DNA from: Dendrobates tinctorius
Taxonomy: Eukaryota
Direction: 5' to 3'
Assembly (NCBI RefSeq): GCF_039654945.1
Contig: NW_027361864.1
Coordinates: 3,534,001-3,598,000, forward strand
Length of the DNA: 64,000 bases
This document shows, in pieces, positions 1 through 64,000 of the stretch. Made by a program: the position numbers and the translations under genes. Each line of letters opens with the position of its first letter. Position 1 is the first letter of the stretch. The notes beneath the pieces were generated by a model. It saw only the letters and a list, made by a program, of their open reading frames with translations, was not told the DNA's origin and searched no databases.

Positions 1-1485
1 GAGTATTATAGTAATTATATTCTTGTACATAGGGGCAGTATTATAGTAGTTATATTCTTGTACATAGCGGGCAGTATTATAGTAGTTATATTCTTGTACA
101 TAGGGGCAGTATTATAGTAACTATATTCTTGTACATAGGAGCAGTATTATAGTAGTTATATTCTTGTATACAGGAGCAGTATTATAGTAGTTATAGTCTT
201 GTACATAGGGGCAGTATTATAGCAGTTATATTCTTGTACATAGGAGCAGTATTATAGCAGTTATATTCTTGTACATAGGAGAATTATTATAGTAGTTATA
301 TTCTTGTACATAGGGGGCAGTATTATAGTAGTTATATTCTTGTACATAGGGGGCAGTATTATAGTAGTTATATTCTTGTACATAGGGGCAGCGTTTTAGT
401 AGTTATATTCTTGTACATAGGAGAATTATTATAGTAGTTATATTCTTGTACATAGGGGGCAGTATTATAGTAGTTATATTCTTGTACATAGGGGGCAGTA
501 TTATAGTAGTTATATTCTTGTACATAGGGGCAGCGTTTTAGTAGTTATATTCTTGTACATAGGAGGCAGTATTATAGTTGTTATATTCTTGTACATAGGG
601 GACAGTATTATTGTGGTTACATTCTTGTACATAGGGGCAGTATTATAGTAGTTATTTTCTGGTACATAGGGGCAGTATTAAAGTTGTTATATTATACATA
701 GGGGCAGTATTATAGTAATTATATTCTTGTACATAGGGACAGTATTATAGTAGTTATATTCTGGTACATAGGGGCAGTATTATAGTAGTTATATTGTACA
801 TAGGGGCAGTATTATAGTAGTTATATTCTTGTACATAGGAGCAGTATTATAGCAGTTACATTCTTGTACATAGGAGCAGTATTATAGTAGTTATATTCTT
901 GTACATAGGGAGCAGTATTATAGTAGTTCTATTCTTGTATATAGGAGCAGTATTATAGTAGTTCTATTCTTGTACATAGGAGCAGTATTATAGTAGTTAT
1001 ATTGTACATAGGGGCAGTATTATAGTAGTTATATTCTTGTACATAGGAGCAGTATTATAGCAGTTACATTCTTGTACATAGGAGCAGTATTATAGTAGTT
1101 ATATTCTTGTACATAGGGAGCAGTATTATAGTAGTTCTATTCTTGTATATAGGAGCAGTATTATAGTAGTTATATTCTTGTACATAGGAGGCAGTATTAT
1201 AGCAGTCATATTCTTGTACATAGAATTATTATAGTAGTTCTATTCTTGTACATAGGAGCAGTATTATAGTAGTTATATTCTTGTACATAGGGGCAGTATT
1301 ATAGTAATTATATTATTGTACATAGGGGCAGTATTATAGTAGTTATATTCTTGTACATAGGGGCAGTATTATAGTAGTTATATTCTTGTACATAGGATCA
1401 GTATTACAGTAGTTATATTCTTGTACATATGGGCAGTATTATAGTAGTTATATTCTTGTACATAGGGGCAGTATTATAGTAGTTA
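1..1485. repeat. 35-36 bp minisatellite array (GCAGTATTATAGTAGTTATATTCTTGTACATAGG[A/G])
   Basis: About 40 tandem units read directly; the array runs off the left edge; the same family recurs at 33.1-36.4 kb and, inverted, at 43.7 and 51.5 kb. Confidence 0.97.
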
Positions 1486-1941
1486 TTTGCCGGCTGCTGC
1501 AGTGTTTTCTTTGACTGAGGTCAGTGTTTGTTTCATGATGTTGGTCTACTAGGCATTGCTCCCACCTAGCCAGAATCCTACTCCACACTGATGAGGGGCA
1601 ACACCCCAAAACAGCTGTCTGTGGATGGATACCTGGCCTTGGTATTTCCCTTGTCATATCTGTAAATTCGTAAAGAGCTGGATATTGACTTAAAGGGCTA
1701 CTTAATATGGTGGTAATGGTGGTTTCCGAAAGGAGCCACTCCTTGGCTGGGTCCTTCCCTGGAGGAAGATCTGGCTAGTCCCGTGTTTGAGAGTCTTAAA
1801 TGAGGCTCCACGGACTTTATTTGCATATTCGTATTTCCCAGGGAGCAATGCACCTACGATTCGACTGTGATTGAGCACCTTTGCCGGCTGCCGCAGTGTT
1901 GACTGGTCTCCCTGAGGTCAGTGATTGTTTCGTGACGTTGA
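1486..1941 (+). mobile_element. Terminally redundant ~394-bp hammerhead-bearing unit (retrozyme/satellite-2-like or Penelope pLTR-like)
   Basis: ~60-nt imperfect direct repeat TTTGCCGGCTGCYGCAGTGTT...CTGAGGTCAGTG at 1486 and 1880; internal hammerhead motif; octamer ATTTGCAT 1819-1826 followed by SPH-like TTCCCAGGGAGCAATGCA. Confidence 0.6.
1569..1637 (+). ncRNA. Type I hammerhead ribozyme motif with a mutated core (GAAA->AAAA)
   Basis: TCCACA-CTGATGA-GGGG-CAACA-CCCC-AAAA-CAGCTG-TC-TGTGGA (1582-1625); stem I extends via ATCC/GGAT and GCCAG/CTGGC. Confidence 0.75.
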
Positions 1942-2186
1942 ACATAACAGGCAGGAACTCAAAGTTGGGGAGAGTATTCTCGGAGAGAAGAGCTTAAAGG
2001 GGTTGTCAAGTCAGGTGACAGTTGTGGTGCAGTTGATAAATGTAAGAAACCGGGATGACGAAGCAGGAAAGTATTTGGCGCCAGGATGTGAGACGGGGAG
2101 AACGCCTGCGCAGTGCAACAAGCTTGTGGGCTTCCCCAGAATAGAGCTATCAGAGAGTGACTTGGTACCGGAGCAGAAGTCCTTGG

Positions 2187-2333
2187 TCAAGAACCGACGT
2201 CCAGACTACGCCAGTCAAGACCCGACATCCAGATTCCGCAGGTCACGACCCGACGTCCAGACTCCGCAGGTGAAGACCCGACGTCCAGACTCTGCAGGTG
2301 AAGACCCGACATACAGACTCCGCAGGTCAAACA
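2187..2333. repeat. 28-bp tandem repeat, about 5 copies (GACCCGACGTCCAGACTCCGCAGGTGAA)
   Basis: CCGAC recurs at 2194, 2222, 2250, 2278 and 2306. Confidence 0.85.
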
Positions 2334-2636
2334 CCGAAGGTTGGACACTGATCGTTGGACGGGATGGAGCGGCAGTCGTACTGAAGAGGAGTATTGGGCA
2401 AATCAGGACATTATTTCCAGGGTAGACGTACGGCACTGAGAGTGTGCCAAGCCACGCTTCACGGAACGCAGGCAGCCAGTAAGGCAAATACACTGGGTAT
2501 CAAGTGACTCACATATTGACATACTGGGGACTTGGGGCCTAACGGCAAGTATTGGAGACCCCATTAGGGCCAGTGTAACAGCCAGGTGCACCTAGACAAA
2601 CATACAGTGATGACGGGCCTAGTACTTGGAGTGGAG

Positions 2637-3458
2637 TGTTATGGATGAGTCACCGAAGGAGGAAAAAACAAAAATAATAGCTAAGTCCAGAAAACCAGAG
2701 AAGTTGGCAGCTATCGGATTGCAGACCCCTGAACCTATCCACAACAACTAGCAGTAGCCGTGGGGGGTTCCTACGGTGCCCTAGACCCCTCGATCACAGC
2801 CGGAGAACTAAATTAGCCTAAAGACAGAAAGGGGAAATCTAAACTGCCCCAGAGCAGACCCCAAATCAATAGGCAGCCCCCAACATATAATGACTGTGAA
2901 GCAAGATGAAAAACACTAACACAGATAGAAAGATAGGTTGAGCAAATGATGGGGCCCAAGCTAACTAAATAGGACAGGATAGAAAAGCTGCTGTCTGCAA
3001 TCCGCAAAAACCCTATCCAAAAATGTACCAACAGACTGATAGGAGAAACAGGCCCTGAAGTCGCTAGGCTTCAAAAGACTATATCAGCACTCAGGTATAT
3101 TCTGAAGACAAAGACAAAGATCAACAGATCAGAGACAAAAATGGAATTCAGCTCACCCCCGGCCGGGGATGGCTGAACTCCAAAAAAACAAGGCAAACAA
3201 AACCAGAACTAAAGTGTACAAAAGGCAGAGCAAAACTTAGCTTTGAGAAGCAGAAATCAGACTGGTCTCCAAGAATCCAGCAGGAAAATCACCGGCAAGG
3301 CAGCAGGGCGTCGGCTGCCTTATATCCAGTCATCAGTTCCTGTGACCCAGTCATCATCTACCTGCTCAGCTGTTTGGTAATTAGCCTCACTACCTTCCTT
3401 CGCCAGAAGAGGGAGTTCATCAGACCTCACTGGTGAAGGGAAAAATGAACTCACAACA
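2637..3458 (-). mobile_element. Solo LTR (Gypsy-like)
   Basis: TGTT...AACA termini, flanked on both sides by GTGGAG (2631-2636, 3459-3464); internal blocks shared with 41484-42182; strand inferred. Confidence 0.7.
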
Positions 3459-4528
3459 GTGGAGCCTATTCAGTAGAGATGTACAGGCTCTACTAGGTGC
3501 CAAACTACTAGCTAATAAGGACAGTGTGTGTAAAGAGAGCGTTGATATTATTCCTGTTATTACACATAATATTTTGTGTACTTCCATATACAGTACATAT
3601 ACAGTGAAAATCTCCTTTTTGTGTGAAATAACCACCGTTGGTTGACTACTACAGTATTCCACTGTCTGTGTTGTTACATCCAAGTAACCTGTTCACACAC
3701 ACCTCCATGACTGAAAGCCAGTTGGGAGGAGTAAAGTTTATTTTCTCCTGGTAGACACCCTTTCAGTACAGCACTGTAAAGCTATTAACCTGCAGATTAA
3801 CCCTATATCTGCAGGAAAATAGCATTAGATAACAAAATGACTGGTTCCCTTTAACCATTAAATCCCTGGCCACATTCCCACTGCACAGATGCTGCACGGT
3901 AACATTTGGCGCATACGCACAAACAGGAAATGTCGATGTCTGTTATCACTTTTCATCAGCGAAAGTAATCTGTTTTGCAAGAAAAGCGATGTCAGACAGG
4001 TGTGTAACTGCGAAGGGCCCATCCAATACCAGAACAGAGGTACAGGACCACCGCACCGCCTCTCTATTACTTCATGGCCTAATGGACCATCACTTCTAGT
4101 TATCATGGGGTCCTTGTGGTGGGACCCCCTGATACCATGATTAAAAGATAAATGACTATTATGGGAACATTCCTTTAATTTTCAGGATATGCGGCTGTAT
4201 GAACTGTATACAAGCTACAGGGGTCTCATATATCCAGCTGTCTCCTTAGGGGACCACGGTTACCTGATCAGCTGTCTGACAGTCAGAACTGTCTGTCTCT
4301 TCAGATCATCCGCTAAGACCTGAAATAGCATCAGACAGAGGTTTGGAGGGAGGCGAGGACACGGAGACAAATTAGGCAGGTTGAAATGAGGACGGAGACG
4401 TATTAAATCCACCCACACAGGAACACAGCTGGTAGAGTGCATAGACCCGCTCTCCACAGCCCAAACTGACAGCATATAAAGGGTTTATGCATATGTGACA
4501 CCCAGACACTAAAGTGCATACCCTCATA

Positions 4529-4815
4529 CAGTGTCAGACTGCGGTGCCAAGGACCCACCAGTAACAATGATTTTGGGGGGGGGCCCACTTTTCACCTACA
4601 TACAAATATTACACTACACTCGTTCACAAATTTACCTATATCTCTATATAATAATAAACTGAGTAGTTTGGTTAATGAATGATGAGATGCTGCTTTTTTT
4701 CTGTACAGAGTGAATTATGCCAAATACTGCCCATACAGTGGGGTTGGGGGCCCAGATCTGCACAGAGGCCCACCGGGGGGATTCCACTGTTCCCCTATGG
4801 GCCAGTTTGAGACTG
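4529..4815. mobile_element. hAT-type MITE, family A copy 1
   Basis: CAG...CTG imperfect TIRs, perfect 8-bp TSD CCCTCATA; homologous copies at 16157 and 53333. Confidence 0.88.
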
Positions 4816-4827
4816 CCCTCATATCAT

Positions 4828-5906
4828 CATATAACCACCTCACGCCACCAAATGTCCCGTACACCTCCATACAACCACCTCACATCACCAAATGACCCGT
4901 ACACCTCCATATAACTACCTCACATCACCAAATGACCCGTACACCTCCATACAACCACCTCACACCACCAAATGTCCCGTACACCTCCATACAACCACCT
5001 CACATCACCAAATGACCCGTACACCTCCATACAACCACCTCACATCACCAAATGACCCGTACACCTCCATATAACCACCTCACATCACCAAATGACCCGT
5101 ACACCTCCATATAACCACCTCACATCACCAAATGACCAGTACACCTCCATACAACCACCTCACATCACCAAATGACCCGTACACCTCCATACAACCACCT
5201 CACATCACCAAATGACCCGTACACCTCCATATAACCACCTCACATCACCAAATGACCAGTACACCTCCATATAACCACCTCACATCACCAAATGATCCGT
5301 ACACTTCTATATAACCATCTCACATCACCAAATGACCCGTACACCTCCATATAACCACCTCACATCACCAAATGACCCGTACACCTTCATATAACCACCT
5401 CACATCACCAAATGACCCGTACACCTCCATATAGCCACCTCACATCACCAAATGACCCGTACACCTCCATATAGCCACCTCACACCTCCAAATGACCAGT
5501 ACACCTCCATATAACCTCATAGACAAATATATAACCAGTACACCTCCATATAAATTTGTATATACCTATATAACATTACACCTTCATATAGCCTCATATA
5601 TACCTCTATAACCAGTACACCTCTATATAACTTCATACCTCTCTCTATAACCAGTACACCTCCATATAACCTCATACCTCTCTGTATAACCAGTACACCT
5701 CCATATAACATCATACCTCTCTATGTAACCAGTACACCTCCATATAACTACATACCTCTCTATGTAACCAGTACACCTCCATATAACTACATACCTCTCT
5801 ATGTAACCAGTACACCTCCATATAACTACATACCTCTCTGTGTAATCAGTACACCTCCATATAACCTCAGACCTCTCTGTATAACCAGTACACCTCCATA
5901 TAACCT
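4828..5906. repeat. 40-bp minisatellite grading into a 39-bp minisatellite
   Basis: CCATATAACCACCTCACATCACCAAATGACCCGTACACCT units to about 5510, then CCATATAACCTCATACCTCTCTGTATAACCAGTACACCT units. Confidence 0.93.
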
Positions 5907-8900
5907 TGTGGTAGGGGCCGGAATTGGGAGGTGGACCACTGCTTACCCTGTCCGGATGACACAGATACCAGGTGATGCAAGGACGAGGCGGAGACAGATT
6001 TCAGTTGTAACAGTCCCGGATTTATTTGTCGTCCTCCTGACGACCACAACCACGCACCGCAGCCTCTTTACAGTTCTCTGTCTCCAGGCCTGGGTACCTG
6101 CACCTTTGCTCCAGTCGAAGTAACGTCCCTCGTGGATCTTTCGCTGGGGCTGTCCTAGACCAATCTATCGCCAGCGCTTCACCTGTCCGAGGTCGTCGTC
6201 CAATCGGTACCCCCAGGGCCTCGTCTGTTCTGCGGTCCGTCGGGTCAGGGACACCCTCGACTGTCTCTTTCCTGTCGTTCCCCTAGTCGAGCTGTTCACT
6301 GTTCTCCGTCTTCTACCAAGCGAGCTCCTCTTGGGAATAACCTGCATGGAACCCTATCCTGTTCTATTTATCCCCTCTCTCACCGGGAATTCCCCTCCTG
6401 GGTTCCTATCTCCCCGCCCCCCATGACTAAGCGTTTCTCAAGCCATAAGCTGATGTTGAGTCCTAAGCTACTCCCCCCTGCTATCTTGTGGTCATTTCTT
6501 GGTACTGCACTCTCCTATCCACCTTTCCCAGCTGTCACCCTTCTATCCTGTCAATCTCCGTCTCTAGTGCACAAACCGTCCCCTCCTACTACCAGTCACT
6601 TCTGTCCGTCAAGTCACCTTCCCCACACTCCTCCCTTTGTCCATTGTCGTCCCGACAATCATAATCCTACCTACGTCGTTCTGAAGCTTGTCCACAGTCT
6701 GTTGTCGGACCGGTCGTTGGGCCAAACCCGCTGCCCACTGGGGCCGAACTAAACCGGGAGCACCATACTACTCGCCAGCGCGCACGCCACGTGACAACTT
6801 CATTCAGGTTGGCGAGGTCCACCCAGACTACTCTACGGCGTGAACCTCCCACTACTCTCCCCTTCCACTACATTCAGCTGTCCGGAACGCCATGACCGAG
6901 GCCTTTCACCTACCTGGTCATCATTGGCGCCCGCCTGTCCTTTTGGGGTGTCTGTGGTGTCGGGGACCTGACTGACGGACCACTGTCTGGTTCAATGTTC
7001 TTTGTCTCTTCATCCTTCACGTAAAAAGAGTCATGGTCGGCGTCTTCATCACATCTACCTAGTACCCGGAACCTGTTACACACATTTTTTTTTTTAAACA
7101 CACTACTCATTAAATCAGCTTTAACATACTGTTATCTCTACCTTAATAACAATATGAGTTACCCAACAGGGGTAACCCCTTTTCCCTTGTTTGTTTTTTC
7201 TGTTTTTTTTTTTTTCTATCAACATAACATTTTAAAACAGAACATAAATACTCCCCCCTCCCTTTAACATGAGTACTTCCTCTCCCACATCCCCGCTATG
7301 CCAGGAGCAAACAATCAACAATAAAACATGTCCCTTATCATGGACGTCGAACTGTGCTCTTGGGGCCTGCACAACAGCACAGCGAAATCACGATAGTCCG
7401 GGCCATCTCCTGACCGCTGATGTTGCGCAAGTCCAGCAGGGGAACCCCACAGCCGTGAGGTTCCCAGGATGTCTCGACAGTTCCTGAGCCCCGAGTGTTC
7501 TTTTTGCCCAGGGCTCAGGGGTCACCTCCCTCCTGAGAGATGAGTCAAAAGGGGTATAAGGGGCCGAAAGTGGTTCCGCGCCATTTCTCTGCTTGGGAAC
7601 CAGCAGTCCACCACCGGTGGTGGCGTGGACGCGCTCATCTCTGTCGACGTGGCGGCTTCGCTCCATCCGGCCCCCAGCTCCTGCAGTTCCAACCGCAGGG
7701 GAGGGACCGGAGTCGTTGACCGGTGAGAAGCGGAGCGGCGAAGCTGGGGCCTGCTAGTGTGGATGGCAGACAGCTCCGCAGAGGCGGCGGAGCCCGATGA
7801 CCCGGCCGAAGTCGCAATCCGGATATCGGTGAGCAGGCCGCAGCTGGAACCATGAGCGAGACAAAGGCGGCCGCGGGTGCCGCCGGGTAGGCCGCGGCCG
7901 GCGCCGCAATCGAACCAGAGGCGGCAACCGGAGTTGCAGACAGGGCCGGAGTGGCTGCCGGCACTGGTGAGGAGGCCGCAGAGGAGGCCGGAGTGGCGGC
8001 AGGCTTCGGGTGGTAAACCGCTGCTGCCAGGTGGAACGCAGCAGCGTCGGCCACGCGATGGTTTCGCAACGGCGACGTGGCCCGATACGTCACCGGGCGG
8101 GGTGGCTCAGGGTGGTGGGTGAGAGCGTCGGTTGGCCCAGCGGAGGCCACAGAGCCCTCCGCAACCGGGGCCGCTGTAAAACGGGAGGCCGCGCGGGGAG
8201 GCCGAGTGGTGGGGGCCGCTTGCGGAGCCGCCGGCAGAGCCAGGGGAACTCTCACCTTCCCCCGGCGCAGTGGCTTTCTGCAGGTTGTTCCTCCGCTCTC
8301 CCAGGAGTCAGTCCGGGAAGCAGCTCGTCTGGCGCCCGCCGCTGCTCTTCATCCCGCCCTTCGGCAAGACCAGCCTCCAGGCCGGATAGTTCCGCAGGGA
8401 TGGCCGGCGACAGTTCCTCCAGCTTCCGCCCTGGGTAATCCACTTCAGCACCACCCCCCTCCTGCTCGCAGATCACCCGCGTCGCAGGGGCACAGAGTCT
8501 CATTCGGGTTTTCTTTGGATGGGTCCAGCCACAGTCCCAATTGGCATTCCACTCGGGCACCATCTCGCAAAGTTTTTTTTTCCGTTCCGGATCCTCCGAT
8601 GACAGCCAATGGTCCGGAACAAAGTCTCAGATTTGTAATCCACAGGGGAGCAAACTTGTAATCCACCGGTATTTGTAATCCGCAGGTGAACAGTCCTCCT
8701 GGCGCAGGCCTGCCGCAGAAGATGTCATATTAGCGGCGGAGATCCTGCCGACTACGCCAAATGTGGTAGGGGCCGGAATTGGGGGGGTGGACCACTGCTT
8801 ACCCTGTACGGATGACACAGACACCAGGCGATGCAAGGACGAGGCAGAGACAGATTTCGGTTGTAACAGTTCAGGATTTATTCGTCGTCCTCCTGACGAC

Positions 8901-9480
8901 CACAACCACGCACCGCAGCCTCTTTACAGTTCTCTGTCTCCAGGCCCGGGTACCTGCACCTTTGCTCCAGTCGAAGTAACGTCCCTCGCGGATCTTTTGC
9001 TGGGGCTGTCCTAGACCAATCTACCGTCAGCGCTTCACCTGCCCGAGGTCGTCGTCCAATCGGTACCCCCAGGGCCTCGTCTGTTCTGCGGTCCGTCGGG
9101 TCAGGGCCACCCCCCTGACTGTCTCTTTCCTGTCGGTCCCCTAGTCGAGCTCTTCACTGTTCTCCGTCTTCTACCGAGCTCCTCCCGGGACTAACCTGCC
9201 TGGAACCCTATCCTGTTCTATTTATCCCCTCTCTCACCGGGAATTCCCCTCCTGGGTTCCTATCTCCCCACCCCCCTGACTAAGCGTTTCTCAAGCCATA
9301 AGCTGATGTTGAGTCCTAAGCTACTCCCCCCTGCCATCTTGTGGTCATTTCTAGGTACTGCACTCTCCTATCCACCTTTCCCAGCTATCACCCTTCTATC
9401 CTGTCAATCTCTGTCTCTAGTGCACAAACCGTCCCCTCCTACTACCAGTCACGTCTGTCCGTCAAGTCACCTTCCCCACA
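5907..9480 (-). mobile_element. Non-autonomous LTR retroelement (two ~720-bp LTRs, ~2.1-kb internal region lacking pol), tRNA-Ser primed
   Basis: Direct repeats 5907-6627 and 8762-9480 with TG...CA ends; purine tract on the minus strand at 6628-6638; PBS at 8742-8759; no RT or integrase motifs in the internal ORFs; TSD not clean. Confidence 0.88.
8742..8759 (-). promoter_or_regulatory. Primer-binding site complementary to the tRNA-Ser 3' end
   Basis: The + strand ATCCTGCCGACTACGCCA equals the last 18 nt (including CCA) of vertebrate tRNA-Ser(AGA/TGA); it lies 2 nt from the LTR edge. Confidence 0.88.
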
Positions 9481-10170
9481 CTCTCATACCGCTCTGTATA
9501 ATCAGTGCACTCAGTACACCTCCATATAACCTCAGACCTCTCTGTATAACCAGTGCACATTCATATAACCTCAGACCTCTCTGTATAACCAGTACACCTC
9601 CATATAACCTCAGACCTCTCTGTATAACCAGTACACCTCCATATAACCTCAGACCTCTCTGTATAACCAGTTCACCTCCATATAACCTCATACCGCTCTG
9701 TATAATCAGTACACCTCCATATAACCTCATACCGCTCTGTATAATCAGTACACCTCCATATAACCTCATACCGCTCTGTATAATCAGTACACCTCCATAT
9801 AACCTCAGACCTCTCTGTATAACCAGTGCACCTCCATATAACCTCAGACCTCTCTGTATAACCAGTACACCTCCATATAACCTCAGACCTCTCTGTATAA
9901 CCAGTACACCTCCATATAACCTCAGACCTCTCTGTATAACCAGTTCACCTCCATATAACCTCATACCGCTCTGTATAATCAGTACACCTCCATATAACCT
10001 CATACCGCTCTGTATAATCAGTACACCTCCATATAACCTCATACCGCTCTGTATAATCAGTACACCTCCATATAACCTCAGACCTCTCTGTATAACCAGT
10101 GCACCTCCATATAACCTCAGACCTCTCTGTATAACCAGTACACCTCCATATAACCTCATACACCTCTATG
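9481..10170. repeat. 39-bp minisatellite (continuation of the array split by the LTR element)
   Basis: About 17 units; produces 13-aa periodic spurious ORFs. Confidence 0.95.
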
Positions 10171-10761
10171 TAACATTATGTCTCCACATAAGCCTATTGG
10201 CTACTGCAGGGGCGGACATATCTTGGTGCGGCCTGTGCAGTTACACAGGACCCTAAGAAGTGAGGGGCCATTTCTACCTCCAAAGCAGGTGCAATTTCAC
10301 ATTTTCAGGAGCTCTTGGGCTACAAAGGACCCATATACTGTTCTTGCACTGGGTCCCCTTTCTGTCTGTGTCCGCCAGTGAGCTACTATCTGTACCGACC
10401 TTGCAATCATGTGTAATTTCCCTGCGGGCCGTGGTTACCCGGGGATGCCGGCAGTCAGCGGCCATGGTTGCCATGGAGATCAGTGAATGGCTCCCCTCAT
10501 GTTATTCACAGCTCACCTTTATCCGGCACTTCGCTCATTGTCTCTCAGTGGGATCACGTATAACTCGTTATCGCGCTTCGTTAATCCCACGTGTGACATC
10601 CCACTGTTGTGGGGGATCTTCACCAGCCTGACATCAGCAAATGACACAATTCTCCTGTTTAACATATTTCTCATCCTTCTCCAGCAGATCCAGCAGTGAC
10701 TCACCCCCCGATTATCACCTCCAGAGCTGAAATCTGACATGTACCAGCTTCGCTACAGTAA

Positions 10762-11132
10762 GGGTACCGTTACACTAAGCGATGCACCAGCGATCCCGAC
10801 AACGATATGGATCGCCGGTGCATCGCTAAGTGGTCACTAGTGAGCTGCCACACAGGCAGATCTCACCAGCGACATCGCAGGGGTCGGGGGTCGCTACTTA
10901 CCTGTCAGACGCGGCGATCCTGACGTCCTCCCGCCCGGCTCCACGCGTCGCTCGTCGTCACAGCAGGAAGTCCAGCAGGAAGCTGACGACGAGAAATGAT
11001 CCAGGACGTTCTCGCGCGATCAGCGATGGACAGCGGGGGAGCCGGTCGGAGGTAAGTATCACATGTAGCGATATCGCTGCTGCATCACAAAGCCAGTGAT
11101 GTTACAGCGATATTGCTATGGGTAATGGGCCC
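10762..11132. mobile_element. PIF/Harbinger-like MITE
   Basis: GGGTACCGTTAC...GTAATGGGCCC imperfect TIRs with TAA/TTA flanks. Confidence 0.6.
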
Positions 11133-12179
11133 TTAAGGCTTCACTTTCACTGGAAGATGATCGCCTAGCGAGCATTCCAGATAATCTCGCCATGTAAACA
11201 GGCTGCCGATCATCGATGAAGGAGCGGACGGCTCACGTCTCAGGGAGCTGAGCTCTTGGGCTCCAGCAATGGCAGCCTATGAAAATCACCGAATGAAACC
11301 AAGAAAAACTGGCAAACATTGTATGTATTACTTAATGGCATCCACAGCATGCGCTGTCGAGATCCTTTGGTCCCGCATACATGCGGTCACATGTCGACAG
11401 GATGTGCACAGTCTCGCACAATACAAGTATATAAGTAATGAGGATACGCACTAGGGAACATGTCAGGGATATCAGGGCAGCTCAGTCTGAGGATGACATG
11501 GCGTCTCTAAAAACGGTCCCCCGCCACTTCAAGCTGCATCATACCTGCAGCCCTGATTAACTTAGGAAACGTGGAATCGATCGTGTCCACGGTGGTATCA
11601 GAGGGGGTGATCTCAAACCCAGGCTGGCACAGCTCGAGTGTCGCTGGATTGTGAAATTGGGAACCGTGACCCCTTCGAGCGTCTCATCCTTTTTATAATG
11701 TGCGTCCTAGCTCTACGGACCCTCGGCTTTTCAGCAAGTTCAGTTTGATTTTATGCCTGTGGAGTATCTTTTATATTGACTTTAATTCTGTGTCTTTTTG
11801 TGTTTTTCACGTATTTTATTAGTGGATGGCGATTCAGCACTGGACTATGTGCCTCGATTCTGATGTATTAAATCACCATAAAGAAAATCTCCCTGGATGG
11901 CTTCGAATGCGTCATTCAACTTGTGGGCGTAAGGGGTGATCTTGTTATGTGTTACATATACATTGGATATTGCACTATTGCATTACGCAGTGTTATGCAT
12001 TTCTTATAGAAAATGTTATAATCTGAACCTATTGCTATGGATATTTATTGTATTATACACGATCTAGGTTCCCCTATCTTTTATTAAGATTTGGGTATGA
12101 CAATTGTACTTTCAGGTCTTTGCCCCCTCTTCTGCCCTTATTCAGTATGGTTACCCTTGTTTTCTCACATGACGTCTCA

Positions 12180-12830
12180 TGAGGCTACTGTTTCTCTGCC
12201 GCTGGTAGCGCATGAGGCCGGCACTTCAAATCCACAAACGTGACAGAAGATGTGTACACAGAGCGGTGCGTTCCACTGACATCAATAGAACAGTTGTTCC
12301 CTATTCGCACCGTTACCACGACACTGGTTCTGGTAGCGGAAGTCCCGCCCTCATGTGCTCGCTGGACGTGGCGAGATGCACCCTCCACAGGTGCCACCAT
12401 TCGCCGCTGGAAATGGCACTCTTAGCGCATAACAAATTGCCCCCCCGAGGAAGCAATAGCGAAACGCGCATCAGGGCTGCGATGCAACGACTAGACATGC
12501 TAACTAATGGGTAAAAGGCCTTTCTATCACCCTTGTACATGCACTTATAGTGTTTACCAACTACTTTAGGATGACTATGTGCTCGGTAATATTCCCATGC
12601 CTATACATTGATTAGGCTATGATTTATGGGATTGGAATTTGCCTATCCACAAGTCAGTACCTCTTTTCTTATTTTAGGACTTTTTTGTAGTGTAACCTCA
12701 ATTTTTGTATCTTTTGTAATTTGGTATAAGGATTTTTCTACACTATTATTGTCTTGATTATATACAGTATGTAATCTTATGGATTAATAAAAATAATTTT
12801 GTACATTTTGGCATTGCAAGTTTCTGATAT
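12180..12830 (+). mobile_element. Penelope-like terminal repeat remnant with a minimal hammerhead motif
   Basis: GCCCCC-CCGAGGA-A-GC-AATA-GC-GAAA-CGCGC-ATC-AGGGC at 12439-12477; homologous segment on the minus strand at about 28679-28785; AT-rich tail with AATAAA near 12785; boundaries approximate. Confidence 0.5.
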
Positions 12831-13905
12831 ACAATTTTTAGCGGTAAATCCATATTATGAGGATATTTAAACTATCTATGGTCTTTATTCACTCTCAACA
12901 TAATCTGCATGTTCCACCAATTAAAAGCATACAAAGAGAATTAAAGGACATGGGTCTACGCGTTTCGAGCATAACTGCTCTTGGTCCTGTCAGGTTTAGT
13001 GGTCTCTTTTTATTCTCATTGTATGTTTTGATTTAGACTTGTGTAGAGCACAAGAACGTTGTGTGAGTGGGCTGGCTGACTTGCTCATTTCATTAGGCCG
13101 ACGCATTTACAGACAAGAGGGCTGGCTGGGGGCAATTCCAGGTTTGTACTGATTCCTTTACATGGTTTGCACAAGACAGTGGTAGAATGTTACTTACGTA
13201 TAACAGATTTAGGAAGTGGTTTCTGCCAGTTACTATACAAAGAACGCCTTCTGCAACACCGAACGTTCCATTATTCTGGACAATTTTTTTCTTTTGATTT
13301 GGGAAATTTTAGGGTTTGGTCAACCCTTTACCCTTTTAGGTAAACCCACAGTTAAAAGTTGTGTCCTCAGACCGGTGACCATGGAGGACACAACCCTCAT
13401 ATGTTCTTCTGTGAAGGCCACATAACCTCTGCACAGGACGTGCTGCGTACGTCATTCACCCTGGATTCTGTAAAATTAGAATTATAATTAAAAAAAAAGT
13501 ATAATATTGTTTTATCATTTCCTGTCTATGCAGCAATGAAAGAGCAGCTGCTCAAGATGAAATCTTTGATGCCCCTACGTTTAAAACCTTTGTGCCAAAG
13601 GAGGCATACAGGGGCACATTTGCTGGTCCAAATGATTATCCAACATTGATGACTAGTGACTACCTGTAATTACTCTGTGTACACTCTCCATGTCTGCTCT
13701 CCATCAGATAACGAGCTTCAATTACCTGTTCATAATGGCGGTGCAGGTAGTGATCTGATGCTCCCAGCCTTTAATCTGTATAACTCATAACCCCACTCCT
13801 CATTTGCTCATTTGCATTTGCCAATACTGTTTTTTTTGTTTTATGATATTTGTTGCCTTTTTTTTTTCCTCCAAAGTTTTCAAAATGGTGCACACAATTC
13901 ATTAA

Positions 13906-15719
13906 AGTGAACCTTTCAGCAGGATTTTGCTAAGTAAACTTCAGGTAATGTCAGGTTGAAAGTGTTAAATTGATTAGAAAGGAAAGACCAAGGAAAGACC
14001 TGCCCACAGGCCACCCCGAAGCGCAGTCTGTCTGTCTCTATGATGAGGAACATGTTTGGGCTTCGGTGCGGCCTGTGGGAAGGTCTTTCCTTGGTGTCTC
14101 TGGCTTAGAGCGGGAAGATAAGACTCTGCCTACAGTCCTGCCCCGCAGCACGGGTGTATCATTAGCGGCAAAATTCTAAGGCCGGGTGCCCACAATCCGA
14201 CACTAGCAGTGCTTTGGGCATAGAGCGTTTTCGCTGTGTCCAAAGCGCTGCTGTCTATTGAACACAGGTAAATCACACGTCTCCACTGAACTGTGCGGAT
14301 TCACCACATTCAATACATTCTACTGGTGAAAATTTTCTAGTGTCTCTGCAAGAGAAAGTGACATACTGCGGTCTGGAGAGATGTGCCGCATGCCAGTGTC
14401 TGCGGGTGAGCCGCGGGCGTCTCTGGACGCAAAGTAAACTATGTGTAACATCTGGACACTGCGGGTTTGAAGCTGCATAAGTACGCAGCTACGAGCAGGA
14501 ACGCGGGTTGCAGTGACGGGACGCAGGCAGAGCAAGGGTTAACAGGTTTATTTACAGGGGAATACTCCACGCAGGGAGGTAAAAGGTTAAACAATATAAA
14601 TGACAACGGATTTTGCAAGGTGAGGTACAACGGTACAGTTAACAGCAGTTCAGTAGTGAGCGTGTTAGGAAGTCCTAAATCTGCAGCTCCGGCTGCGTAC
14701 TCGATTGCGCTGACAGCGGCTGGCGCGATGTCCTTTCCAGTGGGGCCAAGTAAGTGACAATACCCCTTCTTCTAGTAACAGTGGTCGGTCTCCGGTACCT
14801 TCCACTGCCCCTACTGTAGTGGCTGAACAACAGTAAGGGCCACAGTCCTGTACGAGCCCAGAATGGCTTTGCAAGTATACGAAGGCCAAATGAAGTCACA
14901 GGTGTCTGGGGCCGAGATTTACTAGCACAGTCAGGGTGTAGGTTACGGTCACGCTACTGGTCTCTCTCAGGCGGCACACGCACGGTACTCACGATCCTGG
15001 AGTGTCTAGCTCCTGGCTTTATGTCAGCCAACAGGCACACACTGCCCGTCTCTCTCTCTCTGGTCCCCGCAGTTGGCGGTGGGTGACAACGGTCGCTGGT
15101 CTGTGTGGGGCTGGTGCTCCCCGGACAGAGCACTTCTCTCTCTCGCTGCTGCAACACCCGGCTCAGCTCTGCTCTGTGTGTGAGGCTCTGCTCTGCACAG
15201 CTCTCTCTGCAGGCGATGGGAGATCCTTCTATATGGCTCATCGCCACACCGTTACTCTCTGGGGGGGAAGCAGAGCGCGCTGCTCACCGCTCTGCACGCT
15301 GCTCTCTGCTCTGCTCCCCTCCTGCGCCAGACTGCCCAGCTTTGCGTGCTTTTTCCTTTTATGCTCTGCTGCGCGCCCTTTTCTGGCTCTCCCCGCCTCT
15401 CTGGGTCAGCAGGAAGCTCTGTCTCTCTCCTTCCCTCCGGCAGCAGGGGAAGGTCCGCCCCACTCAGGCTTCCCCCTGGTAACAAAGGATGCAGCCTTTC
15501 TAGTTCCGAACCTGGAATGCAGGTACCTGCGGTCCGGTTTATCTCCTTACACAGCGTCCAACCCGCAGCAACTCCGGATCGTGGGCACGTACCCTAACAC
15601 TGCTTACACAGAACCACAAGACGGATTTCTTGACCCCAGGTGTCATTTTAATCAGTATAACAGCTCTAACCTGACACTGTCTGTAATTTAGGCAGCAAAA
15701 TCCTGATCACAGGTTCCCT
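13906..15719. mobile_element. Kolobok/T2-like non-autonomous element with nested insertions (Harbinger-like fragment; LTR-like segment ~14442-15610)
   Basis: TTAA-AGTGAACCTTTCAGCAGGATTTTGC ... GCAAAATCCTGATCACAGGTTCCCT-TTAA; the inner segment has TGTGTAA...TTACACA ends but no clear TSD. Confidence 0.55.
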
Positions 15720-16156
15720 TTAAATTTGCACAATATAAAAAGTGTTCTTTATTTTTGACTTTTACCTTTCTTTAGCACTTTACAGACACTGTCCCCATTG
15801 GGGCTCACAATCTACTTTACCTATCGGTGTGTCTGTGGAATGCGGGAGGAAACCGGAGGAAACCAGGAGGAAACCCACATAAATTGGGCACTGGCACCAC
15901 ATGCAAACCCCAGGAGAGCGAGCGCTGGCACCGCTGGAAGGGCGCCGGCACGGGAGGCGAGTATAGGCTTTATTATTGTATCTAGGCCAAACATTTAGCT
16001 CAAGAAGGGGAAGTCGTAGTAGTGGACACCCCCTTTAAGATGAAGTGTGAGCCCTAACGTGTAAAGCCAGACAGCGTCTCCGGCAGCCCCAGACAGCCAC
16101 TCCTGGGAGCTGCACAGTACATGGAAAACCTGAGCTTCTCCACCATGAACTATAAC

Positions 16157-16454
16157 CAGTATCGGACTGGGGTGCCAAGGGCCCACCAGTAACGTTGACT
16201 GTGGGGGGGGTGGGCCCACTTTTCATCTGCATACAACTATTACACTACCCTTGTTCACAAATTTACCTATACCTCTATATAATAATAAACTGGGTAGTTT
16301 GGTTACTGAATGATGAGGTGCTACTTTTTTTCTGTACGGAGTGAGTCGAGTGAATTATGCCAAGTACTGCCCGTACAGTAGTGTTGGAGGCCCAGATCTG
16401 CACAGCGGCCCACCGGGGGATTCCACTGTTACCCTGTGGACCAGTCCGAGCCTG
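16157..16454. mobile_element. hAT-type MITE, family A copy 2
   Basis: CAGTATCGGACTGG...CCAGTCCGAGCCTG; TSD ACTATAAC/ACTAGAAC (7/8). Confidence 0.88.
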
Positions 16455-16489
16455 ACTAGAACTATCACTTGATGTCACCCTACACCTTC

Positions 16490-16875
16490 TCCGTGACGTC
16501 AGGCTTCCTGGTGACATCACGACCTGTGGGCAAGCAAAGCTTAGCACCCAGCTAGCTGCCTTCACCACGTCCATATACATATATAAAGTAACGCGTGACG
16601 TCAGAACACCCACAGCCAATCAGACTATGAGCTACAAGCTGGGAGCTGACCAATCACGGCTCAGAAGCCGCGTCGCCAATCATCAGCGCCTGAGCACAGC
16701 GCGTGTAACGGTTTCTGAATAAAAACTGACGTGGCCCCGCCTACTCGGCGAAATAATAAAAAAAAAAAAACCGCTGTGTAGAGCCAAGCGGTGATTGGAG
16801 GGATGTGAGAGCCTGCGGCCAATGAAATCGACTTGCACCAGGGTGCGTGGGCGGGCTTCCCGTGACGTCACTGCT
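16490..16875 (+). promoter_or_regulatory. dnajb5: CpG-rich dnajb5 promoter
   Basis: Full CRE TGACGTCA at 16494, 16596 and 16863; CCAAT at 16616, 16650, 16676 and 16819; ATTGG at 16794; TGACGTGG at 16727; GC box at 16849; followed by a strong splice donor. Confidence 0.75.
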
Positions 16876-16945
16876 GGTAGTTGCCGGCTGTCTCTGGAGT
16901 CTGGGATTCAGTTGGGCGCTGAGAAGGCAGCCGGGCGGCGGACGG
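16875..16945 (+). other. dnajb5: Putative non-coding first exon of dnajb5 (start approximate)
   Basis: CGG|GTAAGT donor at 16946 immediately downstream of the promoter motifs; the next exon has an acceptor at 28028 upstream of the ATG. Confidence 0.65.
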
Positions 16946-17484
16946 GTAAGTGAGCGCTGATCTGCGCATGCGTGAGTGACTATTTGTGCCTGTCTGTCAT
17001 GTATCACTGCAGTCAGTGTCAGATCACCGGCAGGAGGGAGGAGGAGGTTCACCTGCTGCCTGCAGACCCTGTGAAGGAGGATCTGGGACTGGCAGGTCCG
17101 CATGCTACACTATAGAGAACGCCCTACTATTGTGTGGTGAGCACCATCACCCTCCATCCTCTGCTCTCACCCAGTGTTCATATTATATAGGCAACTGGAA
17201 ATAATGACCCCTCGAATTGTCCTGTGACCCTGGCGTCGATCAGGAAGATCTCTGTGACCTATTATCTCCTCCCCTGCAGCCTGTGCTGGTACAGAGCGGA
17301 TCCTGCAGGGGCAGACAGGCAGCATAGTGTCCCCCAGCCTCCTAGGGACCTTCTCTTAGGACAAGCGGTTTGGGCGGCTTCTATCAGTAGTGACATCATG
17401 AACAGTCCTGGGGACCCCGTAGTGTGTCCCCGTGTGTGTACAGCCGGGAATCACGGGACGGACCAGAGCTCTTCTGACCAGTCC

Positions 17485-18320
17485 CCATAGTCAGTGATCC
17501 CCCCCCCCCCTCCATAGTCAGTGATCCCCCCCCTCCATAGTCAGTGGTCTCCCCCCGTCCGTATAGTCAGTGGTCTCCCCCCGTCCGTATAGTCAGTGGT
17601 CTCCCCCCGTCCGTATAGTCAGTGGTCTCCCCCCGTCCGTATAGTCAGTGGTCTCCCCCCCTCCGTATAGTCAGTGGTCTCCCCCCCTCCGTATAGTCAG
17701 TGGTCTCCCCCCCTCCGTATAGTCAGTGGTCTCCCCCCCCCCCCTCCGTATAGTCAGTGGTCTCCCCCCCCCCTCCGTATAGTCAGTGGTCTCCCCCCCC
17801 CCCTCCGTATAGTCAGTGGACTCCCCCCCCCTCCGTATAGTCAGTGGTCTCCCCCCCCCCCCCTCCGTATAGTCAGTGGTCTCCCCCCCCTCCGTATAGT
17901 CAGTGGTCTCCCCCCCCCCCCCTCCGTATAGTCAGTGGTCTCCCCCCCCCCCTCCGTATAGTCAGTGGTCTCCCCCCCCCCCTCCGTATAGTCAGTGGTC
18001 TCCCCCCCCCCTCCGTATAGTCAGTGGTCTCCCCCCCCCCTCCGTATAGTCAGTGGTCTCCCCCCCCCCTCCGTATAGTCAGTGGTCTCCCCCCCCCCCT
18101 CCGTATAGTCAGTGGTCTCCCCCCCCCCTCCGTATAGTCAGTGGTCTCCCCCCCCCCCCCTCCGTATAGTCAGTGGTCTCCCCCCCCCCCCCTCCGTATA
18201 GTCAGTGGTCTCCCCCCCCCCCTCCGTATAGTCAGTGGTCTCCCCCCCCTCCGTATAGTCAGTGGTCTCCCCCCCCCTCCGTATAGTCAGTGGTCTCCCC
18301 CCCCTCCGTATAGTCAGCGA
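17485..18320. repeat. ~26-33 bp minisatellite with a variable poly-C run (TCCGTATAGTCAGTGGTCT(C)n)
   Basis: About 28 units read directly. Confidence 0.95.
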
Positions 18321-20104
18321 TCCCCCCTCCATCGGGTACATTTGTGTCCCCGTTCCACTGGCAGATTCGCCATCTCTTTCCGCCATGTCCTCACCAATGA
18401 GTTCATGCCTGGTAACGTGACTGGGAATTACCACGCCGGAGAGGCTTCATTCATAGGGAGGACGGCGGGGAACGCTGCACAGCGCTCGCAGTCCATTCAC
18501 GTCTCCCAGCGACCAGGGGAAAATCCGAGCCCCCTCCCCGACCTCATCCCCCTAATTACAGATGAGGTGGGGGGCAGTGATGTCATGTCTTGTTATCTCG
18601 GTTGGGTGAATGGATACATTAACAGTATAAGGGCTTCTACTTGTGAAGCCAGTGTCACAGCAATGATTTTTACATAGGACTGCATTTGCATTAGATCCAA
18701 ACCCAATGGGGCATTTGGGCTCGCTCCTGTAAGGGTCTCGGCGCTTTCCCTGTTCTCCTGCGGGGTAGCCATGGAATTAAGGTTCCTCCTCGTCGCCTCA
18801 GATTGGCCGTGCCATGTGGGACGAGCACGGATCCAATTCCGCCTGGCACAAGTGTTGGGTTTGCAGCGCTTTCCATGCCCATCTGTGCTGTGCAGAGCGA
18901 CCCTCCCTGCCCATCGACCCTCCCTGCCCATCGACCCTCCCTGCCCATCGCTGCGAGCTATATCTAGCACTGGAATGTGTCCCCTCCCCCGACTCCCAAT
19001 TCCCAGAAATCCCAGAGCTGGGATCCCATCCGGATGTTTTCGTTACACAGCAGTTCACACTAATTGCTGATCATTTGCATGAAAACATCTTAATTGCTCA
19101 ATTACTGATTGATTGTCGTAGGAGGTGGAAGCTTTGGATCTGTCCAGACTTTGTAGTATCATATCTGATAAAAAAAAAATTGGGAGCTAGAGAAGGTTTT
19201 TTTTTTTTTTTTCATGCCATTTTTCCTTTTTCTTTGAAACTTTTAAGGCTATTTTAGTTAAAGGGGTTCTCTGGGTGTGCGATATTGATGACCGATCAGT
19301 AGCTGATCGCTTGGAGTCCGACCCCGACACCTCCATCGATCAGCTGTTATTGCTTCTGGCTCAGGATAGATGTAACCTCTACGCAGCTCGGATCAGTGGG
19401 TAGCAGTCACTGCTGGGTGCTGCAGATCGGCTTCTATTCTTTTGAAGGATGGAGCTAATCACAGCTGATCTTGGGGGTGTCAGATGACGGACCCCACTCC
19501 GTCTGATATTGACGACCTTTTTTAGGATTATTCACTTATACCCTTTGCCTGGAGAGCCCTGTTACGTGTAGTTGCTCCATGGTCCAATTCCATTGTAGGC
19601 ATTTTCGGGAATGGACTGTGGTCAGCATGGGTGCTCTGATAAATCTGTGACTACACAGCCCCACAGACTGAAAGACAACTGTGTACCTGGCAGTAACCTT
19701 CCCGAGCATGTGCTACAGTCGCTCTTCTGGGAGATCGGACCACACCGGCTCGCTTTCTGTCCTCGGTCATCCTTTCATTGGACCACCTTCAGTAGCTGCT
19801 AATCACTGCATATGGAAACACCCTGCAGGTCATTTTGGAGAACCTACTTACGCGTGCCCATGTTTCCTGCTTCCAACACATCAACATCGGGCAGTTCTCT
19901 GTTCAGTGGTTTTATTATTATGGCTTATTGATATCTACGACCCAAACTACAGATGTCACCTGCCATCGTTCAGGCATCAGGCAGGAGGTGATGTATCAGT
20001 AACTAGACAGATTTGCCCTTCAGGGTAACCATGACCTCTATTTCTTATGTTTCAGGGTGACCACCAATGGCTGCCAGGCCTACTTGTGCTCTGATCAATA
20101 TGCG

Positions 20105-20368
20105 TATTATTATGCATTGCTTATATAGCTCCATTAATTCCGCAGATCTTTGCATCTCTGTCCCCATTGGGGCTCACAATCTACATTCCCTATCAGTAAG
20201 TCTAGAGTGTGGGAGGAAACCGGAGAACCCGGAGGAAACCCACACAAACACGGGGAGAACAGACAACCTCCTTACAGATTGTCATGGTGGGATTTGAACC
20301 CAGGACCCCAGCGCTGCAAAGCTGCAGTACTAACCACTGAGCCACTGTGCTAACCACCGAGCCACCAT
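20105..20368 (-). mobile_element. tRNA-derived SINE (V-SINE-like)
   Basis: Minus-strand A box TGGCTCAGTGG and B box GGTTCAAATCC; body shared with 23204-23455 and with a fragment at about 15770-15880. Confidence 0.75.
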
Positions 20369-23203
20369 GACAGCAATACAGGATGGTAGTTGTGCCTGCT
20401 TGATTATACAGACATGACGATTGGGTGACGAGGACAACAGCATGTCTGATTTTTGCCGTTAAGTCACTTTGCTCTCATCTTGGGACACTGTACTCCGCGG
20501 CGTACCTCTTATTTGTACATCCGCCTAAATAATTGCCTGAACTTCCAGGACCTCCCTTCTTATGAATCAGCCATCTAACAGCTTGTGGCGTTTGTATTCA
20601 CGCCGGCGTGCTCAGCGGCAGACGAGCGCCTGTCACTGTGACTCACTCAGAAAATGAAATAATTTGCAGGAATCTCGTTCTTCCGGCTTTTCCTTTTTAG
20701 GATGGCACTCTCATCTGGTTCTCTTCTACCGCCGTTTTTTTTGCACTCATCTAGCTGTTTTTTTTTTTTTTTACCAATCACGGGTGGAACTGGAAATGCT
20801 AATCGCCTGGAAATTGCTGGATGTTTCATTTTCTGAAATCTCCGATTAAAAATGGCCTGAAACTGTGAACAAGGAGGATGTCCAAGAGTTTGTGTTACTG
20901 GACAGGTCCCACAGAGGCGACAGAGGTTCCTCAAGGTAGACAGAGGTTCCTCAAGGTAGAGGTGGCTGTGATTTCCTTCTATCCACTAATGGGGGGCACA
21001 GGGGGTTATTTCATTCTTAGCAGGAGCCTCCTGCAAACATTTGCAGACCTTGGGGATTGGGTTATATATTAAACCTAGTCCTGTTTGTGCAGCACAGCTG
21101 TTTTCTGCCTGATAAGGGTTTTTTTCTTTTCCTGGTAGTTTTCAGGGTCTGACAGTGTAGGTATACTGACTGAGGATTGCCTAAATAGGGGATCAGCTAG
21201 GATATCAGATCGGTGGGGGTCTGGGTTTGCTCTGTCTGCAGCACTCACCTGAGATACCATGGAAGCATTAGCGAGGCTGTAATATTCCCATGAGGGTCGT
21301 GACCTTTTTAATCAGCTTCTCAGGGGGAGTCGAGAGTCGGTCCCCACTGATCAAATATTACAGACCTATCCTGAGGAGGATAAGCCATCAGTATTGTGAT
21401 CCTAAATCCCTGGCCACACACTAGAGATCTTGAACATTGAAGAGGCCGATTATAACCATTTTCTGTCGACCTACGGAACTTTTTCGGTATCATCAGAGTC
21501 TATTCATAGTGTTGAATCGGGTCAAAGTTTTCGAAACTACCCTGTTAATTGAATCGAATATTAAATTGAGATTAAATCTCTGAAGATCGGCCAAATAAAG
21601 GCATGAAGCGGGAGATGGCAAGTAAGTACTGACACGGGGCTTTGTCCTCGTTTCGATGTGGCTGAGGTCATGTTTCCAGCTGCACGGCTGATTCATGGCA
21701 CAAGAATATCAGTTCTTGCAGAGAAGAGCGATGCTTAACATCACATTGCTGAAAACACTGGGGAGTAGTGATGATGGCAACTAAGAGACATTCACCCTGG
21801 AATGTTATTAATAGCCTCCGAACAGCAGGATTGGTCAGATACGTACAGCAATGAAGTCATTCCTTCCAGCTGGGTGACACATGGTAGAGAAATTCCTGGA
21901 ATTGCCCAAGAAGTTGAGTTGGGTTGGGTTTGTCAGCTGCCGTGAGAAACTGGAGGTTTCATTTCAGAGACTTTCACTGAACGTTGGCAATAAAGGATTC
22001 GGAGAAGAGGTTACCTGTAATCGTGTGATCGACCATGTTGTCGAAGGTCTAAAAAAACCCAAGACTTTGTGCCAAGTATTCACACATCAGTTGCCTTTTT
22101 ACACATTGGATACAGCTAATGCCTGTTTTAGTAGAATGATCTCCTCGATAAATGCAACTTATCTAACAATCATACTCCTATAGAAGTCAACAGCGGTTGG
22201 GCCACCACTTTGGCTCCCCCACTCACGAGTGCATCTGTGTAGGCCATGAAGAGGCAGCAAAGTCAGATCGTTATCCCTGCTCGTCATGGACTACATAGCT
22301 GGAACTATATAATAAGTTAACTTTCACCCAAGCGGGTGAAGTGGATGGTAGAAATTGGTCAAGAGTCTCACAACTACCTCAGTCTCTTTCCACTCCTCAC
22401 ACGTAGGATGGCCTTTACCCCTGTAGGACCTCACCATTCATTTTGTCTCTATGGTACAGACGGACAGCATGTATTTCCGGGACACTGGCATCTCAAACAC
22501 AGTTATGACGTAGTTATGCTTTCATACCTAAATCTGGTTCTACTTGGTCCAATGTGAGCCAACCTGACAAATGGACAAGATTTGAGAAAGTGTTATTTAT
22601 GCGAGAAGGGCCTGACGTGGGCACCCCAGTTCCACCAACTTCACTGAGGTATGTGGCGTTTTGTGCCTCATGTCTACTTTGTTAGCTGCCACTTGTATTC
22701 TCAGAAATAGGGGCAGCATGTGGGCGGCAGACGCATTGTGTAATGTTCTCAGAAGTAGGTGAGGGCACCCGATGTTCCTTAGGATCTATAGATAAAGCAA
22801 GTGACAAAGTAGGTGGGCTTTACACAGAACTTTCAGCATGATATCCCAGCATTTATACAATACAGTTCAACCGCCCACACACTCATCTGAGCACATAGTG
22901 TTTCCAGAACATAGAAGTGAGCTATAAAGGGGATTTAACCCTTTTACATCCTTCTCAAAGCCTTGTCCTCCCACCATAGGATTTTCATTTATCTATCTGC
23001 AATGTGACATGTCCGGTTGTTAAAACTTCTTACAGAGATGACTCTTCGACAAGTAATGAAAATCTGCAAAAGAGGAAATCCACTTCTAGATATCTATTGC
23101 CATGTTGGAGTTTCTGTAGAAAGACCCTAAACATAGGTCCATGACTGCCTCCAAGAACAAGAAGACCTTGGGTCTCTGGCTTGAGATTGCTGTAACTTGA
23201 AAA

Positions 23204-23455
23204 TTATTTTACTCACTTAGCACCATCAATTCTGCAGCGCTTCACAGACATTATCGACACTGTCCCCATTGGGGCTCACAATCTAGATTCCCTATTTAGT
23301 ATGTCTATGGAGTGTGGTAAGAAATCGGAGAACCCACAGGACACCCACGCAAACATGGGGAGAACATACAAACTCCTTGCAGATGTTGTCCTTGGTGGGA
23401 TTTGAACCCAGCGCCGCAAGGCTACAGTGCTAACCACTGAGCCACCGTGCTGCCC
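23204..23455 (-). mobile_element. tRNA-derived SINE (V-SINE-like)
   Basis: Minus-strand head GGGCAGCACGGTGGCTCAGTGGTTAGCAC...GGGTTCAAATCCC, followed by a conserved body. Confidence 0.8.
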
Positions 23456-24958
23456 TATGAAACATGAAATTCTCACAACTAACTATAGAAGCCACCACGA
23501 TGTCATACTGCGTAGTCGAAAGTCACCTTTTTCTCTCTCGTCTATAGAATTTTTCTTTGGTTGGCTTTGTACTTACTTGGTCAAAGCAGAATTAATGGCC
23601 ATAAAATCTCAATATTGCAGGGATGATGCTAGCAGAACTAATTCAAACAACTTAGAAGGTAAATTAAATCCTTATAGCAGATGTAGCGGCTTTTAAACTC
23701 CGCATTATAACCGGATAATTGAAGCTAACCGAGCATGGACAATCCCCAAGTGTTTCATCCATAGATAATTGCCTAACATTATGGTCAGCAGGACATTCTC
23801 ATGGCTATACATCCTGAAGAAACATTCTGAGAAGTCTGGCCAAATTCATAAGGGAATGGTTTCTATCCTTGAGACTTTGCAGCTAAATAAATTGGCATTG
23901 TGCCATACCATGTAGGAAGATCACATACAGATTTGGCATAGCAAATAACCTGGATGGCTGTTCTTGAAGTTCTGGTGCTACAATTTGAGTTCTGGAACTT
24001 TGAGCAGCGGTGTAGGAATTAATTTTGTAAATTTGGCATCTTTTGCACCTCCTGAGATAGTCTTCTGACAGGTTACGATGACCTCTTACAGAATGGTGGA
24101 CGTTACACTTGAATGCCAATTGAGGTGGCCTTAATCATTAGAACAAAGTCAAGCGGACCAGGCAATTACAGTGACAAGCTGACTATCTTGTATGTATGGA
24201 AGACTCCTAGCTACCTGTCGTGAAAAAAAAGTATAGGGCATGTTTAAATTTTAATGCCAAATCTTTTTGTTCTTGGGGGATATAAGCTGCTACTAGACAG
24301 CAACTTACTCCCCTCTCCGGATTGAGAACATATCCACACCTAGCCAAACTGAGGTCATGTATGTAGGGAATTCGAGAGGGATAGCTGTCAATCAGCTGAC
24401 AGCTGTTGATGTTGTATGGACACCTATGTGCAGACAGCGCTTTAGGAGTTCTTTTTCTTTCAGTACAGAGTAGGATACTGAATGGGTGAGATGCATTGGC
24501 AGCTTTCGAGGTTCTCCTGGAAGAGAAGCAGATAGGGTTCTTTTACACAATGACCCATGCTATTGTCATTCCCAACCAGCAAACAATGTCAGACAAGAAA
24601 TAGTTGAACAGCGGTGGTTCCAGTCCTACTTTTTGCCGGTCTAATCGTTGAGCAAGCGAACAGTTTCCATTTACATTGCTTAATCTTCAAAAGATGAACG
24701 AGGATGTTTTCACTCTTCCTAAGTAATTTTATGAAAAATGAATAAGTGTTTTTGGGCACATCGTTCAGTCGTTCAACCCATTCACATTATTCATTTATTG
24801 TAAACGATGGGCCGTTACCACTAGAACCTGATAGATCATCGGCCAGTGTAAATGCCACTTTACATGTAGTGCTACCAGCTATATATCTGCAGAGATTCAC
24901 TACTGCCTCCGTGAGCTGTAGCAAAAGACATCTCTCCCTGCCAACCAGTACCAAGCTG

Positions 24959-24999
24959 TGTACTGATGAGGAGCAATGACTCCGAAACAGCTGTCTACA
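24959..24999 (+). ncRNA. Type I hammerhead ribozyme with an intact catalytic core, in dnajb5 intron 1
   Basis: TGTA-CTGATGA-GGAG-CAATGA-CTCC-GAAA-CAGCTG-TC^-TACA; GUC cleavage triplet ending at 24995; palindromic stem III ACAGCTGT. Confidence 0.82.
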
Positions 25000-27458
25000 G
25001 ATGAGAATTGCTCGTTTGGCTCAGAATTCTAATGATGTTTTTAAAGACACTCGAATAGGTCGAACATTGACAGACTGGGTAGCTACCTAAAAGAAGTGCC
25101 ATTATAATAACCGTTTTCTTCCTCCTGGAACTAGAGGCCATTTTCTAGTACTGACAAACACCACCTGTGCCCCCCATACATGTAACTAAAAATCATGCAC
25201 AACGTCAACAACTCACAATATTTCATGTTTTCCATGGGAAGAAACAGCTGCGGCGCTCCACCGAACATCTCGGAGCACATCAACCTATCTTACAAGACTG
25301 GCAAGTTGGGCAGCTCGTTTTCCATTGTCAGATGATGAGCTTTTGCAGAGCACAATATGTGGGCTTTTCCTTATCACACAAAATCCTGTCCCTGCTGAGC
25401 TAGTTTTTTCAATTTAGGAGTGCAAAGGGGTCATTACTAACTCAGCAGAAAGAACTTTCCTCCATGTTCTGTCTGTCGTACCTTTGCATAAAACAGCTTG
25501 TTCTTTTAGAGTTCATCATTAGTATAGGACATTGGAAATTGTCATTGATGCATATTAAACAATGTTTCACGTCCTCGTCCGTCTTCAGCCTCTGAGTCGT
25601 TTTGTTCTGGAAGCCTCATCTCTTGCGCTTATGCTTTTCTACAAGTTCATTATTCACCTTAATTTAAGATTTTTATTGGTTAGGTTGGGGTCCTCACATA
25701 TTCTCATAAGTTATCACCATCTTGTAAAATCTTTCAGATGTTTTCTCATCATTTTTTCCCCAAGTTTATCCAGTTGAGCACGAAATAAGATCATGATCTC
25801 AGAGATGAGTTTATTGGTTGAAGGATAAAAGTTCAGATTGTAGTACAAATTGTGTCTTGGAAATATCATCTGTGTCCATTTTGAGTTGTCGTTGTGTTCT
25901 GTATCATCTTAAACCCTTCATCGTCAAGAAAGTATTCATCGGAAGACCACTGTCATCTCCATTCATCACGTCTTCCATTTTTCTCGTTTGAACACACTGA
26001 ACCTTTTAGGTTTTTCCTACCTCCAAAACTTTTTTTTTTCCTTCTACTAGATGTCTGCCTAAAACACCTAGAAGGAAGCCTGCAATCCTGATGCACCTGT
26101 GGGATCTCTTAGCCCACCCCACAAATCTGCAGGCCACAAATCATGTTTAAGTGCGAACCCAGACAAAAAGTCGGGAACGATTTTTTTATCAAGTCTATTG
26201 GCGACGGCGCTCAGGAGAAGCGCAAAACCACCTTTTTTAGAGTGGGGATTACCTTGGGAATTCTGTCTGCTCATTTCGGGGGTAGGTACTGTATTTCTTT
26301 AAGGTTCTGTGACTTCTGCATGCATATGTGTTTGTGGAATCAGTGTGTATCTCAATGACTGGTTGGAGGGAACAAATGGGTGCTGTTTCCTAAAGATGAC
26401 CATTTTAAGACAGAAGCCTGGTTTCTTACAGCTGTTAAAAAGCAAATTTACCAAGGGAACTTTCCATCACGTGTGCAGTATACATGGCTCCAATCATGGA
26501 TGCACCCTTACACAGCGGTAGCCTTGACTTTTTTGGGCTGAAAGCTATAATCCTTAGATAAAGGTTGTTCAAATGCTTGTTTATTTCTACTGCCCACCTT
26601 TATATACTTGGCACTCAACCGGTTTCTCGAGAGGGAGATGATAGTGACCCTCTGCCAGATACCTCTACTTGTGGATTATTTCCTTTGAGAATAAACGGTC
26701 AGGTATGTCTAAAACCAACATGCCTGATCCATCTTTCTACTTATGACTTTTCCACATCTTCACGTTAAACGGTTGACTGGTCCCACCAATAACGGAGATC
26801 ATCCAACATGTATATAGCCACCCTTAGCTCAAGTTTGAGAGATGGATCATAAATCGTTTTTTTGGCCTTTGGATCTAAAAGCTTACCATTATTGGCCCAG
26901 GAAAATTCCTATTGTCAGTCTGATAGGTGCACGTATAAATGTCCGTTGTCTTGAACATGAACCAATTTTTATAAATGTGATTTAACAAATGCCTTCAGGG
27001 CTGACTGAGTATCTTACTAACTTCCTCATCTTCCTGCATTGACTTTGACATGATCAGACTTTAAACTTAGTTTTCTTGCTAAAGGTGGCCATACATTGAT
27101 CTGTCAGCATATAATATATTTTGGGTCCCTTATCTTTGAAGAATGATGGATGAGCTCTTCAGAAAAGGATTTACCAGCATATAGAAAATTTCTTTACAAT
27201 ATATTGAATATGTTGGCATCTAGCCATGCCCTCCATGTACTGACATATATATAAAAACTAAACACTCTTTTAAATTAATACTAAATTAACATTGGCACCC
27301 TGTTGTCATCTGGTGCAATTAGAGGCACATGACCGTTTCGATATAAGGAATAAATTGAAAATCAGGTCATTAAGTATTTGCAGATCTTATCAAAATCTCC
27401 ATTACTCTAATACTGTAGGACTGTAAAGCCCCCCCCCCCCCCCCATAATACTTTTGAC

Positions 27459-27645
27459 CAGTGTTCCCCAACTCCAGGCCTCAAGAGCCACCAACAGGTC
27501 ATGTTTTCAGGATTTTCTTTAGTATGGCCCAGGTGATGGAATTATTGCCTAGGCAGGTACTGCAATTATCACCTGGGCCATACTAAGGAAATCCTGAAAA
27601 CATGAACCGTTGGTGGCTCTTGAGGACCGGAGTTGGGGAAGACTG
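27459..27645. mobile_element. Palindromic hAT-type MITE
   Basis: CAGTGTTCCCCAACTCC...GGAGTTGGGGAAGACTG, ~85-bp arms, TSD CTTTTGAC/CTTTAGAC. Confidence 0.85.
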
Positions 27646-28066
27646 CTTTAGACTGTCGACTAAAGAATGGTTTGGTTGAGTGTTTGGCCGGCAGCTATTT
27701 CGCCCACCTCGCTACAGAACACTCTTGAGAGAACTGCTGATAGACATCTCTGGTGGTGGCTCATCCCTTAGAAAACAAAAGGACAGACCGTGAAATTGGG
27801 CATACCAGATCCTTACATCTCCTAACTATTATCTGTAGCGTTCCCCATACACATTAAACTTGTCAGCCAAACCTGTGGATTTCGGCAGGTTCAGCTAACG
27901 TCAGTCTAATGTGTATGGTGGCTTTGCCACTCTCCTCTAAAATGAGCTTAGACAAGTATTTCTCCACCATATTGGTTTGACTGGTCATGAATATTGATGC
28001 ATTTATCACATTATTGTGTTCCTTCTAGGAGCGAGGATTCTAGATCAGAAACCTCAAACAGTGGAC

Positions 28067-28277
28067 ATGGGAAAAGACTACTACAAGATCTTGGGCATCC
28101 CTTCAGGGGCCAACGAAGATGAGATCAAGAAAGCCTATCGCAAAATGGCCCTTAAATACCACCCAGATAAGAACAAGGATGCCAACGCTGAGGACAAGTT
28201 CAAGGAAATCGCAGAAGCCTATGATGTTCTTAGTGACCCCAAAAAGAGGGCAGTGTATGACCAGTATGGAGAAGAAG
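28067..28277 (+). CDS. dnajb5: DnaJ (Hsp40) subfamily B member 5, coding exon 1 (J domain, HPD motif)
   Basis: [37 protein letters not shown]...YDQYGEEG; acceptor TTCTAG ending at 28028 (exon starts 28029); donor G|GTAAGG; 211-nt phase-1 exon typical of DNAJB1/4/5. Confidence 0.97.
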
Positions 28278-29735
28278 GTAAGGACTCTGAAACCAGAGTG
28301 GATGGGTCAATGACTGTGAAGTATGTCAGTAGCGTGACCATGAATGCTGTGGATGTAACAGCTGAGACTACCACCACCTATCTCATGCAAAGAGACCAAA
28401 GTTCCCCTGTGTGAATGATAGGGAGCATGGGTGACCACAACCACTCCAGTACACAGCGGTCACACATGCTCGTTACCACTACATTCATACAGACTTTTAA
28501 AAGCCTATTCTCATGGTTGGTGGAGATTACAGGAAACAAATATAACAAAAATATTGAGATGAACTTTTGTTAATGACCAAATACTTATTTTCTACCATAA
28601 TTTGTACAATTTACCAAATCAGACAAGGTGATTTTCTGGATTTGTTTTCTCATTTTGACTCTCATAGTTGTGGTCTGTGATGCGCTTTCACTATTGCTTC
28701 CTCGAGGGCAGTTTGTTATGCGCTAAGAGTGCCATTTCCAGCGACCAATGGTGGCAGCGAGGGAGGATGCATCTCGAAGCGTCCATGTTGTGGTCTACCT
28801 ATGATGTCAATTACAGGCCTCTCTCATCTTTTTACGTGGTAGAACTTGCACAAATGGTGGCTGCATAATACTTTTTCCACCACTGTATGTTTGACTTTCT
28901 GTCGCTGGTCTCAAGTCACACTCAGTTTACTTGCCATTCACGTCACTGCCAGTTGCATATATAGCATGTCTTCGATTTGGCTATTTTTTTGGGGGGATTT
29001 TTTACAACCAAACTGCAGTTGTAAAATAGCCGCACAGCAGCGAGTAGAAGACAATTTGCACAAGTGTATTTGGTCGTATGACCAAAATCATGATACCCTC
29101 CCCATGTTTTAAAAAGATGGCTGCCTGTAACCTGGTATTAGCAGAACTGAACACTGGCATCTGTTATCCGTTCCCACTGTTGTTCTGTCATTATGTAGAT
29201 ATCTCCAGATTGCCCTTCAGCAATTATTAATAACTTGGACCTACCAGGACTTATTTGTGCAGAACGGCCGCACTGTTTATGCTGAGAAATAATCCGAGCC
29301 AGCTTTCTGTCTGATCTTGTGCACATGAGGATGTTTTCGTGGTGCTTGGAGTTGGGATATGGAGCAATAAGCAATCCTCTTGCCCAGAGCCGTCACCATC
29401 TGACTGCTGCAAACAAGACTAGATGTCTCCAGGGCTAAGACCTCTTATGTGACCCTACAAGGAGAACTGTGTAGTATTCAGTATGAAGCTACATGTTGTC
29501 ACTGGAAGAGGTTTTCTTCCCTTCGAAATGTTAAAAGGGTTATTCCCATATTATAATGTGTTGGCATATCATTAGGATATGCGATTTACTTTATGATTGA
29601 TTGGGGTCCCAGATGTTGGACAGCCGCTTATGAGAAAGGAGGGGCAGATGATGAGTTACATCATATGTTATATTTGGTACACATACAGAGTTTACATTTT
29701 CCGGGCAATATTAATATTCTCTGTCTCCGATGCAG

Positions 29736-30328
29736 GTCTGAAGACAGGAGGTGGATCATCTGGTAACACTGGGAACTCCTTCCATTACACTTTCCACGGG
29801 GACCCTCATGCCACCTTTGCTTCTTTCTTTGGGGGCTCAAACCCCTTTGACATCTTCTTTGGCTCAGGTCGCACCCGTATGGGCAATGGCTTCGACCACG
29901 AAGACATGGACATTGAAGATGATGATGACGACCCCTTCAGTAACTTTGGGCGTTTTGGGGTGAACGGATTCCACCGGCGGCACCCAGATCAGTTGCACAA
30001 TCGACGGAAAGTGCAAGACCCCCCTGTCATTCATGAGCTTAAAGTGTCATTGGAGGAAATCTATCACGGCTGTACCAAACGAATGAAGATCACACGGAGA
30101 AGATTGAACCCAGATGGCCGGACAGTAAGAACTGAGGACAAGATCCTAAATGTGGTGATCAAGAAAGGTTGGAAGGAGGGTACCAAGATTACCTTTCCTA
30201 AAGAAGGGGATGCCACATCAGAAAACATCCCCGCAGACATTGTGTTCCTACTGAAAGACAAACCACATGCACATTTCAAGAGAGATGGGTCCAACATAAT
30301 TTATACAGCCAAGATCACCTTGAAAGAG
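29736..30328 (+). CDS. dnajb5: DNAJB5 coding exon 2 (G/F-rich linker and C-terminal substrate-binding domain)
   Basis: LKTGGGSSG...FHGDPHATFASFFGGSNPFD...GWKEGTKITFPKEGD...TLKE; TGCAG| acceptor and |GTGAGT donor; phases compatible. Confidence 0.97.
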
Positions 30329-30580
30329 GTGAGTGCGCTTTCTAAAAACATCTTCTGCACTTTAAGGGCATTTTACTCTTATATACAAATATCTGATTAG
30401 TGGCGCACCAGTAGCTGGACCCAATTTGGTAAGACACACAAGGATATTGCCTATTATTAGGGTTTGTAGATTTGAAGAACATGTCACACAAAACTTTAAA
30501 GACCGTTGGCTACAGTAGCTGAACAACAGTCCTAAACAAGCATGTAGCATAGAGGAGCAGTCTCTTATACAGCAGAATAC

Positions 30581-30737
30581 AGAGAATTATTCAAGGTGTC
30601 TCTTGACTTCCTAACTCAGTGGCAACAAGCTAATGACCTGAGGTGGTCACAGGACATAGAATGTCCTGTGACCACCTCAGGTCATTAGCTTGTTGCCACT
30701 GAGTTAGGAAGTCAAGAGACACCTTGAATAATTCTCT
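30581..30737. repeat. Perfect 77-bp inverted repeat with a 3-nt spacer
   Basis: 30581-30657 is the exact reverse complement of 30661-30737; spacer AGA. Confidence 0.95.
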
Positions 30738-31489
30738 AAAGGTGGCCATACAATTTAGATCGGAGTAGTTTGATGACTGAACAGCTAAAAACGATTCATA
30801 TATTCCAAGTCCAGTGGCCCCGTGGGTAATTCAGTAGCAGCCGACCAGAGCACCGGGAACCTACCAGCCAACGTCCTTTGTAGGCCCATCGCAACATAAT
30901 CATGATGTCACGTTGGGCTTGCTAATCAGAAGAGGCACTAGGATGCCAGCTGGTAAGAGGAGGCTCATAAAGCTCTTGTCAGTCAACCATGGATTACTGA
31001 TGTGGCTTGTGGGGTCCTGTAAATCTTTTTGCTCATCTCTATTGGTGAGTGGTCGTTTTGCCAATGCAGCTATCCACATTTTGGTCATACATTGTGAATC
31101 ACACCGGGAAAAGGACGAAGATCTTACTGGGAACATTCTTTGCAGGAACGATCATTCGCAGCGTCAAAAGATGTTTTGTAGGAGCGAGAAGAGATCTGAA
31201 CCTAGTTTAAGTAGGGCAGCGCTCCCTGTGCGTGCAATACGAGCCCAGGACCTGATCCTGCTTGTTATGGGTTTATTTAGAGACGCTGTGAGCTCAGCAG
31301 TGCTGTCACTGGGCGTGCCTCTGGAGTAGACTCTTCTTGTGATATTTAAAGAGGACTCTACAGAATCACTATATCATCATCTCGTGATGAATGACTTCGG
31401 CTGGGTGGTTTTTCATTTTCATCATTTAATAAAGGACTTATTTTAAATCTGACACATATAACATTGTGAGCTATTCCGGTAGGGATTAA

Positions 31490-31828
31490 GGCTGTGTGCA
31501 CACGCTGCGGATTCCGCTGCGTTTCCGCAGCGGTTTTGGCCGCTGCGGACACGCAGCGGTGTACAGTACCATTCATTTGAATGGGAAAAAAAAAACGCTG
31601 TGCCGACGCTGCGGAAAAAAACGCGCGGATTTGCTGCGGTTTTGAATCCGCAGAAAGAATTGCATGTCAATTCTTTCTGCGGAAACCTATCTCCACCATT
31701 GTGGAGATAGTGAATCCGCAGGACCAAACCGCAGGCAAAACCGCAGATAATCCGCAGGTCTTTGGACCTGCGGATTATCTGCGGTTTTTGCAAAATCCGT
31801 GCGGATTCCGCAGCGTGTGCACGTACCC
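31490..31828. mobile_element. PIF/Harbinger-like MITE
   Basis: TAA-GGCTGTGTGCACACGCTGCGG...CCGCAGCGTGTGCACGTACCC-TTA; related to 56859-57207. Confidence 0.75.
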
Positions 31829-31869
31829 TTACTGTTTACTTACAAGGTTCTTGTAACTCTTTAATAGGA

Positions 31870-32430
31870 GCTTATTCAGATATTGCTCTCTAATAAGTGC
31901 TTCTTCAGAGGTTACTCTCTAATAAGATATTCTACAGAAGTTTGCTGTCTAGTAAGGGCTTCTTCAGAGGTTGCTCTCTAGGAAGGGCTTCTTCAGAGGT
32001 TGCTCTCTAGGAAGGGCTTCTTCAGAGATTGCTCTCTAGTAAGGGCTTCTTCAGTGATTGCTCTCTAGTAAGGGCTTCTTCAGTGATTGCTCTCTAGTAA
32101 GGGCTTCTTCAGTGGTTGCTCTCTAGTAAGGGCTTCTTCAGTGGTTGCTCTCTAGTAAGGGCTTCTTCAGTGGTTGCTCTCTAGTAAGGGCTTCTTCAGT
32201 GGTTGCTCTCTAGGAAGGGCTTCTTCAGTGGTTGCTCTCTAGGAAGGGCTTCAGTGGTTGCGCTCAAATAAGAGCATCTCCAGTGGTTGCTCTCTAGTAA
32301 AAGGGCTTCTTCAGAGGTTGCCTAGTAAAGTTGCTTCAGAGGTTTCTATCTTGTAAGGGCTTCTTCAGAGGTTACTGTCTAACAAGGGTTTAGTTAGTGG
32401 TTACTCACTAGTAAGGGTTGCTTCCAGGTT
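31870..32430. repeat. 29-bp minisatellite (GGTTGCTCTCTAGTAAGGGCTTCTTCAGT)
   Basis: Homogeneous centre with degenerate edges. Confidence 0.92.
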
Positions 32431-33787
32431 TGCTTTTTCATTGTAATTGCCACAAAGCTGCGTCAAAACACAATGGTTTATACAAAATTGTAGGAAAACT
32501 GTAGCAATGTGTCGTATTCCTGTTTGTCTGGAACTTGCCTAATACTGATCTTCATATTTTTCTGTTTGGTTATTATTACTCTCTTTGCCCGTTCTGTGCG
32601 TCCCTAACCCTTTTGCTTCAGCGCCACAATGCAGCTCAAGGAAATTCCCTTGCCTGTGGCAGCCCTTTTTTTTTTTTTTTTTTTTTTTTGCTTCCACCTG
32701 GTCACTGCAGAGTTTCCAGAGAAGCTATTAAAAGCCACATGTGTATTAATACCCAGAGTAACAAGCGATCACATGTATGTGCAGCGAGGCTTTGGAGTGC
32801 TGGAAAATATTTTTTCTTTTTTTCAGTTTAAAATCAGTTAATGTATCATTTGTGGAAAAGGGATCAGACAGTGGGAACATATCAGTAACTTGTTACTGAC
32901 ACCAGACAAGTGATCTTTGACCTTTAAGTGTTCTGTCTGGAACATTGCAGCCTCAACACATACTGTACAATGACTGGTGTATATGTGGTCCTGATTGTTA
33001 CTACTCTTACCTTCACACACAGTCAGTTATACTACTCAAGTGTCATTCCAGTTAGACATGAAAATTCTCCTTATTTTGCACATAGGGGCAGTATTATAGT
33101 AGTTATATTCTTGTACATAGGAGCAGTATTATAGTAGTTATATTCTTGTACATAGGGGCAGTATTATAGTAGTTATATTCTTGTACATGGGGGCAGTATT
33201 ATAGTAGTTATATTCTTATACATAGGAGCAGTATTATAGTAGTTATATTCTTGTACATGGGGGCAGTATTATAGTAGTTATATTCTTGTACATGGGGGCA
33301 GTATTATAGTAGTTATATTCTTGTACATGGGGGCAGTATTATAGTAGTTATATTCTTGTACATAGGGGGCAGTATTATAGTAGTTATATTCTTGTACATA
33401 GGGGCAGTATTATAGTAGTTATATTCTTGCACATAGGGGACAGTATTATAGTAGTTATATTCTTGTACATAGGGGCAGTATTATAGTAGTTATATTCTTG
33501 CACATAGGGGACAGTATTATAGTAGTTATATTCTTGTCCATAGGGGACAGTATTATAGTAGTTATATTCTTGTCCATAGGGGACAGTATTATAGTAGTTA
33601 TATTCTTGTACATAGGGGACAGTATTATAGTAGTTATATTCTTGTACATAGCAGTATTATAGCAGTTATATTCTTGTACATAGGAGCAGTATTATAGCAG
33701 TTATATTCTTGTATATAGGAGCAGTATTATAGCAGTTATATTCTTGTACATAGGGGCAGTATTATAGTAGTTATATTCTTGTACATA

Positions 33788-35423
33788 CAGTCATATGTTA
33801 AAGTTTGGGCACCCCTATTAATTTTAACCTTTTTTCTTTATAACAATTTTGGTTTTTGCAACAGCTATTTCAGTTTCATATATCTAATAACTGATGGACT
33901 CAGTTATATTTCTGGATTCAAATGAGGTTTATTGTACTAACAGAAAATGTGCAATCTGCATTTTAACAAAATTTGACCGCTGCAAAAGTATGGGCACCTC
34001 AACATAAAAGTGACATTAATATTTTGTAGAGCCTCCTTTTGCAAAAATAACAGCCTCTAGTCGCTTCCTGTAGCTATTAATGAGTTCCTGGATGAAGGTA
34101 TTTGTGACCATTCCTGTTTACAAAACAATTCCAGTTCAGTTAAGTTTGATGGTCGCCGAGCATGGACAGCCCGCTTCAAACCATCCCACAGATGTTCAAT
34201 GATATTCAGGTCTGGGGACTGGGATGGCCATTCCAGAACATTGTAATTGTTCCTCTGCATGAATGCCTGAGTAGATTTGGAGCGGTGTTTTGGATCATTG
34301 TCTTGCTGAAATATCCATCCCCTGCGTAACTTCAACTTCGTCACTGATTCTTGCACATTATTGTCAAGAATCTGCTGATACTGAGTTGAATCCATGCGAC
34401 CCTCAACTTTAACAAGATTCCTGGTGCCAGCATTGGCCACACAGCCCCAAAGCATGATGGAACCTCCACCAAATTTTACTGTGGGTAGCAAGTGTTTTTC
34501 TTGGAATGCTGTGTTTTTTAGCCTCCATCCATAACGCCTTTTTGCATGACCAAACAACTCAATCTTTGTTTCATCAGTCCACAGGACCCTCTTCCAAAAT
34601 GTAACTGGCTTGTCCAAATGTGCTTTTGCATACCTCAGGCGACTCTGTTTGTGGCGTGCTTGCAGAAACGGCTTCTTTCGCATCACTCTCCCATACTGCT
34701 TCTCCTTGTGCAAAGCGCGCTGTATTGTTGACCGATGCACAGTGACACCATCTGCAGCAAGATGATGCTGCCGGTCTTTGGAGGTGGTCTGTGGATTGTC
34801 CTTGACTGTTCTCACCATTCTTCTTCTCTGCCTTTCTGATAATTTTCTTGGCCTGCCACTTCTGGGCTTAACAAGAACTGTACCTGTGTTCTTCCATTTC
34901 CTTACTATGTTCCTCACAGTGGAAACTGACAGGTTAAATCTCTGAGACAACTTTTTGTATCCTTCCCCTGAAAAGCTATGTTGAATAATCTTTGTTTTCA
35001 GATCATTTGAGAGTTGTTTTGAGGAGCCCATGATGCCACTCTTCATAGGAGAATCAAATAGGAGAACTACTTGCAAGCGGCCACCTTAAATACCTTTTCT
35101 CATGATTTGATACACCTGGCTATGAAGTTCAAAGCTCAATGAGGTTACAAAACCAATTTAGTGCTTCAGGAAGTCAGTAAAAAGTAGTTAGAGTTCAAAT
35201 TTAAAAAATAAGGGTGCCCATACTTTTGCACCTGTCAAATTTTGTTAAAATGCAGATTGCACATTTTCTGTTAGTACAATAAACCTCATTTGAATCCAGA
35301 AACATAACTGAGTCCATCAGTTATTAGATATATGAAACTGAAATAGCTGTTACAAAAACCAAAATTGTTATAAAGAAACAAGGTTAACATTAGAAGGGGT
35401 GCCCAAACTTTAACATATGACTG
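33788..35423 (-). mobile_element. Tc1-family DNA transposon, full length (~1.64 kb, ~210-bp TIRs)
   Basis: TA|CAGTCATATGTTAAAGTTTGGGCACCCC ... GGGGTGCCCAAACTTTAACATATGACTG|TA; internal transposase ORF. Confidence 0.97.
34016..35076 (-). pseudogene. Tc1 DD34E transposase with a frameshifted C-terminus
   Basis: GRPRK, WTDETK, FQQDNDPKH and SPDLNIIE (D-34-E) are present; the canonical tail ELINSYRKRLEAVIFAKGGSTKY* is in another frame ending at 34016. Confidence 0.9.
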
Positions 35424-37229
35424 TAGGAGCAGTATTATAGTAATTATATTCTTGTACATATGGGCAGTATTATAGTAGTTATATTCTTGTACATAGGAGC
35501 AGTATTATAGTAGTTATATTCTTGTACATAAGGGGCAGTATTATAGTAGTTATATTCTTATACATAGGGGGCAGTATTATAGTAGTTATATTCTTGTACA
35601 TAAGGGGCAGTATTATAGTAGTTATATTCTAGTACATAGGGGGCAGTATTATAGTAGTTATATTCTTGTACATAGGGGGCAGTATTATAGTAGTTATATT
35701 CTTGTACATGGGGGCAGTATTATAGTAGTTATATTCTTGTACATAGGGGCAGTATTATAGTAGTTATATTCTTGTACATAGGGGCAGTATTATAGTAGAT
35801 ATATTCTTGTACATAGGGGCAGTATTATAGTAGTTATATTCTTGTACATAGGGGCAGTATTATAGTAGTTATACTCTTGTACATAGGAGCAGTATTATAG
35901 TAGTTATACTCTTGTACATAGGAGCAGTATTATAGTAGTTATATTCTTGTACATAGGTGGCAGTATTATAGCAGTTATATTCTTGTACATAGGAGCAGTA
36001 TTATAGTAGTTATATTCTTGAATATAGGGGCAGTATTATAGTAGTTATATTCTTGTACATAGGAGCAGTATTATAGTAGTTATATTCTTGTACATAGGTG
36101 GCAGTATTATAGTAGTTATATTCTTGTACATAGGAGAAGTATTATAGTAGTTATATTCTTGTACATAGGAGCAGTATTATAGTAGTTATATTCTTGTACA
36201 TAGGGGCAGTATTATAGTAGTTATAGTCTTGTACATAGGAGCAGTATTATAGTAGTTATATTCTTGTACATAGGAGTAGTATTATAGTAGTTATATTCTT
36301 GTACATAGGTGGCAGTATTATAGTTATATTCTTGTACATAGGTGGCAGTCCTATAGTTGTCATATTCTTATATGTAGGGGGCCGTGTTATAATAGGTCAC
36401 AATTTCACACTATTGTTGTCTAGCATATTTCCGTTTTTTCTGATTCGGTCATGCTCTGAGTTGCAGGGGTTAACCAGCAAGCTAATGGATCTTTGTGTAG
36501 CTGCATGAAGCCATGTCCTGAAAACATGCCAAGGTGAATAACTGTGCACCATTAAAGGTGCGAGCCTCAGAGCAGCGATCGCTTTGCTCCCGTGGGATTG
36601 TGATGTGGACATTGTCGCAGCATCGTCCATATTTAGCACCTCTCCAGTTCCAGGAATAGTCAGGGTCAGATTCTGCTCCAGGCACGTAAATTTTTAAGGA
36701 GGGCAGAGTTTTCTTTCCTCGCTGGTGATAGGCGCAGTCTCCCTGTACAGTTACATCTTGTGTCCTCTGTGGCGGGATTACTCTGAATCTGGGGTAGGGA
36801 GAAGGTTGCGGCCTTGAAGGAGAGCTTCAGAGTTGGAGGGAATAATGCTAAAACTCTAAACTAGGGACCTTAATAGATGGCTGTCATCGGATACAGGAAC
36901 TTACTGATCCAGGCACCACAAAATGAGTTTTATCCTGCGCTTTATTGTCCATGATTAGAATGCAGCATGACAGTGAAGACTGACACTTCTGAGTTGGTGA
37001 AAATAGTCTATAATTGTAGTTTAGTGGCAGATCTTCACATGAATGATTATTTGCTATAATTGCCCTTAGTCTAATGTAGGTAAAGCGTGTTAGCTGGTAG
37101 AAATCTTCTTCAAAAATGTATCACTTTCCTAAATTCGTTGTATTGGATATGCCACTATTTTATCACCGGGGGGGGGACTTTTAAGCCCTCATTAAAGAGA
37201 TGCTTCTCAATCTTTCCATGCACATTGAC

Positions 37230-38377
37230 CAGGGCTGTGGAGTCGGAGTCTGTGTCCATTTTGGTGGAGTCGGTATAAAATGGATCTACTCCAACTCCTA
37301 AAATATCTAAAACATTAGGTACAGTAGTGCAACGAAGGATGTGCTGTAAATATTTTCATAAGAATTTGGGAGAGTTATGAAATGTCCTATAAATGTCTGT
37401 TCTGTTCCTGATGTAAGGATCTCGGCTTTTAGTGGAGATGAATCTGTGCTGCCCTTTATACACATGCTCAGTAGTGACCAGCGCTGTGGAGTCTGAGTGG
37501 AGATGAATCTGTGCTGCACTCTATGCACATGCTCAGTAGTGACCAGCGCTGTGGAGTCTGAGTGGAGATGAATCTGTGCTGCACTTTATACACATGCTCA
37601 GTAGTGACCAGCGCTGTGGAGTCTGAGTGGAGATGAATCTGTGCTGCACTCTATGCACATGCTCAGTAGTGACCAGCGCTGTGGAGTCTGAGTGGAGATG
37701 AATCTGTGCTGCACTCTATGCACATGCTCAGTAGTGACCAGCGCTGTGGAGTCTGAGTGGAGATGAATCTGTGCTGCACTTTATACACATGCTCAGTAGT
37801 GACCAGCGCTGTGGAGTCTGAGTGGAGATGAATCTGTGCTGCACTCTATGCACATGCTCAGTAGTGACCAGCGCTGTGGAGTCTGAGTGGAGATGAATCT
37901 GTGCTGCTCTCTATGCACATGCTCAGTAGTGACCAGCGCTGTGGAGTCTGAGTGGAGATGAATCTGTGCTGCACGTTATGTACATGCTCAGTAGTGACCA
38001 GTGCTGTGGGGTCATAGATGAGATGAATCTGTGCTGCACTTTATGCACATGCTCAGTAGTGACCAGTGCTGTGGGGTCATAGATGAGATGAATCTGTGCT
38101 GCACTTTATGCACATGCTCAGTAGTGACCAGTGCTGTGGGGTCATAGATGAGATGAATCTGTGCTGCACTTTATGCACATGCTCAGTAGTGACCAGTGCT
38201 GTGGGGTCATAGATGAGATGAATCTGTGCTGCACTTTATGCACATGCTCAGTAGTGACCAGTGCTGTGGAGTTGGAGTGGAGATGAATCTGTGCTGCACT
38301 TTATGCACATGCTCAGTTGTGACCAGTGCTGTGGGGTCGAGAAATCGGAGGTTTGGCTTACCCACTCAACAGCCCTG
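37230..38377. mobile_element. hAT-type non-autonomous element containing a 65-bp tandem array (about 14 units, 37431-38340)
   Basis: CAGGGCTGTGGAGT...ACTCAACAGCCCTG TIRs; TSD ACATTGAC/ATATTGAT (6/8); AGATGAATCT recurs every 65 nt. Confidence 0.8.
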
Positions 38378-39854
38378 ATATTGATGCTCCAGCCTCCCTT
38401 TTGTGCAGGGCAACTGCAGAATGGCCCAGCTAGGAGAATGGGCGAGCTGTAGTTTCCTACACAGAGTGCCGCTGGGCTGGGAAATACTCAGCTTTGTCCT
38501 TAGGATCAGTAGGAATCCTGAGATCTTTTATGTGATAGGAATACACTTTCAAAGTGAAGGCCACCATAAAATCCTATATTGTCATCAACTTAATTTACTA
38601 TGTAGAAACAGCCAATTAGTACTTTGAGTGCACAGGGGTGTAATATTGTGAATTAGGGGTATTTCCGATTACTAGGATCTTTGGTCAGTGAGGGTCAGTT
38701 TCCTACAGGAGAAACTTTAATGGGGCCAAAGATCTAAACTTTTCCGTTATGCTTATGAGGTGGACCCCCACCAATCATGAAGTGATGGCATATCCTAATG
38801 ATAGTGATGACATGTTCTAGAGATATGGCATTAAACCTTTAACATTCACAGACTACGCAGGCGTTATTAATAAGGGTGGAGTGGCACAAGAAGGATTAGC
38901 CGAGCTGAGATCATAAGTGACAGAGTGTAGTTGGAAATAATTACATGTAATGATGCATTTCATTTCTGATTTTCCTCTATAAAACTCGCAGGTTGTAAGG
39001 AATGGCTGCATCTCCATCATCATGATATAAAGGGAGTTTACCATGCAGATGGGGCGACTCACAAAGATTTCAGCTTAGGTGACAAGACAACTCTGGCTGC
39101 ATAGGTCACCCGGCCAAAGATCGTTGTATGGCATGTGGTCAGGTGCTTGTTACAGTCACGGTACCTTGTGGGTAGCCGAGCGAACCCATTCACCCTTGCT
39201 GTAGCAATCTCTGCCCACAGATCTGTGTCACAGCCATGTAGGCAGAGCCTTAAAATGGGTTGCCCGACCGTGTCAGGATTCGCCAGCATCAGGCGTGTGA
39301 CCAAAAGTATGCGATTTGCGTACATGTGGTCACATGCTGACTAGACGTGCTTGGCCTAGTCAGGTCAAACACGTCTAGTCAGAATGTGGCCAGAAGTATG
39401 CAGATCACTTACTTGCAGTCAAATGACTGCGCCCTCCCATTCGTGTGCTCTGAGAATTCACATAGAGTGACTGTAGACTTGGAGCCTAAGGCCGGACAAC
39501 CCATTTAAGGGCCAGTTCCACATGCCAAAACCAAAGGAACTGAATGCCCATGACTTCATTCTTCACGTGTTGGATAACTTATATTCCTCATTTATAGTCA
39601 GTTTGGTGCATCGGGCACCATCTGCAGTGTAGTCCACCCTTAAGTATGGAACAACTGTCCTGCCATCTCCATCTCGTCAATGATGCCAATCATTATGCAT
39701 TGTCTTGCCCTGAAATACTCTGTGCTGCTGCGAACCATCTTTTTGCTATAACAAGATCAGCACATTTTTAAAGTTACTGTATTATTATAGTTTATAATGA
39801 GTTCGCTCTCTGTCCCTAACCTCTTATTGACCCAATATATTTCTTTTTTTCCAG

Positions 39855-40088
39855 GCTCTGTGTGGCTGCACCGTCAACATTCCCACCATCGACGGCCGGG
39901 TCATCCCGCTACCATGCAGCGACGTCATCAAACCAGGAACGGTCAAAAGGCTACGAGGTGAAGGATTACCTTTCCCCAAAGTCCCCACCCAGCGCGGCGA
40001 CCTTATAGTAGAGTTTCAAGTACGATTTCCAGACAGAATACCACAACCAACCCGTGAACTCCTCAAACAACACCTGCCATGTTCCTAG
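39855..40088 (+). CDS. dnajb5: DNAJB5 last coding exon (absent from the ORF track)
   Basis: TTTTCCAG| then ALCGCTVNIPTIDGRVIPLPCSDVIKPGTVKRLRGEGLPFPKVPTQRGDLIVEFQVRFPDRIPQPTRELLKQHLPCS*; total CDS 345 aa. Confidence 0.97.
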   Translation, partial: ALCGCTVNIPTIDGRVIPLPCSDVIKPGTVKRLRGEGLPFPKVPTQRGDLIVEFQVRFPDRIPQPTRELLKQHLPCS

Positions 40089-40238
40089 TATTATATGTAC
40101 ACAGGGGCCCGGGGCCCCATGCAATAAGTTACAGATTTGTGCCAAGAGTTTTGCAATTGAGACCTCCATTGTCTAAATCCTGGAATACCAGTCTATAACC
40201 CACATTCTATGCAGAAGACAACAACTTATAAAGCTCAA

Positions 40239-40575
40239 AATAAAAACAATAAACTTTGGAAAAAAAAAAAAGTTTGAGCCCGCCATCTCCGTGTGACAAA
40301 GGACGATGATTGAGGGCACAGAGGGCAGGCCCTGGCATCCATGTGTACTGTTATGCGGGCACTATACTAGTTCTTTGTATTTTAACATGTATGAATTCTG
40401 GACTTACAGCTGTAATTTGATTCCCTTTATAATCCGATTTATCAGTATTTTTAGCCTCAGAAAATGAACTATGGGACTTTTAGAATACGTTTTTTTAAGT
40501 AAAAAGAGAATAATTGTAAATATAATTTAATGTGACCAATGATTTTGACATTTCTACACACTGGGCAGAAATAAA
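40239..40575 (+). terminator. dnajb5: Candidate dnajb5 polyadenylation signals
   Basis: AATAAA at 40239, 40248 and 40570, downstream of the stop codon. Confidence 0.5.
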
Positions 40576-41483
40576 AAGTAAAAATTGTGAATTTTAGAAA
40601 GACTGATCCATGTGTTGTATGTACGGGTGATCTGACATTGTTAAAACTGTTCACCCGATGGATTGTGGTCCTGACATCGCCACTATCGGACACCCTTACA
40701 ACTGTAGGGCTAATTATCCGGATAGTTGTCACTCCCAAGAGGAATGAGTAGGAGGAGTTCAATAGGGAGTGCACACCCAAGATGTACTTGGAGGTGGAGA
40801 CTGATGGTGATGTCACTCCCAAAATGGACTTGTAGGGATAGCTGGATAGAGGCATCCCCTCCCCAAGAGGAACTTGTTGGAATAGATTGATAGGTCACTT
40901 CCAAGAGGAGCGTGTAGGAGGAGTTTGATAGTGAGGCACTCCCAAGACATACTTGTAGGTGTAGATCGGAAGCGATGTCACGCTTAAAATGGACTTGTAG
41001 GTAGAGACTAACAGTGATGTCTCTCCCAAAATCGAGTTGTAGGAAGAACTGGATAGAGATATCACACCTAAGAAGGATTTGTAGGTAGAGATTGATGGAT
41101 CACTCCCAAGAGGAACGTGTAGAATGAGTTTGACATTGAGAGCAGTCCCAAGATGGACTTGTAGTTGTAGGTCAAAAGTGATGTGACTACCGTGAGGGAC
41201 CTGTAGAAGGAGCTGGATAGGGTTGTCTCTCCCAAAAGGGACTTGAATGAGACGGTGAATAGTGATGTCTCTTCCAAAAACTGATTGAGGAGCTCGATAG
41301 TAATGTAATTCTTGGCTCCTGTTAAGAGAAACATGTACATAGTACCTGCAGTCTGTCATCATTGAACGTGGACTACAGGGTTAAGTTTTACAGAAACTGC
41401 CTCTCTTGGTAGAAAACAGATGCAGAGCAAATGCCCACCATAACCAAGTGACACCACCATGACCAGAAATTGTCACAACTGTA

Positions 41484-42182
41484 ACTGCCCCAGAGCAGAC
41501 CCCAAACATATATTGTCGGTGAGACAAGATGAAAACACAAACACAGGCGGGAAAATAGACTGAGCAAATGATGGGGCCCACACTGACTAGACAGGACAGG
41601 AAAGGAAAGACACTGTCTGCAATCACGCAAAAAACACTGCAAAAAGACCAACACGTCTGATGCAAAAAACACTGAAGTCACACGACTTTGCCCCCCACTA
41701 TATCAGCACCCTGGTATATTCTGAAAGCAGAGCAAAAAGAGACCAATCTAATAGGGGATAAAACAAACAGGCACAAGCAGTAACATGGGCGGTGATTCAG
41801 CACTGCCCCAGCCGGAGCTGGCTGACCCGCACCAAGAAGAGATAGACAAAACCGGATCAAATGCAAACAGAATAGCAAATAAACCACTTGGCTGAGCATG
41901 CAGGGACAGAGCTGGAGAAATCAGATCTCAGGAGGAACAGGAAGCAAATCACCAGCAGGGATAGAGGGAGTCGGCTGTCTTAAATCCCAATCTGAAACCC
42001 CAGATCTCCAATCATCATCATCATTATCAGGTGGCAAGCCTCTGTCAATCAGATCAGCTCCATTACCTCCAGTAACCACCAGAGGGAGCCCAGAAAGAGA
42101 ACTCACAACCCCTCTGTCGATCTGACCAGCTCCACTACCTTCAGTAATAACCAGAGGGAGGCCAGAAAGCGAATTCACAACA
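41484..42182 (-). mobile_element. Truncated Gypsy-like LTR fragment, same family as 2637-3458
   Basis: Shared blocks CTGCCCCAGAGCAGACCCCAAA, GCAAATGATGGGGCCCA and CTATATCAGCAC; ends TCACAACA. Confidence 0.6.
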
Positions 42183-42269
42183 AGGAGCTAGTGATGTCAC
42201 TCCCAAAAATGGTAAAATGAAAACCTGGCACTCAACTTAATGCTTGGTGAGGCAGTTTATTGTAGTACC

Positions 42270-42306
42270 AGAAAACGTTTCGGTCAATATAGACCTTCAT
42301 CAGTTA
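42270..42306 (-). ncRNA. Minimal hammerhead core (Penelope-type); stem I not evident
   Basis: Minus strand CTGATGA-A-GGTC-TATATT-GACC-GAAA-CGTT. Confidence 0.55.
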
Positions 42307-45300
42307 CGTGCTAGTATGTTTGAAAGTAGCTTGAAGGAGGGCGCTTTTTATGTTATTCACTGATAACGCCAGTAATCAAATGGTCAGAATGCTGCTGTAA
42401 CGCAGGATAATCTTAATAGTTGAAAATATCAGCGCAGCCTGGTCCTCCTGGACGTGGGTAAACACCACTTGTCACTCCCAAAAATGACTTGTAGGAGGTT
42501 TAGATAGTGATGTCACTCCCAAGAGTGACTTGTAGGAGGACTAGTGATGTCACTCCCAAGAATGACTTGTAGGAGGAGCTGGATAGTGAGGTCAAGTCCA
42601 AGAATGACTTGTACGAGTAGCTAGTGAGGTCACTCCCAAGAATGACTTGCAGGAGGAGCAAGATAGTGTCGTAGCTGCTTTTTGTTCTGACCAAGTGTCA
42701 GGTATGCCAGATCACCAGTGAGTCTGGATTGTGAGGTTTTCCGCCCTTCTGTTGCAAGCGCTTGGAGACAGAGACACAAGCCATGGTCAAATCACTTTAT
42801 CTGACGTAATGAAATATAAGACATGTTTTTATACCATTTACAACAATATGTGACTTTATGGAGCTCATTTGGCCCCCACCATCACCTCAGGGTCGTACCT
42901 TGTTTACAATGTACCCAGAACATGTTGTTGAGAACAAATATGATAACAAGTATAGTTTCCTTGAAGACAGAGACTACTAGTCTACATAAGAAGAACACAT
43001 AGCAATAATAGGCAAAAGGCAGTTGAAGTCTTAAAGGTAATTAAAGGGATATAAAGCAAACCATTAACTCTTCTATATCAATAGTAATGTCACTCCCTGG
43101 CTATTCATATTACTTGTGGTCTGTATTCATTGAATGTAATTTGCAGGGTGTATTTTTAAAGAAACTGCTCCCTCTGGGTAGTAGATAATGGATGTGGCAC
43201 AGACACACAAATGCCATCCAATCCATATGCGCCATATAAAGGTCATCAGGATTTCTGAGAGTGGGGCAGATACCGATCTGCTAGGTTGTCTTATTGTAGT
43301 TGGAGTTCATCTTTTGCATAGCTTTAAAACTCAGGTCCCCAAAGACTATTACCTAGATTTTCCTCTTTATACACTAGGCTTGCGTGGGTGTATTCATATA
43401 CAGTACCTCATTGTAAGGGAGGCTCCTAAAATAAGCATGTATGTGACAAGATGTCAAACAGGTAGCACCGCAAAGCACTTGTATAGACGGAGTCTGCGCT
43501 TTTAAATATTGTAGCAGTAAACATAATTAAAAGATTAAAAGTATAAATCCATCAATCTTTAGATGCTGGGGCAGAAGTATGAAATCCATCCAACTATAAC
43601 ACTGGCCATGAATCAGAGCTCAACTTGCTGCCACGTGATAGGGAGAAGAGCGGCCATCGGACCTGGTGCTGTTTTCTATGATGGATCTTCTGAATTTTGC
43701 TAGTAAAATCTATAGAGGAGAATGGAGCTACAATAATACTGAACCCTATGTACAAGGGTATACTGCTACCTAGTTACTGTATATATACAAAAATGTAACT
43801 ACTGTAATACTGCTCCCATGTGTAAGAATATACAGTTGTGCTCAAAAGTTTGCATACCCTGGCAGAATGTTTGCTTTCTTTGCCCTTTTTCAGAGAATAT
43901 GAATGATAACATCAATACTTTTTCTCCACTCATGGTTAGTGGTTGGGTGAAGCCATTTATTGTCAAACTACTGTGTTTTCTCTTTTTAAATCATAATGAC
44001 AACCCAAAACATCCAAATGACCCTGATCACAAGTTCACATACCCTGGTGATTTTGGCCAGATAACATGCACAGAAGTTGACACAAATGGATTTTAATGGC
44101 TACTAAAGGTAACATCCTCACCTGTGTCCTGTTTGCTTGTAGTCAGTGTGTGTGCATAAAAGCTGAGTGAGTTTCTGGGATCCAGACAGACTCTTGCACC
44201 TTTCATCCAGCCACTAACGTTTCTGGATTGTGAGTCATAGGGAAAGCAAAAGAATTGTCAATGGATCTATGGGAAAATGTAGTTGAACTGTATAAAACAA
44301 GAAAGGGATACAAAAAGATATCTAAGGAATTGTTAATACCAGTCAGCAGCGTTCAAACTGTGATTACCAAATGGAAAATCAGGGGCTCTGTAAAAACAAA
44401 ACCACGGTAAGGTAGACCAAGAAAAATTTAATCCACAACAGCCAGGAAAATTCTTCGGGATAAAAAGAAAAACTCTGTATAATATCAGGTGAAATACTGG
44501 ACTCTCTGAAAACTAGCAGTGTGGCTGTTTCTGTTTCAAGATTCACAAGAAGGAGGCACTTGAAGAAAGTGGGCTGCATGGTTGAGTCGCCAGAAGAAAG
44601 CCATTACTGCGCAAATGCCACAAAGTATCTCACCTACAATACACAAAACAGCACAGAGACGAGCCTCAAAACTTCTTGAGCAAGGTAATTTGGAGTGATG
44701 AGACCAAAATTGAACTTTTTGCCACAACCATAAATGTTACATTTGGAAAGAGATCAACAAGGCCTATGATGAAAGGAACACCATTACTACTGTAAAGCAC
44801 GTGATAGGCGTCGGATTTCCGGCGCTGCACAGCGGGAATCCCGAGCTTTGCCTCCGACGGTCTCCCATTCCTTCCCAGCCACAGAGGAGCTTGCTCAGCA
44901 AACTCGTCGGTCCCGGCGCTCTGTCCAGACCAGCTCCGTGGGTTTGCTTGCTGCTGCCACCACCCCTAGTTCAGCTTTGGCAATGCATGCTGCTCAGCAG
45001 CAAGATCCTCCAGGGACTAAGTCCTCATGTCGGGCCACTGAGCATGCCTGTGGAGTGATCTCCCATTGGAGATCAAAGGTCATGTGCTCAGGTCCTGCTC
45101 GTGTTCGGATTGGCCCATCCGAGAAGCAAGGAGGATCACGGACGCCTGCGGCTATAAAAGGTTCGCATGGCCGCTTGGCCATGTGCTAAGATAGACTCAA
45201 ATAGTTTGGTGTGTATGATGATGGATGCATGTATCTGGTGTCTGACTCATTATGAAACCCCTACCCTTTGATACGTCTGTTGTTAGGGTTTAGAGACAGA

Positions 45301-45720
45301 GTCAGCGCCTGCTAGTGGCTAGCCTGTAGGCCACAGTGCATACCGGCTGTCTGCACACGCCATTTATTTGATCCCTGTTGGTATCGCAGTCGCGGTACCG
45401 GGCGCTAGCGGTCTAGAGGGACTTCAGTCCTGCTGTCTAAGGGCTGAGTTCTGTGACGTTACGCTAGCGCTTACTCTGCCGAGCTCTGTGAGCGAAAACA
45501 GGCTACGGCATCTATTATTTGCGGTAGTGCGGCTCTAAGTCATAAGAGTTCGCCTCGGTACACCTTGGGTGAGGTTAACCCCGTGTGTGCCGTTATTTAA
45601 CCGCCATATCGCGTCCGCCATTACCGAGCAGCAGTTAACACCTCTGCACGGTGGACCCCGGGCTGCGAACGCACCTAAACACCATCTTATTATTTGGTGT
45701 GTTCCGCCAGCCCTTAACAT

Positions 45721-45731
45721 TATCTTAGCGC
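45721..45731 (+). promoter_or_regulatory. Self-priming PBS (complementary to the element's own predicted transcript 5' end)
   Basis: TATCTTAGCGC is the reverse complement of GCGCTAAGATA (3' LTR 50247-50257; GTGCTAAGATA in the 5' LTR at 45183-45193), which starts 30 nt after the start of TATAAAA. Confidence 0.82.
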
Positions 45732-45747
45732 CAGGGTCTGGCCGATA

Positions 45748-46635
45748 ATGGCGGATGAACAACGACTGCATAGGTACATCCAGCAGCTGGAGGGTAGATT
45801 GGCAGCGCTAGAGCGTTCCACCTCAGCTGCGGATGTTACCTCGGTTGCCGTTCAGGCAGCTACAGGGGCTGTCGCTCGTGTCTCCACGGCCAGTCCTGCC
45901 CCGACCTTGTCCCGCCTCCCGCTGCCCGAGAAGTTCTCAGGGGATAGTGCTTCGTGTAGGGGTTTCGTGAGTCAGTGCTCCATTCACCTAGAGCTGCTGG
46001 CTACACGATTTCCCTCTGAGCGGGCCAAGGTGGGATTTATCATCTCCCTCCTGTCGGGCAGGGCCTTGGAATGGGCCACTCCACTGTGGGAGCGTGGGGA
46101 TCCCCTGGTACAGAGTGCCACCCACTTCTTGGTCGCTCTGAAACAGGTGTTCCTGGGACCTCAGGTCACACATGATACGGCACTCCAGTTGCTGGCGCTA
46201 ACCCAGGGTTCGTCTTTGGTCAGCCAGTATGCCATCCTCTTCAGAACTCTGGCCTCTGAGCTGGAGTGGCCAGATAAGGTGCTCATACCCATATTCTGGA
46301 GAGGCCTGGCTGATCATTTCAAGGACGCCCTGGCCACCAGGGAGGTGCCCACCACCCTAGAGGAGCTCATTACAGTCTCCACCCGGATTGACGTTCGCTT
46401 CACTGAGCGAGGGTTGGAGCGCTCCAGGTCCCGCCAACGCTATAAGTTGGCTCCAAATTTTGCCAGACCGCTGGAACCCCTCGGCCCACCGCCTGAGCCT
46501 CCAGAGGCCATGGAGGTGTCCCGCACAGGTTTCAGGGCCCGGTCCGTGCGGGTACCCCCAGTCTGCTTCCGTTGTCGGCAGACTGGGCACCACGCTAACC
46601 AGTGCCCACAGCGGCCGGGAAACGCCCCCGTCTAG
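45748..46635 (+). CDS. Retrotransposon Gag with a CCHC zinc knuckle
   Basis: LPEKFSGD..CRGF..QC, LLSGRALEWATPLW, CFRCRQTGHHANQC; intact 295-aa ORF. Confidence 0.93.
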   Translation: MADEQRLHRYIQQLEGRLAALERSTSAADVTSVAVQAATGAVARVSTASPAPTLSRLPLPEKFSGDSASCRGFVSQCSIHLELLATRFPSERAKVGFIISLLSGRALEWATPLWERGDPLVQSATHFLVALKQVFLGPQVTHDTALQLLALTQGSSLVSQYAILFRTLASELEWPDKVLIPIFWRGLADHFKDALATREVPTTLEELITVSTRIDVRFTERGLERSRSRQRYKLAPNFARPLEPLGPPPEPPEAMEVSRTGFRARSVRVPPVCFRCRQTGHHANQCPQRPGNAPV

Positions 46636-49600
46636 TGGTTATCGGAGGGGGCCTACTAGACACAGCTAATTTCTCCTCCAAGCTCCTGTTTAAAGGGGCG
46701 TTAGAGTTTGAGTCTTCCACTCTGATGGTGGAGGTTTGCGTGGACTCTGGGGCGGAGGGCAACTTTATGTCATCTGCCTTCGCTCAACAACACGCAGTCC
46801 CTCTGGTCTTGCTACCTCAGCCAGTCACCATTAGGGTGGTGAATGGGGCGACACTCCCGTCCCAAATCACCCACCAGACGGCTCCACTGAGACTCTCACT
46901 GTCTCCGTCTCATCAGGAGATGCTGTCTCTCCTTGTGATGCCAGAAGGTATCGACCAGGTCCTCCTAGGGGTTCCCTGGTTACGGGCCCACTCTCCCCAC
47001 ATAGACTGGTCCTCGGGGAAAATCCTTGCTTGGAGTAAGTCCTGCGAGGGTAGGTGTCTGAGGGACTGCATTCAGGTCGCTACTTCTGAGGTTCCTGCAG
47101 ATCTCTCCTCGCTTCCCAAGCCATATCGGCAGTATGCAGACGTTTTCTCCAAGAAGGTGGCGGAGATCCTTCCGCCGCACCGCCCTTACGACTGTCCTAT
47201 TGACCTCTTGCCCGGCGCTGAGCCTCCCCGGGGTCGAGTATACCCCCTATCTCTCCCAGAGACAGAGGCCATGTCGCAGTATATCAGGGAGAATCTGGCA
47301 AGGGGATTCATTAGGAAGTCGGTGTCCCCGGCGGGAGCGGGATTCTTCTTTGTCCAAAAGAAGAATGGGGAATTACGTCCGTGCATCGATTACAGGGGAC
47401 TTAACGCCATAACCGTTAAGAACAAGTATCCTCTGCCCCTGATATCGGAACTATTTGATAGGCTTCGGGGAGCGAGAGTGTTTACTAAGCTTGATCTGCG
47501 GGGAGCCTATAACCTGATTCGCATCCGTGATGGGGACGAATGGAAGACGGCATTTAACACCAGAGATGGGCACTATGAATATCTGGTGATGCCCTTCGGG
47601 CTATGTAACGCCCCAGCCATCTTCGAAGATTTTGTGAACGATATCTTCCGGGATATGCTTGCCACCTCGGTAGTAGTCTATCTGGATGATATTCTTATTT
47701 TTTCTCCAGATATTGACTCCCACCGGAGAGATGTTCGCAAAGTTTTCGATCTCCTGCGGGCCAACTCCCTCTATGCCAAATTGGAGAAATGTGTGTTTGA
47801 GCAGGAGTCCTTGCCCTTCCTGGGTTACATCATCTCAGCCCAGGGTTTGGCCATGGATCCTGCCAAGCTACAGGCGGTGATGGATTGGCAGGAACCCCAT
47901 TCTCTCAAAGCGGTGCAGCGCTTTATGGGGTTCATAAATTACTATCGCCAATTCATTCCCCATTTCTCAACTTTGGTTGCACCCGTGGTAGCCCTCACCA
48001 AGAAGGGTGCGAACCCCAAACTGTGGTCGGAGACTGTCTCCAAGGCCTTCGCCTCCATTAAGTCCCATTTTGCTAGCGCTCCCATTCTACATCGCCCTGA
48101 TGTAGATAAGCCATTCATTCTAGAAGTGGATGCCTCCTCCGTCGGTGCTGGGGCGGTCCTTTTCCAGAAGGACTCGCAAGGTCGGAAGCACCCATGCTTC
48201 TTCTTCTCCAAGACCTTCACACCGGCGGAGAGGAATTATTCCATCGGGGACAGGGAGTTGCTAGCAATGAAGCTGGCCTTCTCAGAATGGAGACATCTCC
48301 TGGAGGGGGCTCGCCATCCTTTCCAGGTGTTCACCGATCACAAAAATTTGGTCTATTTGCAGACGGCTCAGCGGCTGAATTCTCGTCAGGCCAGATGGTC
48401 CTTGTTCTTCTCCCGGTTCCATTTCACACTACATTTTCTCTCCGGGGAGAAGAACGTCCGAGCCGATGCTCTTTCTCGCTCTGTGGTGTCATCAGAGGAG
48501 GAGGAGGAGGAGCCTCGACTGATAGTCCCATCGGAGAGCCTGAGGACCGTGGCTCAGGTTGCTCTTGAGTCTGTACCTCCGGGCAAGACTTTTGTCGCTG
48601 TCCATCTGCGACCGGAGGTCCTCTCGTGGGCTCATTCGTCCAGAGTGGGAGGTCATTTCGGGATCAAACGGACCACTGAACTACTGGCGAGGACGTACTG
48701 GTGGCCGCATATGGCCCGTGACGTCAAGGACTATATTCAGGCGTGCGTCTCTTGCGCCTAGAATCGGCCCTCTCGGCAGCGGCCCGCTGGGTTACTCTAT
48801 CCTCTGCCGGTTGCAGACAGGCCCTGGGAGATGGTTGGTATGGACTTTGTGGTGGGTCTGCCCAAGTCCAGTGGCAGCACCGTCATCTGGGTGATCACCG
48901 ATCATTTCTCCAAGATGGTGCACCTAGTACCACTCTCTCGGCTACCGTCGGCACGAGGCCTAGCAGCATTGTTCATTAAACATGTTTTTCGCCTACACGG
49001 CATGCCGGATAAGATTGTCAGCGACCGGGGTCCCCAGTTTGCTTCTCGGTTCTGGAGAGAGCTCTGTTCTCTGCTCAGCATTGAGCTAAATCTCTCTTCG
49101 GCCTATCATCCCGAGACGAATGGGTTGGTGGAGAGAGCCAACCAGACCCTGGTGACATATCTGCGACATTTTGTCTCGTCTAGGCAGGATGATTGGGCAT
49201 CATTACTGCCGTGGGCGGAGTTTGCCTTGAACAACGCGGTAGCCGATTCCACCGGTCAGACCCCATTTCTCTTAAATTACGGTCAGCATCCGCGCGTCCC
49301 CGTGCCCATGCCCGTGTCATCCACCGACTCTAGGGTGGCAGACTGGGCGGTGGAAGCACGTGACATTTGGGACCGCACGCCGGATGCTATCCGGGTTTCC
49401 AAGGAGAGAATGAGGTCCTCCGCTGATACCCGCCGGCGCCCTGCTCTGACCTTTGCCCCTAGCGACTTAGTGTGGCTCTTTGCCCGTAACATCAGACTGC
49501 GGGTGGAATCCGCTAAGTTCGCACCACGCTACATCGGTCCTTTCAAGGTCCTCGAGCAGATTAATCCTGTGGTCTACCGTCTAGCCCTTCCACCACACTT

Positions 49601-49868
49601 GGCTATCTCGGACACGTTTCATGTGTCTCTCCTCAAGCCAGTTCACATGTCTCGGTTTTCTGAGCCAGCTGCCAGAACATCAGATCTGTCATCTGACGAG
49701 TTTGAGGTCAATGCCATCGTGGGATGCAAGGTGATGCGGGGCAAAAAGTTTTACTTGGTGGATTGGAAGGGTCATGGTCCAGAGGCCCAGACCTGGTGGA
49801 GAATATCCACGCTCCTCTTCTCATTGCAGAGTTTGAGCAGAGCGAGGCTCAGAGAGGAGGGGGGGTAA
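46602..49868 (+). pseudogene. Pol polyprotein (protease DSGA, RT YLDD, RNase H, integrase DDE, chromodomain) with a premature stop
   Basis: In-frame TAG at 48759-48761 just after the integrase zinc finger; the same frame resumes (ORF 48831-49868); small frameshift in the chromodomain near 49795. Confidence 0.93.
46617..46679 (+). promoter_or_regulatory. -1 ribosomal frameshift signal (G GGA AAC plus predicted pseudoknot)
   Basis: Slippery heptamer 46617-46623 in gag frame, pol in the -1 frame; stem GTCTAGTGG/CTACTAGAC; loop GGAGGGG pairs with CTCCTCC. Confidence 0.8.
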
Positions 49869-51471
49869 TGTTAGGCGTCGGATTTCCGGCGCTGCACAGC
49901 GGGAATCCCGAGCCTTGCCTCCGACGGTCTCCCATTCCTTCCCAGCCGCAGAGGAGCTTGCTCAGCAAACTCGTCGGTCCCGGCGCTCTGTCCAGACCAG
50001 CTCCGTGGGTTTGCTTGCTGCTGCCACCCCTGGTTCAGCTTTGGCAATGCATGCTGCTCAGCAGCAAGATCCTCCAGGGACTAAGTCCTCATGTCGGGCC
50101 ACTGAGCATGCCTGTGGAGTGATCTCCCATTGGAGATCAAAGGTCATGTGCTCAGGTCCTGCTCGTGTTCGGATTGGCCCATCCGAGAAGCAAGGAGGAT
50201 CACGGACGCCTGCGGCTATAAAAGGTTTGCATGGCCGCTCGGCCATGCGCTAAGATAGACTCAAATAGTTTGGTGTGTATGATGATGGATGCATGTATCT
50301 GGTGTCTGACTCATTATGAAACCCCTACCCTTTGATACGTCTGTTGTTAGGGTTTAGAGACTGAGTCAGCGCCTGCTAGTGGCTAGCCTGTAGGCCACAG
50401 TGCATACCGGCCGTCTGCACACTTGCACACGCCATTTATTTGATCCCTGTTGGTATCGCAGTCGCGGTACCGGGCGCTAGCGGTCTAGAGGGACTTCAGT
50501 CCTGCTGTCTAAGGGCTGAGTTCTGTGACGTTACGCTAGCGCTTACTCTGCCGAGCTCTGTGAGCGAAAACAGGCTACGGCATCTATTATTTGCGGTAGT
50601 GCGGTTCTAAGTCATAAGAGTTCGCCTCGGTACACCTTGGGTGAGGTTAACCCCGTGTGTGCCATTATTTCACCGCCATATCGCGTCCGCCATTACCGAG
50701 CAGCAGTTAACACCTCTGCACGGTGGACCCCGGGCTGCGAACGCACCTAAACACCATATTATTATTTGGTGTGTTCCGCCAGCCCTTAACAGCACGGAGG
50801 TGGATCGCTAATGTTTTGGGGATGTGTGAGCTACAAAGGCACAGGAAACTTGGTCAAAGTTGAAGGAAATATGAATGCAGCACATTATCAGCAAATACTG
50901 GAGGCAAATTTGCACTCATCAGCCTAGAAGCTGCGCATTGGATATTCTTGGACGTTCCAACATGACAACGATCTAAAACACAAGCCCAAGTCGACTTGTC
51001 CTTGGCTACAGCAGAACAAAGTGAAGGTTCTGGAGTGGCCATCTCAGTCTCCTGACCTCAGTATCATTGAGCCACTTTGAGGAGATCTCAAGCGCACAGT
51101 TCATGCTAGACAACCCAGGAATTTACAGGAACTGGAGGCTTTTTGCCAAGAAGAGTGGGCAGTTTTACCATCTGAGAAAATAACCTCATCCACAACTACC
51201 ACAAAAGACTTCCAGCTGTCATTGATGTTCGAGGGGGCAATACACGGTATTAAGAAATGGGGTATGTGAACTTTTGAACAAAGTCATTTGGATGTTTTGG
51301 GTTGTCATTATGATTTAAAAAGAGAAAACATACTAGTTTGACAATAAATGGCTTCACCCAAAGACTTACTATGAGTGGAGAAAAAGTATGGGTGTTATCA
51401 TTCATATTCTTTGAAAAAAGGCCAAGAAAGGAAAAATTCTGCCGGGGTATGTAAATATTTGAGCACAACTA

Positions 51472-51900
51472 TAACTACTATAATACTGCCCCTATGTACA
51501 GGAATATAACTACTATAATACTGCCCCCTACGTACAAGAATATAACTACTATAATACTGCCACCTATGTACAAGAATATAACTACTATAATACTGCCCTT
51601 ATGTACAAGAATATAACTATTACAATACTGCCCCCTATGTACAAGAATATAACTACTATAATACTGCTCCTATGTACAAGAATATAACTACTATAATACT
51701 GCCCCCTACGTACAAGAATATAACTACTATAATACTGCCACCTATGTATAAGAATATAACTACTATAATACTGCCCCTATGTACAGGAATATAACTACTA
51801 TAATACTGCCCCCTATGTACAAGAATATAACTACTATAATACTGCTCCTATGTACAAGAATGTAACTGCTATAAAACTGCCCCATGCACAAGAATATGAA
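51472..51900. repeat. 35-36 bp minisatellite, inverted orientation (left part at about 43720-43832)
   Basis: ACTACTATAATACTGCCCCTATGTACAAGAATATA units. Confidence 0.93.
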
Positions 51901-53332
51901 TCTGAAGAAGACTTTTCATATGTGACTGGCAGTAGGACGCCTATTATGGTCCTGTTAGAATCCTGCATCAGAGACAGTTTCTTTATCACCGCTGACACCT
52001 TGGCTGCTCCATAGATAGTGAGGTATGAGTCACATGCAATGAATAGCACCAACTGTTTGTGCTGACTTTTTTTTCCATTTTGCACTTGAGAACATGACAG
52101 CTCTTTAGTTAATATGATTAGAAGCAGGGAGGCCTCTGCCAACACAGCCCAGCATTACCCTGAGTGCCAGGCAACAGTTCAGTCTCCATCCTGCAGAGGG
52201 GAGAAAGCCCCGGATTGGCACAGTGGCCTTTAGGGTATGTTCACAGATTTTGATCTGGATATTTTTAGCCAGAAAAACACACATAAAAACTGCTTCTAAA
52301 AAGTGTGGGATTTTTGGTGAGGTTTTAAAATGCGTTTTTTGGCATATTTTTCTGTGTGGTTTTTGAGAAATTTTTAATTTTGGGTGTAACAATATGGTTT
52401 AGGTTTTGGCACATTTCTGATGCAAAAACCCATTCTGGAAACATTCAAAAGAATTGACATGCTGCTTACTTTTTTTTTTTTTAGACGTGGTAAACACGCA
52501 GAAAAAAAAAGCGACGTGCACTTAAAGCGCATTTTCTGCTTCAAATTAAAGGGAGGCTTGATGCAAGCAAGTCTGAAGCGGTTTTCTTTTTAATGAGCAT
52601 TTAGGCACTAAATCAACACAAAAAAACCATCCAAAATTTTCATGTGAGCGTACACTGGGGATTCGTGCACCAGCGTCTTTTTCAGGTGGAAACGCTCCAT
52701 AGTCCGCCTTAAGATGCGCTAATCAAACACTTAAAGTAGTGAACATATGTACTGCAATGTGAAATCGACTCGCTGTGTTTATGTTCAGTCTTTTGAGCTT
52801 TTGTTTTCCTAGGCTACCTTGCAAAACAGTTAAAGAAGTGTCCTGACCATTCTTCAGGCAGCTTGGAAGCAGCTCACTAGAAAAGAAAAATAGTAATAAA
52901 AAAAAAAGTCCGGAAAAGCTCTGGTGTGTTCTGAAGTGTCTACCTACCGAAAAACACACCGGGTTCACATATAATCTTAGAGATTACTAATTGCAAAGAA
53001 TTTAAGTGATTTTCATGCATCACTTACCTGTTATTAAAGGGAAACTGTCAGCAGGATCTACTCCCATAGACAGTGTGAGGCCGGGGTCACACAACTGCAA
53101 TGCAAGAAACTCGCATCAATACCCGGCACTGCTGCCGATACTCGGGACCCCGGAGCGCTCAGCTGCATAGAAATACATGCAGCCGCACACTCCGGTCCCG
53201 AGTACCGGGGTATTGATGCGAGTGTGACCCCGGCCTAAGGCTCCATTCACACATTCAGTATTTGGTCAGTATTTCACATCAGTATTTGTAAGCCAAAATC
53301 AGGAGTTGGAGACGTGTTTCTATTATACTGTT

Positions 53333-53620
53333 CAGTGTCGGGCAGGGGTGCCAAGGGCCCACCAGTAACAATGACTTTGGGGGCCCTCTTTTCACCTGCA
53401 TACAAATATTACACTGCCCTCGTTCACAAATTTAGCTATATCTCTATATTTTAATAAACTAGGTAGTATGCGTAATGAATGATGAGGTGCTACTTTTTTC
53501 TGTACAGAGTGAATCGTGAATTATACCAAGTAAGTTCCATATATTAGGGCTGGGGGCCCGTGTTTGCATAGCGGCCTGCCGGGTGATTCCCCTGCTCCCC
53601 TATGGGCCAGTCCGAGCCTG
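53333..53620. mobile_element. hAT-type MITE, family A copy 3, nested in a Harbinger-like MITE (~53239-53687)
   Basis: Perfect TSD ATACTGTT; host ends GGCTCCATTCACA...TGTGAACGAGGCC. Confidence 0.88.
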
Positions 53621-54868
53621 ATACTGTTCCTCCGATTGTTCCTCTCCTGAAATACTGATGTAAAATACTGACCATGTGAACGAGGCCTGAGACCTCCGAT
53701 TTTCTCATATTAGGGCTGTTTTCCACACATAGCACTCGTGATAATCTTTGGGGCCATTCACGTGTCTGCGGAAAATCTTGGCGACGTGTCCGATGTTGAC
53801 CCGAGTCAATGCAAGTCTATAGGTCCATGAAAAAAAAATTGGGACTTCACGGGTCGGATTTTCATGGACTGTCTCAAAGGAGAAGGTGGGGAAATTGTTT
53901 GTTTTTTTTCCTATGTCAATGTACGAGAAAAACGGATGACATTCGGACCACACTCTGATCGAAAAAAAAAAATTGGTGTGAATAAGGCCTTAGGAGTGCG
54001 GTGTTGCCCTCCCAACCACTTTTGTGTCATTATTAGAAATGTGTTATGGGATTTTTCTGAATCTTGGCACTACTGTCCCCAGGAGCGCCGGCTGTCACAC
54101 CTCTGCACATGGCGGGCATCTCTCGTAGCGGGAATGACAAACCAGTGTGCACAGATAAAGCAGGGAGGAGGAGGAGTTGTCCCTCTCCTCCTCCCTGTTC
54201 TGTCGATGGAGAAATACAAGATAAAATATCTCAATAAAGCGAACAAAATAAATTGTCCTGTCACCCATAGTAACCAATCACAGCGCAGCTTTCATTTTTC
54301 CAGAGCAGATTAAGAAATGAAAGCTCTGCTCTGGTTGTTTGCTATGGACAACAAGGCCTGTATATTAGATATATGAGGCCCAGTAAATACAATCTATTCA
54401 CCCGAGACCTCAGAAGTGCAATAAAATGGCCGCCAGCAACATCCTGTAACCCCCTAATCCCCTCCCTCAGACATTTTGTTACCATCTCTAGGAAAGATTA
54501 TAAAGTGGAAAAAAAAATCATCAGAGTTGACATAAACCACAGCGGGAAAGGGTTAAACGCACCTGCTGATGCCTGACGGTAAATCATCGGCTGAGGCGTC
54601 GAGGACGCCAGATAGAACTGGGACACGGCTCCCTGCACACATTTAACTCTGCTATTTCAGGAGCAATTTCCAGGAAAGGACCAAATGAGCAACATACACA
54701 TCACACAAAAATAACTCCGAGCCGTCTCTGAAGCTCCAGGTGTACGAGGACATCAAAAATGGCCCACCGCCCCCTCACCAAACTCGCAAACGGGTCTTCT
54801 GTCAGCATATTTAAAAAAAAGTCCTATGTAAATGACCCCAATCTGTATTCAGATATCAGATAACATAA

Positions 54869-55197
54869 AGGGGTATTCCCATCTCCATGTTCCTGTCCCA
54901 ATATGTAGTAGGTGTAATAATATTAGCAAATGCCTCCAATTAGAAATGCAGTATAGTTCTTCTGATACACTATGTCACTTACCCCATGTGCAAGGCATTG
55001 CAGTACTTTAGATATCCATAATTATGACTACTATATAACCATGGATACCTAAGCTACTGCAATGCCTTGCACATGGGGTAAGTGACATAGTGTATCAGAA
55101 GAACTATGCTACATTTCTAATTGGAGGCATTTGCTAATTTTGTTATTATTACGCCTTCTACACATTGGGATAGGATCTTGAAAATGGGAATACCCCT
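54869..55197. mobile_element. Palindromic Kolobok/T2-like MITE
   Basis: AGGGGTATTCCCAT...ATGGGAATACCCCT termini; ~155-bp arms. Confidence 0.75.
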
Positions 55198-55452
55198 TTG
55201 TGCCAAAACACAACGAATTCTCTGTGTTTTACAGTGTCAGAAAACTGCATCTAATGCAAGTCTGTGGGAAAAATCTGCATATAAAACTGGAAATGGACTA
55301 GTGATGAGAGTGTCTTCAGCGTGCTCGAATGCTATGTTTGAGGCCCCGCGGCTCTTTGACAGCCGCAACACATGCAAGGATTGACCGTTTGCCTTAGGCC
55401 TCATTCACACGTCAATATTTTTGCATCAGTGTTTGTATGCCAAAACCAGCAG

Positions 55453-56770
55453 TGTCTTACATCACAGGACAGGTGTCAGTCTCACACCTGTAGCTATGAA
55501 AGTCTTCGAAAGAATTATGATGTCCCACCTGATAAAATTCACGCAGAAGCTATGGGACCCGCTTCAGTTTGCCTATAAGGAGAATCGTTCGGCAAACGAC
55601 ACTGTCAATCTGGCACTGAAGTACATTTTGGATCATACAGATGAACTGCACTCATATGTCCGGATTCTTTTCATGGACTTTAGCTCAGCGTTCAATACCA
55701 TTGATCCGAATTTACTTCATAAGAAAATGGTAGCTCTTGGAGTCCCTCTCAACTTACGCTTGTGGATTTATACCTTCCTGACAGCCAGGATACAGAGTGT
55801 AAAAGTTGGACCATTCACTTCAGACACCTTGGTCACAAACATCGGGGCACCTCAGGGGTGTGTTTTGTCCCCGTTACTGTTTTTTTCTCTATACGAATGA
55901 TTGCATCTCTTCAGCAGACTCAGTAAAAATCTTGAAATTTGCCGATGATATGACACTGATTGGTCTCATCAGGGGAAATGCTGAAGACTTGTATCGGAGT
56001 GAGGTGGAAAGAATATGTGACTGGTGTAAAGCCAATAATCTTGTACTCAACACTAAAAAAACTGCTGAGATGGTTGTGGATTTTAGGAAAGATCAACATG
56101 AGATACTTCCAATCTACATCCATGACGAAGTGGTTCTTAGGGTCACAGAGACCAAATTCCTTGGTGTTATCATCTCTCATGATCTTAAATGGGGGAAAAA
56201 CGTGGATGCTGTTATAAGAAAAGCACAACAGAGGATGTTCTTCCTGCGTCAGCTGAAAAGATATGGTTTGTCTAAGAATCTGCTGATCTTATTCTTTAAT
56301 GCTGTCATCAGATCTGTGATTTGTTCCTCTCTGATAGTCTGGTATGGGGGAGCCACTGCGCATGACAAACTCCGCTTACAAAGGACTTTCAGAACAGCAG
56401 AGAGAATTATAGGTTCCCCCCTGCCTAAAATCCAGGATCTTTATGATAAGAGTATTCGATCCCACGCATTGAAAATTTCATCCGATCCCTCTCACCCGGG
56501 ACACTCCTCATTCCAACTACTCCCTTCAGGACGTCGCTTCAAAGTCCCCAAATGCAGCACCAACCGCCATATGAACAGCTTTTATCCACTCTCTATTCAT
56601 CAATTAAATCATCATGTGTAGACTATATACTGTATCTGTCTTGTTAGATGTTACTTGTTGTATCTGTTGTTATATATTATGTTGCCTCTTTGCCACAAAG
56701 AATTCCTTGTATATGTGTAATATGTACTTGGCGATAATACATTTGATTGATTGATTGATTGATTGATTGA
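55453..56770 (+). mobile_element. 5'-truncated Rex1/Babar-clade non-LTR retrotransposon (RT fragment, frameshifted), inserted in a Harbinger-like MITE (55397-56855)
   Basis: DPLQFAY, YVRILFMDFSSAFNTI, GAPQGCVLSPLLF // LYTND, KFADD; frameshift at a T-run near 55880; (TTGA)n tail; host TIRs GGCCTCATTCACACGT/ACGTGTGAATGAGGCC. Confidence 0.88.
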
Positions 56771-56858
56771 AAAAAAAAAAAAAAAAATAATAGCTTTTTG
56801 CTGTAATTTCCACTCCTGGCTTTGACATATAAAATACTAACGTGTGAATGAGGCCTTA

Positions 56859-57207
56859 GGGTCTGTGCACACGGTGCGGTTTCTACCGCGGATCCGCAGC
56901 AGAACTGCAGGTGATGTACAGTACCATTATAGCCTATGTAAGAAAAAAAAACGCTGTGCACATGCTGCGGATTTTTCCACGCGGTTTTTGTGCAGGAAAA
57001 AAAAAAAAGCACCATATCGCTTCTTTTGTGCGGTTTTACTGCAGTTTTCCACCTGCTCCATTCTACAAATCCGCAGGTGGAAAACCGCACAAAAACGGCA
57101 GTAAAACCGCATAAAAAAAAGGAAGAAATCCGCAGGAAAAATGCCGGTCACTTGATCTGCGGATTTAGTAAAATCAGCGGGAGGATCCGCACCGTGTGCA
57201 CAGAGCC
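56859..57207. mobile_element. PIF/Harbinger-like MITE
   Basis: GGGTCTGTGCACACGGTGCGG...CCGCACCGTGTGCACAGAGCC. Confidence 0.75.
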
Positions 57208-58021
57208 TCAAACTGTTTTAAAGCTGACAGTGTCCTTCGGAAGAGTTGACATTAGGGTTTGTTGACTCTTTTTTTTTTTTTTTAGGAGTTTTGCATTTAG
57301 GAGGAACATTTGGAAAGTTTCTGCTCTTAAAAAAATCTCAAAAATCTCAGTGTGAACACATGCTTATACTTCATTTTTCTGTGGAAAAGTTTAAAAAAAA
57401 TGTAACTAGGTAGAATATTTGAAAGAAGTTTTTGAGGAGGATCTTGGAGAAGATCCTTGTTTTCAAATAACTCTGTATCAGTATAGCCTCAGGACATGTT
57501 CACACAGGGTATTTTGATGTGGACAATGATATTGGATCTGCTCAAAATTCTCTGTGTGAACATACTCTGAGAGCCACTTAGGACAGACCCGTGCGTTATT
57601 GGCCTTTTTTAACCTTATCACAATCCTCATTATATGCTGATCTCCATTAAGCATTAGGTTTACCTTTTGACCTCTCCTCGCTCCAATGACTGTTGTCTAG
57701 GTGTTGTCACCTTTGGGCCGACACCACAATAATTGATGACACATCTCTTAAACCCATTATTTACGGGTCAGGAAATTGTCATTATTTAAGATTCCTGTAT
57801 ATTTATGTGACTGCTGTGCTTTAGTCGAGACTTGTGGATCAGTGGTCTACAAGGCCACATGGTCGTGGTGGAAGTACAACCCTTCACATGTTGCAGGCTT
57901 TGCTGGCATGCTGGGAAATGTAGTTTTACCACAGCTTTCAGTTCATTGAGAAGAAGTCCACCAAACCTGACTCCTGGTTTCTACTTCCCTTCCCCCCTTT
58001 CTCCTATTCCAAATACTCCAA

Positions 58022-58654
58022 ATGGCGTTGGTGGCTACCTCTCTGTCCCCCTTAATTGGGGGGAACCCTATGGCCCAAGCAGCTCCATCCTTAGAGGAGA
58101 AGTTAATTTTGCAGCCGTCACTTACACTCCTGGTTTTTATCCTTCTCCCATGTGTGGTTTTGTTGTTCCTACTTAATTGCTTTTTGCTTTTATTTCGCCT
58201 TCCTGCCCTGTCCCTGGAAAAAAGGGGCAAAAGGCGAGGAGGGGTATCGAGGGGCAACAAGCAGCCAAGACATAACAGGCCAGCGCCCAGCTACCCAGAG
58301 AAGTCCACATGTGACAGCTACTCTGGGGTCGTCAGTCAAGGTTTGGAGGCTACGTTAGCCTTTGGTGAAAGTGCCCACACACCCCGCGATAGACTCCAGT
58401 CCACCAGAGAATGGTGCTATAAGCAGAACGAGACCCCAGTGAGACCCTACTGTCTTTGCACACCACCTGCCATGTCCATGCCTCGTGGTCCCTCAAGGAC
58501 TGGTCCATGCCCCATGGCCTTGTCACCAAACAGAGGGGTAAGCTGGAACGAAGTTGAAGACGGGGGAGGTGGCATAACGTCCTACAGCGAGCAAGAGACT
58601 CCGCAGAATGCTGCTCCACCCAACACGCCAGCCGCTCAGCAAAAGGCCCCTCCG
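58022..58654 (+). CDS. hwa: Huluwa-like single-pass membrane protein, exon 1 (TM helix, basic stop-transfer segment, PPNTP motif); alternative start at 58070
   Basis: LTLLVFILLPCVVLLFLLNCFLLLFRLP then KRGKRR; PPNTP at 58616-58630; CCG|GTGAGT phase-0 donor. Confidence 0.8.
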
Positions 58655-59889
58655 GTGAGTAAGATATCAAAAATCATAAAGAAAAACTCCACCTTCTTCA
58701 AAGTAGTTAATGAGAGCGCAAAAATGGTATTAACTCAACATCATCCCCCTCCTCTGCAGAAGTGTTTTGTTAATCAGCTGCTAGGAATTCAAATCTACCA
58801 TGCTTTACCCTGCAGGTTACTTGGATCGGAGCAGCAGATCGCAAACTGCCATGAATGGCTGATGGAACTAATAGGGAAACTGTGACACCTCAGACACAAG
58901 ATTTAGGGCTCGATTCATCATTTTGTTTCTGTCCGTTTTTTGGGATGAAAACCCAACAATTTTTGACTGTGATTTGCAACAAATTCATCAAATGATGTCT
59001 TTTTTTTTTTTCAAGTTGTTCTTTGTTGCTTAGTTAGTTTTCAGATTTTATTTTTTATAACAATGTGATTTTTTTTTTTCCCAGATGTTTTAGGTCACGT
59101 TCACACATTCAGTATTTGGTCAGTATTTTATCAGCATTTGTAGCCAAAGCCAAGAGCGGGTGATAAATCCAGAAGTGGTGATGGATTTCTATTATACTTC
59201 TCCTCTTCTGATTTTGGCTTACAGATAGTGATGTAAACTGTTGAGTGTGTGAACGAGGCCAAAGACAGATTCAAACAAAATTTGGTGCACTCCCCCGTGA
59301 TTTTATGTGAAAAAGTTGAATTGTTGAGACATTTTGCAAAACCTGCAACTTTTTTGCTAAAAAGTCATCAAAACAGTTAAAAGGCAGAAAAGAATTTAGG
59401 GCTTTGCATAAAATTTCGGAATCGCGCACGCCATTTTGATGAATTTCGCCTAAAAACCAGTGAAAACCACGAGTCAAAAAAGAAAAGTGACTTTAAAATA
59501 AATCGAATCAGCCCCTAAATGTTTTCTGTTTGAGGAGTAAAGCATGTTGGGGGTTGTAGTGCTCTACATACAGTATAGAGTATAATAACATTAAATTATG
59601 GTCATGTCGGGGCGTCAGATCTTGCTGGAGCTTGTAGTGCTCTTTGTTTTATAGTACGATAACATGGTATTATTATTGGGACATGTTGGGGGTTGTAGTC
59701 AAAGTGCCTGATTCATCAAGAATGGCGTTGACACCGCTTTTGATGAGGCCGTGCTGGAGTCGTATGCCTCTTCATGAATCGGGACTGTCAGAGAAGTGGC
59801 GCGTCGTCTCCCTGTCCCACCGCAGCTTTACCCACTTTGGCAGATTTGGGAGAAAAGTCTTTGTTGAACCGGCGCCTTGGTATATAATG

Positions 59890-61200
59890 TTTAGTGGTCA
59901 GATCTTGCTGGGTGTTGTAGTTCAACATATGTAGTTCAACATATATAGCATTGTATTATGATCATGTGTAGTGGTCAAGGTCTTGCTGGATGTTGTAGTT
60001 CAACATATATAGCATTGTATTATGATCATGTGTAGTGGTCAGGTCTTGCTGGGTGTTGTAGTTCAACATATATAGCATTGTATTATGATCATGTGTAGTG
60101 GTCAGATCTTGCTGGGTGTTGTAGTTCAACATATATAGCATTGTATTATGATCATGTGTAGTGGTCAGGTCTTGCTGGGTGTTGTAGTTCAACATATATA
60201 GCATTGTATTATGATCATGTGTAGTGGTCAGGTCTTGCTGGGTGTTGTAGTTCAACATATATAGCATTGTATTATGATCATGTGTAGTGGTCAGGTCTTG
60301 CTGGGTGTTGTAGTTCAACATATATAGCATTGTATTATGATCATGTGTAGTGGTCAGATCTTGCTGGGTGTTGTAGTTCAACATATATAGCATTGTATTA
60401 TGATCATGTGTAGTGGTCAGGTCTTGCTGGGTGTTGTAGTTCAACATATATAGCATTGTATTATGATCATGTGTAGTGGTCAAGGTCTTGCTGGGTGTTG
60501 TAGTTCAACATATATAGCATTGTATTATGATCATGTGTAGTGGTCAGGTCTTGCTGGGTGTTGTAGTTCAACATATATAGCATTGTATTATGATCATGTG
60601 TAGTGGTCAGATCTTGCTGGGTGTTGTAGTTCAACATATATAGCATTGTATTATGATCATGTGTAGTGGTCAGATCTTGCTGGGTGTTGTAGTTCAACAT
60701 ACACTATATAGCATTGTATTATGATCATGTGTAGTGGTCAGGTCTTGCTGGGTGTTGTAGTTCAACATATATAGCATTGTATTATGATCATGTGTAGTGG
60801 TCAGGTCTTGCTGGGTGTTGTAGTTCAACATATATAGCATTGTATTATGATCATGTGTAGTGGTCAGGTCTTGCTGGGTGTTGTAGTTCAACATATATAG
60901 CATTGTATTATGATCATGTGTAGTGGTCAGATCTTGCTGGGTGTTGTAGTTCAACATATATAGCATTGTATTATGATCATGTGTAGTGGTCAGATCTTGC
61001 TGGGTGTTGTAGTTCAACATATATAGCATTGTATTATGATCATGTGTAGTGGTCAGGTCTTGCTGGGTGTTGTAGTTCAACATATATAGCATTGTATTAT
61101 GATCATGTGTAGTGGTGAGGTCTTGCTGGGTGTTGTAGTTCAACATATATAGCATTGTATTATGATCATGTGTAGTGGTGAGGTCTTGCTGGGTGTTGTA
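59890..61200. repeat. 63-bp minisatellite, about 20 copies, in hwa intron 1
   Basis: GTGTAGTGGTCAGGTCTTGCTGGGTGTTGTAGTTCAACATATATAGCATTGTATTATGATCAT. Confidence 0.96.
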
Positions 61201-61397
61201 GTGCTTTCTTGTTTATAGTACAATAGAATAGCATTGTGATCGGGATATGTTGGGTGTTGTATTTATTGGCTGTAATGGCATTATGGTCATGTTGGGAGTT
61301 GTAGTGTGGTATGTATAGAATGTAATAGACCTTCATTGTGGATATGTTGGGAGTTGCAGTCTTGTATATTATGCACGTCACCGTCTCTTCTCTTCAG

Positions 61398-61593
61398 ATA
61401 ATGACTCCAAAGGTGAAGTTCTGCCATAAGACCAGCACTCAGAGGAAGACTGATGGGGTGTCGTTGAACCCTTTGGGGTCTATGCTCTTTGACCATGCCA
61501 GCAGCATCCCACCAGACGACACGCCAACTCGATTTTCAGCCAACAGCAGCTTCCAGGGTCCAGGACTGGATACTGACTTTGGGGTCAGCGCAG
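61398..61593 (+). CDS. hwa: Huluwa-like protein, exon 2
   Basis: CTTCTCTTCAG| IMTPKVKFCHKTSTQR...GPGLDTDFGVSA-G |GTGAGT; phase 0 in, phase 1 out. Confidence 0.8.
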
Positions 61594-61766
61594 GTGAGTG
61601 CATCCAGAGGCACCGGAAATGGCGGGAAGATGTAATGGGACCTTATATAGTGGCAAGATAATGAAGAGGAAGGGAGCGGGACTGTGCCCATCATCTGCCC
61701 AGGGAGCGGGACTGTGCCCATCATCTGCCAATCTCCTACCCATCAGTCCTCATGTCTCCCCCACAG

Positions 61767-61939
61767 GTGTCTCTCTGCACATCTTATCCTCAGACAGTGA
61801 CTCCTGCTCCCAGTCCTGGGCCTCAGGGATGGAATGGGATTACTACGACCCCTGTTACATGAGGAAGAACCGGCTCCGAAGAGAAACCTGGCAGAACCAC
61901 CAGCCCCCAGTCATCTGCAGCAAGCAATACTGGGTATAA
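61767..61939 (+). CDS. hwa: Huluwa-like protein, exon 3
   Basis: CCCCACAG| (G)VSLHILSSDSDS...MEWDYYDPCY...SKQYWV*; phase compatible; total 1002 nt = 333 aa. Confidence 0.82.
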
Positions 61940-64000
61940 GAGACTGGACACCAATGTGAGGACTATGCAGGTCTGCCTCACCCCCAAAAAAGTCATCACA
62001 GATTGTGCCAATTCCCCTGCACCCCAAAACTGCACCTTTGCTCTGTCTTGAACCTCACTCATTGACACCACCACCACCATCGCCCCCCTATTATCTCACC
62101 AATGAGTCACCAATACCCCCACCAAGATTGAAATTCCTACTCCACAACACCCCCATGTGTGATTATAGAATACTGCCCTGCACCCCTAGAATATACCGCT
62201 ATGACACGCTACTATTGCCTTTGCCCCCTAAGTTCACACACTTCCACCAGCCCCCCATCTTAGTTACTTGATCCGTGCTGCACCCCCATATACACTAGAT
62301 CCCACCTTTTACACGTGTTCCTTCCACTCACCCGTTTTACCCATCGTTTTTTTTTATTCCCATATTCTTCCAGCACCCCTCCTGACACCCCCCATACACA
62401 GAGTTCTTACCTGCACCCCATTAATTCTATGCCTAGTCTATAGCACCCTGCCCCATTAACATGCTGTTTGTCACACTTTGCCCATATTTACCTACTCCCC
62501 CAATACACAGCGCCCCCTTCAGGTGACACAAAGAGACTATTTCTAATATGTACAATTAACCCTTCACCCAACTCCCTAAAATTTCCCACCACTCTCATTA
62601 CACCCAGCACCCCAGTCTGCAGAGTTCTTGTCCGGGTCTCTCATGTTCAGATATTATTTTATTTTTTTGATAATTTCTATTTTTTTATCAAAAAATGTTT
62701 TTGCAATCAGATTTGTTAAAAAAAAAAAAAAAATTGTGTCCAACAGTGGAGCAGCAGCGCCTTCACCTGTATAATGGGACTAGCCTGGCGTCGCTGCCCT
62801 CCATTGTCTTTTTTAATGTTGTGGTGTCACTTTTACTTGTCTATGTCCGAGACAGCCATGGCGGATAAAACATGGAACACCGCACCGTGGGCTTCTAAAG
62901 CAACGGGCGAGGGCCGACCAAACAGTCTTTATAGTCGGAAATGATTACCTAATTATATACAGCACATGAGTTACAGGTTGTTGCTGGAAACAGTCAGCAA
63001 GCCTGCCGCTAGCCGTCACCCTGACAGCAGAGCTGGAGGAGACTATTTTTTTTTTAATTTTCTCTACATCACATTATTGTACAAAGATTGGTGAGAAGAT
63101 GACGCTCCCCAGAACACAAACAAGCTGAGGGATTTCAGCTCTGAAGCCTAAAGAATTGTGAATGCAGCTCTGTTCTAGAATGCAGGCTGTCATTTTAAAA
63201 TAGAAACTCCATTTATAGTTTTTAGATAGAGTAATTCTGTATGTGAATGGCCAAATGTTGCCCCTCTGCCATAATGTTTTGCTTTTGGGGGAGGGGTTGA
63301 TAAAAATTCAGTTTCGGACCCCAATTTGTTTGTGACCCATTTTCATGAGAAAATTGTACATCCGCCGTTCTGTCGCTTTTGCGGTATGTTTTGTGCATTT
63401 ATCCGTATTGTATGTGCCTTTGTGAGGTTTGTCGCCATCAGATGTCACGACTGCCAAAATAATTTTATTTATTCTAATTTATTTGTAGTTTTATTTATTA
63501 AAAAGATCCAAAGGGTTTTTTTTTGCCTTTCTCATTTACAAATTATTTCACCAATTTATATAGGATATGACCCAAATCTATCATCCTCTTTACACACTTT
63601 AAAAAAAAAAAAAAAAAAATCAAATAATGTGATTACTCCTTTTTATGTAAGAAGTTGTCACGATCTAATGTGAAAAATTATGTAATCTTACGAGAAAAAA
63701 AATCCTTATAGGATTTAGCCACCATTTCTTTCTTTCTGTCACCAGGTCAAAAGTGGTAATTTATTTGTTTTTTTTTTTTTTTTTTTATTCCCGCTGTTCC
63801 CCTGAATATTCCGATTTTTATTTTTTTTTAATCTGCCATCCGGTTCCAGAGATATGGGCCTTTTTAATTTGTGCTACTTTTTACGATCTTTACTAAGGGG
63901 GTGTGGCTCACAGGATTCTTTAGGGGCGTGTGTTCACGCTGTCCTACATAGCTGCCCTGTGAACCACACCCCTTTTGTAAAGCGTCTAAAAATTAGCCCC

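What the first reader, a model, noticed from the sequence alone, without database searches (positions are those of the whole stretch)
58022..61939. Hidden three-exon huluwa-like gene with PPNTP in place of PPNSP
Seen: three apparently unrelated ORF-track entries splice with canonical GT-AG sites and matching phases into a 333-aa protein with one N-terminal TM helix, PPNTP, GLDTDFGVSAGVSLHILSSDSD, EWDYYDPCY and C-terminal KQYWV. Established: Huluwa is a maternal single-pass protein that induces the dorsal organizer in zebrafish and Xenopus via Axin degradation and beta-catenin, and it depends on a PPNSP phospho-motif. Inference from recalled family motifs: this is the hwa orthologue with Thr as the phospho-acceptor. 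Such fast-evolving genes are easily missed by annotation.
Basis: partly seen in the sequence, partly recalled or inferred. Interest (0 to 1): 0.75.

Follow-up and report, generated by a model that had tools for sequence, protein, structure and literature searches.

The report
Ordinary huluwa gene of a poison frog
The three open reading frames do splice into a real, transcribed 333-residue gene, the poison-frog copy of huluwa (the maternal dorsal-axis determinant), but the gene is already annotated in dozens of amphibians and its PPNTP motif is the normal frog form, so it is ordinary.

Summary
Observation confirmed. Exons 58022-58654, 61398-61593 and 61767-61939 (+ strand) join through GT..AG introns in matching phases into 333 codons.

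Intron-less contigs from three runs of the same species and one run of a close relative carry both junctions exactly.

The three exon translations tile the 333-aa 'protein huluwa-like' of Ranitomeya variabilis end to end, at 90, 94 and 98% identity. About 35 relatives carry the huluwa name, including Xenopus laevis huluwa (E 7.5e-21) and a teleost huluwa.

All family blocks are present:
- an N-terminal transmembrane helix
- PPN(S/T)P
- KTSTQRK
- GLDxDFGxSAG..ILSSDSD
- EWDYYDP
- the KQYWV end

The three-exon structure is conserved. So is the position downstream of a DnaJ gene on the same strand.

PPNTP is the usual state in anurans and salamanders, Xenopus included. The literature already writes the motif as PPN(S/T)P and shows that S168T keeps activity. 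The gene is 'hidden' only from an ORF track.

Maternal expression and axis-inducing activity in this species are inferred, not shown. Low interest; already known.

The parts
57867..58021 (+). Inferred 5' UTR, at least about 155 nt. The start is approximate.
   Evidence: Contigs of X15 and X17 carry 788 nt 5' of exon 2, that is 633 nt of CDS plus 155 nt. In-frame stops lie 54 and 75 nt upstream of the ATG.
58022..58654 (+). Coding exon 1, 211 codons: short N-terminal ectodomain, transmembrane helix, disordered Pro/Ser-rich cytoplasmic part ending just after PPNTP.
   Evidence: It is 90% identical over 211 aa to residues 1-211 of P0001. The last 30 letters before the donor are found as the loose end in front of exon 2 in all four runs.
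58121..58195 (+). Transmembrane helix, about L34-F58, followed by the basic stretch RLPALSLEKRGKRRGG (N-out, C-in by the positive-inside rule).
   Evidence: The only hydropathy peak of exon 1 (maximum 2.96). It aligns with the conserved LTLLV..PCVVLLFLLNC block of the whole family. Topology is inference.
58616..58630 (+). PPNTP motif (residues 199-203; Thr202 codon ACG at 58625-58627), the presumed phospho-acceptor and GSK3-inhibitory motif.
   Evidence: It aligns with PPN(S/T)P of all relatives. Function is taken from PMC11576741 and PMC12758137 and was not tested here.
58655..61397 (+). Intron 1 (2743 nt, GT..AG, phase 0). It holds a 63-bp tandem array of about 20 copies at 59930-61202.
   Evidence: It is absent from the contigs: the loose end at 61397 continues with the end of exon 1.
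61398..61593 (+). Coding exon 2 (65 codons plus 1 nt). It holds the KTSTQRK block (61428-61448) and GPGLDTDFGVSA.
   Evidence: It is 94% identical to residues 212-276 of P0001. All four contigs cover it.
61594..61766 (+). Intron 2 (173 nt, GT..AG, phase 1). It holds a 30-bp direct duplication at 61671-61729.
   Evidence: The joint 'skips 173, GT..AG (cut +3)' is present in one contig in each of X15, X16, X17 and X4.
61767..61939 (+). Coding exon 3 (split Gly codon, 56 codons, TAA stop): SLHILSSDSD, EWDYYDPCY and the KQYWV C-terminus.
   Evidence: It is 98% identical to residues 278-333 of P0001. It is the most conserved part of the family, down to a teleost.
61940..63534 (+). 3' UTR, about 1.6 kb with no intron up to 63200. 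An ATTAAA hexamer lies at 63497-63502. The 3' end is approximate.
   Evidence: Contigs run unbroken from 61764 to 63200 and carry a further 330-334 nt. The end point is inference.

Best explanation
This is the single-copy huluwa (hwa) orthologue of a dendrobatid poison frog. It is a three-coding-exon gene transcribed into an mRNA of at least 2.75 kb.

The product is a 333-residue single-pass membrane protein. It has a 33-residue ectodomain, one helix and a largely disordered cytoplasmic tail.

By homology with zebrafish and Xenopus Hwa, the expected mechanism is as follows. The mRNA is expected to be maternal. The protein is expected to sit in the plasma membrane of future dorsal blastomeres. 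Thr202 in PPNTP is expected to be phosphorylated by GSK3 and/or CDK-type kinases. The phospho-motif then inhibits Axin-bound GSK3 as a pseudosubstrate, as the LRP6 PPPSP motifs do. This promotes Axin degradation, stabilises beta-catenin without a Wnt ligand and induces the dorsal organiser.

Shown here: the gene model, its transcription and splicing, family membership, motif conservation, exon structure and synteny.

Inferred only: maternal expression, localisation, phosphorylation of Thr202 and axis-inducing activity in this species.
For: - Gene model: read from the sequence.
- Splicing: one intron-less contig in each of three runs that hold 95-100% of the exon-1 words, and in one run of a close relative. 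Each shows the joint 61593/61767. Each has a loose end before exon 2 that occurs once in the window, at 58624-58653, directly before the exon-1 donor.
- Exon 1 search: 24 hits, of which 23 are named 'protein huluwa(-like)'. The best is Ranitomeya variabilis (333 aa, 90%, E 5e-119). X. laevis huluwa scores E 7.5e-21.
- C-terminal half: it reaches salamanders, a caecilian, a lungfish, lizards and a teleost 'protein huluwa' at E 6e-16.
- Tiling: the exon pieces tile P0001 exactly at the exon borders.
- Motifs: all family blocks are present.
- Reverse test: Hwa proteins of six species hit only these three exons in the 64-kb window.
- Exon structure: the same three-exon layout is found in Spea, Stigmatopora and Elgaria.
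- Synteny: a DnaJ + DnaJ_C gene lies upstream on the same strand in the window, in Spea and in Stigmatopora.
- Mechanism: taken from PMC11576741 and PMC12758137.
Against: - The runs' kind and tissue are not on record ('?'). RNA origin is inferred from the missing introns and the small contig sets, and maternal or ovarian expression is not shown.
- Only the window was searched in reverse, not the whole genome, so a second copy elsewhere is not excluded.
- Frog proteins lack the Arg at +4 after the S/T-P. PMC11576741 links that residue to Cdk16 preference, so the kinase may differ.
- No functional test exists for any dendrobatid.
Confidence: 0.93

Rival explanations
1. It is an expressed hwa orthologue whose role in this lineage is not, or not only, the maternal dorsal determinant. 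For example it might be expressed mainly in somatic tissues or be functionally relaxed in direct-care, large-egg poison frogs.
For: The tissue of the runs that hold the transcript is unknown. Exon 1 is only 90% identical to another dendrobatid and 39% to Xenopus, so the tail evolves fast. A killifish preprint listed (10.1101/2021.04.16.440199, title and abstract only) describes axis formation in the absence of Huluwa prepatterning in one fish lineage.
Against: Every functional block (TM, PPNTP, KTSTQRK, GLDxDFG..SSDSD, EWDYYDP, KQYWV) is intact, and exon 3 is 98% identical to other dendrobatids. That pattern indicates purifying selection on the same parts as elsewhere.
Confidence: 0.06
2. It is a paralogue ('huluwa-like' second gene) rather than the true orthologue of Xenopus and zebrafish hwa.
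For: NCBI's name for most hits is 'huluwa-like'. The whole genome of this species could not be searched.
Against: Only one such protein per species appeared in two searches, isoforms and fragments aside. The DnaJ-upstream, same-strand position is shared with a teleost 'protein huluwa' locus and with Spea. Exon structure is identical.
Confidence: 0.02
3. It is a decaying pseudogene or a chance concatenation of ORFs.
For: None beyond the lack of an annotated protein of this genome in the protein collection (one search shows no row for the window's own protein).
Against: The frame is open for 333 codons with the conserved start and stop. Splice sites are canonical. The spliced transcript is present in four runs at mean word depths of 70-155. 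The CDS part is less diverged from the relative than the 3' UTR (6 differences in 369 nt against 42 in about 1140 nt, plus indels).
Confidence: 0.01

Closest known systems
'Protein huluwa-like' of Ranitomeya variabilis (P0001, 333 aa) and of other dendrobatoids (Phyllobates terribilis P0007, Anomaloglossus baeobatrachus P0022)
   Same: Same length (333 aa), same exon borders and same motifs, including PPNTP and GLDTDFG. Identity is 90, 94 and 98% for exons 1, 2 and 3.
   Different: About 26 substitutions, mostly in the disordered exon-1 tail. The gene span is 3918 bp here against 3305 bp there. The 63-bp tandem array in intron 1 may account for the difference, but this was not tested.
Huluwa (Hwa) of Xenopus laevis and zebrafish, the experimentally characterised maternal dorsal determinant (PMC11576741, PMC12758137, and the 2018 work they cite)
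   Same: Single-pass membrane protein with a short ectodomain and a disordered tail. It has a PPN(S/T)P motif (X. laevis also has PPNTP), the TSTQRK block and the GLDSDFG block. Exon 1 matches X. laevis at E 7.5e-21 and 39% identity.
   Different: The cytoplasmic tail is highly diverged. The X. laevis entry found here is isoform X2, with a different C-terminus. Zebrafish has Ser (PPNSPVLR, with Arg at +4), whereas this frog has PPNTPAAQQK. A zebrafish sequence was not retrieved here; the teleost compared was Stigmatopora nigra (P0033).
PPP(S/T)P motifs of the Wnt co-receptors LRP5/6
   Same: It works like them. A membrane-anchored, phosphorylated Pro-rich S/T-P motif inhibits GSK3 as a pseudosubstrate. 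One Hwa motif grafted on LDLR-deltaN activates the reporter as LRP6 motif A does (PMC12758137).
   Different: It is not a family member. There is no LDL-receptor ectodomain, there is a single motif instead of five, Asn replaces the third Pro, and signalling is independent of a Wnt ligand. The authors call it convergence.

Membership tests
Huluwa (Hwa) | Significant sequence similarity to experimentally characterised Hwa and to proteins named huluwa | tested here: met
   Exon 1 matches X. laevis 'protein huluwa isoform X2' at E 7.5e-21. Of 24 hits, 23 are named huluwa(-like). The C-terminal half of the 90%-identical P0001 reaches a teleost 'protein huluwa' at E 6e-16. In the reverse tblastn, Hwa of six species hits only these exons in the window.
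Huluwa (Hwa) | Single-pass transmembrane protein with a short N-terminal ectodomain and a long cytoplasmic tail | tested here: met
   There is one hydropathy peak at L34-F58 (maximum 2.96) followed by a basic cluster. It aligns with the family's conserved TM block. Topology itself is inferred.
Huluwa (Hwa) | Conserved PPN(S/T)P motif in the tail | tested here: met
   PPNTP at residues 199-203 is in register with PPNTP or PPNSP of 33 relatives. The motif definition PPN(S/T)P is from PMC11576741.
Huluwa (Hwa) | Second conserved motif (RRSST in zebrafish) | tested here: inconclusive
   The tetrapod and lungfish block KTSTQRK is present at exon-2 residues 11-17. Its equivalence to zebrafish RRSST was not tested: no zebrafish sequence was retrieved, and the teleost P0033 does not align there.
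Huluwa (Hwa) | Conserved C-terminal blocks GLD(S/T)DFGxSAG-SL(H/R)ILSSDS(D/E), EWDYYDP and the KQYW(V/I/L) end | tested here: met
   All are present. Exon 3 is 98% identical to dendrobatid proteins and 55% to the teleost protein.
Huluwa (Hwa) | Conserved gene structure and genomic position | tested here: met
   Three coding exons with the same borders occur in Spea, Stigmatopora and Elgaria. A DnaJ/DnaJ_C gene lies upstream on the same strand in the window (28.0-30.4 kb), in Spea and in Stigmatopora. A CDC48/VCP-type gene lies downstream in Spea and Elgaria; that position is beyond the end of the window.
Huluwa (Hwa) | Maternal transcript, vegetally localised | not testable with these tools
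   A transcript is present in four runs, but their tissue and library are not on record.
Huluwa (Hwa) | Induces beta-catenin stabilisation and a body axis; depends on the S/T of the motif | not testable with these tools
   This needs a bench assay. The literature evidence is for zebrafish, Xenopus, amphioxus and sea squirt proteins only.
LRP5/6 co-receptors | LDL-receptor-type ectodomain with multiple PPP(S/T)P motifs | tested here: not met
   No Pfam domain was found in any exon. There is one PPNTP only, and the ectodomain is 33 residues. The resemblance is in mechanism only.

The most novel reading that the evidence does not exclude
The Ser/Thr state of the motif is lineage-structured. Thr is found in most anurans and in salamanders. 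Ser is found in the caecilian, lungfish, lizards, teleost and the pelobatoid frogs Spea and Pelobates. Together with the loss in frogs of the +4 Arg that favours Cdk16, this could mean that batrachian Hwa, this gene included, is switched on by a different kinase set than zebrafish Hwa.
Probability: 0.15. Interest if true: 0.35.

Novelty: already known. Interest (0 to 1): 0.12.

Why it matters
It matters little beyond annotation. The result gives this poison-frog genome a correct, transcript-supported hwa model: coding exons, an mRNA of at least 2.75 kb and a 3' UTR of about 1.6 kb. It confirms that the DnaJ-hwa neighbourhood is conserved from teleosts to frogs. The feature offered as the surprise, Thr instead of Ser in the phospho-motif, is the standard amphibian state. 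It is already described as PPN(S/T)P and functionally covered in the literature. The model may help anyone studying axis formation in frogs with large, terrestrial eggs.

Tried and rejected
- Pfam scan of the three exon translations found no family. There is no curated Hwa model, so this says nothing.
- Rfam scan of 57000-64000 found nothing.
- The locus of X. laevis P0021 is not on record, and the R. variabilis locus is listed without DNA. Synteny was therefore taken from Spea, Stigmatopora and Elgaria instead.
- Read laying was given 61210-63200 only. Junction 1 therefore rests on the loose-end letters, which occur once in the window directly before the exon-1 donor, not on a listed joint.
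- The large representative-protein search and structure prediction were not used. The protein was not left open by the word search, and its tail is described as disordered in the literature.
- All searches were exon by exon or used the stored homologue P0001.
- Pseudogene, chance-ORF and paralogue readings were considered and rejected (see rivals).
- The name dnajb5 for the upstream gene was not tested. Only the DnaJ and DnaJ_C domains and 73% and 50% identity to the teleost neighbour were shown.
Full report
**1. The observation**

Reading the sequence confirms every coordinate.
- Exon 1 runs from ATG 58022 to 58654. It has 211 codons and the donor CCG|GTGAGT.
- Exon 2 is 61398-61593. It has a pyrimidine-rich acceptor ending CAG, 65 codons plus one base, and the donor CAG|GTGAGT.
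- Exon 3 is 61767-61939, with an acceptor ending CACAG and a TAA stop.
- The phases match (0, then 1) and the total is 1002 nt, or 333 codons plus stop.
- In-frame TGA codons lie 54 and 75 nt upstream of the ATG.
PPNTP is at residues 199-203 (58616-58630).
- Exon 1 has one hydrophobic peak only, L34-F58, followed by a basic cluster.

**2. Transcription and splicing**

The run search with exon 1 found four runs of one species that hold 95-100% of its words. It also found several runs of a close relative that hold 59-64%.

Contigs of three of the same-species runs and one relative run were laid on 61210-63200.
- Each run has one contig of 2.2-2.76 kb that covers exon 2, skips 173 bases with GT..AG ends and continues through exon 3 to beyond 63200 without a further break. 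The tool's 'cut +3' places the joint at 61593/61767.
- In all four runs the letters in front of exon 2 are a 30-mer. In the same-species runs this 30-mer occurs once in the window, at 58624-58653, directly before the G of the exon-1 donor. The relative's version differs from it at two letters. This confirms junction 58654/61398, with the usual one-base ambiguity.
- The contigs leave 788 nt 5' of exon 2, which is 633 nt of coding sequence plus about 155 nt of leader.
- They also leave about 334 nt 3' of 63200. That ends about 30 nt after an ATTAAA at 63497.
- The runs' library type is not on record. I infer RNA origin from the absence of both introns and from the small contig sets. Tissue is unknown.

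**3. Identity**

- Pfam has no model for any exon.
- The word search with exon 1 returned 24 proteins. Of these, 23 are named 'protein huluwa' or 'protein huluwa-like'. All are from anurans.
- The best hit is Ranitomeya variabilis P0001 (333 aa, 90% identity, E 5e-119). Phyllobates terribilis scores 87% over the part its model contains. X. laevis 'protein huluwa isoform X2' scores E 7.5e-21.
- The window therefore comes from a dendrobatid poison frog other than these species. No row for the window's own protein appeared.
- The three exon translations tile P0001 end to end, with breaks exactly at ..APP|IMTPK.. and ..SA|G|VS... Identities are 90, 94 and 98%.
- A second search with the C-terminal half of P0001 extended the family to salamanders, a caecilian, a lungfish, lizards and a teleost 'protein huluwa' (E 6e-16).
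- The broad alignment and the motif table show these family blocks: the TM segment, PPN(S/T)P, KTSTQRK (tetrapods and lungfish), GLD(S/T)DFGxSAG-SL(H/R)ILSSDS(D/E), EWDYYDP and the KQYW(V/I/L) end. The window has all of them.

**4. Orthology by position and structure**

- tblastn of six Hwa proteins against the whole window hits only the three exons.
- The loci of Spea bombifrons, Stigmatopora nigra and Elgaria multicarinata have the same three coding exons.
- In Spea and in the teleost, a gene with DnaJ and DnaJ_C domains lies directly upstream on the same strand.
- The window has the same arrangement. The J domain is at 28067-28288 and DnaJ_C at 29741-30343, both on the + strand. They are 73% and 50% identical to the teleost neighbour.
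- Spea and Elgaria have a CDC48/VCP-type gene downstream on the opposite strand. The window ends before that position.
The name dnajb5 itself was not tested.

**5. The claimed peculiarity**

- PPNTP is not a departure. In the motif table, 22 of the 26 anuran entries and all three salamanders have PPNTP, X. laevis and Bombina included.
- PPNSP occurs in Spea, Pelobates, the caecilian, the lungfish, the lizards and the teleost. Ascaphus has PPNSS.
- PMC11576741 already writes the motif as PPN(S/T)P. It reports that Hwa is present in most chordates except birds and mammals.
- The same paper reports that alanine substitution of the corresponding Ser/Thr in amphioxus, sea squirt and frog Hwa reduces or eliminates rescue. 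It also reports that S168T largely preserves zebrafish Hwa activity.
- PMC12758137 reports that S168T does not affect reporter activity.

**6. Mechanism**

All of this section is inferred by homology.
- The phospho-motif binds and inhibits Axin-associated GSK3 as a pseudosubstrate. It does so more strongly than LRP6 PPPSP because of the Asn.
- This leads to beta-catenin stabilisation and SIAH1-dependent Axin degradation, enhanced by oligomerisation (PMC12758137).
In that model Ser168 phosphorylation by several kinases, Cdk16 among them, acts as the switch (PMC11576741).
- The frog sequences, this one included (PPNTPAAQQK), lack the Arg at +4 that PMC11576741 links to Cdk16 preference. This is the only detail here that might point to a lineage difference, and it is speculative.

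**7. Verdict**

The model is supported by transcript contigs, homology, exon structure and synteny.

Nothing about it is new in kind. The gene family, the motif variant and its functional equivalence are published, and close orthologues are annotated. Interest is low.

All tests were made exon by exon or with the stored homologue P0001.

Noticed in passing
window 59930-61202: A 63-bp tandem array of about 20 copies (98% matches) sits inside intron 1 of hwa. It produces the long spurious minus-strand ORFs (MLYMLNYNTQQDLTTTHDHNT repeated). It may explain why the gene spans 3918 bp here against 3305 bp in R. variabilis.
   Followed up: partly
window 28016-30400 (+); L001:5082-8390; L002:1-982: A DnaJ-type gene (J domain and DnaJ_C) lies upstream of hwa on the same strand. 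The same order is seen in a teleost and in Spea, so the neighbourhood is conserved. A VCP-type gene follows hwa in Spea and Elgaria. The name dnajb5 was not tested.
   Followed up: partly
window 44848-50253: An apparently intact LTR retrotransposon lies between the DnaJ gene and hwa. It has gag-like (45748-46635), protease/RT/RNase H (46602-48761) and integrase (48831-49868) ORFs on the + strand. It is flanked by near-identical ORF-bearing repeats at 44848-45189 and 49915-50253. This was read by eye only.
   Followed up: no
window 34057-35076 (-) and 55421-56621 (+): A 339-aa ORF resembles a Tc1/mariner-like transposase. Two overlapping ORFs resemble a reverse-transcriptase fragment of a non-LTR element about 1.4 kb upstream of hwa. 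Both were read by eye only.
   Followed up: no
P0018, P0007, P0021, P0006, P0013 (relatives): Ascaphus truei has PPNSS, so the last Pro of the motif is missing. The Phyllobates terribilis model (261 aa) lacks about 72 residues of exon 1 including PPNTP, probably an annotation or assembly artefact. The entries found for X. laevis and Dendropsophus ('isoform X2') and for Aquarana replace the EWDYYDP..KQYWV end with other sequence.
   Followed up: no
window 58616-58645: After the motif this frog has PPNTPAAQQK and other frogs have similar sequence. None has the Arg at +4 seen in zebrafish PPNSPVLR, which PMC11576741 links to Cdk16 preference.
   Followed up: no
window 61940-63200: The 3' UTR is unspliced and long. 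Against the relative's contig it shows 42 other letters in about 1140 nt plus many small indels. The 369 coding nt laid show 6 differences, including TAA to TGA at the stop. This is the stretch that another first-stage note proposes as a localisation element.
   Followed up: partly
window 9306-10256: A second tandem array gives a 316-aa ORF of repeated PPYNL(R/I)PLCI(T/I)S units, with a mirror ORF on the minus strand.
   Followed up: no
window 61671-61729: A perfect 30-bp direct duplication lies in intron 2.
   Followed up: no
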